Positions 1 to 64,000 of a stretch of 64,000 bases of DNA are shown piece by piece. The notes under the pieces were generated by a model. That model saw only the letters and a program-made list of their open reading frames with translations, did not search any database and was not told the origin of the DNA. The DNA is taken from contig CM120642.1 in the NCBI GenBank assembly GCA_051362555.1, positions 7,440,001-7,504,000 of the forward strand, read 5' to 3'. The DNA comes from Lingula anatina (taxonomy: Eukaryota; Animalia; Brachiopoda). A program made the position numbers and the translations under genes. How positions within the stretch are numbered: position 1 is the first letter of the stretch; every line of letters begins with the position of its first letter.

Positions 1-595
1 CATTCCCAAGGGTGAATCGGAGTTGCCGCTGGGGAACGTTTTGTTAAGTCCCAAACTTCGTCAGTCAGACTTTACGTGAAAATAATGTTACTTTAGATAA
101 CGCGCCGGTTCTTGGGCCTTAGTGTTGTGCGCCCAGCTGATCCAATAAAACGAACAAGATTCTCATTCGACACAAATGGAAATTTAATACTGTCTTTTGG
201 AAAATATACAGAGTTTTCTTCTACATAGTAACGGTCAGTCCAAAATGTATAATGATATCGCCAGAGCCAAAATACGATATGAAATAACCTTAAAACAGGG
301 CAGCCTTTATAGATCATTCAGGAATTTTAATAACCAGGAAGAAATAACACTTGACTGAGCGCAGTCCCTTTGTCTCAGGCTCTACCACAACTCAGTCACC
401 GTGTTCCCTGGATCATCATTATCCGCCCTAGCCTTCAAAGGCATCTAAATTTTATCTCGTGCCATGTGCCCCGGTCACGATCATTCCTGAATGTCTATTG
501 ACTGCCCCCTTCTAAGCTTATCTTAGGATATGAATATTATTTTAATTAATTATTTATATCAATTATAAAATACCCGAAGTGGTATTTTACACCTT

Positions 596-1261
596 GTGCT
601 CACGGCACCCTTCACACGACTTCGTGATTTTCTCTATATCAGAATCAATGTTTGGCCACCACACCAGGCTTCTTGCCAGAGCCTTCATTTTCACAACTCC
701 TACATGCCTAGCATGTTACTCCCTGAGAATATACCCTCTCAGTTTTGCTGGGATAACGACACGTATACCCCATAACAGACAACCGCTGTTCATCGACAGC
801 TCTTCTCTACGAGTGTAAAATGGATACATTTCTCCGTCTTCTGGTTTCACGCACGCTTTCCATCCGTGCATTGTGTTTTCACATACACGTGCCATTATAG
901 GGTCACGTCCGGTTTCCCTACGAACACAATCACTAGTAACCGGCAGGTTTTCAATTTGAAGCAAGTACAGCAAATCAGTGCTGTCATCTTCTGTCTCCAA
1001 CTAACCACCAGACATTGGTAGCCGAGACAAACAATCAGCGTTCCCATGACTACTTGTGTTTCTGTACACAATGTCATAATCATAATCAGACAAAAACAAT
1101 GCAAATCGCTGCATTCTTCCTGCCGTTGTGACTGACACACCCCTTTCTGGATGAAAAATTGACACCAAAGGTCGATGATCCGTCAACAACATGAAATGTC
1201 TGCCATAGAGGTATGTATGAAATTTCTTCACCCCCCACACTATAGCAAGAGCTTCACGATC
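596..1261 (-). pseudogene. Ty3/Gypsy pol remnant, 3' part (RNase H and integrase zinc-binding region)
   Basis: ORFs 1001-1303 ([29 protein letters not shown]...NADCLSRLP) and 716-1000 (GCLLWGIRVVIP), continuing through stops to H...H...VWWP...CEGC. Joins the 7003-7905 fragment once 1267-7002 is removed (AERKYS*IDREAL). Confidence 0.93.
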
Positions 1262-3135
1262 TATTTCAGTCATATGGCAACTGGCTGAAAAACGTAACGT
1301 CATGGCGGTTATTTGAAACTTTTCAGCGAGTCCGCGTCACGAAGTAACGCCGTTTCTGGACATCTGCGATGGCTGACGTGAAAAACCGTACCTTGCAAAT
1401 AAAATACTTTTAAAAACAAACCAGGGATTTTTGAGTTGTGATTTTGTAAAGATAATAAGAAAAGTTCATGCTCTTACTCATGACATCAAAGGATTACTGA
1501 AACATCCATAAATTTAAATGAAATAAGTTCACGATTTTGAATTTTTGAAAAAAAAAAATCGATCCCAAAATGACTCTCGTAGGGGTTCATGATTGCTAGA
1601 AAAAAAGTTGCAAGCCTGATTTTTTTTTCATTTTTAGATATGAGTTAAAATATCATCCAAAGTTTATGATTTTGAAGGGAATAGTTTGCATACTCTCTAG
1701 TATGGTCACACGGTTCCCTAATCCAACATTCAACAAAAATTTTGAAAAAAATGGCACTTCTCGATACCTCTGCCAAACTATGAATTTTTTCTATCCAAAA
1801 ACCGTTTAAGGTTACATTTTTTATTCACATTTAATTGAAACTAACCTGAAATCGATGCTGAATCGCACACATCCAGTTTGAACTAGTTTCAGTGAGTATT
1901 TTTATGAACGACCTTCACCTATTCTTGATATGCATGATATGCAAAAGGCAACATGTGCTTGTGGATATGCATTTGGAAAGTTGGACCACTTTTGTATGAT
2001 TTTATTAATGAGAATTTATCATTTTTTGAAAGCCCTTACCTTAGGAAAAGGGTTTGGATTTACGTAATCTAATATCATTTATGCAGGAGATTATATGTTG
2101 ACCTACATAACACGTGTAAAGAAGTGAGAGAGGCGTATGATTGTGGATCTACTGCGGGTTGTAGCTTAACTCTAGAACAGAAAAGGATGACAAACATTTA
2201 ACAAAGGTATTTCTGGTTCATGATAACGTTTGTAAAGCAGGCCTTCTAGAGTAAAACGCAATTCATGCATCATGATGTTTAGTTTTAACTATCATTTCAA
2301 TGACATATGGGTTTGCCATGTACCAATATGATGTACCTCAGCGTATTCTAAAATTGCTTAGTTAGCTCTTTTCTTTATTGTTATTAATTTCATTACAATT
2401 ATTGTCAGCTTCTTTATTTCTCATTATTTCAGAATTCACAGATGAGGAGCTTTTCTGCCTGTATATGCCAATATGTTTTCTGGCATGCTTATAACCTGTT
2501 TATGGCAGATGGGATGAGAGAAAACAGTTTTCTTATTTTATCTGTACCGCAAGCTTCTCAACAATAATCAAACCACAATTAAATTAGCGATACTTTTTGT
2601 TACACATACAAATAGAAGCCTGAAAGTGATATACATTAAAGAGGACTTCGATATTAAAAAGGACTTCGAATTCGATATTTAAAAAAGTCAGCAGACCTTC
2701 ACTTGCTTCTGTATTGGAAAAAATGAAGTCAGAATATGACTGACATCTAGCGGAATAGGGTCAAAAACGCACTTCAACAGCTGGCAAAAAAGCTGCCAGA
2801 ATAAATTTTGATGAAACTTAGTAGGTTTATTTTGCGTATTAAAAATCATCTTCTATCGACTTGAATAAGGTGCACACTCTCTGTGAAATGAGATATCTCA
2901 AAATGTTACGGTGTTGCTATGGATAAAAATCGGCATGTTGGCCGACTTTGTCGAGTTATATTTCCTTCATTTCACTTTGATCTGGGTAAATTGCACACTT
3001 ACAGACGCGTGATAAACTCTGCTACTATGTCTCAATTTTTCATAAGCACCTACAGAGGTAACAAAGTACAATTTTTTAATTTCTGCGCTGGTTACGAAAT
3101 TTACAAAATTTCAACCACGACGTCATCTCAGCGCT

Positions 3136-3199
3136 GGGGATCGAGAGAGACGCCTCCCCGTGGTGATCCCTGGAAACGCTCCAATGGCTAAGATCTCTC
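3136..3199 (+). ncRNA. HDV-like self-cleaving ribozyme fold at the LINE 5' end
   Basis: P1 GGGGATC 3136-3142 / GATCCCT 3165-3171 with first-pair G-U; P3 GCC 3152-3154 / GGT 3162-3164; L3 TCCCCGT; GG 3172-3173 for P1.1; J4/2 GCTAA with C3188; P2 GAGAGA 3145-3150 / TCTCTC 3194-3199. P4 is weak. Confidence 0.8.
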
Positions 3200-4913
3200 A
3201 CACGTCACGATCATCCAAGTATCGTTACTCAAAAATCACCATGGCCCATCGAATCTTTCAAGATAGATGTGGACCAAGCATTCTTCAGCTGAACGTTGAA
3301 GGACTAACCAAAGCCAAGTGTGAAGTCATTCAACACATAACTCACGAAAATTCAGCTCAAATCCTCCTCTTGCAGGAAACCCATTCCACCAAAGACTCTG
3401 ACATCAAGATCTATGGGTATCATTTGCAGCAGTCATACACCATGCCCACCATGGTATCGCTACCCTAGTCAGAGCTGGGCTGAACTTTGCCACCATGGAC
3501 ACCTCGCAAAACAGCGACCTCCAATGGATTGCTGTGGCTATCGGGGGAACCACTGTGGTCAACGTCTACAAGCCTCCACCAACACCCTTCACGTACCTAC
3601 CAGCCTTCCAGCACCCTTGCATTTACGCTGGTGATTTCAATAGTCAGCACACGGAATGGGGATACAAGAAGAACAGCCAGGACGGTGAAAACCTTGCCCA
3701 CTGGTCGTCTAGCCTCTGTCTTACCTTGCTTTATGACAGCAAACAACCTTGCTCCTTCACATCTCGTCGATGGGGAACAGGTTCAAACCCAGACCTAGCT
3801 TTCATCACTACCAACGGTCAAGTAAACGCTGAAAGAACAGTCATCGGCAGGTTCCCCAATTCCCAGCATAGACCATCAGTGATAACACATCCAGCCATCG
3901 TGAAACCTACCATCACCTCTGACCAGCCTAGATGGAACTTCTGCAAAGCAGATTGGAACACCTACAAAGCAAAACTGAACAACACCACTCTTCCAGACAT
4001 TGAGAACAAGGACATTAATACTGCTAACTCTGCCTTTATCAGTGCGGTCTTGGGAGCTGCGAAAGCATCCATACCAAGAGGTCATCGAAAGAACTATGTA
4101 CCAGGATGGGACGATGCATGTGAAAATTTGGCAAACTGTTTCGACCAGGCCACTAAGGCTGATGAAATGGACAATTAAGCTAAGCAGCTCCTTGACCACC
4201 TTGATGAAACACGCAGGATTAAGTGGACACAGACTGTGGAAGATATAGACTTTACCCACTCTAGTCGGAAAGCTTGGCGTACGGTGAACCGTTTGACAGG
4301 AAATGTCAAACACTTTGAACCAAATCCACCAGTCAAAGCTAATCATATTGCAAAGTGTCTCATTGAAAATGGGAAGTTTCCTGCTCCAAATAAGAAGTTC
4401 ATATCTAAGGTCAACAGAGAACTCAAAGAGGCCTGGAACTGTCCCACAGCAGACCAAGACTTATGCCATGACTTTTTTACCGATGAGCTAAGGACTGCCA
4501 TTCAAGCCCTTAAACTAGGGAAAGCCCCAGGACCAGACTCACTTCACCCAGAGTTCTATGCCCATCTTCCAGAGAAGACAGTGGAGTGGCTAAAGTACTT
4601 TTACTCAAAGTGCATTGCTGACATCAAAAGTCCAAAAGTCTGGCGTACGGCCAAGGTCATAGGAATCTTTAAGCCTGGTTAGCCTGCAGACGACCCAAAA
4701 AGCTATAGACCAATCAGCCTACTTACAATTGGCTTCAAGCTCATGGAAAGGCTCTTGCTCAATAGAATCTATCCAATAGTGGATGAGGTACTCCCACATG
4801 AGCAGGCAGGCTTCCGAAAGGGTTTCTCAACACTAGACCAGGCAGCTCGACTTACCCAAGACATTGAAGATGCCTTTCAACGGAAGGAAAAGGCTGGAGT
4901 GGTCCTAGTAGAC

Positions 4914-5571
4914 CACCCTGAGCTTCAGAGATAACTTGACACTAACCTCTTCACTATAGCCTATCTTCATCGTGTCAAGTTACCTCTCACCACATTCGAT
5001 TGCCTCCGCTGCCCACCAATCAAATTTAAAGCCCGCACTCAATGACTCATTGAACGATCTAGCCAATGAACGCGAACGAGTCAAAGCGCGCTTTGTTCAA
5101 ATCCGGACCAATCAAAGATAAGGCTGAATATCAGGGACTTGCCGTAACCTGTGGGCAGCACGCAAAATACATCATCCCTCAGTAGATAATGATGCAGGGC
5201 CTCAAACTGCTCTGGTTTCAATTCCGATATACTCATATTTTGCAAAGAATCAAGAGATAACTTAACACATTATTTCACGCAGTCACTCGTAGGAGACGCT
5301 ATGTACGGTTATGCACTCGGAACTACTCGGATGTCTCCGCACTCGACAATAACTTTGTTGTTAGTATGGAGCTTGCGGAATCAGCCGAGGATTGCCGATT
5401 GACGGTCAACCAATCAGCGTTTTCACCAAACTTTGGTGAAAATTTTTGAAACTTGGATTCGATTGGCTTATATAAACTAGGTCAAACTATTTTCGTCAGA
5501 GGTAACTTGACACGATGAAGATAGGCTATAGTGAAGAGGTTAGTGTCAAGTTATCTCTGAAGCTCAGGGTG
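4914..5571. mobile_element. MITE with about 75-bp TIRs and 8-bp TSD (hAT- or P-type) inside the LINE RT
   Basis: TIR CACCCTGAGCTTCAGAGATAACTTGACAC...; TSD TAGTAGAC (4906-4913, 5572-5579); removal restores VVLVDLSAAYDTVWH. Confidence 0.93.
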
Positions 5572-7002
5572 TAGTAGACCTATCCGCAGCATATGACACA
5601 GTATGGCATCGAGGGTTGGCATTGAAGCTCCTCCAGTGTATACCAAGTAGGCACATGACTCGTATGATCCTCCAAATGATAACAAACCGCAGCTTCAGAC
5701 TGCATATTGGGGAGTCGAGGACCAAAAAGAAATTCTTGAAAAATGGTGTACCTCAAGGGTCTGTGGTAGCACCAATACTTTTCAACATCTACACCTCTGA
5801 CTTACCTAAAACAGTTAGTGAAAAGTACATCTATGCTGATGACATCGCCTTCATGACCTCTGGAACCTCAATATCTGGTCTCAATGATATACTCAGTCAG
5901 GATCTAACAGACACTGATCAGTACTTTAGTGATTGGAGGCTAAATATGAACAAGACCAAGACAGTCAGCAGCCTATTCCATCTGGCCAATAAACTTAGTA
6001 ACAAGGAACTTGAAGTGAGATGTGGTGACACCGTCATACCTTTTGAAAAGTTTCCGAAGTACCTTGGCATCACATTGGATCGGAGCCTCAACTACAGGGC
6101 TCACATCAACAAGGTTGCTGCAAAGGTTGGAGCGAGAAACACCCTCTTGAAGAGGCTGGCAGGAACTACCTGGGGGGCAAACTTTCCCACCCTGAGAACT
6201 ACTTCCCTTGCCCTGGCTTACTCCATTGCAGAATATTGCGCCCCTGTGTGGTGCAGGAGTAGCCATACAAAGACAATTGATGCAGCCCTAAACAACAGCA
6301 TGAGGCTTATCACAAGATGTTTGAGATCAACACCAAAACCATATCTCCCGGTGCTAAGCAGCATACTTCCCCCAGACATCAGACGAGATCAGCGCTGTCT
6401 CCAACTGGCCAACAGAGCACATGAGCTATTGTAGATTGTTCCAGCGACTCCGTCAAGATGAGGAATTTACCAGGCTTTCCTCATGAGCTCCACTGATGCC
6501 ATACTTCCGAAAGTTAGAAGAGAGCAAAAATGAAATATCAGCAGAGACATGGGGAATGGTAAAATGGCAGGGGGAATGGGATGCCCTTCAAAATGGCAGA
6601 CTGCGTGACTTCATTCCTGAAGTGAGCACCCGACCATCTGGACATGAGCTGGATCGCCTATCATGGACTCGACTGAACCGCATCAGAACAGGTCATGGCC
6701 GTTTCTGTGCTAACATGTTTGAATGGGGGCTCTGTCAGTCTCCAGCATGCGAGTGTGGTGCCCCCCTACAGACAGCCAACCACATCGTAGAGACCTGTCA
6801 GCTGCATCAGTGTCCAGGGTTGGACTCACTTAAGTCGTTAGACGAAAGAGCTAAAGACTGGCTTCAAAATGCCAATATAATCCTTTGACTTATGATTCTT
6901 GAGTGTACATTACCTGGATGAAACGGACATACGCATATATATATCAGCGCACGCGCTCCGTTCTGAATATCTTCCTACGCGCAGCCAGTTGCCATATGAC
7001 TG

Positions 7003-7905
7003 TATTTAAGAATACTTTCTCTCTGTCTGCGTCAAAGACCGCGATTGGCCTCTCGGAGCCATCGTCCATTACATGAGACAAAACGCACCCTAATCTGTAG
7101 GGTGAAGCATCACAAAGCAATCCGAATTGCCTTTTCTGGGTCATAATGAGCGAGTACCTCCTCGGAGGTCATCATGTGTTTAACCCTTTCAAAAACATCA
7201 TTGCATTTCGAGGTCCAACTCCACTCGACTCCCTTTTCAAGCAACTGATGTAACGGGTACAGCACCGCTGACAAATCTGGCAAAAATCTCGCATAGTAAT
7301 TCACCATGCCTAGAAATGAGCGCAACTCAGTTACATTGGTAGGCCTCAGTGCCTGTAACACCGCCTCAGTCTTGGCCTCTGTCTAATGTAACCCATGCTG
7401 GTCAATTTCATGACCACAGTATGGCACGCGCTCTTGGAAAAAGGGACGCTTTTCCCAATTAACACGTTGATTGTACGCATCCAATCTACAAAGTACCGCT
7501 TCCAGGTTACGCAAGTGCTCTTCTTGCGGTCTATCTGTCACAATTATGTCATCAATAAGACATTTCACGCGGGGAATGCCCTGCAATATCGTATCCATTG
7601 TACGCTGCCATATAGCAGGTGCCGACGCAACGCCATAAGCCATGCGATTGTTTCAAGATTTCTCCTGAGTATGTTTTCAAACTTAAGTCAGTGGCAGTTA
7701 ATGTCCCAAGTTTACCTGGAAAATACATGTCAAACTGTTCAACGGGCATAACCATTACCGCTGCACCAGTGTCAAGTTCCATATCAACCTCTACACCATC
7801 AATGTTGACCTTGGTCATCATGGCTCCCCGAACACTGTCAACCTGGTTTATCTCCAAAGATCCCACCTGTTCAAATGCATCGTTTTCTTCCTCTTCATCG
7901 TTCTC
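7003..7905 (-). pseudogene. Ty3/Gypsy pol remnant, 5' part (aspartic protease, partial RT, start of RNase H)
   Basis: ORFs 7552-7866 (DMELDTGAAV), 7383-7643 (YGVASAPAIWQ...LIDDII), 7110-7361 (LRSFLGMVNYY), 6944-7144 (CDASPYRLGCVLSH). Internal deletion between protease and RT; no LTR found. Confidence 0.92.
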
Positions 7906-8534
7906 TTATATATGATCCGCTCTAGGACCTTAGATATAACGCTTAACAATGAGATAGGTCTATAGTTCCCTATGTCAGTTTTGCTGCCTTTCTTGTGCAC
8001 TGGGCATTGATGTGCCTCTTTCCATATGTCTGGAAAGACACCGGTTTGCAGTATCAAGTTAAAGAGGATGCATAGCGGATAAGCAATGGATATACTGCAT
8101 AATTTTAACATTCTTACTGTTATACTGTCTGGTCCGTTAGCCTTGGATGAGTCCAGGCTATTTATTATACAGCTTATTTCTTCGGGTGTTGTGTCGAGAT
8201 CGGTTAAAATAACATCTGTTCTTTGTGGGAAAGTGATATTTGTATCACAGGTTAGATTATCAGAATGGTAGCTTTTGCCAAAGTGATTTAGGAAGGCCTC
8301 AACTTTTTCCTCCTCAGAATTAGCAATATTACCGGTATTCACATTTCCAATTGACCAATTGAATTTATTACCCAGAAGTTTTTTCAGTGTTGGCCAATAG
8401 TGTTTCTTACTATTTGTTTTTACTTCAAGTGATTCGATTAGGCTTTTATAATAAGAGTCTTTAGTTTCAGATATTAACTGCTTCACCAAGTTACTTTGGG
8501 CAACATACCTTGCGATGTTTACTTGCGACGGGTT

Positions 8535-10695
8535 CCCTGCAGGCATAGTCGCGTTGGATCAACGTTGAAAACAGGTTGATGCGTTGAATTGCCGTTGATC
8601 TACCTAAATTCAACGTAAAATCAACGTTGATCCAGCCACGTCAAAACACCGTCATAATGTGACGTTGACTCAACGTTGTGTTTTGGTTATTGACACAACC
8701 TTGCAGACATGGATTGTAATTTAAAATATTAATTATTGAAAACGTGATACTTTGTTTATCAATACTGTAACTAACTTTATAAGAAAATAACTATATATGA
8801 TAATCATCATCATCATCATCATTTAGAGCCTATAGTGTTCCACTGTTGGACAAAGGCCTCAGCATGCTTTTTCCATTGTTTCCTATCCTGAGCCTCAGAT
8901 TTCCAGTTTGGCCAAGGTTTCTTCTTCCAAGACTTCCAGTAGTCATCTAATTCATCCCTCCATCGTTTGACCGGCCTTCCTCTTTTTCTTTGTCCATACC
9001 TTGGGGTCCATTCTGTAAGCCTGACTGTCCACCTATTGTCCTTCATTCTTTTGACATGTCCTGCACACCTCCATTTCATTTCTTTAACTGTGAGCAGTAC
9101 GTCCTTAACTTTGGTCTGTTCACGTAACCATACATTCGTTTTCCGCTCTCTTGGACTGATGTTCAACATAATCCTTTCCATCTTTCTCTGAGCTACTTGT
9201 AGCTTGTGTTCCATGGAGGCATTCAGTGCCCAGGTCTCTGAGCCATAGGTGATTGCCGGCAGCACACATGCATTGAACACTTTCTTTTTCAGGCAGGTAG
9301 GAAGGTTGCTCTTGAAGATGTCATTGTGCTTCCCATATGCTGCCCATCCTGCTTTTATCCTTCGTTTGATTTCTTTCTCCAGTGTTCAATCACTAAGGCT
9401 GAACCGTTGCCCAAGGTATATATACTCTTCTACTGCTTCTATTTCTTTGGTATTGACCTTCACTATGCAAGGGGTGGTTAGTGGTCCAAACATCACCTTT
9501 GTCTTGCTGGTGTTCATCTTAAGCCCACTTTTTGCGCTTTCATCTGCTAACGCCTGCAGCATTTCTTCGAGGTCTTTTGCATCATCTGCTACTATTATGA
9601 TGTCGTCTGCAAACCTAAGGTGATTGAGCTTGGTACCATCTATGTTTATGCCCTTGTCCTGCCATTCTAGCTCCCTGAATATACGTTCCAATGCTGCTGT
9701 GAACAGTTTAGGAGAGATTGTATCTCCTTGGCGTACACCTTTCTTGATCCTGATCTTATTGGTGGTCTTGTGTAGTTTGACTGTTACAGATCTATCGGTG
9801 TATATGTCTCTGAGGACGTCTATGTATCCATCTTCGATCCCTAGATCTTGCAGGGATGCCAGTATATACTGGGTTTCTACTGAGTTGAAGGCTTTTTCAT
9901 AATCAATGAATGCTACACATAGTGGAATGTTTTACTCGAGACATTTCTCTTTGAGCTGGTTGACAGTGTGCATATGATCGGTAGTGGTGTACTGGCCTCT
10001 GAAACCTGCTTGTTCCTTTGGCTGTGCTTCATCTAGTTGTCTTGTTAGCCTTTCGGTCAATATTTTGGTGTAAATCTTGTACAAGTTAGAAAGTAAGCAG
10101 ATGGGTCTGTAATTCTTGATGTCTTTTATATTGCCCTTTTTGAACATTATGATCATGTTGGCGTTCTTCCATGCTACAGGAATTTCCTTCAGATGTAAGC
10201 ACTTTGTGAAGAGCCTGGCTAATTCCTGAGATAGGATATCTCCTCCTGCTTTTACCATTTCTGCTTTGATATATATATATAAGAAAATAACTATATATGA
10301 TAATCTAAACAGTGGAAATTTTAACTTAAAGGTCATACATATATACCCTACATATATTTAGCCATAAAACATGTCCTACTGCTAAACACATTCAGGCTAA
10401 AAGGGTGTACCATGCTTAGGAGCTAAATGCGTTGAAAAAAATCAGACAAAGCAGGCACTTGGATGTTTTTACAGTGTACGTTATAATTTTGTACCTGTGT
10501 TTTGTACCAAAAATAAAAACATTTCAGGTCATTTTAATGTCTTTTCATGCAAGAATGTTGTATAACAACTGGGGTTGATACAATGTTGTTATCTGACGTT
10601 GAGTCAACTTTCAAATCCAATGTTTATCCAACGTATTATCAACGTTATGGTTCAGCGTTGTTTCAACGTTAAAACAACATAATTTTCCCGCTGGG
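8535..10695. mobile_element. Non-autonomous CCC-ended DNA transposon (CMC/EnSpm-like) with degenerate CAACGTTG subterminal repeats
   Basis: Ends CCCTGCAGG.../...CCCGCTGGG; 3-bp TSD GTT (8532-8534, 10696-10698); removal restores KLNPSQV in the CR1 frame. Confidence 0.8.
8806..10277 (-). mobile_element. 5'-truncated RTE-clade LINE
   Basis: NYRPICLLS, EQAGFR, LRFADD, YIYLGQ, LPAITYGSETW, WRCAGHV...RGRPVKRWRD; (GAT)n tail right after the stop; 28-bp TSD (8778-8805, 10278-10305). Confidence 0.93.
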
Positions 10696-11172
10696 GTTCA
10701 GTTTTATACGTTGGTACAATTTTCTCTTTCTATTTAATTCATGTATAATTTTGTCATTGCACCATGGGTTCTCATTTCCACGTACTTTACTTTGTTTTCT
10801 TGGGATATGTTTTTCAAATATGGACATAAGCGTATCAATATTTTTTTTAGTCAGCAGGTGGACATCGGACACGAGTTTAAACATGCCGTCCCAGTCGAAC
10901 TGGGTTATTTCGGTTTTTAGTCCTTCAGAGTTTGCATGGTCGTACTTCCATATAGTTCTATAGTAAGGTGAATGCTTACAGAGAGTTATGTCTATGGAGG
11001 TCACTAATGTAGCATGGTCTGTGCGTCCAATCGGTGCTTCCACAGAAGAGCTTAGTACCAGGCCGGGAATGTCAGCCACAGTCAGGTCAATACATGAGAC
11101 AGAGCTTCCTTGAATTCAGGTTGGCTCATTTATTAACTGGTCAAGGCCATGTTCGCAAAATATGTCGCTTAA

Positions 11173-11846
11173 AGCAATAATAACTCTTCCTTTGAGATTC
11201 AAAATTCCGCAAGAAATACATTGTACACAACGCATGGGAATATATTATATTGCATTTCACCACTAAAACGGCTGTTATTGTAGTAAAACTAAAAACTGTG
11301 CTTGTCAATAAGGCTTTCGATGCCATTCGTCCCGGTCGTCAAGGCATCCGTTGCCAATGACGTTGAGGTGTCACGCGGATTCTCGCGTTCATTCGAGACC
11401 AAAATAACATAGGCGGCATATAGAGATAGCAGACGCATGATGCAATCCTCAGACGTAAGTTGCGAGTTTTTGTACAGTGCGTCGGATAACGAAAAGCCCA
11501 GAACTGCACACATTGTAGATATAAATGCATTATGAGCAATAAGACGAATATATCGTATGAATCTTATATTATTGTTATATAATGTTGTTGTTGTCTGCTT
11601 TTCCCGCGGTTTTGAGTAGGTCACCAGAAAACCTCGCTCGATATCGCGTGACTATGCAATGTCAGAGAGGGCTCCGTCAGTTAAAATCTCTTAAAAGATT
11701 TTAACAAAAAACCAAACTGTTAGGAAAAAACCCTAGACTAACTTTGAATGCAGGAATGGGGTCGCTGACCATTGGTAAGTACGGGAAAATTGCCGTTTAC
11801 TCCAGGAAAATCCAATTTTTGGCCAAAACAAAGAGTTATTATGACT
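11173..11846. mobile_element. Kolobok-like MITE (TTAA TSD)
   Basis: 16-bp imperfect TIR AGCAATAATAACTCTT / AAGAGTTATTATGACT; TTAA at 11169-11172 and 11847-11850; removal restores GRMLSDIF in the CR1 APE. Confidence 0.8.
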
Positions 11847-12327
11847 TTAACATTCGACCTGGCACGTCATCACCTCCCTCCAGAAACTATTGTCTGTTAT
11901 GAGCATTAAAATCGTTATTTATTATGATTCCGACATGCCGAGAGCGTCTTTTTTTCTCAAGGCATTTGGATAGAAGGGACATGAAAGTGTTTCTCTGTTG
12001 GGCTGATTGATTAGGGGATCTGTAGAATACACCGTAAAGAAGAGTTTTATGCTTCACTCGCAGCTCCACTCATAGGCAGTCAAACCCATCTAATTGAAGA
12101 TCAGTTCGTTCTTTATACATTATATCATCGCACATACATACAAGATAAGCCCTCGGCCTTTATTAGAAAATACTGGTACTTGAAAGCCTTCAATTTTATA
12201 CTTTTCACTCCGATCTATCCTACAGATATTTCCTGCTTCGCAAAGCCCGACTACGTCAGCTTTAGCATTTTTAATTCTTATTTTAAGGCTCTCGAAGCGT
12301 TCATCAGCGTCCGCGCTAAGACTCCTT

Positions 12328-13063
12328 CGGCCGATTTCATAAAGGAGGTTTAACTATACCTAGTTTAAGGCTAAAACCTAGTCTAGCAAAACCTGGTCTA
12401 ACTCAAGACCTAAGCTGTGTAGCTCATATGAGAAAAAAACTTTGGAAATAAAGAGCACGTGAAAATGAGCCGAAAGAGAGCGGAGAATTTTTCTGCTGAA
12501 GAGAAGGGATACATCTCAGAACTATTAAAGGAGAAGTCCAACATCACTGAATCAAAGAAAAATGATGTCACATCAAGTCAAAGAAAAAATGAGGCGTGGA
12601 AAGAAATTCTAACAAGATTGGCAGCACATTTTCCACAAGCCGAGAAAAGAGCTGAAAGGCAGGTGAAAGACTTCTGGATACGAGCGAAAATAAAAGCTAA
12701 GAAAGAATTTGCAAATGTTAAAAAAGCTGCAAAAAAGACTGGAGGGGGCCAAAAGAGGTTGAATTAAGTCAAGAAAATCAAGCAGTGATAGATCTTTTTT
12801 CCAAGCTACAGAGTTAAACCTGGGTCTGACCAGGTTTATTTTTAGACTTGGTCTGAGTCCATAATCCGGGTATCAAAAACTTAGACCTCAATTATGAAAC
12901 ACAATCCTGTCTAGACCAGGTTTAGAATGATGTTAAGCCAGGTTTTACTAGACCACTGGTCCAATACTAAAATCTCCTTTATGAAATGCAGGCAATCCCT
13001 TAACCTGGTGTAAACTCTCTTTAGACCAGGTTTAACTTTAAACCTCCTTTATGAAATCGGCCG
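12328..13063. mobile_element. PIF/Harbinger internal-deletion derivative
   Basis: 26-bp TIR CGGCCGATTTCATAAAGGAGGTTTAA; 3-bp TSD CTT (12325-12327, 13064-13066); subterminal TAGACC/AAACC repeats; carries a Myb/SANT ORF. Confidence 0.9.
12459..12767 (+). CDS. Myb/SANT-like DNA-binding domain (truncated Harbinger accessory ORF)
   Basis: RKRAENFSAEEK...ESKKND...KNEAWKEI...QVKDFW...KKTGGG follows the Myb_DNA-bind_5/MSANTD pattern; first ATG at 12465. Confidence 0.8.
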   Translation: MKMSRKRAENFSAEEKGYISELLKEKSNITESKKNDVTSSQRKNEAWKEILTRLAAHFPQAEKRAERQVKDFWIRAKIKAKKEFANVKKAAKKTGGGQKRLN

Positions 13064-13741
13064 CTTATGTTTGAGAAAAGTATAGTAAGGGGGATCGAGT
13101 ACGGCCCTGGGTTGGGGTGGATATCTCCAGGCCCCCGTTTCACAAAAAATCTTAAATCCGTAGACGTCTTACTCGAGCTGGGTGGCCTAGCTAGGTCGAC
13201 TTAGCTGAAGTCGACTTGGAGTGTTTCACAAAGAATCTAACGTCTTAGCTTGGCGTGCTTACCGAAGTCGACGCGCACGAGAAACTCTTCAAGAAAAGGA
13301 GGTGTAAAATTGCAAAAGTTTCACAAGACATGACGTTTCATTTCCTCTTTCGGTCGAGAACGATCGTTTATCAACAATAAAAGTCAGCCAAAACACAAAC
13401 AAAGTTTGTTTTTGAACTTTATTGATAAGTTTAACTTCAATACAACTTCAAAGTAACAGTTAAACATTAGCTTGTCGTGGAACACTACAGAGGGACGTCT
13501 AGCGGTCAAAAACATAAACAAACACGCGATCGGCTGGGTAAAGTGGAATTTTATTTTTTATTTTAATATTCCATAAATGTCAGTGCTATTCAAGGATATT
13601 ATAACACAATATCTTGAAGGAGGTATGTTCTTTCCAAATTTTTGTTGTTTATGCTCTCATTTACCGAGTTTTAGTTGAGCTTGCCGACTTAAGTCTCCTC
13701 CCGAGTAGGCTTGACATCGTCGACTTAGCCTACAGCTAAGA

Positions 13742-16011
13742 AAACAAGGCAGCAAAGCTGTCAAATGTACAGACAAAAAGCAGGAAATAACAAAATAGGC
13801 TACTGTCAATTCTGATGTAAAAGTACATTATGTTAAACTGCAAATTCAACATCAAATTTTAATTATGCTCAACAGGTAATACCAATGTAAGTAAAATGTG
13901 TAACAAGCATAAGGCTTCAGGCCCATGGGAGTTCAAGTTCACACTTTGAAAATGTAAAACTTCCAGAAAAAGAAGTCAATTAGACTGCTTTTCCAACTCG
14001 AGCTGCATTTTAGTCCTGTGTTTCTTTTTTAAAAGTTTGACAATCATAAGTAATATGGTTTTCCCATGATGGTCATCATGGCAGCAATACCCAAAATTGT
14101 GTTTTCTTCTATTTTGATGCAATATTTCATAATGCTTAACAGCATAAAGACCATCAGTTTTTAATAATAAAATATACGTATCGTGGATTTTCAGAAAATG
14201 TGACTAGCATGGGTCTTCAAGCCCAAGGTGGTTCTAAGTCACACCTTAAAATTGCCAATATGTGAAACATTAAATTTTCACAAAAAACTGATTAACTGCC
14301 AGAAAAATTTACCAAATTGACTGCACTGCCTAATGAAACTGTATTTTAGTCCCATGTTTCTTTCCTGTAAGTTTGAGAACAGTAAGTGACATAGTTTTCC
14401 TTAAATGGTCATCAAGGGAGCAGTGTCCAAAATAGGGGTTTCTTCAAATTTTGATGCAATATTACATAATGTTTAACAGGATAAAAACCATCAATTTTTA
14501 ATAATAAAATATTAGTATCATGGATATTCAGAAAATGTGACTAGCAAAGGTCTTCAGGCCCATGGAACTTCAAAGTCACAACTTGAAAATGCCAAAATGT
14601 AAACAAGACAGCACTGTTCTGAAATGGGTTTATTTCCATTTTTAACACTTTTTTAACATAAAACAAAATAAACATATGACCAACTAAAAAAATTGATGAG
14701 ATGGGAAAAGTATCAATAGAACAGTGTTAAATGTCCAATTTCCTCCATTCTGAGATTCTGAACATAGTGGATGATTGAATCTGACAAACTGCAATGATAA
14801 GAGTTTATTTCCATTTTTGAAACTCTATTATACAATACATGATAACAAGCTTACCATCATTTTTACATAATCAACTAACAATGTTGTAAAGATGCAGGAA
14901 ATGTTAAACAAAGACTTTTACGTATCTTATTAGTTAAATAATGAGACTGTTAACATGCCTAAGAATTGAATCTGAGGAAATGTGAAACAAGACAGTACTG
15001 TTATGAAATGCGTTTATTTCCATTTTTAACACTTTTTTAACATAAAACAAAATTAACAGTTTACTGCCATTTTTATATGATCAACTAAGAAAGTTGATGA
15101 GATGTGAAAAATATCAATAGAACAGTGTCAAATGTCCAATTTCCTCCATTCTGAGTTTCTGAACATAATGAATGAATGAATGAATCTGACAAACTGCAAT
15201 GATAAGAGTTTATTTCCATTTTTGAAACTCTATTATACAATACATGATAACAAGCTTACCATCATTTTTACATAATCAACTAACAATGTTGTAAAGATGC
15301 AGGAAATGTTAAACAAACACTTTTACGTATCTTATTAATTAAATAATGAGACTGTTAACATGCCTAAGAATTGAATCTGAAGAAATGTGAAAAAACAGCA
15401 TAACTTATAAAATAATGGCTCGATTATGCTGATTTTCGAACTTGACCTGCGTTTTAGTAAGATTGATTACTCCTGTGAGTTTCATGACAACAGGCCTATC
15501 AGTTTTCTTTGAAATGTGTTAACAGTGTTGCATATATGCTGAAAAGTGAAAAAACAGCATAACTACTAAAATGGTGGCCCGATCATGCCGATTTTCGAAC
15601 TTGACCTGCGTTTTAGTAAGATTGATTACTCCTGTGAGTTTCATGACAACAGGCCTATCAGTTTTCTTTGAAATGTGTTAACAGTGTTGCATATATGCTG
15701 AAAAGTGAAAAAACAGCATAACTACTAAAATGGTGGCCCGATCATGCCCATTTTCGAACTTGACCTGCGTTTTAGTAAGATTGATTACTCCTGTGAGTTT
15801 CATGACAACAGGCCTATCGGTTTTCTTTGAAATGTGTTAACAGTGTTGCATATATGCTGAAAAGTGAAAAAACAGCATAACTACTAAAATGGTGGCCCGA
15901 TCATGCCCATTTTCGAACTTGACCTGCGTTTTATGAATATTCATCAGCTCTGTAAATATAAAGCCAAAAAGTAAAACTGTCTTCCACTTATGGTGTTAAC
16001 GCTGAAAGTGC

Positions 16012-16043
<32 letters not shown>

Positions 16044-16128
16044 ATCGACGGCGACATGAACGGCGACGGCGACGACAGACGCAGGTGATGGCAATATGTA
16101 CAGACACATCTGTGTCTGTACATAAAAA
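13742..16128. mobile_element. Helentron-associated non-autonomous element (HINE/DINE-1-like)
   Basis: Starts AACAAGGCAGCAAAGCTGTCAAATGTACAGACA; internal tandem repeats; (GACGGC)n at about 16010-16075; terminal hairpin ATGTACAGACAC-ATCT-GTGTCTGTACAT matching the 5' subTIR; inserted in an A run with no TSD. Confidence 0.78.
15385..15935. repeat. 159-bp tandem repeat (about 3.5 copies) inside the HINE
   Basis: AAACAGCATAACT motif recurs at 159-bp spacing (15555, 15714, 15873). Confidence 0.88.
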
Positions 16129-17078
16129 CGACGTAAGCGACCTTTTAGATTCTTTGTGAAACGGGACTTAGTGACGTAACGACTTAATTACGTTGGTAAC
16201 CAAGCCCTAAGTCAGGGAAACCGACTTAAGTTTTTTTGTGAAACGGGGGCCAGATAGTAGAAAAATCTCAAGCATGATGATAATTACTAGGAACAGAGTC
16301 ACTTTTGATATCAAGTCAGTTTGCATGATCCAGACGATAGCTTATGTATAACACAATAGAAATAGCCAATTGCGACCCTCCACTGACCTAAACTAATCCC
16401 CATTCATGTGAATGATCACCAAGTATCCCCGCCCCCAGCCAAGCCCTCCCCTCAGTCCTCTTAGTCTATATTTTGGAAAGCTATAGTTCATAGTCAGAGG
16501 AAAAAAAGGGGGAAAAGAAAGCGAATGTGCATAGTTTATAGCAACAGCCAAGCAGTCGAATGAGAGCTGGCTTGGTAGAGTGGATAAGAAACAAAATGAA
16601 TAAATATACAGAAGCACATGCAACGCTTCACTTACAACATTACACACAAAAGTCAGCATAATCAGTTTAATCCCGATTTTATACCATCGTCAGACAAGAA
16701 GATGTACCTGTACAGTTTATTTAAAATAAGTCTTTTGCATTTTATTTACAGTTTTTCTTTTTTATTTTTTCGTCAATGATGTCAAATATGTCGAATTTTA
16801 TTTTGTCATCAGTGTTTTTTGGTTTTCCATAGACGCTCCCATTAAAGTACCACGCTTGTTCTATTAGCTGACTCTCATTTAGTCCGATATAATTCCCTGG
16901 TCTGTGTAAAAGCTCAATGTTAAGTTTGGTTACATCGTCTGAAAGTTTCATATTCTTTCCCGATTTCCTGATGATACATGATACCATGTAATGTTGCATA
17001 ATGCATGATAGAAAAAAGTGTGTGGCAACAGATTAATTGTTGCATACAAGAAGGTGTAAACTTGCACTGTTTCTATCT

Positions 17079-17397
17079 CAGGCCTACCCAACTACCAGAC
17101 TCGGCACCGAATGATCCTGAATTCACCGGTAGATCAGACCACACTACCCGTTTTCAAGGTGTGTGTCAGACCGCATTACACAGTATCATAACCTGAACAA
17201 TTTTTTTTTGTGGTGATGCAATGCTTTTCAACCCCGCTGAGAATCGTCACTATCACATCGCGTACCAGGCAAGAGCGGTGTCGCGTCTGATACTGTGTAA
17301 TGCGATCTGAAACACACCTTGAAAACGGGTAGTGTGGTCTGATCTACCGGTGAATTAAGGATCATTCGGTGCCGAGTCTGGTAGTTGGGTAGGCCTG
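17079..17397. mobile_element. MITE with about 110-bp TIRs and 5-bp TSD (hAT5-like)
   Basis: CAGGCCTACCCAACTACCAGACTC... / ...GAGTCTGGTAGTTGGGTAGGCCTG; TSD TATCT (17074-17078, 17398-17402). Confidence 0.9.
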
Positions 17398-19763
17398 TAT
17401 CTTAGGCAGCCCTTAGGTGCCCTGAGTGTCAGAGCCACTGTGAATCGGGCTTCAACAGTGAGCTCTGAAGAACAGCGACAGTGTACGATTTCCGTCAACC
17501 AAAAAGAACTGCTCCGCAGTGAATCTGCAGTTGAATGTCATTAGAGCAAAATGAAACGTAAAACAGATTTAATTCTGCTTTATTTAATTTTTACTGTTTT
17601 TAAGATGTAAAGTGAAAAATAAATAGTTTCTAAAAGAAAAAGACATATCCAATGTTTTTTTTTTTTTTTTTTTTTGTATTTTTTGCTTATCAAAAAACAT
17701 TTGCTCCTGCAGATTATAAACACAATACACGTGCTTGCCGTGTGTCAAGTTTGACAGCTACACTGTATACCCGATACCACTATATATAAGGGTTGCGCAA
17801 TGGCTAGACCAAAATCAGTTTTTAAAGCAGAATGTTGCTTGTGTTGTGGTACTGACCTTCGACTGCAAGACATTCTTAGTTTAAACTTCAAACTCAGCCA
17901 CTTTAATTCTTGTTTCGTCTGCACGAGATAACGTCAGCGCAAGGCGGGAAAGGCAGCTCCAGGTGGCACAGAGCTGTGACGTACGAGACATGACTTCCAA
18001 ATATGGGAGCTCCAGGGGGACACAGCTGTGACGTACAAGACTTGTGACTTCCAAATATGGAAGCGCCCCAGGCAAAAATTTGAAGAAGAACGGTGACGGT
18101 GTTCGCTAGAGCCTGGTAGTGCTGATATGGGTTATATGTGAAATCAAGATCGAGCTGGCAATACCAGAATCTAGAACATACGGTACCCGTAGGAGCAATA
18201 ATAGAACTCGGATAGAACTTTATAAGGGCTGACCTATTCATGTATTAGTAGAAGTGGCTGAGGGGTATAAATGCCCCCTCAAAGGCTACTAGTGGAGAGT
18301 TGAGATTTGGTGATTTAATAAACCTGTAGATCCTGACCAAGCTCTGGTGTTGCGTCATATCTCTGATACTGAGCAGTTGATTCCTGATAATAACTTGAAC
18401 TAATGACCTCTCTTTAAAAACACATAAAGATACCAAGGATTAATTATATACCATCTATTGATAGCATGGGGAGAATTCTTTTATTTTCTCAAGAAGTCAA
18501 TTATTTAAATAAGAGTATCAACACACCATGTAAAGCATCTATTAAAAACAACTGTATCCCTTTGAAATGTAAACAAATATTCCCACCCGGTGAATTTGAA
18601 CCAAATGCCTTTTTCTCAGGTTACATGCCTATACGTCCCCGCAACGATACTCCCCCGCTCCGATACTCCCCCGCTTCTTTAAATCCCCGCACCAATACTC
18701 CCCTGCACCGATACTCCCCCGCTTCTTTACACCCCCGCACCGATACTCCCCCGCACCGATACTCCCCCACTTCTTTACATCCCCGCATCGATACTTCCCC
18801 GCACTGATACTCCCGCGTACCGATACTCCGCAAAAACACTACTCCCCCAAGGCACTGATTCCCTTGGCTTTGGAAACACAATTCGTGATTCTAAACCCTT
18901 TCTATAATGCATTTTTTTTCAAGATGCACCATCCTCTTGGGACCCAAAATTGACACATTTTATTCGAAATATATTGGGGAAAATAAAGAACGTTACACAA
19001 AGTCGATCTCAGGCTTTGTGTGCAGTTTGACAGTACGTAGGCATACAGCTCTTCCTTGTGATTTTTGAGAAATGTTTTTGCAAAATTAATATCGTTCTCC
19101 TACTGTAGTTACCGTATATATATATTATACGCCCTTTTATTTATTTATTTATTTACTTAAGGCAAAGTTAGTTTTTATCTAAGATAACGCAGCTATGTCT
19201 TTTCTTCGGGCAACGATGAATTCGTTAAATTATCAAGTAATTAAAAAGCAGTGCTAAAGCGCTTCGTTTTCTGTCTTCTTCCTCCAACCTTCTTTTCTGC
19301 TCTTTAAGCTTCTTTCCCTTGTCTTTTGGAGGCATATTAGAATCTGAATTGAGCAAAATTCAAAATTTTTGAAAATTGTTGCACAACGAAATTGTAGAGA
19401 CACGAGCATGCGTCGTGAGCACGTCTTTTATACTCGCAGTCGATCCCGCCGTGTTTTCCACTTAGTTCGTTATAGATGTGAGGGCGTGCGCCATACTCAA
19501 CACGCAAAGGGCACTTTCTTCTTCATTGCTTGCGACGTGCATCTTGGACCACGCAAGTCTCACGTGCAAACTCCTCGCAAACTCTTTGCGAAGGGAGCAA
19601 GTTACGCTTGCGGCCTCGCTGTTCAAAGATTAAATGTAGAATCTATTGGAAATGTTCAATATCCTCCGTGCGTGCTTACATACGCGCGAACTCGAAATTT
19701 TGCATAAAATACTTGCGTGGCATATGAGATTCTCCGCAAAATTTTGACTCAAACGGGTCATAA

Positions 19764-21425
19764 GTATGGAACGCCGTTTGTACAAAAAAAAAAAGATGAA
19801 AGTATCGTTTTGACAAGATTTTTTTTTTTTTACGAGGTGCTTACATCATTTTGAGATCGTCACTTTCATCATTTTGAGAGAAAAGTATTTTCTACAAAGT
19901 CGTTTTATCATTTTGCATGTCGAGTTTATCGTTTTGAGATACCGACATGCTTTGCACGAGATGACGCAAAACCAGGGGTCGTCTAATAACAAACGGTGGG
20001 AAAAGGAACTAACTCATCCAGGACTGGTTCCCGGTTCACCGTCTACAAAAAATTGTTAGTGCCTGGCCACAAGCTCTATAATTACCCCTTCGTCTCTGAA
20101 TTTGGCCTTCAGGTGTCCCAAACCAGCTTCCTCCAGGATTTGATCCATATCTGCCGCCTTGTGGCCAAGCAATAACAACTTTTTGTAGACGGTGAACAGG
20201 GAACCAATCCTGGAGGTCCGTGTATTTTATTTGATAATAATCCACACATTTGCATTTTGAGTTTGACTCTCTTTTCTCATGCAATATGAGCGTTGGGACG
20301 GACAACCTCAAATATTCATCTTGTTAATAAAAATAAGATGTACAAGGGCAAGAATTCTCTCTTGTTTCAGATATTAACTGCTGTTACTGTACAAACCAGC
20401 AACTGATCAAAACTGAACTGAACAAAAACAGGGGCGGATCCAGGATTATTTGAAAGGGGGAGTGTGAAGCCGACAACCCCCCTCATTGCCGTGGGGTTCA
20501 GGGCCCGCTGAAGGGCACCGAAAAATTTTGGTACTTTAGAGGGCGAACGGTACCATTTGGTATGGTTTAGAACTATGATTCAGCTGGTCAAAATCCTAAT
20601 TTTAAGAGGGGATCATTGGTGTGATTCTTTTCAGAAATCGAAGGGGGGAGGGGGGGGATCAGGACTCCCCTGACACCTCCCTAAATCCGCCACTGGGTCA
20701 GGTACCTTATCTAGTTTTTACCAACGTTTTAATTGCTTTTATGAAAAGCTAGTTGGAAACCTTCTTAATCATACAGCAATGACAAGCAACGGGCTTGAAA
20801 ATCAGAAAAACGAACAGACTTCCGTTTTTCTATTTGAATCGAACATTGAATAATGAACACTTTTCGATCCTGTCATTTCCTCAAAGACAGAGATAAAAGG
20901 GTATTTTATAATTTATTTTACCCTTTAAACATTAGAAAGTACGAAAACGGTCGATATTCATATTTTCTATCACATCGGGGATCTGTTGATGTTGTATTTT
21001 GCATTTTATGGTAAAAAATAGAAAACAAGGGCAATTCCCGTTTTTCCTTTCTTCATATTGATTTTTTTTTTTTTTCATTTTCTGACGAAATGGAAATCAC
21101 ATCGCCCCGCCATACACGGACCCCTGGATGGGTTAATTCCTTTTCCCACCGTTTGTTATGAGACGACCCCGTCATCTGGCGCAAAGCATGTCGGTATCTC
21201 AAAACGATAAACTCGACATGCAAAATGATAAAAAGACTTTGTAGAAAATACTTTTCTTTTAAAATGATGAAAGTGACGATCTCAAAATGATGTTAGCACC
21301 TCGCAAAAAAAAATTTTCTTGTCAAAATGATGAAAATGACGATCTCAAAATGATGAAAGCACCTCGCAAAAAATTTCTTGTCAAAATGATACTTTCATCA
21401 TTTTTGTACAAACGGCGTTCCATAC
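19764..21425. mobile_element. Long-TIR non-autonomous DNA transposon with 4-bp TSD (possibly Sola)
   Basis: TIR starts GTATGGAACGCCGTTTGTACAAAAA and extends about 250 bp; ATAA on both sides (19760-19763, 21426-21429). Confidence 0.8.
20429..20695. mobile_element. Short hAT-like MITE (CAGGGGCGGATCC...TCCGCCACTG); related partial copy at about 61515-61730
   Basis: Imperfect TIRs; shared internal sequence with the 61.5 kb copy; no TSD recognised. Confidence 0.6.
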
Positions 21426-23605
21426 ATAAGAGCCCGTGCGGCCGGTTGTGACCGAGACTTAAGTGTTGTCGTCCAAGATTTTTTTAGGAACTCTGCGGCT
21501 TCTTTCGTACAATATCGATGTTCAATTTTAAGCAATTAAGATTTGTATGCACCGCGCAATAGAATAAAAACAATCTCACCAAGGATTTCCCTACGGCCAT
21601 TTTTTCCCCACATATCTCACCAATATCCAAAGCGTTTTTCCATTTGAAAAAAGTATTTCTTATACAGTGTAGGCCGTGCCTCCGACTCGTTGACCAACTT
21701 ATCAAATCTATATGTGAAACAATATCAATGTGAGGTGACAGACTCCCCCATGATAGACAGTCCGGTTCCCATCAATTTGCATAGATAATTAAGCCCCGCC
21801 TAGATTTTGACCCACTTAAGTAGACTGAGCCTTAGGCCTACCTGTATAATTAAATGGAGGGTTGACTCTCTATTACCCAGACCCTCAGTTTCGTGAAAAT
21901 TGCATAGGGGTACGTAGTAATGATGCGGGGGAGTATCGGTGCAGGGGAGTAACGGTGCGGGGAAACAACAATGCGTATAACGGCAATTTTAGAGGGGATT
22001 TATCGATGCAGGGATCTATCGGTGTGGGGTCGTATCGATGTGCATAATGCAAAAATTTTCGAAGGGCAAGTATTGGTGCGGGAGAGTATCGGTGCGGGGG
22101 AGTAACGGTGCGGGGGGAGTATCGGCATGACCCCTTTTCTCGGATGAGTCTACCATTTTCATGCTCAATTTCACACCCAAAACCTATGCCTTGTCTGGGG
22201 TTTCTTTCTTCATTCCGAAATCAACCTCATACTGGCCAAATTTTTCATTCGTTTAACTCTTACTCGGAAAAACTAAGAGAAATTATGAAGGGTGTTTCCC
22301 TACCAATGATACTCACTCATACTGTATATGGCTGACCTACATTTTATCAAGTGGGCTGGAAGAAAGAGTCTTCCAACCATATTTTCCCTCTAAAAATGCA
22401 CCTACCTTGTCTGACAGGCCTAAAAACACTTCATCCACTTTCATCCTTATCATTTTTTATCGATAAAACCCCAATATCTGTGTTAAAAGCAGCATCCACG
22501 TAAGTAAAAATCCACCCCAAGACAGAGCTGTCACAAAGCTGCCGGTTAAACTGAAAGTAGGTCATCCAAATGCTATTTGTGTGTATACCAACTGCACCAG
22601 CCAATGCTACAGAGATATGAGGAGGGAGAGCTTATTTAAGGATTAATAATAATAACAGGTCCATTTGGTAATCACTTTTGCCACACTGCAAACAGGCGCA
22701 ACAATGATGCTGGTGAAAAAAAATCTGCTGACCTCTTCGTTAATTTAGGTGGGAAGCAACCAGCCTTGGCTAACTGCCAAGGGAGTAAAGCACTGATAGC
22801 CAACCATTGTTGGCCAGTGTCATTGTCACCATGGAGTGAGTCATGAATATGATGATATTCATGATAACATTAGTGCATAATTTATCATACCAAGGAGTTA
22901 TAACAGAAGGAGATTACACGCAAGCCTCTCTATTGTCCGATGTCTGTTACGGTGGGCGGAGCTAGCTACGGGGGGCCTCCTGTCTCAAGGTTTCGTCTGG
23001 GTCGCTCTCCTCCGCTTGGAGATTGATTTTATATGCGTTATTTCGCGAGATCAGTAGTGTCAAAGCGGCGCTGTATGCTGACGATTTCTTTCACCGGTAG
23101 TTATCTGGACGATGTGCTGGGAGGGAACGATATCATAGAAAGCGATTATAAGGTGGTGACTGAGGATGGTCGCCATGAGTTTTTTTTTTTTTTTTTTTTT
23201 TGAGTCGGTGATAGATGGTTTTTCTTTTGCACAACACAGTGAAAAATCACCAAGGATAAGTCAAAAGAAAACGTCCCAACTGTGGTTTGTGAAAATGACA
23301 TTCAAGTGAACGTTTGGACCCCCCTGCCCTTTGGTCCCATAAACATTGAGACAGTGCCTAAGCTTTGTGACTGGTTTTAAATTTCTTTAAGTATTTTTTT
23401 TCTCTCACTCGGTATAATTTTAATATCATAATGCATTAAAGTGAAATTTTAATCAAAGGTTGAGGCAATTCCACGACATGTCAGTTTAAATACTCGTTAT
23501 AAATTTCTTTATCTTGGAAATCTCCCTTTTTATTTTCAGTATTATTTTGACACATACTAACACTTCTTATTTGTCGGTAAACAAGTGCACAGTGCTAAAC
23601 ATTAA

Positions 23606-23865
23606 CAGGGCCGTAGCCTGAGCAAAATGCCAGGGGGGGCAGTAAGCGGATACGAGGGGGCGATGCCCCTGAGGGGGGGTGGGGTGGGAGGGGTTGCCAA
23701 AACTGTATGTATAATACTGCATTCTGGTGCATTTTAACTATTATTTATTGCTCAATCAGAAGTCAGAAATTGTGGGTTCATTTTGCATTTGCGATTATTT
23801 CTTTTGCACCTAAAATTCCAGGGGGGGCAGCTGCCCCCCCTGCCCCCCCGGAGGCTACGGCCCTG
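23606..23865. mobile_element. 260-bp MITE with 5-bp TSD (hAT5-like)
   Basis: TIR CAGGGCCGTAGCCT; TSD ATTAA (23601-23605, 23866-23870); empty site in the paralogous copy at about 44660-44690. Confidence 0.92.
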
Positions 23866-25204
23866 ATTAAGAATAATTTTTATTCATTCATAAATATATT
23901 TATGTACAAAATATATCAGAAATTTTAGTATTACCTGAGCTCTTTAAAGTGAAACAAATAAAGATGAGAATTTTGAATTTCAAACTATTATTTACTATAT
24001 TAACTTAAAATATCTTTTAAGTCAACTCTATACTCAAGCATCATGATAGTAGCATCTGTGAGTAAAACCATTTTATTATATCAATAGAAGAACAAAAACA
24101 AAATTTTAAACATAAGCAGTAATTAATGAAGTCATAAGAATGATTAAGTTGCTATAGTTTTCCAGTTTTATGCAGTCTGTGTTGGAATTTTTTTCAACCA
24201 TGCAATTAGAAATAATTATATTCTTTTTTATCTGACTTGCTGATACCAGTCTGTGCCAGATACTATTCCACTCACAGGCCAGCAAGGTCTGAGAATCTAA
24301 TGGGCTGAATAAAAAAAAAAAAACCCCTAGAAGATAAAAGTGGCTTATTCTTACAAATAGGATAAAAAACATGGGATTTTCAAAAGGTTATTATAAATCG
24401 AGACAACACTTAGTAAGAACATTTATAAAATGAACTGGAGTACATGTTACAGCTGAAAAAATTAACTGGGCCAGTAAGTGACTGCTTTAAAGAAATTTCA
24501 CTGAAACAGTCCAAATTTTACTGGCAATCAAGTAGACTGTTATACCATGGCACTCAACAAATTATATATAGGTTTTGAATTTTTTTCCACCTGACAGTAA
24601 CATAAAATTTATGTCAACTTTTGAAATGTATAGAGTCAGTTAGGTGACTGAAAATATTTTAGAATGTCATGAAGGAGCACTATTAATTTAATGCAATCTC
24701 TGTTGGCCACTCTTTTCCAGTTTCTTCTCCAAAAAGGACAACTCAAGTGAGAATTTCTTCAGGGCCTTTTCTTCTGCCTGCCAATGCCATGCCACTCAGA
24801 AAAGAGAGAAACCTGTAGGTTAGAAAAAAAAACAACATAATAATAGCATTATGAACTACTAGTATCCATGTAGACATTACGGAATTAAGCAGTGAAGTTT
24901 AATGTGTCTTGTTATGACTTGACTGAAATAATGTTCACCACATAAATGAACAATTTACAACTAAATTTATGTAGAATATCAAGATTCATGATCACAAGCT
25001 AATAACCCCAAGAAATTGAAAGAAATTGTACTTATTACAAGAAATTATTTAAATCCGGCCTGGTTCCTACTCTTCTGACAGGACAAAAAGGGGATTTCAT
25101 AGAGGCTGGTTGCTAAAAGGAAAATGCCCAAGGTTGTTGTATTTTGAAATAAATTACAAGGCAGCAAAGCTGTCAAATGTACAGACAAAAAACAGATAAT
25201 AAAG

Positions 25205-27188
25205 ATGCAAAATAGGTTATTTTGTTAATTTTGATGCAATAATAAATAATGCTTATAATAACACAGTCAGTTAACACTGATTTTTAATCATGCACAACAG
25301 GTAACATGGTCAATAACAGGAGCAGATCCAGAGATATTTTCTGACAGTATTCCAAAGTATCTTTGTTGATCCATCCTCCACTTTTGATGGTCTTCCAACA
25401 GAAAAAAAATTGATACCATTGCAGTCAATGTAAACTTTAAAATCTGACCGTCATCTGAAAGACCCAGAAGACGGCCTCAATCCACCCCTGCAATAAGATT
25501 ACAGTTTCTGGACTATGAGAGTTCAAATTCACATAATGAAAATCCCATTATTTGAAAAATGTTGACAGTGCATAAAATAATATTACATAATGTTTAAAGA
25601 CATAAAAACCTATGCAACTGCTTATGTGGAAATACAGAAAATCTGAAGAGCTTCAGGTGGATGGGAGTTGAAAATGCCAGTGTTTAGAAAAAAAATTAAA
25701 AAGAAAACACACACAAAAAAAAATTCCAATAAAGCTGCTATTCAAACTTTTAATCTTGCTGTATTAACATGATATGAATAACCCCAACGTGTTTGAGGAT
25801 AATAAGGCACTGTTATTCATCTATAGCATTAATGTTGGCATTACACAATTTTTTTTTCTTTTGTAAACTTATTTGCAATATTAAACAGCATTTACCTGCA
25901 TAATTATCACCAATTTCTAATTATGTGACACAGTTAAGAGAGCTTAACCTATAGAAAATGGGTCATTTTGTCAATTTTGATGCAATAATAAATAATGCTT
26001 ATAATAGCACTGTCAATCAACACTGAATTTTAATCATGCACAACAGGTAACATGCTCAATAACTGGAGCAGATCCAGAGATATTTTCTGACAGTGTTCCA
26101 AACTATATTTGTTGATCCATCCTCCACTTTTGATGGTCTTCCAACAGAAAAAAATTGATACCAGTCAATGTAAACTTTAAAATCTGACCGTCATCTGAAA
26201 GACCCAGAAGACGGCCTCAATCCACCCCTGCAATAAGATTATAGTTTCTGGACCATGATAGTTCAAATTCACATAATGAAAATCCCAATATTTGAAAAAT
26301 GTTGACAGTGCATAAAATAATATAACATAATGTTTAAAGACATAAAAACCTATGCAACTGCTTATGTGGAAATACAGAAAATCTGAAGAGCTTCAGGTGG
26401 ATGGGAGTTGAAAATGCCAGTGTTTAGAAAAAAAATTAAAAAGAAAACACACACAAAAAAAAATTCCAATAAAGCTGCTATTCAAACTTTTAATCTTGCT
26501 GTATTAACATGATATGAATAACCCCAACGTGTTTGAGGATAATAAGGCACTGTTATTCATCTATAGCATTAATGTTGGCATTACACAATTTTTTTTTCTT
26601 TTGTAAACTTATTTGCAATATTAAACAGCATTTACCTGCATAATTATCACCAATTTCTAATTATGTGACACAGTTAAGAGAGCTTAACCTATAGAAAATG
26701 GGTCATTTTGTCAATTTTGATGCAATAATAAATAATGCTTATAATAGCACTGTCAATCAACACTGAATTTTAATCATGCACAACAGGTAACATGCTCAAC
26801 AACTGGAGCAGATCCAGAGATATTTTCTGACAGTGTTCCAAACTATATTTGTTGATCCATCCTTCACTTTTGATGGTCTTCCAACAGAAAAAAATTGTTA
26901 CCAGTCAATGTAAACTTTAAAATCTGACCGTCATCTGAAAGACCCAGAAGACGGCCTCAATCCACCCCTGCAATAAGATTATAGTTTCTGGACCATGATA
27001 GTTCAAATTCACATAATGAAAATCCCAATATTTGAAAAATGTTGACAGTGCATAAAATAATATAACATAATGTTTAAAGACATAAAAACCTATGCAACTG
27101 CTTATGTGGAAATACAGAAAATCTGAAGAGCTTCAGGTGGATGGGAGTTGAAAATGCCAGTGTTTAGAAAAAAATTAAAAAGAAAACA

Positions 27189-27222
<34 letters not shown>

Positions 27223-27450
27223 CCAATAAAGCTGCTATTCAAACTTTTAATCTTGCTGTATTAACATGATATGAATAATCCCAATGTGTTTGAGGATAAT
27301 AAGGCACTGTTATTCATCTATAGCATTAATGTTGGCATTACACAATTTTTTTTTTCTTTTGTAAACTTATTTGCAATATTAAACAGCATTTACCTGCATA
27401 ATTATCACCAATTCCTAATTATGTGACACAGTTAAGAGAGCTTAACCTAT
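25205..27450. repeat. About 740-bp tandem triplication
   Basis: GCAGATCCAGAGA at 25322, 26068, 26808; copies 2 and 3 nearly identical; diverged fourth copy from about 29720. Confidence 0.9.
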
Positions 27451-30428
27451 AGGACTTGAATGGGAAATCTCAACGTGTGTTTTATGTAATCTTATTTAAT
27501 GGGCACTTGAAAATCAATTAGGCAAGTAATTTTATAGCTCTGAATTTAGCTAGTGATTATCCCAAGGGACAATTACCACCATCCATAAACAGTAGCCCCA
27601 TATAGCACTCCATAGAGCTGCATTGCTTCCAAAACAGAAAACAATCACACTGATTTCCAACACAAGCTACACTTCAGTCCTATGAAACTTTTCAGTAAGT
27701 TAGAATATCATAAGTAAAATGGTTTTTCCTTAATGGTCATCCCAGCAGCGATGTCCAAAAAAGGTTTTTTTCATCTTTTACGCAATTTAACATAATGCTT
27801 AACAGCACAATGGCCATCAATTTTTAATAATAAAGTAAATGTATCATAACTATTCAAAAGATGTGACTAGCAATGGTATTCAAGCCAATGGAAGTTCAAA
27901 GACTAAGTCACACCTTGAAAATGTCCATATGTGAAAATTTTAATTGTTACAAAAAACTATATAATTTCCAAGAAAGTTAACCGATATAACAGGTTTTCCA
28001 ACTGAAGCTATAATTTAGTGCTATGCTACATTTCTGTAAGTTTGAGAAGAGTAAGTGACTTGGTTTTCCTTTAATGGTCACTGTGGAGGCATTGTCTAAA
28101 ATGGGGTTGTCTTCAATTTTGATGCAATATTACATAATGCTTAACCGCATAATGACCATCAATTTTTAATAATAAAATAAAAGTATCATGGATATTCAGA
28201 AAATTTGATATGGAAAGGTCTTCAGGGCCATGGAAGTTCAGAGTCACAACTTCAAAATGCCAAAATGTACACAAGAGATAACTGTACTGAAATGAATTTC
28301 TTTCCACTTTCAACACTTTTTTTACATATATCAAAATAATCAATTTACTGTCGTTTTTAAATGATCAACTAAGAAAGTTGTTGACATAGGAAAAATATCA
28401 ATAGAACAATTTCAAATGTCCAATTTGTTCCATTCTGAGATTCTGAACATGGTAAATGATTGAATCTGACAAACTGTAAAGATATGAGTTTATTTCCATT
28501 TTTGACACTTTATTACACAATGCACAATAACAGGTTTACCATCATTTTTATATAATCAACTAACAATATTGTTAAGAAGCAGAAAATGTCAAAAGAACAC
28601 CTTTACATTACTAATTAGTTCACAAATGAGATTGTTAACATGCCTAAGAATTAAATCCGAGGAAAAAAGACTTATATACAAAAAAATACAGAAAATGCAC
28701 AGCACTTCTGGTGGATGGGAGTAAAAAATCACATCTTGAAGATGCTAGTGTTTGAAAAATAATTTTAAAAAAATTTTAAATAAAACGTAAAAAATTCCAA
28801 TAAAGCTGCTATTCAAACTTTTAATCTAGCTGTATTAACTTGATATTAATAACCCCACCAAGTTTGAGAAAAATAAAGCACTGTTATTCATCTATAGCAT
28901 GTTGGCATAACACATTCTTTTTGTTATAAATTTATTTGCAATGTTTAACACCATTTATCTGCACAATTATCACCAAATCCTAATTTTGTGACATAGTTAA
29001 GAGAGCTAAACCTATGGGACTTTACAGGGAAATCTCAAGGAGTGTTTTATGTAATCTCATTTAATGGCCAATTGAAAATTAATTACTAGGCAAGACTTTA
29101 TAGACCTTAATTTAATTAGGGATCACCCAAGGGACAATTTCATACAGTACCATCATATAGCACAAAGGTGTTATAGGTGTTGCATACATGCTGAAAAAAG
29201 TGAAAAAAACAGCATAACTACCCTAAAAATGACCCGATCATGCTGATTTTCAAACTTGACCTGCGTATTATAAATATTCATTAGTTCTGCAAGTTTCAAG
29301 CCAAAATGTAAAATGATTTTTCACTTATCATGTTATCAGTGTTGTATATATGCTGAAAAAAGTGAAAAACAGCATAACTTCCATAAAAATGACCCGATCA
29401 TGCTGATTTTCGAACTTGACCTGCGTATTATGAATATTCAGCAGTTCTGTAAGTTTCAAGGCAAAATGTAAAATGGTTTTCCACTTATCGTGTTATCGGT
29501 GCTGCATACATGCTGAAACAAGACAGCACTGTTCTGCAATGGGTTTACTTCTATTTTTAAAACCCTTTTTGAACATAAAACAAACTAGAGGATCAGAGAG
29601 GCGATACCGCCTCTGGATATTGTACCACCAGCTGGAGTAAGCGCATTCGTATGCCCCCCCCCCCCCCCCCACCAAAAAAAAACAAGGCAGCAAAGCTGTC
29701 AAATGTACAGACAAAAAACAGGAAAAAAAAGATGCAAAATAGGTCAATTTGTCAATTTTTGATGCAATAATAAATAATGCTTATAATAGCACAGTCTGTC
29801 AACAGTGATTTTTAATCATGCACAACAGGTAACATGGTCAATAACAGGAGCAGATCCAGAGATATTTTCTGACAGTATTCCAAAATATCTATGTTGATCC
29901 ATCCTCCATTTTGATGGTCTTCCAACAGAAAAAAAAATACATACCAGTCAATATAAACTTAATTAATTGACTGTCTTCCGGAAGACCCAGAAGATGGTCT
30001 CAATCCACCCCTTCAATAAGATTACAGTTTCAGGACCATGAAAGACCAAAGTCACATGATGAAAGTCTCAATATTTGAAAAATTATGACAGTGCATAAAA
30101 TAATATAACATAATGTTTAAAGACATAAAAACAATACAACTACTTATGTGGAAATACAGAAAATGAGCAGAGCCTCAGGTGGATGGAAGTTATAAGTCAC
30201 AAATGCCAGTGTTTGAGAAAAAAATTAACAAGGCAGCAATTGTTGATTATTATTGATTATTGTCCGCTTTGGCCCACTTCTGACAGTTCCTGAAAATTTC
30301 AGCAAAATCGGTCCATAACTTTTTGAGGTATGTTGATGACAGACAAACAGGGGTGAAAATATAACCTCCTTGGCAGAGGTAAATATAATTCCAATGAAGC
30401 TGCTATTCAAACTTTTAATCTTTGAGTT

Positions 30429-30430
<2 letters not shown>

Positions 30431-30478
<48 letters not shown>
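30431..30478. repeat. (AT)n microsatellite
   Basis: About 24 perfect AT units. Confidence 0.95.
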
Positions 30479-30480
<2 letters not shown>

Positions 30481-33400
30481 AAAACTTATTTGCAATATTA
30501 AACAAAATTTACCTGCATAATTATCACTTATCACTTCCTTATTATTAATCTAGCAGAGAGCTTTACCTTTGGGAGTTTACAGGGAAATATCAACAAGTGT
30601 GCTTTATGTAACCTCATTTAATGGCCTATCAATTAGGCAACTTTATAACACTGAAATTAGCTAAGTGATACCCAAGGGAAATTTACAGACTAACCCTCTC
30701 AAAGGTCTTTCAGGCCCATAAGTCACAACTTAAGAAAAGCACAAAACAATAATGCACAAAATAGGAGACTACCAATTCTGATGCAATAATACATTATGTT
30801 TAACTGCACAGTCAACATTAAATTTTAATTTTGCACAACAGGTAACACCGACGAAAGTAAAAGCATAAGGCTTCAGGCCCATCAGAGTTCAAGTTTATGC
30901 TTAGAAAGTGCCAGAATGAGAAAAATGAAAATTTCACACAAAATTGAATAAAATTCAATAATAAATGATAACCCAATTGACCTGGCTTTCTAATTTGAAC
31001 TACATGCCAATCCTAAAAATCATACTAATAAGTTAAATATAATAATAAACACAGTTTTCTTTTCATAATGTTTGCAGTAACAGTGCAAAAAGATTATTGT
31101 CAATTTTGATGTAACATTACATAATAAATTATAGAATAATTATCACCAATTTTTGATTATTGACTATAAATAGCATGGACATGTAGAAAATTTGATTACC
31201 ATACGGCTTCATGTCCATGGGAGCTCCGAGTCCCACAATGAAAATGCCAAAAAGATAATGAATATTTCACTAAAATGTATAACTTCCAGAAAAAGAAGCC
31301 AATTAGACTGCTTTTCCAACTCGGGCTGCATTTTAGTCATGTGTTTCTTTTTTGAAAGTTTGACAATCATAAGTAACACGGTTTTCCCATAATGGTCATC
31401 ATGGCAGCAGCACCAAAAATTGTGTTTTCTTCTATTTTGATGCAACATTACATAATGCTTAACAGCATAATGACCATCAATTTTTAATAATAAAATATAC
31501 GTGTCATGGATTTTCAGAAAATGTGACTAGTATGGGTCTTCATGCCCATGGAGGTTCTAAGTTGCACCTTGAAATTGCCAATAAGTGAAAAATTAAATTT
31601 TCACAAAAAACTGTTAAATTGCAAGAAAAATTTACCAAACAGAATGCATTGCCTACTGAGGCTGTATGTTAGACCCATGTTTCTTTCTTGTAAGTTTGAG
31701 AATAGCAAGTGACATGTTTTCCCTTAAATGGTCATCATAGGAGCAGTGCCCTAAATAGGGGTTTCTTCAAATTTTGATGCAACGTTACATAATGTTTAAC
31801 AGCATAATAACCATCAAATGATATTAATAAAATATTAGTAACATGGACATTCAGAAAACATGACAAGCAAAGGTCTTCAGGCCCATGGAACTTCAAAGTC
31901 ACATCTTGAAAATGCCAAGCACTGTCCTGAAATGGGTTTATTTCCATTTTTAACACTTTTTTAACATTAAACAAAATAAACATTTTACTGCCATTTTTAT
32001 ATGACCAACTAAGAAAATTGATGAGATGGGGAAAAGTATCAATAGAACAGTGTTAAATGTCCAATTTCCTCCATTCTGAGATTCTGAACACACTGAATGA
32101 TTGAATCTTACAAACTGCAATGATATGAGTTTGATTCCATTTTTGACACTATATTACACAATACACGATAACAAGTTTACCATCATTTTTACATAATCAA
32201 CAAACAATGTTGTAAAGATGCAGGAAATGTCAAACAAACACTTTTACGTATCTTATTACTTAAATAATGAGACTGTTAACATGCCTAATAATTGAATCTG
32301 AGGAAATGTGAAAAAAACAGAATAACTTCTAAAATAATGGTCCGATTATGCTGATTTTCAAACTCAACCTGCCTTTTAGTAAGATTGACCAATCCTGTGA
32401 GTATAATGACAATTGGCCAATCCGTTTTCCACTTATTGTGTTATCAGTGCTGCATTTATATTGAAAAAAGTGAAAAAACAGCATAAATTCCCTAAAAGTG
32501 ACCCGATCATGCTGATTTTCGAACTTGACCTGCGTATTATGAATATTCATCAGTTCTGTAAGTTTCAAGCCAAAAGGTAAAATGGTTTTCCACTTATTGT
32601 GTTATCGGTGCTGCATATATGCTGAAAAAGTGAAAAAACGGCATAAATTCCCTAACAAGGCAGCAAAGCTGTCAAATGTACAGACAAAAAGAAGGAAAAA
32701 ACAAAATAGGGTACAGTCAATTCTGATGCAAAAGTACATTATGTTAAACTGCAAATTCAACATCAAATTTTAATTATGCTCAACATGTAATTCCAATGTA
32801 AGTAAAATATGTAACAAGCATAAGGCTTCAGCCCCATAGGACTTCAAGTTCAAATTCTGAAAATGTATAACTTCCAGAAAAAGAAGTCAATTAGACTGCT
32901 TTTCCAACTCAGGCTGTATTTTAGTCCTGTACGTATTTCTTTTTTGAAAGTTTGGCAATCATAAGTAACATGGTTTTCCCATAATGGTTTTCATGGCAGC
33001 AGCACCCAAAATTGTGTGTTCTTCTATTCTGATGCAATATTACATAATGGTTAACAGCATAATGACCGTCAATTTTTAATAATAAAATAAAGGTATCATG
33101 GATTTTCAGAAAATGTGACTAGCATGGGTCTTCAAGCCTGTGGAACTTCAAAGTCACACCTTGAAAATGCCAATATGTGAAAAATTAAACTTTCACAAAA
33201 AACTGTTTAACCAGCAGAAAGAATTACCAAACAGATTGCATTGCCTACTGAAGCTGTATTTAAGTCCCATGTTTCTTTCTGTAAGTTTGAGAACAGTAAA
33301 TGACATGGTTTTCCTTAAATGGTCATCATGGGAGCAGTGCCCAAAATAGGTTTATTTTCAAATTTTGATGCAATATTACATAATGTTTAACAGCATAATG

Positions 33401-34762
33401 ATCATCAATTTTTAATAATATCATGTATATTCAGAAAATGTGACTAGCAAAGGTCTTCATGCCCATGGAACTTCAAAGTGACACCTTGAATATGCCAAAA
33501 TGTAAACTAGACAGCACTGTGCTGAAATGGGTTTATTTCCATTTTTAACACTTTTTTAATATAAGATAAAATAAACAGTTTACTGCCATTTTTATATGAT
33601 CAACTAAGAAAATTGATGAGATGGGACAAATATCAATAGAACTGTGTCAAATGTCCAATTTCCTCCATTCTGACATTCTGAACATAGTAAATGATTGAAT
33701 CTGACTGATATGAGTTTATTTCCATTTTTGACACTTTATTACACAATACACGATAACAAGTTTACCATCATTTCTACATAATCAACTAACAATGTTGTAA
33801 AGATGCAGGAAATGTCAAACAAACACTTTTATGTGTCTCATTAATTAAATAATAAGACTGTTAACATGCCTAAGAATTGAATTTGAGGAAATGTGAAAAA
33901 ACAGCATGACTTCTAAAATAATGGCCCAATTATACTAATTTTCAAACTCAACCTGCATTTTAGTAAGATTGACCACTCCTGTGAGTTTAATGACAATTGG
34001 TCTATCTGTTTTTCTTATATTGTGTTTACAGTGTTGCATATATGCTAAAAAGTGAAAAAACAGCATAACTACTAAAATAGTGGCCCGATCATGCCGATTT
34101 TCGAACTTGACCTGCGTTTTAGTAAGATTGATTACTCCTGTGAGTTTCATGACAACAGGCCTATCGGTTTTCCTTAAAATGTGTTAACAGGGTTGCATAT
34201 ATGCTGAAAAGAGAAAAAACAGCATAACTTCTACAATAATGGCCCGATCATGCTGATTTTCGAACTTGACCTGCGTTTTATGAATATTCATCAGCTCTGT
34301 AAATATAAAGCCAAAAAGTAAAACTGCCCTCCACTTATCGTGTTAACAAAGAAAGTGCACGGCACCGGCATCGGCATCGGCGACGGCGACGACGGCGACG
34401 ACAGACGCAGGTGATGGCAATATGTACAGACACATCTGTGTCTGTACATAAAAATGGCCCAATCATGCTGATTTTCAAACTTGACCTGCATATTATGAAT
34501 ATTCATCAGTTCTGTAAGTTTCAAGCCAAAAGGTAAAATGGTTTTCCACTTATTGTGTTATCGGTGCTGCATATATGCTGAAAAAGTGAAAAAACAGCAT
34601 AAATTCCCTAAAAATGGCCCAATCATCCTGATTTTCGAACTTGACCTGCGTATTAAGAATTTTCATCAGTTCTGTAAGTTTCAAGCCAAAAGGTAAAATG
34701 GTTTTCCACTTATTGTGTTATCGGTGCTGCATATATGCTGAAAAAGTAAAAAAACAGCATAA

Positions 34763-37700
34763 CCCAGCAGGCACACAACGTTGATTCAACGTTGAATCAA
34801 CGTTGATTCTCAACGTTGAATCAACGTTGAATTTATGTTTGAAAACGGAAGTTTGTGTCAACGTTGAAAAGTCAACGTTGAATCAACGTTGAAAAGTCAA
34901 CGTTGAATCAACGTTGAAAATTCAACGTTGAATCAACGTTGGCAATTCAACGTTGTTTCAACATTAGAAATCTCAATTAACGTTGATTATATGTTGATTT
35001 AGCATCGATTATATCTTGATTTAACATCAAATAAAAGTTGAGACAAATAGCATTTTCAATGTCTTTATTTTGTCACTGCATAAAAGGAAAAATGCTGCTA
35101 ATTTAAGTAGTTAAAATATACATAGTTTACAACATAGCAATAATAAATAAAAAACTAAGAACAACACTTTTTTTTTTTACAAAACAAAGCTGCACATCGA
35201 ATCTGAACTAACACAAAAATTGTAATTAATTATGTATGTACATAGTGGGGGGGAGGGATTTTTGCACACCTTAACCTAAATTATACTATACATTGTCATT
35301 TTTAAAGTAAATTATAATTCAAACATATCATTAATAATCATAATCACTAGTTCTGTAATAAATAAATCTTGAATAATGAATGAAAAAACATTGTTTTTTA
35401 GATGACAGAGAGTTCATCATAACAAAATTATAAATAACCATGCAGTAACTGTTTCAATTAAACTTGCATGCTGTCTACATACATGCACTCTGAAAAAAAG
35501 AATTATGTAAACCCCATAGATATAGATGTACAATAAAAAGACAATTACATGTGCACAAACACAAACCCCAGTATATTGTTGATGCTTTTGAATGAAATTA
35601 CATCATGAATAAAATCACTCAATGAGTTGAACCAGTTTGGAACACTTGTGCTTTTTTCATATCCATATCACTAAGAAATGATACATCAGGCTCCTTGACA
35701 AGCTAATAATAATTAAAGGAATTAACAATGTAACAAGTACATCTACCAAATTAACAACAGCTCATTTAAATGTCAGGTAAAAACACAACATCCCTTCCTT
35801 TGTTAAAGAGAATTAAACTGTCCTTTCAAATATGCTAATTGACAGTTCAGTCTTTAAATTGTCTTTTCAAACATTTGCAGGATAACATATGAACTCCAAC
35901 TATAATTATTCTAACCACATTGAAAATTCTCAAATCTAATCAACTCATATCAAACCCTACCCTCTACCAGGGCGACTGATAGATTTTTACGGATATTCAC
36001 AGATATGTCTTTAGCTAGATTAGTCACTTGGAGCTTAAAATGACAATCTATCTAGCTAGAGACATATCTGTGAATATCCGTAAAAATCTATCAGTCGCCC
36101 TGGTAGAGGGTAATCAAACCCCATGTCCCTTTCACTACAATACTACAAATTCCACATGGTCTCTTTCTTTGTCTGCCTTTAAGTCACATTCAAATGCTCC
36201 CTTCACTTTAAAGGTTTCTCAGACGTGTCTGAATAATACTGTTTGTTTTGTGGTCCTCCACAAGAGCCTGAGACGCATTTTTTTTTCTTGGATTGCAGCA
36301 TTCCCCATGCATTTTCATCAATGATATTACAATATGCGCCTGAATCTGGTAATACAGCTAGTACACTGAGATTAATGCCGTCTATCTCTATTTCCACCAA
36401 GTCTCAGTGTATATTGCATTGGTTACCCCACACCAAATGTATATGCACTCCTGGATTATCATGTTCATAACTGTCATATACATGAATATTAGTTTCAGTT
36501 TTGCAGACTTGTTGCACGTTCCATGTTTTCTCAGTCGGGGTGGTTTCTACTTCGTTTTTTCATGTCTGAACTCGTGGTGTTTAGACTGAGTTGGTTTGTC
36601 AAATGACTTCGGTTTTTAACATACTCACAGTTTCTGGAGTTGCACTTTCATTTAAAGTGTTAACAGTCTATGTGTATCCATGTTTCACACCTGCAATATG
36701 TTTGGGAGAGTCATGAAAATATCTTGTACACGTCCCCCTGAATGCTACATCAGCGCACGTCTCTTCTGACATGTATTTTTTAATTTTCTGTCTTTGTTCA
36801 TTATTTCTTTTCGTCCGTTAGTTCTGAAACGATCAAACCTTTTCCGTCAGCAAATGATTTATCTCTATCTTTCTCATCCTGCAAACTGTCTAGCCAGCGT
36901 GGCCCGTATTTCTCCGGACTTCTGTACGCTTCGAATTTCGTAATTTCACGTTTTTCCTCCATTTTCTCAAAGAAAGTTGGCTCGTAGTTTTGCACTAAAG
37001 TTAATCCTCGTCTCCAGTGTTGATGCCTTCGAATTATATCGCATCACGAATCGAATCAATCAACGAATTGTATCAGTTTCATACGCCTGTGCTTCTTCGT
37101 ATCCACAACTCTAAAAACGCTACATCCGGGTACTTGACCGGCTTGTCATAAAAAGCGGAATTTAAGAATAGCGGAACGAGTACTTAGCTCTAAAAAGTTA
37201 ACAGTTCATTCAAATGTCAAGTCCAATTTATATCAAATAGTGCAAATATGATGAGGGGACTTTGAAGAAAAGAGAGAAAGAGAGAGATAAATCAAAATTG
37301 ATCAAATGACGTTAGTTCAATGCATTCAACTCACTTGTCAATAAAAAAAAAAATAGACAAAAATTAAATAATTAAAATTATAAAATAAATAAAAAAATAA
37401 AATAAATGACATCACCAAATATTGGCTTGATGGCAATATATATATATATTGAATTTGTTGTCGTTGAATCAAAGTTGAATCAATGTTGAAATGCCAACGT
37501 TGAATTTGTTGTCGTTGAATCAACGTTGAATCAATGTTGAAATGTCAACGTTGAATTTGTTGTCGTTGAATCAAAGTTGAATCAACGTTGAAATGCCAAC
37601 GTTGAATTTGTTGTCGTTGAATCAAAGTTGAATCAACGTTGAAATGCCAACGTTGAATTTGTTGTCGTTGAATCAACGTTGAATCAACGTTGAAATGCCA

Positions 37701-37897
37701 ACGTTGAATTTGTTGACGTTGAATCAACGTTGAAATGCCAACGTTGAATTTGTTGTCGTTGAATCAACGTTGATTCAACGTTGAAATGTCAACGTTGAAT
37801 TATGGTCGTTGAATCAACGTTGATTCAACGTTTATCAACGTCTCAACATAAATTCAACGTTGATTCAACGTTGAATCAACGTTGTGTGCCTGCTGGG
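34763..37897. mobile_element. CCC-ended DNA transposon (CMC/EnSpm-like) with CAACGTTG palindrome arrays
   Basis: TIR CCCAGCAGGCACACAACGTTGATTCAACGTTG; TSD TAA (34760-34762, 37898-37900) splitting the host repeat CAGCATAAATTCCC; arrays 34775-34965 and 37448-37885 (51-bp period). Confidence 0.9.
36170..36520 (-). pseudogene. Gypsy gag-end/aspartic protease fragment inside the transposon
   Basis: VEIEIDGINLSV...LPDSGAYCNIIDENAW...EKPLK. Confidence 0.7.
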
Positions 37898-39357
37898 TAA
37901 ATTCCCTAAAAGCTGGCGACGACGAGAGTAACAATTAAGCGTAACAGAGATAGGCATCCATTGTTCTCTGGGTTCTATTCATTCCGACCAATGAGAGACT
38001 GTAATACGGGCTCCGCCCCCACGCGTGTAATCTCCTTCTGTTATAACTCCTTGGTCAGACTAAGCACATATTCAGTTCATTAGGTATTCTTGTGATGAAG
38101 CACCGAGTTTTTGGTACTACATGTATTATAATCCAAAATGCAAGAGAATTATGGCACAGAGTGTTTTCTTCACCTGTGCTGGTTTTCTGCTCCACTTCCA
38201 TATACCTGGTTATTTGAATAGCATTACTATCTGATGAAAGTGCTCTTCCCTAGAAATAAGTGTCTAGTTCAATTACCTGTGCCAGGATCAAAGAATGCCC
38301 AATTTTGACTCATACAGTCTCAGAATATTCATATGTATGTGCTCACATATGTTCATGTTTGGGCCTTGAGTCACTGGATTAGGACCAGCTAAACAAGTTT
38401 GGGGAAGTCACGTTCACTGCATTAATTTTATTCCCATGTACATGACAGCGAGCATGTTCCTCCAGTCTGCTGTCAAGATAGGGAACACAATGGCAAGCAT
38501 AAGACCTCATTTACATTTTAATGTCACCACCTGGCTAATTTTGAATACTGGAGTGTATATTTATCGTGGCCTTGGTCAATAATCTATTTATAATCTATCT
38601 ATTCAGAATATGATTTGTTTTCCTGTTATCGGTGCTTCATTGTGTGGACTAATCAGTATGATCAAGGAGTTATAACAGAAGGAGATTACACGCGTGGGGG
38701 CGGAGCCCGTATTACGGTCTCTCATTGGTCGGAATGAATAGAACCCAGAGAACAATGGATGCCTATCTCTGTTACGCTTAATTGTTACCCTCGTTTAAAT
38801 CTCGTTTGTTAGTATCTGTGCCTTCGTCTGTTGATTTTTGAGGACAGAAACAGAAACGGAGCCCCAAGTTTCTAAAAAATGAGAGAAATACAGAATTTAT
38901 ATGATATTACGTTGGACAAGGTTTTCAAAAAACAGGTGCTTTTAAATGCATAACTACTCGAAATATGAAGATAAATTGCAACTTTTATGCCGTGGGGTCT
39001 CACTGTGTAAGTGTCCAGCTCCACATCGATCTCGCGAGGTGGTGTGTGGAGCATAAATATTGCACGAAAAATATTTCCCACTCATAACAAGTGCTTATAA
39101 ATATAGTATCAGATGAAGAAAGTTTGGTCTTTATACAGTTGCAATTGTTAAGTAATTTGTGGCAATAGCAAAGAATAAAACTTAGGTGCACTTTCAGTAG
39201 CCGAATAAGCAGATGCTTAAGCCGCCATCTTGTTAATATTTCGAAAAAAAATTACTCCTAAAGACATTTTCCTCTTACTTTTTGAAACTTGTGTCACATG
39301 ACAGTCATAAAATTTAACTAATTGTTATGTGTGCAACACACTTGCTTGAGCAGTATT

Positions 39358-42258
39358 CCCAGACAGCCTCAGTAATCTGGCCCACGTCTGGCCCAGATCT
39401 GGCAACGTCTGGCAATATCTGGGCCAGATTTTGCCAGACACTTGCCAGATCTGGGCCAAGTCTGGCAAAGTCTGGCATTTATGCCACATTTTGCCAGATG
39501 CTGCCCAGACTTGGGCCAGTGAGCTGAATGCATTGAACTGACGTCATTTGATAAATTTTGATTTAATTTATCTCTCTCTTTTTTCTTCAAAGTCCCCTCA
39601 TAAGTGTGCTATTTGTTTAATTTGACTTGACATTTGAATGAATTCACTGATCTAAAACTTTTTTGGACTACTCGTTCCGCTGTTGTAAGATTCCGCTTTT
39701 TATGCTAAGCCGGTCAAGGACCCGGATGTAGCGTTTCTTAGAGTTATGGATATGAAAAAAAGCACAAGCGTATCAAACTGATACAATTTCGTTGAGTGAT
39801 TTGATTCGTGGTGCGATTTATTTCGAAGGCATCAACACTGGCGACGAGGATAAACACTAGTGCAAAACTGTGAGTCAAGTTTCTTTGAAAAAAATGGAGA
39901 AAAAATGTGAAATTACGGAATTCGAACCGTACAGAAGTCCGGAGACATTATGGTCACGCTCGACGCGATGGCTAGACAGTTTAAACTCTTCGCTGACGGA
40001 AAAGATTGATCTTTTCAAAACCAACGAACGGCATGAATAATGAACAAAGATAGAAAATTAAAAATACATGACAAAGGAGACGCGCGCTTATGTTGTATTC
40101 AGCAGGGACAGGTGTACAACTTACAAGATATTTTCAGGACTCTCCCAAACACAGGTTAGAAACATGAATATACATAAGACAGTTAACGCTTTGAATGAAA
40201 TTGGAACACCAGAAACTGAGTATGATGAAACTGAAGTCATTTGACAAACCAAGCCAGTCTAAACATTACGAGTTTAGACATGAAAAACGAAGTAGAAACT
40301 CCCTGACTGAGAAAACATGGAACGTTGGATCACTTTGCAAAACTCTGCAAAACTGAAACTATTATTCATGTAAATGACAGCTTTGAACATGATAATCCAG
40401 GAGTGCATATACATTTGGTGTGGGAACCAATGCACAGAAGACATGGAGGAAATAGAGGAGGTGTTAATCTCAGTGTATTACCAGATTCAGGTGCATATTG
40501 TAATATCATTGATGAAAATACATGGAGAATGCTGAAATCCAAGAAAAATAAATGTGGCTCTTGTGGAGGACCAGAAAACAAACAGTATTATTCATACACG
40601 TCTGAGAAACCTTTAAAAGTGAAGGGAACATTTGAATATGACGTAAAGGCAAGCAAAGGAAGAGACCAGTAGTAGTGAAAGGACATGGGATTTGATATGA
40701 GTTGATTAGTTTTGAGAATTTTCAGTTTGGTTTAAGGAATAAAAGTTGGAGTTCATATGCTATTCTGCAAATGTTTGAAAAGACATTTTAAAGATTGAAC
40801 TGTCAATTAACATGTTTTGAAAGGACCGTTTCTCTCCAAGAAAGGAAGGGATGTTGTGTTTGGACTTGACATTTGAATGAACTTTTGTTAACTTGGTAGA
40901 GTTACTTGTTCCATTGTTGATTCCTTTAATAATTATAAGCTTGTCAAGGAGGCGGGTGTATCATTTCTTAGTGTTATGGATTTGAAAAAAGCGCAAGCAT
41001 TGCAAACTGGTTCAATTCATTGAGTGATTTGATTCGTGATGTGATTTAATTCAAAAGCATTGATACTGGGGTTTGTTTTTGTGCACATGTAATTCTCTTT
41101 TAATTGTACATCTATATCTGTGCTGGAGTATACATATTTTTTTTTTCAGAATTTACATGTATGTACAGTACTGTAGCCAGCATGCAAGTTGAATTGAAAC
41201 AGTTACTGCATGGTTATTTATAATTTTGTTATAACTCTCCATCATCTAAAAAAGAATGTTTTTTCATTCATTATTCAAGATTTATTCATTACAAAACTAT
41301 ATTCATTAGTGATTATTATTATTAATGATATGTTTGAATTAGTTTAAAAATGACAATGTATAATATTATTTAGGTTGAGGTGTGCAAAAATATTTCCCCC
41401 TCAAATCCCCCCCCCCCCCCCCCCATGTACATGCATAATTAAATTTTACAATTTTTGTAATTTGTGTTAATTCAGATTCGATGAGCAGCTTTGTGTTGAA
41501 AAAAAAATTGTTGTTATAACTGTATTCTTTACATGTATGTAAGTGACATTTCCTCCTGTTAAGTGTCTGTATATTTGCCTTTTTGCAGTGTGGTTTTTTT
41601 TTTTTTTTTTCAAACATACAAATTGTTTTGTACAAAAAGACAAGGAGTGGCCCTTAATTTGTTGCATGTTAGTTGCCAGCAAGATTAATATAATGTGTAA
41701 TAATTTTGTTTAGGGTTTTAGCACAGAATAAATACTTGAATCTTGAATCTTGTATGTCTTTTTTATAGTTATCTTATTGAATAATTAAAAATAATTAAAA
41801 AAAGAAAAAAAAAAAAACAATCTGGGCCATATGTGGTCCATGTCTGGCCCTAATCTGGCCCACATCCGGCATGCCATACCTTTGCCAGATATTGCCAGAT
41901 CTGGGCCAGATCTGGCCACATGAGCAAATGTGAAATAATAAAAAAAAAACAATCTGGGCCATATGTGGTCCATGTCTGGCCCTAATCTGGCCCATTTAAA
42001 TATGATCTGGCCCACATCTGGTCCACATCTGGCATGCCATACCTTTGCCAGATATTGCCAGATCTGGGCCGACATCTGGCCATATGAGCAAATGTGGACT
42101 GGGCCAGATGTGGCAATGTCTGGGCCAGATCTGGCCCAAACATTGCCACATCTGGCCCACATCTGGCAAGCCATACATGGGCCATACCTTTTGCCAGACA
42201 TTGCCAGACGTTGCCAGATCTGGGCCAGATGTGGGCCAGATCACTGAGGCTGTCTGGG
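39358..42258. mobile_element. CCC-ended DNA transposon (CMC/EnSpm-like) with CCAGATCTGG palindrome arrays
   Basis: TIR CCCAGACAGCCTCAGT; TSD ATT (39355-39357, 42259-42261); arrays 39375-39518 and 41820-42240. Confidence 0.9.
40325..40672 (+). pseudogene. Gypsy gag zinc-knuckle end plus aspartic protease fragment inside the transposon
   Basis: HFAKLCK (CCHC tail) then VLPDSGAYCNIIDENTW...YSYTSEKPLKVKGTF; inverted paralog of 36170-36520. Confidence 0.72.
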
Positions 42259-45200
42259 ATTGTTTTTTTTTTTTTTTTTTTTTTTTGCGATTTTACTTTT
42301 GGTCTAGCTTGGATACGACAATTGACAATTTTCATGAGTTCCGATCGAAAAGTGTTACGCTTGTTACGGCCAAAAGCCTTACTGCTTTTTGTACTTTTCA
42401 AATGCAAGATTATAAAAGAATTTGGTGTGTTTAGATTCTTGAACATCTTGGTCGTGGCGTGGTATATATTGCATGGATACTGCTCCAATATTTCTTGAAA
42501 AAAATAACCTGATTTGTTCAGAATACCAATTTTTTACTCTAGTGTTATGGGTAAATGTACCATTTTGGCCTTTACCTTTTTCATGTTTAAATCTAAAAAG
42601 ACTTATCATGACAGTTGGTCATCGTTTTTCTTCTCGCCATGGTGGGTGGCTTTGGAGTGGTAACTTTGTTGTTAAAGTAAAGTGCTCAGTTTTTTTGACT
42701 GGAAAATTTTGCCTCCACCCGGCATATTTTCCATCATGGCGGTCTAACAGGAAGTTTGACTTCATGGCATAGTTATTTTTAACTTCTTCTTTTTACATAT
42801 ATATGTTTTAATTCATGTTAAACCTTTGAAAAAAGAACACACATGAATCCTGGTGCTTTTAATTTAAAGTCTTAAGGTTTTAAGTTCACCTAGGCTCCAC
42901 CAATTACTTTACCTGTTATCTCACTACACATCTCCCTTTGAGTCAAGGTGTGTAAGACACACCTTATTGTGTAAGACACCTCTATAATTAAGGGGTACTT
43001 GCTTCTCTACTTTAATTATACTTCACTACTTTGGCATGTTAGGTGGCAAGCTTGGATGTTTCAGTTCATTTTAAGAAAGAAGCTTTGCCTTGGTGGTTAC
43101 AAAAGAATAGAACTCTATAAAGGTTTATTCATTACTTGAAAGTAAATATTTCATCTTGCAGTGTTGAAACAGAAATTCTCTCAAAATTGATAATGAATTT
43201 TACATGCATATCTTAACACTACTCAAGTTTTTTTTTCTTCTATTATAGACATGGGAGAAAGCTGCATTGAATATATGAATTATGGTCAGGCTGGAAAAAA
43301 ATTTAAAAATGTCAATGAAAAAAGGAGGTCAGCGTGTCTGGGGTAAGTTACTTTTGTCATAATGCCTAAGATGCATTAAACATTCACTAACAACAGTACA
43401 CTTTTTAATTTTTTTCAAAATACCTGTACAACAACCTTGGGCATTTTCCTTTTAGCAACCGGCCTCTCTGAAATCCCCTTTTTGTCCTGTCAGAAGAGTA
43501 GGAACCAGGGCGGATTTAAATAATTTCTTGTAATAAGTACAATTTCTTTCAATTTCTTGGGGTTATTAGCTTGTGATCATGAATCTTGATATTCTACATA
43601 AATTTAGTTGTAAATTGTTCATTTATGTGGTGAACATTATTTCAGTCAAGTCATAACAAGACACATTAAACTTCACTGCGTAATTCCATAATGTCTACAT
43701 GGATACTAGTAGTTCATAATGCTATTATTATGTTTTTTTTTCTAACCTACAGGTTTCTCTCTTTTCTGAGTGGCATGGCATTGGCAGGCAGAAGAAAAGG
43801 CTCTGAAGAAATTCTCACTTGGTTTGTCCTTTTTGGAGAAGAAACTGGATAAGACTGGCCAACAGAGATTGCATTAAATTAATAGTGCTCCTTCATGACA
43901 TTTTAAAATATTTTCAGTCACCTCACTGACTCTATACATTTCAAAAGTTGACATAAATTTTATGTTACTGTCACGTGGAAAAAAATCAAAACCTGAGTGC
44001 CATGGTATAACAGTCTACTTGATTGCCAGTAAAATTTGGACTGTTTCAGTGAAATTTCTTTAAAGCAGTCACTTACTGGCCCAGTTAATTTCTTCAGCTG
44101 TAACATGTACTCCAGTTCATTTTATAAATGTAATTACTAAGTGTTCTCTTGATTTATAATAACCTTTTGAAAATCCCATGTTTTTTATCCTATTTGTAAG
44201 AATTAGCCACTTTATCTTCTAGGTTTTTTTTTTCATTCAGCCCATTAGATTCTCAGACCTTGCTGGCCTGTGAGTGGAATAGTATCTGGCACAGACTGGT
44301 ATCAGCAAGTCAGATAAAAAAGAATATAATTATTTCTATTTGCACGGTTGAAAAAAATTTTAACACACTGCATAAAACTGGAAAACTATAGCAACTTAAT
44401 CATTCTTATGACTTCATTAATTACTGCTTATGTGTAAAATTTTGTTTTTGTTCTTCTATTGATATAATAAAATGGTTTTACTCACAGATGCTACTATCAT
44501 GATGCTTGAGTATAGAGTTGACTTAAAAGATATTTTAAGTTAATATAGTAAATAATAGTTTGAAATTCAAAATTCTCATCTTTATTTGTTTCACTTTAAA
44601 GAGCTCAGTTAATACTAAAATTTCTGATATATTTTGAATATAAATATATTTATGAATGAATAAAAATTATACTTAATGTTTAGCACTGTGCACTTGTTTA
44701 CCGACAAATAAGAAGTGTTAGTATGTGTCAAAATAATCCTGAAAATAAAAAGGGAGATTTCCAAGATAAAGAAATTTATAACGAGTATTTAGTAAACTGA
44801 CATGTCATGGAATTGCCTCAACCTTTGATTAAAATTTCACTTTAATGCATTATGATATTAAAATTATACCGAGTGAGAGAAAAAAATACTTAAAGAAATT
44901 AAAAACCAGTCACAAAGCTTAGGCTCTATCTCAATATATATGTTTATGGGACCAAAGGGCAGGGGGGTCCAAACGTTTATGTATTAATATTATGCCCTTT
45001 GGCAGTGAGGACAGACGTTCACTTGAATGTCATTTTCACAAACCACAGTTGGGACGTTTTCTTTTGACTTATCCTTGGTGATTTTTCACTGTGTTGTGCA
45101 AAAGAAAAGCCATCTATCACCGACTCAAAAAAACTCATGGCGACCATCCTCAGTCACCACCTTATAATCGCTTTCTATGATATCGTTCTCTCCCAGCACA

Positions 45201-45439
45201 TCGTCCAGATAACTACCGGTGAAAAAAATCGTCAGCATACAGCGCCGCTTTGACACTACTGATCTCGAATTCTAACGCGAAATAACGCATATAAAATCAA
45301 TCTCCAAGCGGAGGAGAGCGACCCTGACGAAACCTTGAGACAGGAGGCCCCCCCCATAGCTAGCTCCGCCCACCGTAACAGACATCAGACAATAGAGAGG
45401 CTTGCGTGTAATCTCCTTCTGTTATAACTCCTTGATTAA

Positions 45440-46030
45440 AACCAATGCTGTCACTATTTTCGTCGATCGTGTAACTATTCTCGTCGATCGTCTAATCTCG
45501 TCGATCGTCCCACTAATCTCGTCGATCGTGTAACTATTCTCATCGATCGTCTAATCTCGTCGATCGTCTCATCGATCGATCGCCAGAGGGCGCTGCGGTA
45601 GCACATTGGCCTATCACATGACTATCAAAATGGCAGACAACAAAATGATAGCTAGTGAAATAAGAACATTTTCTCAACAATTTCAATTTTAGTTGTTAAT
45701 AATTAAAATCTATTCGGTTGTAGGGACATTATTTTCTAGTTGTTTTCAACTCTGACCATGGCTGGCTGAGTAAAAAATTTGCGTGATTGACAGACAGAAG
45801 CACGTGTTGCTACCGCAGCGCCCTCTGACGATCGATCGATGAGACGATCGACGAGAATAGACGATTGATGAAAATAGTTACACGATCGACGAGATTAGAC
45901 GATCGATGAGAATAGTTACACGATCAACGAGATTAGACGATCGACGAGAATAGTTACACGATCGACGAAAATAGTTTGACGATCGACGAGAATAGTTACA
46001 CGATCGACGAAAATAGTGACAGCATTGGTT
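45440..46030. mobile_element. Foldback MITE with CGTCGATCG arrays, flanked by TTAA
   Basis: Arms AACCAATGCTGTCACTATTTTCGTCGATCG... inverted over about 160-220 bp; TTAA at 45436-45439 and 46031-46034 (palindromic, so the exact TSD is ambiguous). Confidence 0.85.
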
Positions 46031-46254
46031 TTAATACACCATAGATGAGAAATGTTTGACAATTGAATTGACGAAAGTAGATGTTGAATTTATGACAGGA
46101 TCGTTTAAACTTGAAACTGAATCGATAGGAAGGCAGTGAATCGACGAAACCTAACTGAATCGACGACATGATTTTTTGCCCTTTTGGCCGCCCATATGGA
46201 TCAACAAAGATAATTTGGAAGACTGTCAGAAAAAATCTCTGGATCCGCCCCTGT

Positions 46255-46463
46255 GTTTACTAACGCTATCTACAGATTTTTTAGCACTAATGCCCATATT
46301 AACCACAAAACACAAATTAACCAGCACACCATACAATTATTTACCACCAACAAAGCGACACCTAGCACTAAAATTCATTTGCTCTGGTAGTGCTGGTTAA
46401 TTTGTGGTTTATGTGGTTAATATGGGTGTTAGTGCTAAAAGATCTGTGGGTAGTGTTTGTAAA
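46255..46463. mobile_element. Old palindromic MITE
   Basis: About 75-bp degenerate inverted arms (TTAGCACTAATGCCCATATTAACCAC / GTGGTTAATATGGGTGTTAGTGCTAA). Confidence 0.65.
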
Positions 46464-47788
46464 TGCCTAATCTGTTTATAAGGTCTGAGGCTGCTTTGCT
46501 GTGGTGCCAAGTATGTTATGTTGACCTCCCAGCCCGACTCATCATGTTGACCTTCAATAGGAAAGATAGGTTGAATGAGATGCCACATAAGTTCAGTAGG
46601 CCTGTTGAGCACTTTTACTTTTTCCAATAGAATTATGCATTTTGTAATTTTTATACCATGATCATGTCCTGATACAGTACAATACAACCATTGATTAATT
46701 CATCTGTAGACAGCCCCCCCCCCCCCCAATAAAAAAATTAATATTCAAAATGGAAGGAGTTCAGTTTCTACAAAAAGTAATAACTAAGGCCAAATTGTAT
46801 TCAGTTGTATATTCAATATAGAATTTATTTTCATTTTTTTCACAGCAACTGTTCCCCTGACCGTGGATTAAAGGGCCATGATCAACCAATGCCGAAAATT
46901 GATGGACCTGGGCAAAGAAAACAAAATATCCCATTGGTCTAGTAATGAAAAGCAATTAACACTTAAATGGCATGTATACAATTCAAATTAAATTGTACAG
47001 ACTTTCAGATAAATAGGAAATGCAAAGGGTGTGGATTCCAAGATTGAGCTAGATTTAATTTCATTACATCCTCTAAAGAAAAAGCTGTTTTAACAGTCAT
47101 TGCTTTATTTGTAATAGGACAAGATACCTAAAAGAGTTGTTTTGATGATATTTTTAAAAGTTTTTCATTGCCTTTTTGTTGGCAGAGGTTTGCACTCATG
47201 GGATGCTCCCTAATTCAGATTTTAAACTGGGTTCCCATGCCTAGAACAATCCAACTGGATCGTTCTAACTCCATGGGAATTCACACTAAATTGTTATCAA
47301 TTTAAGCAGCTGTCAAGCCTACTGAATCAACTAGGGGGTAATTAACTTAATTAACTTTAGTGTATGCTCAGTTAAATACCCCCTACCAGCTTTAGTAGGC
47401 ATGATGGACATTTAAGCCGCTTAAGTTGATAGCAATTAGCAGTGAGAATCCCTTTGGAGACATATCGATCTTAAGTTAGTATGACAGTTTCTGGGAATGG
47501 TCTCTTAGTTTATGTGTAACAAGTCTGTACAATGCTGCTGCTGTATTGAATGGTATTGAATAACTAACCAATGGCATGTAGTTGAATGGAAGTAATCAGA
47601 TTACCCGAGACCAATTTTTTACTAGATCATGCCTTGAACTAATTTTCCCTTCACAGTGAAACCAATAATTGTTTTTAAAATATCTTATGTAATTTTCTAT
47701 GTGGAATAAATGTAGCTACATGTATAAATGAAGAAAGTTTGTTACTATTTCCTATAATTATTATACTAACAGTTAAAGGTTAATATTT

Positions 47789-47985
47789 AAGACTGGATTC
47801 CCACAGATTAAGATTGATCCATCTGGATCTACCTAACTCCCTGGGAGTTCACGCTAAATGCATTGCTGTCAGCTGAGTGTGCACGAAAGTTAATTACCCC
47901 CTTACAGCTTTTAGTAGGCGGGACAGACATTTAAGCTGGCTTTCCACAGGGATAGATTGATCTAAAATCTGTGGAAATGCAGTCT
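47789..47985. mobile_element. Small old MITE; related copy at about 47225-47505
   Basis: AGACTGGATTCCCACAGATT / AATCTGTGGAAATGCAGTCT; both copies share CTAACTCC and TACCCC...AGCTTTAGTAGGC. Confidence 0.55.
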
Positions 47986-48034
47986 AAGTTTTGAAATAAA
48001 AAAGATGCCTTTTACATGCACATTTCTCAGAGCA

Positions 48035-48814
48035 GAGTCATTCTATATAATTCTGGTATGCCAATTGTTTTTCTATAAATTTACATATCGCGTTCAAACT
48101 GTAACTGGATGATACACCTGCTGTATCTACCCAATTATACATAAAGGAAAGTTTGGCGTAGTCAAACGACATTTTATGGCGACAACAATCTCCAGAGAGC
48201 TTATTTAAGCACATGTGCATTCTGCTCATGCTCAATTGTGCCCTAGAGGGGTAATCTCCTTAGAGGCACATGTTGCTACTTATACCATGGGGCATCACTG
48301 CCTGGCCTCATTTTGCTTGATTCATTCTGTTCACGAGCATGATACAATTAAGCTACAAGTTATCTCAAATCTGCAACTGAAATCTTCAGTTCCAAAAATT
48401 TCATTTCACCTCTATGAGAACTTTCCAGCAGTTCACTCGATCTGTTGAAGCGTACAGTGACAGATTCTGCACAACTTCAAGCAAGGATCAACAGTACAAA
48501 TTGCTGACTGTTACATGAATGCGGTAAGTTTTAGTTTCTCTAGCTATTTAGCAGTTGCAGTTTACAATATGTTCTTTATCCAGGAGTCGCTTGTTTGCTC
48601 CGATAGCGGTCACTGCGACTGCACAAAGAAATTAAGGGTCCTTGCGTGTAGAATCTCCAGTCACCTGATGACATAGGCGGACGCAATGTCCCGAAATTTA
48701 ATGGAGTCATTCTATATAATTCTGGTATGCCAATTGTTTTTCTATAAATTTACATATCGCGTTCAAACTGTAACTGGATGATACACCTGCTGTATCTACC
48801 CAATTATACATAAA
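48035..48814 (+). repeat. 111-bp identical direct repeats 669 bp apart flanking a 558-bp core
   Basis: GAGTCATTCTATATAATTCTGG...CAATTATACATAAA at 48035-48145 and 48704-48814. Confidence 0.9.
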
Positions 48815-49345
48815 TACATAGTTATATACATACAAATGCACAGTTCATAGTACAAACAATCCATCAGTGAATTAAGTGCATCCAATGATATTAATTCTGA
48901 AATGGGTTAAATATATGCATATAAGGTACAGCCACATTATATAATCCATCAGCAAATAAACAAAAGCTCATTTAATGAAATAAATCCTGGAATAGGTTAA
49001 AAATAGAAATAAAGTACGGTTTAAAAAAGAACATTTATATATTAATATATTAATCCATCAGCAAAATTGCAAAAAGCACACCTAATGGCACAATTAATTC
49101 TAAAATGCATTGGTTTAATTGGAATCTCAAATAACTTGCATGAAAAAATAAAGTTTATATCATTATTAAAATTTTAACCTTTTTTTCTAAAAATGCAAAA
49201 TTATACCAAAATCATCTTTTGGTGATCAATGTTACCACTAAAAATAACTTCAAATGACAGCAGTCAAAAATATAAACATTAAAAAAAAATGCATGATTTA
49301 CCAAACTATACAAATTTTATGGATGGAAACAACTGGCACATTGGC

Positions 49346-49351
49346 TTTATT
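49346..49351 (-). terminator. Candidate polyadenylation signal of the Roco gene
   Basis: AATAAA on the minus strand about 120 nt after the stop; weak evidence in AT-rich DNA. Confidence 0.3.
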
Positions 49352-49470
49352 TAAATATCACACATACAATTTGGATTGTACTTTGCTTTAAAAAAAAGTG
49401 CATATATTATATATTTGTATAAATACATAATGTTTAAATACATAAATAATCTTGCATTAAAGCTGATTGA

Positions 49471-49806
49471 TTATGTTGCATCCACTGATTTTTTATTCTC
49501 CTTAGAATCGCGCTTAGGTACAAGTTTGTCTGCAATGTGACCTTGACCTGTGGTTTTCAATGCCACTTTGAAGTGCCACGTTGGATCCTTAGTACAGTCA
49601 CAGGACAATAGTGCCTCGATCAAAGCATCACATGCTTCTTGAGGTGATATTTCATCAGCCTTTTTAATTTCTTCCATCTGGTTTTCACCTATTACATCCT
49701 TCTCATACAAATAATCCAACAAACGAACTGGGTTGCAGATATTTTCTTTGACAAATGTTTTGTTCCTACGTAGACATCCAAACTCGGCTTCCCTATTATT
49801 ACATAC
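49471..49806 (-). CDS. Roco last exon: CARD-like death-fold domain
   Basis: LRRNKTFVKENICNPVRLLDYLYEKDVIGENQMEEIKKA...ACDALIEALL...FKVALKTTGQGHIADKL follows the CARD six-helix pattern; tttcag acceptor; TAA stop. Confidence 0.85.
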   Translation of the reverse strand, partial: VCNNREAEFGCLRRNKTFVKENICNPVRLLDYLYEKDVIGENQMEEIKKADEISPQEACDALIEALLSCDCTKDPTWHFKVALKTTGQGHIADKLVPKRDSKENKKSVDAT

Positions 49807-52800
49807 CTGAAAAACAGATTAAAATCACTTTCAGCAAACACCATGATGCTTCTTTTACATGGAAATGGAAAATCATGCGCACCTAATACTACTGCCACTT
49901 ACAACCAATCAATTTAACAATGATAGCTTCATGAAACACCACTCGAAAATCACTAAGTCTTCTTGTCAGTGAGATACTTCTGTCTTTAGTTTGAATAACT
50001 AACGTCAGCTTAGTTAAACAGGTCCTACGGTTTTTCTTAATGTTCATATAACATTAACAACATGATCAACACCAATTTATGTGCTGTCTACTGTAAATGT
50101 AAACATGACAAAAATGTAACTCATAGGCCCAAATTCACACAATGAAATAATTAATTGCCAATTTATGAAAAATGAAAAAAAAGGTAGAATATTTAAATAG
50201 ATTAGAATTAGACTGGTTTTCAAAATCAAGCTGCAATTTACAATATATTCATCAGTCTTATTTGAAGAACAATTGGTCAAACAATTGTTAAATGTGTTAA
50301 CTGTATAATTGCACAATGTCATAGTACAATATATGCTAAAAAAAGGAAAAAAAGGCATTCCCTTTTCAAAAATTGTCAGATAAAGCCGAATTTCAAACTT
50401 GATCTGATTTTTAATATTCATCAGTCCTGTTCAAAGACAAGAGGCTAAGGGGTTTCACTTATTGCGTTATCACTGATAAAGTACACTGTGTCTGCACATA
50501 AAAACTGGAATTAACCAATACAGCAAATTAGGCAATACCAACCTTTGTCTCCATGACAACAGCCAAAGAAACGTGCCACTCTTGACTCAAGAAGTTCACC
50601 AGCTTCAACAGATGTTTCAGAGAGCAGTTCACCTTGCAGAAGACAATGTCAAATCTGGATGGCCCATCTGGTCTAAACAAATCCTCAGCACTGGGGATGG
50701 TTGGTTCTGGATAATGGGTATATCCCAAAACTGCGTCCCACACTTCATCTTGCTGGAATGCGGCATTTAATTCATCTGAAAGTTTTTTACTGATAAATTT
50801 ATAGTTCTTCAATTCTTCTGGTGGTTGATATCTATGCTCTCTGAATTCATGTCGACTTGGACTTTGGAACATTTGTGGGTATGACTGACCTTGAAGAGAG
50901 GAATGCCCTTGACCTGGCGGGAAAATTGACCTTTGAACTAGCAAAGGTGACTGACCATGAACTTGAGGAAAATGCCCTTGAACTGGTACCTGAGTATGGA
51001 CTGGGGTTTCAACAGTATATCTCTCATTATAGACTTCCCTCTGTATAGATGTACCTCCTTGGCTTGCTGTTGATGTAGTTTTACAAGCATACTTCACAGG
51101 TGGAATAATCTCGGGGCCACCCTCCTGTGTCACTGTAGCAGTTCTTCGCCTGCCAGAACTACCCCCTCTTGGTGTTGACTCCTTCTTTGTCTTATCTTGT
51201 TTCATAGATACAACTCTCTTCAAACGCCCACTTATTCCAGAGGAGACCCTCTTGCTTTTGTACCTGCTGGTACCAGTTGATGTAGCCTGTCTCTTCTTGC
51301 ATGGGACACAATGTTCTTCTTCTGCATCTTCGGCACTTAAAACTCGTTTTCTTTTAGCATCTTTAACTGTATTTCTGTCCTGTCCTGTTGTCTCGCTAGA
51401 AGAAAACCTTCCTATTTTATGAACAGGATTGGGGTTTGGTTCTTTTCCCCTTCTTTTCAAGGTATTTCCTTCAGACCTTTTTCTACCAGTTTTTATGGGC
51501 TTTTTTGAAGAGTTGGCAGTGGTTTCTGAATTGCTGGACCCGGAGGAGAGTGGCAGGGACTTTTGACTGCTGCAGCAAGCACATTTAGGAGCATTTCCCA
51601 TAATTTGAGAATCCTGGCCAAAGTGCAGCCGTTTAGTTGGTTTAGAAGAGCCTGCTATTTTCTGTAAAAGCAATTTGAAAAAAAATTGGTCAAAAGTACA
51701 CATGAAATGAGGAAAAGAAATATAAATTTACACTAGAACCTCCAGCAAAAATATGCCTGAAAAATATATTTAACTATAACATTTATTTTCTTTAAATTAA
51801 GAACATACACCCTTTAGTTTCTCCCTCCAAAGCAATATTGACTCTAAAACTAGAGACTTAAATCACTTAAACAGTTTACAGATTGTACTGTTGGTTTTTA
51901 TTTCTAAAAATTCTTTAAAAAACAGTTTATTTTATACATTGATTTTATATGATCAGTTTTGTATACAAACCTCCTCCTTTGGTTCTTCAAACCATATGTG
52001 ATAATGTTCCACAGAAAATACACGATTGCAGGCAGAGCATCTTATGCAAGGACACTTCCACATGGAGTCCACCATACTTGGACTTAACTTTGCCCAGTTC
52101 TTACAACCTGGATCATAGATAAGACAACTGGTGCAAAGATTGGGACAATATAATCTGGCCACCTTCTTCAGTTGTTCTTCAATGAATTTCCGTGCTGCAA
52201 CATACAAATCTTTAGAGGAGTGGGGCTTGTTTGAATCCTCCATCTCAAGACGGATGCTGTATGGTCTTTTCCACAAGGTGAGCACAAGCATGGCAGCAGG
52301 ATCCAATTGCAGTCGCACACAGTTGGCATGTAGACAACCATTGTATAGTTCATATCTGTGTAGACAAGCAGCTACTAGCCTATGAAATAGACAGTTTGGG
52401 AAAAATTTCTGTTGGGACTCATAACATAAAGAAGTTTGAAGAACATCCCTATCTTGGCTGCAAATTGGTGTTTCCTCTTGGACCTTCTTGGCTTGACAGG
52501 GGACAAAATACTGGGCAGAACCAGACTTGCTGCACTTGGGATGTTTACTGATAATATCAAACTTCTCCATGACATGCAAAATTGCCATCTTGTTTTCATA
52601 AAGAGCAGGGTCACAACGGACCATGTTTCTCCAAACTGCATTGACCAATTTCTCATCCAAGATGGCTTCTTCATGGAGCTTATCCCAGAATTCATGTGTA
52701 TTGTGAGAGCGATCCTCATACCTAGGTAAAGTTATGATGGAGCGAAAAGCATTCACAAGCCACTGTGGATCTAAAATTACAACGTCCTCAAGTCCTTTTT

Positions 52801-55377
52801 CATCAAAATAGATCACCTCTCCCAAAGCATGAAGAAACACTAGACATGCTTTGACTTCTGTCAGGTCTGTCATGGATATGGGTTCTTTCCCTGCTAACTG
52901 TAAGACATCATCCAGCTTCATAACCTTTTTCTTGCTTTGTTTGCGCAGTTGAGACTCTAATTCTAGCCACTTGCAAGGATGGTCTTCTCCCCAATAAGGC
53001 TGTTCTCTGGCAATGTCCATTATACACTCTTTGAGGGCATTCAGTTCAGGATCATTTTCATCAGTAGCGTTGACCACGAAGTATTTCTTGTTATAAACAT
53101 GATGGTTGTGGCTGTGCTTCCCTTTCAAATGTTGCCGTACATTTTTGCAAAATGTTTCAACCTGGAAATAAGTATAAGATATCAAAATTTAGCTCAAAAT
53201 ATTTTCATAAAAAAGCACACTGCAGTTGGTTCTTCCTGCAGAAAAAAAGAATTGTACAATCAAAACTAATGTTTTACTTGGGTATAAATATGAATATAAA
53301 TAACAATTTGATCATGTCCAGTTTCATATTTGGCAACCCCAGGGTTCTACATAAAACAGAGTACCCACGTCAATGACACAGTGTCCACAAGACAATATTA
53401 CTACCATAGTCTAAGCATTTGTCAACATTTGCAGACAAGTCAATGATTTACTATTTACTTAATTCTGAAGTATGCCTAAGACAGGGAAAAAAAGAAAAGA
53501 AAAAGAAAACACACACACACAAATATAAATACAAGACTAGATAGCACCAAAATGTATACATCTACACACAACAAACTGCATTTATATAAGGTTCTAATAT
53601 GATGAACATTAAAAATTTTCATTATATTTACACCATTACCTCAGCTTCTGTAAGCTCATCTTTATGGGTACCAACAATAATCACAGGTGGACATTCACTT
53701 TCGTCCACAGTTTGACCAGTGGTAAAGCTGTGGACAGAATCCAACCAGTAGTCGCTGTGTTCTGAGGAAGACAGAATTGTCCAGAATTAACAGAACTGGT
53801 ACACAATACAGAAATTATGGAACTTCATATCTGAAGACCTTAAAATAAAAATTCATTAAATTTCAAATCAATTTACGTCATTAATGATTAGGGCCATGAT
53901 TATATGTATGTTATCATGTAAGAAATTTCAAATAAATAACTTTTAATCATATATTTAATTCTTGAATTTAAACACTGACACAAAGGATTTTTCCAACATC
54001 ATAAAAATCCATTAATAGACAAACATCAATCTTTACCCTTTACAGTCTGTGGCACTGTTTTGTCAAGCACTGGTCCCTCAGAGGACTGTTTGTAGGTAGA
54101 TATCACTTCATCAAGTTCATTGCTGGCATCCAATACCATTAAATATATTGCTTTTTGGGACAGGAAAGTTTGGTGAGTAGTGTAATACACATGTTGGCCC
54201 CCAAAGTCCCAAATTGAAAGCTGAACTTTGCACTCATCTCTTTCCACACTACCTTGGCTTGCAAATAATCTCTTTACTGCTTCATGGATCTCCTTAGTAT
54301 CTTCTGAAATGTCAATCTGATCAATGTCAAATTCAAGATCAGATTCAAGACTTGATGCCTGTTTTGACAAATTTTTATCTGGATTTTCACCTGACTCCAT
54401 CTCTGCAGAGTGTGCCATCACACAGGTTTCTGACTCTTGAGGTAGTCTTGAAATATTAGACTCCAATTCAGGTGCCTGGTCATGTAAAATATACTCATCA
54501 CTCAATACAGGAATGTCATCTTTTTCACTGCAAGTATCATCCTGAAGGCCTGTAAACAATTTTAATACACATTACATTCAATTTGGTGAAAATGAAAATA
54601 TCCATTATATATTATAGATTATATAAATTATATAAATTTTTATATATGACTATTATAGATGACTAAAATGAAATGTAATGTCAATTTTTTAAAATATCTG
54701 CTATCCACATTAAATCTTCTACTAGAAGCTAATTCATTACTTGATAATGTATACACTTATTGATGTGTACTGTGAACAATCTTAAAAGCACACCTGTAAA
54801 ATTCCTTTTATAATTTTAAGTCTTTTCACAAAAAAACTTACTTTCTATAATGGCTTCAGCTATAAGTGAATGCTTAAAGTCATCTTCTTCATCTGAAATA
54901 TGTATGTAACATATATAATATAGCTTGTATATGTTTATATTTCATGCACCTATTTTAAGAAATTGCTAATAATTGATACACAATTGTTCACATTCCTACA
55001 ATTGCAGCCCTATTTTTGGTTCGTGTGTGCGTGTGCGTGTGTGTGTGTTACCCTGTGAGTGTGTTTGCTTGGAGAGAGGATAAAATAAAACATGTCACCT
55101 TACATACCATTAGCATCCCAAGACAAACACCTGTTTATGGACACGGTTGATACATTAGGATCAACTTCGACGCCATTGGTTTCACGGTCATTTTTTGGAT
55201 AATAACACTGTTTCAGTAGTGCTTTTCGAAGTCTCGTTTTTCCTGCTCCATAGTGTCCCAGCACCATGAGTCTTATACGACAGACTTTACTTTTACCTTC
55301 CTTCAGAGCTTTGTGATACAACTTAAGGAATTGTGGTCCTAAATTTTGAATTTCAAATGGAACATTTGGACCATTTC
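49471..55377 (-). CDS. Roco-family protein: Roc GTPase-COR-disordered linker-CARD-like domain (7 exons, about 1200 aa, 5' incomplete)
   Basis: Exons 55377-55108, 54892-54842, 54549-54037, 53761-53640, 53161-51971, 51661-50543, 49806-49471; all six introns GT-AG with matching phases (1,1,1,0,0,0) and no internal stop. G1 GHYGAGKT, G2 RETNGVEV, G3 WDFGGQ, G4 THKD; COR FLHALGEVIYF...VILDPQWLV. Confidence 0.9.
50543..51661 (-). CDS. Roco exon: basic S/T-rich disordered region, Q/G/H/P repeats and an unassigned folded-looking segment
   Basis: 373 open codons; ttacag / gttggt; phase 0-0. Confidence 0.85.
51971..53161 (-). CDS. Roco exon: G5, COR-A, COR-B and Cys-rich tail
   Basis: FVVNA, QPYWGEDHPCKWLELE, VILDPQWLVNAFRSII, MEKFDII, YFVPC, LFHRLVAAC; ttccag / gtttgt. 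Confidence 0.93.
53640..53761 (-). CDS. Roco exon: G4 (not in the ORF track)
   Basis: EHSDYWLDSVHSFTTGQTVDESECPPVIIVGTHKDELTEAE; cctcag / gtaatg. Confidence 0.92.
54037..54549 (-). CDS. Roco exon: acidic insert and G3
   Basis: LSIWDFGGQHVYYTTHQTFLSQKAIYLMVLD; tttacag / gtaaag. Confidence 0.92.
54842..54892 (-). CDS. Roco 51-bp exon (not in the ORF track)
   Basis: tttcag | (D)EEDDFKHSLIAEAIIE | gtaagt; phase 1-1. Confidence 0.8.
55108..55377 (-). CDS. Roco exon: Roc P-loop (G1) and G2
   Basis: RIRLMVLGHYGAGKTRLRKALL; acceptor cttacag, donor gtatgt. Confidence 0.9.
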
Positions 55378-55998
55378 CTGTAAGATCAAACACAAATTCC
55401 TGTAAGGTCAAACACAAATTAATTAATTTTAATGCAGCACATATATATGAAAAGAATAATCTTTTAAACATGAAAAATGAAACTTGACAATGGGTATTGA
55501 TCATTATTTTAGCAGAAATCTTTACCTCATGTATTCTATAACTGAAATTTGCATTATGATGAAAACAGAGAATTTGACAGATTTTTTATTCCCTTGAATT
55601 CAAATTATGTTAAGTATTTCAGTATCAATTTGCATTAACTACCCTATGCGCATGTCAAATTTGACTCTTTACCAAAACATGCCTCTTTCTTAACAGAATA
55701 ATTGAGTGCAGCAGCATGTATACTGACAAATTTGTCATCTAGTGCAGATGGTAGCTTTTAATAGTTTTGTGAACACTTTACAAGAAAAAAACTGCATGGC
55801 TTCAAGAAAAAGAATTTAATCTGGCTGCTTTTACATCTAAAGCTGTATTTTAATCATCCTAAAAACCATTCTTGAAAGCTTGAGTAACATAGTTCTCCTT
55901 TCATACTGCTTGCATTGGTAGTGCAGTAAATAGGGTTTTTGTCAGTTTTGATGCAATGTTACATAATGTTTAACAGCATAATCACCACCAGCTTTTAA

Positions 55999-58900
55999 CT
56001 AGAGGATCAGAGAGGCGAAACCGCCTCCGAATATTGTACCACCAGCTGGAGCAAGCGCATTCGTACAGACCCCCACATACACAAAATAAGGAACACAGCC
56101 ACCAGTCTTGTGCTTGACAAGCTGTAAAAATGCAATCAACAAGAATTTTCAAAATATGCAAAAAATATATATATAACTAAAAATGGTACAATCAAAGTTA
56201 AGTTCATCGTAAGGTAGGTCAAAGGTCAATTCCAAGGTCACAGTAAATTGCCAGTATATGACTTCCTATTCAACTTCAATAGTAACTATGGGCCTATCTC
56301 TGCCAGTTTTGGAGATAAAAGGGAAGCAAAATTTGCAAAGTTCAGTTCATGGTGAAAAATAGGTCAAAGGTCAATTTTAAGGTCACATGTAGATTGCCAG
56401 TATATGACTTCCTATTCAAGTTCAATAGAAACTATGGACCTATCTCTGCCAGTTTTGGAGATAAAAGGGAAGCAAAATTTGCAAAGTTCAGTTCATGGTG
56501 AAAAGTAGGTCAAAGGTCAATTTTAAGGTCACATGTAGATTGCCAGTATATGACTTCCTGTTCAAGTTCAATAGAGACTATGGACCTATCTCTGCCAGTT
56601 TTGGACATAAAAGGGAAGCAAAATTTGCAAAGTTCAGTTCATGGTGAAAAGTAGGTCAAAGGTCAATTTTAAGGTCACATGTAGATTGCCAGTATATGAC
56701 TTCCTGTTCAAGTTCAATAGAGACTATGGACCTATCTCTGCCAGTTTTGGACATAAAAGGGAAGCAAAATTTGCAAAGTTCAGTTCATGGTGAAAAATAG
56801 GTCAAAGGTCAATTTTAAGGTCACATTTAGATTGCCAGTATATGACTTCCTATTCAACTTCAATAGTAACTATGGACCTATCTCTGCCAGTTTTGGAGAT
56901 AAAAGGGAAGCAAAATTTGCAAAGTTCAGTTCATGGTGAAAAGTAGGTCAAAGGTCAATTTTAAGGTCACTTTAAGATTGCCAGTATATGACTTCCTATT
57001 CAACTTCAATAGTAACTATGGACCTATCTCTGCCAGTTTTGGAGATATAAGGGACTAAATGGTATAATTTTGGAGTTACCATAATGTGCCATAAATTTCC
57101 TACAGAAAAAATTAATTAAAATAAAGAAAAGGTCATTTTGGTCAAAATTCTTGAAATGGGAGGTGCTCTGAAGTTCCAGATGTTCAAATTTGATGAAATA
57201 ATGTCATTTTTGACCACAAGTTGTCTGCTTTGCCAAGCCTTATGTTTTATTTTTCCAGAGTTCAAAATTTATTATCCATTACCGTACTGCACATTTTGCT
57301 TTCACCACCAATATGTACTTTTTGATACAGCGTAACTTTAGAGATAAAAGGGAAGCAAAATTTGCAAAGTTCAGTTCATGGTGAAAAGTAGGTCAAAGGT
57401 CAATTTTAAGGTCACATGTAGATTGCCAGTATATGACTTCCTGTTCAAGTTCAATAGAGACTATGGACCTATCTCTGCCAGTTTTGGACATAAAAGGGAA
57501 GCAAAATTTGCAAAGTTCAGTTCATGGTGAAAAGTAGGTCAAAGGTCAATTTTAAGGTCACATGTAGATTGCCAGTATATGACTTCTTATTCAAGTTCAA
57601 TAGAAACTATGGACCTATCTCTGCCAGTTTTGGAGATAAAAGGGAAGCAAAATTTGCAAAGTTCAGTTCTAGTGAAAAGTAGGTCAAAGGTCAATTTTAA
57701 GGTCACATGTAGATTGCAAGTATATGACTTCCTATTCAAGTTCAATAGAAACTATGGACCTATCTCTGCCAGTTTTGGAGATAAAAGGGAAGCAAAATTT
57801 GCAAAGTTCAGTTCATGGTGAAAAGTAGGTCAAAGGTCAATTTTAAGGTCACATGTAGATTGCCAGTATATGACTTCCTATTCAAGTTCAATAGAGACTA
57901 TGGACCTATCTCTGCCAGTTTTGGAGATAAAAGGGAAGCAAAATTTGCAAAGTTCAGTTCATGGTGAAAAGTAGGTCAAAGGTCAATTTTAAGGTCACAT
58001 GTAGATTGCCAGTATATGACTTCCTATTCAAGTTCAATAAAAACTATGGACCTATCTCTGCCAGTTTTCGAGATGAAAGGGAAGCAAAATTTGCAAAGTT
58101 CAGTTCATGGTGAAAAGTAGGTCAAAGGTCAATTTTAAGGTCACATGTAGATTGCCAGTATATGACTTCCTATTCAAGTTCAATAGAAACTATGGACCTA
58201 TCTCTGCCAGTTTTGGAGATAAAAGGGAAGCAAAATTTGCAAAGTTCAGTTCATGGTGAAAAGTCGGTCAAAGGTCAATTTTAAGGTCACATGTAGATTG
58301 CCAGTATATGACTTCCTATTCAAGTTCAATAGAGACTATGGACCTATCTCTGCCAGTTTTGGAGATAAAAGGGAAGCAAAATTTGCAAAGTTCAGTTCAT
58401 GGTGAAAAGTAGGTCAAAGGTCAATTTTAAGGTCACAGTAAATTGCCAGTATATGACTTCCTATTCAACTTCAATAAAAACTATGGACCTATCTCTGCCA
58501 GTTTTGGAGATGAAAGGGAAGCAAAATTTGCAAAGTTCAGTTCATGGTGAAAAGTAGGTCAAAGGTCAATTTTAAGGTCACATGTAGATTGCCAGTATAT
58601 GACTTCCTATTCAAGTTCAATAGAAACTATGGACCTATCTCTGCCAGTTTTGGAGATATAAGGGACTAAATGGTATAATTTTGGAGTTACCATAATGTGC
58701 CATAAATTTCCTACAGAAAAAATTAATTAAAATAAAGAAAAGGTCATTTTGGTCAAAATTCTTGAAATGGGAGGTGTTCTGAAGTTCCAGATGTTCAAAT
58801 TTGATGAAATAATGTCATTTTTGACCACAAGTTGTCTGCTTTGCCAAGCCTTATGTTTTATTTTTCCAGAGTTCAAAATTTATTATCCATTACCGTACTG

Positions 58901-60500
58901 CACATTTTGCTTTCACCACCAATATGTACTTTTTGATACAGCGTAACTTTAGAGATAAAAGGGAAGCAAAATTTGCAAAGTTCAGTTCATGGTGAAAAGT
59001 AGGTCAAAGGTCAATTTTAAGGTCACATGTAGATTGCCAGTATATGACTTCCTGTTCAAGTTCAATAGAGACTATGGACCTATCTCTGCCAGTTTTGGAG
59101 ATAAAAGGGAAGCAAAATTTGCAAAGTTCAGTTCATGGTGAAAAGTAGGTCAAAGGTCAATTTTAAGGTCACATGTAGATTGCCAGTATATGACTTCCTA
59201 TTCAAGTTCAATAGAAACTATGGACCTATCTCTGCCAGTTTTGGAGATAAAAGGGAAGCAAAATTTGCAAAGTTCAGTTCATGGTGAAAAGTAGGTCAAA
59301 GGTCAATTTTAAGGTCACATGTAGATTGCCAGTATATGACTTCCTATTCAAGTTCAATAGAAACTATGGACCTATCTCTGCCAGTTTTGGAGATAAAAGG
59401 GAAGCAAAATTTGCAAAGTTCAGTTCATGGTGAAAAGTAGGTCAAAGGTCAATTTTAAGGTCACATGTAGATTGCCAGTATATGACTTCCTATTCAAGTT
59501 CAATAGAGACTATGGACCTATCTCTGCCAGTTTTGGAGATAAAAGGGAAGCAAAATTTGCAAAGTTCAGTTCATGGTGAAAAGTAGGTCAAAGGTCAATT
59601 TTAAGGTCACATGTAGATTGCCAGTATATGACTTCCTATTCAAGTTCAATAGAAACTATGGACCTATCTCTGCCAGTTTTGGAGATGAAAGGGAAGCAAA
59701 ATTTGCAAAGTTCAGTTCATGGTGAAAAGTAGGTCAAAGGTCAATTTTAAGGTCACATGTAGATTGCCAGTATATGACTTCCTATTCAAGTTCAATAGAA
59801 ACTATGGACCTATCTCTGCCAGTTTTGGAGATAAAAGGGAAGCAAAATTTGCAAAGTTCAGTTCATGGTGAAAAGTAGGTCAAAGGTCAATTTTAAGGTC
59901 ACATTTAGATTGCCAGTATATGACTTCCTATTCAACTTCAATAGTAACTATGGACCTATCTCTGCCAGTTTTGGAGATATAAGGGACTAAATGGTATAAT
60001 TTTGGAGTTACCATTATGTGCCATAAATTTCCTACAGAAAAAATTAATTAAAATAAAGAAAAGGTCATTTTGGTCAAAATTCTTGAAATGGGAGGTGCTC
60101 TGAAGTTCCAGATGTTCAAATTTGATGAAATAATGTCATTTTTGACCACAAGTTTTCTGCTTTGCCAAGCCTTATGTTTTATTTTTCCGGGGTTCAAAAT
60201 TTATTATCCATTACCGTACTGCACATTTTGCTTTCACCACCAATATGTACTTTTTGATACAGCGTTACTCGAAAACCGTATGGAATACAAAAAAACGGAG
60301 ACCACACCCAGTGTTGGGCTTTACATGCTCTACAAAATGCAAAAAAGAATGAGTGTCTAGCATTAACGGTTCCCGAATTAGAGACAGTTTTCAGTTTCGA
60401 TATCTTATGGCCGCTACTCCCGTGAAAATGCACCGATTGACCCCAAATTCACGGAGATGAAAGATGACCCGAAATGTAACACTTTCCATTAATATTGTTA
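55999..60500 (-). mobile_element. Helitron/Helentron-like non-autonomous element with a central satellite (far boundary approximate)
   Basis: Minus strand: hairpin GAGGCG-GTTT-CGCCTC (56012-56027), 9 nt, then CTAG followed by T; the same end occurs at about 29585-29650. Confidence 0.65.
56210..60265. repeat. 146-bp satellite, 22 units in blocks of 6, 9 and 7, each followed by the same about 295-bp spacer
   Basis: AGGTCAAAGGTCA at 56361, 56507, 56653 and onward; spacer ORF copies at 57138, 58749, 60070 (periods 1611 and 1321 bp). Confidence 0.95.
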
Positions 60501-61203
60501 GTTAAAGGGACAAAAAATAGGATTTAAAACGCCTTTTTAGTGCATGGATTGCTTCTTTTTTAACTTATCTGAGAACAATTGCTATGGGTAAAGCATAAAA
60601 TGGCAGGTAAATGGCCTTAATCAATATCGAAAAAAAGAATCATATTCACCGTCCACTTTCGAACCCCGGGCGTCAGCCATCTTGACACAGTTTGAAATAA
60701 CGCGGCTTCTCGACTCAGATACGAGATGTAAACAATGTAGACAGCATGTCGTTTCGAAGGTGAGCGTGGACGTGAAGGAGAAGAGGAATTGCTCACCGAA
60801 TCTTTGCAGGTAAGCGAGTTATATTTACCAAAAGTACTTTTAAATGGGAAGATGGCAGTGGAAATCAAAATATCTGGCAGAGGAAGTTAAAAAGCGTAGA
60901 TAACTGTTAATAATTAACGTTTCCTCGGGTCAGCCAAATCACTAGCACTGGGTACGTACTACTAGACTAGTAGTTATATTATGAAGCGAGATAGTGCACT
61001 TTACCCCTGAGGTGTATAGGTCTGTAAAGCAGGAGGAATACCCTTTTCTGCTCAATGTGGTCATCTACCAGTACTTACAGACTAACCTCACACCATATTC
61101 TCGCAGGGGAATCCCATGAGATATACGATGTGACTCGAGTACTAGTGGGGTTAGAGGGTGTTCGTTGTACATCACGTAACTACGTTAACTTATTTGTAAA
61201 TTT

Positions 61204-61377
61204 GGGGGCGTCTCGATAGTCCGAAGGTTCATTGGTCCGAAGGTTCATTGGTCCGAAAAGGGGTAACATTTTCATCGATCTTTTAATCAAGGGTTCATTG
61301 GTCCGAAGGTTCTATAGTGAACATTCGGACCAATGAACCTTCGGACTATTGAACCTTCGGACTATCGCTACGGCCCC
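61204..61377. mobile_element. 174-bp MITE with 17-bp subterminal repeats and 8-bp TSD (MULE-like)
   Basis: GGGGGCGTCTCGATAGTCCGAAGG / CCTTCGGACTATCGCTACGGCCCC; TSD GTAAATTT (61196-61203, 61378-61385). Confidence 0.85.
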
Positions 61378-64000
61378 GTAAATTTAATAATATTGTCAAT
61401 GAATATGATTATAAGGAATGATTTTTTTAGCCTTTCAGAGGAGGAATTGGGTGATACACCCCTTCAAGCACGAGTGAAGAGGTCAGGTATGTTAATAATT
61501 TTAGCAGTATAACATGGGCGGATCCAGGATTATTTGAAAGGAGGGGGGACGGGGGGGGGGGGGTCCGCGGATGCAAAGCCCCCCCCCCTAGTTGGCGTGG
61601 GGTTCTGGGCCTGCTTAAAACTTTGGTATTTTAGAGGGCGAACAGTGCCATTTGGTATGGTTTAGCACTATACTGTAGTAAATTAGCTAGTCAAAATTCT
61701 AATTCCAAGTGGGAAATATTAGTGTGATTTTTTTACATCAGTTCTTTGAAACCATGTGTGATTATGTTATTTCTTCTTGTGGCCTTTATGATTTAATGCA
61801 GCTACAGATATTGAAATTTAATTTTATTTTTTTTTTGCCATAATCAGACTTGCTTCTTTATTATAAGCTTGTTATCATGTAGTGATCATGCCCTCTAATT
61901 TGTTGATTTTTGTTAAAGAATAGTGCTGTTATGATAATATCAATACATTTTTTTCTTTATAACCATTTTATGTAATTTTACTATTACAGTGCCTCAAGTT
62001 ATATCTGGAAAACTCATACCAGGACGCACTTCAATCTTACAATACTGCATCACTTTAATGTCGGTGTGACAAGTTGTGGAAAAGACTGCTACAAAAAATT
62101 TGCAGCGATGACCACGATCCACCACCTTTTACCAAAACCGAGTGAACAGTTTTATATTATAATGCCCATGTACATGTATTTAAAGTGACAAGACTGAGAT
62201 CAGCGAGAGCCTCAAGGCCTTTATTTTCTGGGCATCGTCAACTCTTCAATAATTTTATAATTTTGTCAAATACATCCAAAGATTCAATTCTAATGCAATT
62301 CTTGAAAACTTTTTTAGAATATATTTCAATGTCGAACATGTTTTTCTAAGAACTAGCCCTTTAGTAAATTAACAACATGTACTATCCAACTGTTATTATT
62401 AATTAACATATTGTTATGTACAAAGCATAAGCTGCAGTATCAATGTAGCATTAACTGGGTAGAGATTATGAATGAAATAAAAGTTTAAATATTGAAACAT
62501 CTTCTATTTATATTTGGCAAAAATAGAAGAATAAACAAAGTTTGCTACATAAGTTTGGAATTTGGCCAAATCATCTTTATTATTACCTGTCACATGTAAT
62601 GAATAAGACATACACAGATTTTGGAAGCTAGAATGCATAATTATTTTCATACTTATTAATGCCATCTTCATAAATAAGCCTTCTACTCAAGCATTCACAA
62701 ACTTTCACATTGTGCAGTACACATTATAGTATGATTACATTTTTGAGAGAGACTTATTACTAGCCAGGCTATCATGTTAAGAGTCTGATGTACATGCAGA
62801 CCCATGAGGATTGCAGATCAACAAATTATCCCCCTCTCTGTCAGCGTATTGACTCATGTGAGCTGACACAAAAGTCTCCATGCAAAGGGATGTGTCATAA
62901 GAAAGGACCAACCCAACTTACACAAACATAAATTGTTTCATCGGTAAGATATTCACACATACTTTTCCAAGATGTGCAGGGAATAAATAGAAAGGTATAA
63001 ATATTTCTTTACAAAATACAGGCATGGCTTCCCTGCATGAATTCTAAATATTGGCTGAGTGGAGAATTGAATACAGGCACAAGTGTTCACTCAAACCATT
63101 TTTGTAGGTCTTAAAAGAAATGACATGCAGTCATTTGCCAAATACAGAATTTTATGCTGTAACAAAGTCACAAAACTGCAACTGGTGATCTTACAAAATC
63201 TAACAACACACTGGTTTAAAATAAGTAGAAATCACAATATGCCACCAGTACCATATTCCATAATACATTTGATGTCATTTAGATTTAAGAAGTAAATGCT
63301 GGACCAAAATGGTTTATTCTCAATATCAGGCATATGACTTAGGTTTGGGAGGAAAGACCACCTTGACTTCCAATCTGTCTGCATTATAGCATAAATTCCA
63401 GTGCTAGATGGTTTGAAGTCAACAGATTATGCTTTTGTCACAGTGGCAAGATGAGTTCACTGAATATATCCTGTAAGCAGCACTCGAAAGTCAGGAAAAG
63501 TCTCTCACTATCCAACTCGTCCCCGCTTTGGACCCTCAAGAAAAGTCCCTCTTTTTTTGGTGGAGAGCCATGGAGTTCCTCTTCCATGTAAAAAACTCTT
63601 CTTCAGGACATCATACTGGCAGTTGCTCATAACCTTAAGGTCTAAAAAAGCAAATCAAAATAATAATAATAATAATTTATTAAGATTGCAACCCAGTGGG
63701 TTGAAGTTGTACATAGTGTTAAGAAAATTATAATGAAAATAAAGTGAATATTTGCTTGAATAAAACTGAGTTAAAAGACTGCTAATTGAACTTTAAAATT
63801 ATTGTACTTAGGATAAAAGACAACATAATACTATTGGAAATTTAAAAGTGCATACGGAATAAAAGAGCATCAGAATCTGTCGATCTTAAATTGTGGCACT
63901 TTGTTACTATTGTTTGATCTTAAAAGACGATTGGATTGATCAATAAAGATGTGATTCAGTTTGTCAGAGGATTCAGTTATTTTGTAAAAGAAAGTTTTGC

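Follow-up and report, generated by a model that had tools for sequence, protein, structure and literature searches.

The gene LOC106170327 of the brachiopod Lingula anatina is real, spliced and transcribed, and its product carries a GTPase module of the LRRK2 type followed by a CARD instead of a kinase. This Roc-COR-CARD gene is located on the minus strand of the 64,000-nucleotide stretch of DNA analysed here (the window), to which all positions refer. Seven exons join into 1,199 open codons with the sole stop at codon 1200, and the six introns are all of the GT..AG type, 215-736 nt in length and of phases 1,1,1,0,0,0. An intact seven-exon gene for a protein of about 1200 residues had been proposed in a first-pass annotation of this DNA, and RefSeq agrees with it: the modelled chain is the same as XP_023932245.1 of Lingula anatina in 1,160 of 1,163 residues, with three substitutions and no gaps, and the two exon chains are identical. 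The gene model is already public as this RefSeq entry. A word-based search with exon 5 matched only the gene's own record (one of 2,150 candidates), which is weak evidence. The UniRef name for the LOC106170327 protein, Ser/Thr kinase, is a misnomer, the protein being without a kinase.

For the GTPase part, exon 1 of the model (55377-55108, minus strand, as are all the exons that follow), which is not the true first exon, encodes the alpha0 helix and beta1 of Roc, the G1 P-loop (55258-55235) and G2. The acidic insertion inside Roc starts in the 51-nt exon 2 (54892-54842; phase 1-1), which is the same in RefSeq, and continues in exon 3 (54549-54037) together with G3 (54211-54197); exon 4 (53761-53640) contributes the Roc portion with G4, and exon 5 (53161-51971) encodes G5, COR-A (52978-52499) and, putatively, COR-B. 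With the whole protein as query, Pfam recognises Roc (7.4e-12) and COR-A (1.5e-18), and the two together align to LRRK2 chains (E 4e-12). The full set of Roc G-boxes claimed earlier is present, as G1 (GHYGAGKT), G2 (TNG), G3 (WDFGGQ) and G4 (GTHKD) fit the consensus drawn from 49 aligned relatives, and G5 aligns to the G5 of LRRK2. COR comes directly after Roc, residues 339-550 aligning to Chlorobium RocCOR 3dpu. The annotation had listed both halves of COR; COR-A was recovered, and COR-B gave no Pfam match at E<=0.1 with the whole protein or its exons. We infer that COR-B is there because alignable relatives, which align through residue ~625-687, carry weak COR-B matches (e.g. P0003). The acidic insertion comprises 118 aa with a net charge of -25, and the G1-G3 spacing is 180 here versus a median of 173 aa in the 111 of 150 relatives in which both motifs were found; by this comparison, a long acidic Roc insertion is a trait of the family. 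In agreement with the earlier claim, neither Pfam nor a kinase profile built from relatives detected a kinase in the 1,199 modelled codons, and the frame closes after the CARD. No NACHT or NB-ARC ATPase was matched by Pfam in the protein, its NTPase being the Roc GTPase, and no sensor domain was seen in the modelled protein. Folding the full-length protein from its single sequence gave an uninformative model (pLDDT 35).

The CARD does not stand immediately after COR, as about 375 aa lie between them, 275 of which are low-complexity and basic. This linker of ~275 aa, encoded by the 5' part of exon 6 (51661-50840), is predicted to be disordered and contains a KRKR stretch; no relatives of it were detected, and reads of run X4 carry an in-frame 33-nt insertion and a 3-nt deletion in it. 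The 3' part of exon 6 (50839-50543) encodes a hydrophobic segment of ~100 aa ahead of the CARD, which might possibly be a degenerate death fold. This is a lead only: an Atlas lead of 0.87 points to Death-domain clusters, the profile match spans only 15 columns, with 2 of 100 shuffles reaching an equal score, and Pfam gave no match at E<=10.

The last exon, exon 7 (49806-49471), contains the CARD (about 49800-49513), a short charged tail and the TAA stop. It is predicted to encode a CARD-type fold, and its earlier description as a death fold is supported. The Pfam CARD match scores 24.6 bits on the whole protein and 27.6 bits on exon 7 alone, above the cut-off of 23.9, and the alignment of exon 7 with other CARDs of the family scores above all 100 shuffles. 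A structural model of the exon (pLDDT 76.6) has the helices of a death fold, and its first 30 structural matches include the CARDs of MDA5 (Z 15.2, rmsd 1.8, 94 aligned), RIG-I (Z 14.8), Apaf-1 (14.5) and caspase-9 (14.2), death domains proper reaching Z 9.6 or less; the model leans toward the CARD fold because three known family CARDs were in the alignment from which it was built. The same CARDs were ranked first by Foldseek, with E above 0.05. As these four scores are near ties, they name no partner. The PDB matches of a four-CARD profile, with caspase-9 first, were rejected as a pointer to a partner, since they mainly reflect the three added CARDs. The Lingula CARD is divergent (18-28% to other family CARDs); a PDB sequence search with it returned no match at E<1, and a word-based search with the CARD exon matched only the gene's own record (one of 154 candidates), again weak evidence.

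At the 5' end, RefSeq takes as its start an internal Met (55267) that precedes the P-loop by four residues, and the 36 codons upstream of it encode a helix and a strand that are conserved in relatives, so that the RefSeq model and the seven-exon model both lack the true start, as the annotation had recognised for its own N-terminal part. For the first acceptor there are two options, since a 22-bp tandem duplication creates one of phase 1 at 55377 and one of phase 0 at 55399. The N-termini of 150 relatives, ankyrin- and kinase-bearing ones included, had no tblastn match in the window upstream of 55513, and neither an LRR exon (as in MFHAS1/MASL1 and prokaryote-type Roco proteins) nor N-terminal kinase or ankyrin exons of the DAPK1 type were detected in the window, beyond which further 5' exons may lie. 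A 146-bp satellite fills 56193-59986, and a unique CpG-rich stretch (60250-61500) lies beyond it. The latter includes a candidate first coding exon (60680-60650, minus strand; 31 nt with an ATG and a phase-1 GT donor), whose phase fits the 55377 acceptor and whose donor, GTGAAT, is weak; a rival candidate phase-1 ATG exon ends at 62587. Were the exon at 60680-60650 real, the protein would lack an N-terminal sensor, as do the 35 of 111 relatives with the P-loop within the first 80 residues, some of them surely truncated models. A kinase precedes Roc in one of the best 150 relatives, and an N-terminal kinase in the missing 5' exons appears unlikely. Another candidate source of 5' exons is the RRM-bearing gene model P0002 (LOC106159252), which is absent from the window. 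It has an adjacent accession and shares a database cluster with the protein of our gene (P0001), to which it has no similarity, and its RRM is similar to the one at the N-terminus of an RRM-KH-Roc-COR-Death protein from a clam (local E 4e-8); a longer relative fusing parts of P0002 and P0001 was found in none of 4,296 candidates.

The search for relatives gave 5,819 representatives at E<=0.001, of which the best 150 were examined; the 20 looked up among these included two from annelids, two from brachiopods, nine from bivalves, five from amphioxus and one from a hemichordate. The Lingula gene fits the description of a kinase-less invertebrate Roc-COR family, an operational description and not a curated family, with its long G1-G3 insertion, alpha0 helix, COR and variable C-terminal effector. 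The top three matches were an Owenia Roc-COR-Death protein, an Owenia Bcl-2-Roc-COR-caspase protein and a Lingula Roc-COR-caspase protein. After COR, the best 150 of the 5,819 carry Death (at least 51), HEPN (at least 11), GT4 (at least 10), caspase (at least 5), TIR and trypsin (at least 3 each), CARD, OTU and kinase (at least 2 each) or DED (at least 1), and 61 have no assigned domain there; these counts are lower bounds, since part of the scans showed just five families per protein, and were tallied by hand at Pfam thresholds of 2e-3 to 1e-4 with a few matches below the curated cut-off. A kinase occurs anywhere in the protein in three of the best 150. As far as domain assignments tell, the family is mostly kinase-less and has an interchangeable effector slot after COR.

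Further Roc-COR-CARD proteins are present in the mussel Sinanodonta (P0014) and the amphioxus Branchiostoma (P0051, P0161, P0162), newer RefSeq models included. Core identity of the Lingula protein to its relatives is 27-39%, and below 40% to its closest Lingula paralog; no close relatives of its linker and CARD were detected. Effector types are interleaved in a core tree of 151 rows, even among close relatives, and in a hand-picked 30-row tree a single clade of the three CARD-bearing proteins was rejected (AU p 3.4e-6, log-likelihood lower by 561), which points to repeated gain or swapping. The nearest tree rows of the Lingula gene are caspase and Death forms of Owenia and Lingula, a grouping without strong support. 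At least two Roc-COR-caspase paralogs exist in Lingula. One, LOC106171421 (P0005), keeps both caspase catalytic motifs, and its N-terminus resembles the Bcl-2 domain of the Owenia Bcl-2-Roc-COR-caspase protein (local E 8e-7); in the other, LOC106175244 (P0030), only the His motif pattern was matched.

On balance, it is somewhat probable that the protein is a nucleotide-gated CARD adaptor in innate immunity or cell death, paired through COR, and the family likely switches interchangeable immune or death outputs by GTP-controlled pairing. Civiero et al. (2014, PMC4104024) propose that Roc-COR acts as a nucleotide-dependent device for dimerisation, and according to PMC6337361, which describes no ring, the Roco proteins studied alternate between the monomeric and dimeric states. 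The Lingula protein would follow the same cycle, and its on state would be the post-hydrolysis dimer and not an Apaf-1-like ring. Pairing through COR would join two CARDs that recruit a CARD-bearing partner, e.g. an initiator caspase or adaptor, while the long flexible linker would let both CARDs reach this partner or nucleate a CARD filament; the CARD itself would sit in the slot filled by caspase, Death, TIR, HEPN or glycosyltransferase in paralogs. Initiator caspases are activated by induced proximity, which suits a dimer and fits the caspase-bearing paralogs. Counting against an adaptor, CARD proteins also include inhibitors and non-immune scaffolds, the Lingula CARD is divergent, read depth is low (0-6x per bin) and no sensor domain was seen; on the other side, the same slot logic is reported for bacterial AP-GTPase conflict systems (PMC8195603). 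The role in immunity or cell death suggested earlier therefore gains from a family context rich in death-fold and immune effectors and loses the ring-like clustering.

The same paralogs lend themselves to a different role, in which the protein is a decoy or regulator that pairs through COR with Roc-COR-caspase proteins or sequesters CARD partners, and so tunes signalling and does not trigger it. Decoys that tune in this manner include cFLIP and ICEBERG-type proteins, and two Lingula paralogs with a caspase domain after COR, together with the divergent CARD of LOC106170327 and its lack of an enzyme output, are consistent with such a role. However, the core is less than 40% identical to that of the closest paralog and the grouping with paralogs is without strong support, and we consider a decoy unlikely. 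The adaptor is also to be weighed against a non-immune scaffold whose CARD is a generic docking module. Characterised Roco proteins, LRRK or Dictyostelium, have roles in trafficking, the cytoskeleton or the nucleus (PMC4104024), and the basic linker with its KRKR stretch would be compatible with them, but the LRRK-type kinase, LRR and WD40 output are missing and death-fold and conflict-system effectors dominate the variable slot of the family, which leaves a scaffold of this kind quite unlikely.

The adaptor reading presupposes one transcript from Roc to CARD. RNA reads of 4 of nine runs (6-30% of each run) were mapped to 47500-54590, a region that took in exons 3-7, exons 1-2 lying outside. 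Exons 3-7 were covered at 0-6x per bin, and most intron bins had next to no coverage. Nearly all first mates of runs X1 and X4 map to the plus strand; provided that these are standard stranded libraries, the RNA derives from the minus strand. The gene, for which an expression check had been proposed, is transcribed at low depth. It is possible that the mapped reads come from a close paralog instead; their several differences per read indicate other individuals or populations. The splice between exons 6 and 7, from linker to CARD, is covered by six reads in three of the four runs, and the exon 4-5 joint is found in a side table only, with two reads in X7, two in X9 and one extra letter between. 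The exon 3-4 and 5-6 joints are not among the listed junctions of the four runs, and depth is zero in the bin around the latter, so that the only links between COR and CARD are the RefSeq model, the splice signals and coverage on the same strand. Splicing of the last exon to the COR exons, assumed earlier, is hence seen in reads for the exon 6-7 step and not for the exon 5-6 step.

This gap would fit two transcription units, or a main isoform of Roc-COR alone with linker and CARD separate or rare: a rough matrix ranks the exon 5 donor (GTTTGT) last of the six, and read-through of exon 5 meets a stop 15 nt past this donor. Nevertheless, RefSeq joins exons 5 and 6, intron 5 is only 309 nt long with a strong pyrimidine tract and matching phase, coverage on the same strand is of similar depth on both sides, zero depth means that no intron read-through was seen either, and C-terminal death folds are the family norm; a split transcript is thus improbable. 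Variants in the reads bear on the open frame, for which selection had been suggested. Among the 40 of 186 variant rows listed, 14 are exonic; nine of the ten listed in the Roc/COR exons are synonymous (three of four in exon 3, six of six in exon 5), as is one of four in the linker, and both listed exonic indels (33 and 3 nt, in the linker) keep the frame. Purifying selection on the gene is supported in the variants shown. These variants, the 1,199 open codons and the intact motifs largely refute a decaying duplicate or pseudogene, which is very improbable despite repeat-rich surroundings, low expression and a long tree branch.

The openly readable literature contained no paper on this locus or on a Lingula Roc-COR-CARD protein, which a Lingula immunome study (PubMed 29278680) may cover, and no family-wide treatment of kinase-less Roc-COR proteins in bilaterians; in the accessible part of a bioRxiv TIR paper, Roc and COR appear just among figure abbreviations. 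Other invertebrates were already known to pair Roc-COR with CARD, Trichoplax among them (2014, PMC4104024), and mussel and amphioxus proteins found here do so as well. Taken alone, the gene is unremarkable within its family; the family-wide swapping of effectors is of more interest. A kinase-free Roco protein with a simple output, a CARD here and a caspase in paralogs, would offer a direct test of the Roc-COR on state, and which nucleotide and oligomer state is on bears on LRRK2. As a tentative and rather doubtful extension, marine invertebrates may run a GTPase-switched counterpart of NLRs and the apoptosome, in which dimerisation switches swappable outputs, the CARD was recruited independently at least three times, and the Lingula CARD form and the Roc-COR-caspase paralogs, one with a Bcl-2-like N-terminus, make up a self-contained death or immune pathway. 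Should the family serve immunity, it would represent a large, mostly unannotated arm of invertebrate defence mirroring the bacterial AP-GTPase conflict systems.

Among known systems, Trichoplax adhaerens has at least 17 Roco genes with CARD, death, TPR, LRR, AAA and TIR domains around Roc-COR (PMC4104024), and its combination with CARD and death domains is restated in PMC11378527. The likeness to the Lingula gene, compared by published domain content, is the combination of Roc-COR with CARD. The Lingula gene is bilaterian, and its CARD is C-terminal after a long basic linker. The kinase-less Roc-COR proteins of molluscs, annelids, hemichordates and amphioxus share with it a core with the long G1-G3 insertion, and Roc-COR with TIR or Death is reported from Aplysia (PMC9334734) and the sea anemone (NG1/NG3, PMC5094078). 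In bacterial AP-GTPase (Roc-COR) conflict systems the C-terminal effector is likewise variable, e.g. TIR, caspase, trypsin or GT4; these systems are prokaryotic and predicted and have N-terminal LRR sensors, whereas no LRR was seen in the Lingula protein (PMC8195603). LRRK1 and LRRK2 can be aligned to the Lingula protein in Roc and COR-A, but the latter has no kinase or WD40 after COR and has the long acidic Roc insertion. DAPK1 has an N-terminal kinase and ankyrins; in the Lingula protein no kinase was found, and a CARD takes the place of the death domain. The death-fold domain of DAPK1 is C-terminal after Roc-COR, with no LRR, as summarised in PMC6337361. Finally, Apaf-1/CED-4 and the NLRs, to which the first-pass annotation had likened the protein, also combine an NTPase switch with a CARD, whereas the Lingula protein has a small-GTPase fold and not a STAND ATPase, a C-terminal CARD and no repeat sensor seen. 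The analogy overstates clustering, because studied Roco proteins cycle between monomer and dimer with no ring described (PMC6337361), and as a dimer would be a weaker clustering device than the apoptosome ring, it holds in the logic of the switch and not in the architecture.

Upstream of the modelled Roc-COR-CARD gene, which lies on the minus strand, a satellite with a 146-bp unit extends over window positions 56193-59986 in approximately 26 copies, and it is broken up by recurring copies of a unit of about 290 bp (57048-57337, 58659-58948 and 59980-60269). This satellite separates the gene from its possible promoter. A unique CpG-rich island at 60250-61500 contains the minus-strand first-exon candidate (60680-60650), and the donor-like sites on its plus strand, near 60760 and 60810, suggest that a divergent gene may also be present. 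At the first modelled exon, the splice acceptor is tandemly duplicated (22 bp, 55375-55420), and consequently acceptors are available in two different phases, namely phase 1 at 55377 and phase 0 at 55399.

Elsewhere in the window, broken retroelements are found within positions 1004-12764, comprising an RT RNase H, an endonuclease and a pair of RVT_1 fragments, one on each strand. The same stretch includes a Myb/SANT-like ORF at 12432-12764. A tandem repeat family with a unit of 159-161 bp is dispersed over four sites (15382-16000, 29169-29522, 32342-32655 and 33889-34762), and an inverted repeat copy of about 2 kb pairs 43403-45434 with 22891-25159 at 88-95% identity. A 111-bp segment is exactly duplicated at 48035-48145 and 48704-48814. 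The very high RNA read depth over a short repeat at 47800-47980, found on both strands and with many loose ends, is due to reads originating at other loci.

In the protein databases, the 90% cluster that holds the gene's own product also includes P0002 (XP_023932244.1), a protein of 716 aa with three repeats of about 85 aa and a PARP14-like RRM, even though it is unrelated to the Roc-COR-CARD protein; the third member of this cluster may be a fused gene model. Among the Roc-COR relatives, taken from the best 150 of 5,819, P0004 of Owenia (CAH1786849.1) has the architecture Bcl-2-Roc-COR-caspase, the Lingula paralog P0005 (XP_013407220.1) has a Bcl-2-like N-terminus, and P0030 (XP_013412607.1) is a second Roc-COR-caspase of Lingula. 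This caspase-bearing set is arguably more striking than the Roc-COR-CARD gene itself. In Mercenaria P0047 (XP_053379695.1), a CARD at residues 345-420 is inserted into Roc itself, after G3 and ahead of COR. In four other relatives (P0038, P0073, P0077 and P0084), Roc-COR is fused to inflammasome-type parts, either FIIND-UPA-Death, in amphioxus P0038, or NACHT/nSTAND3 NTPases.
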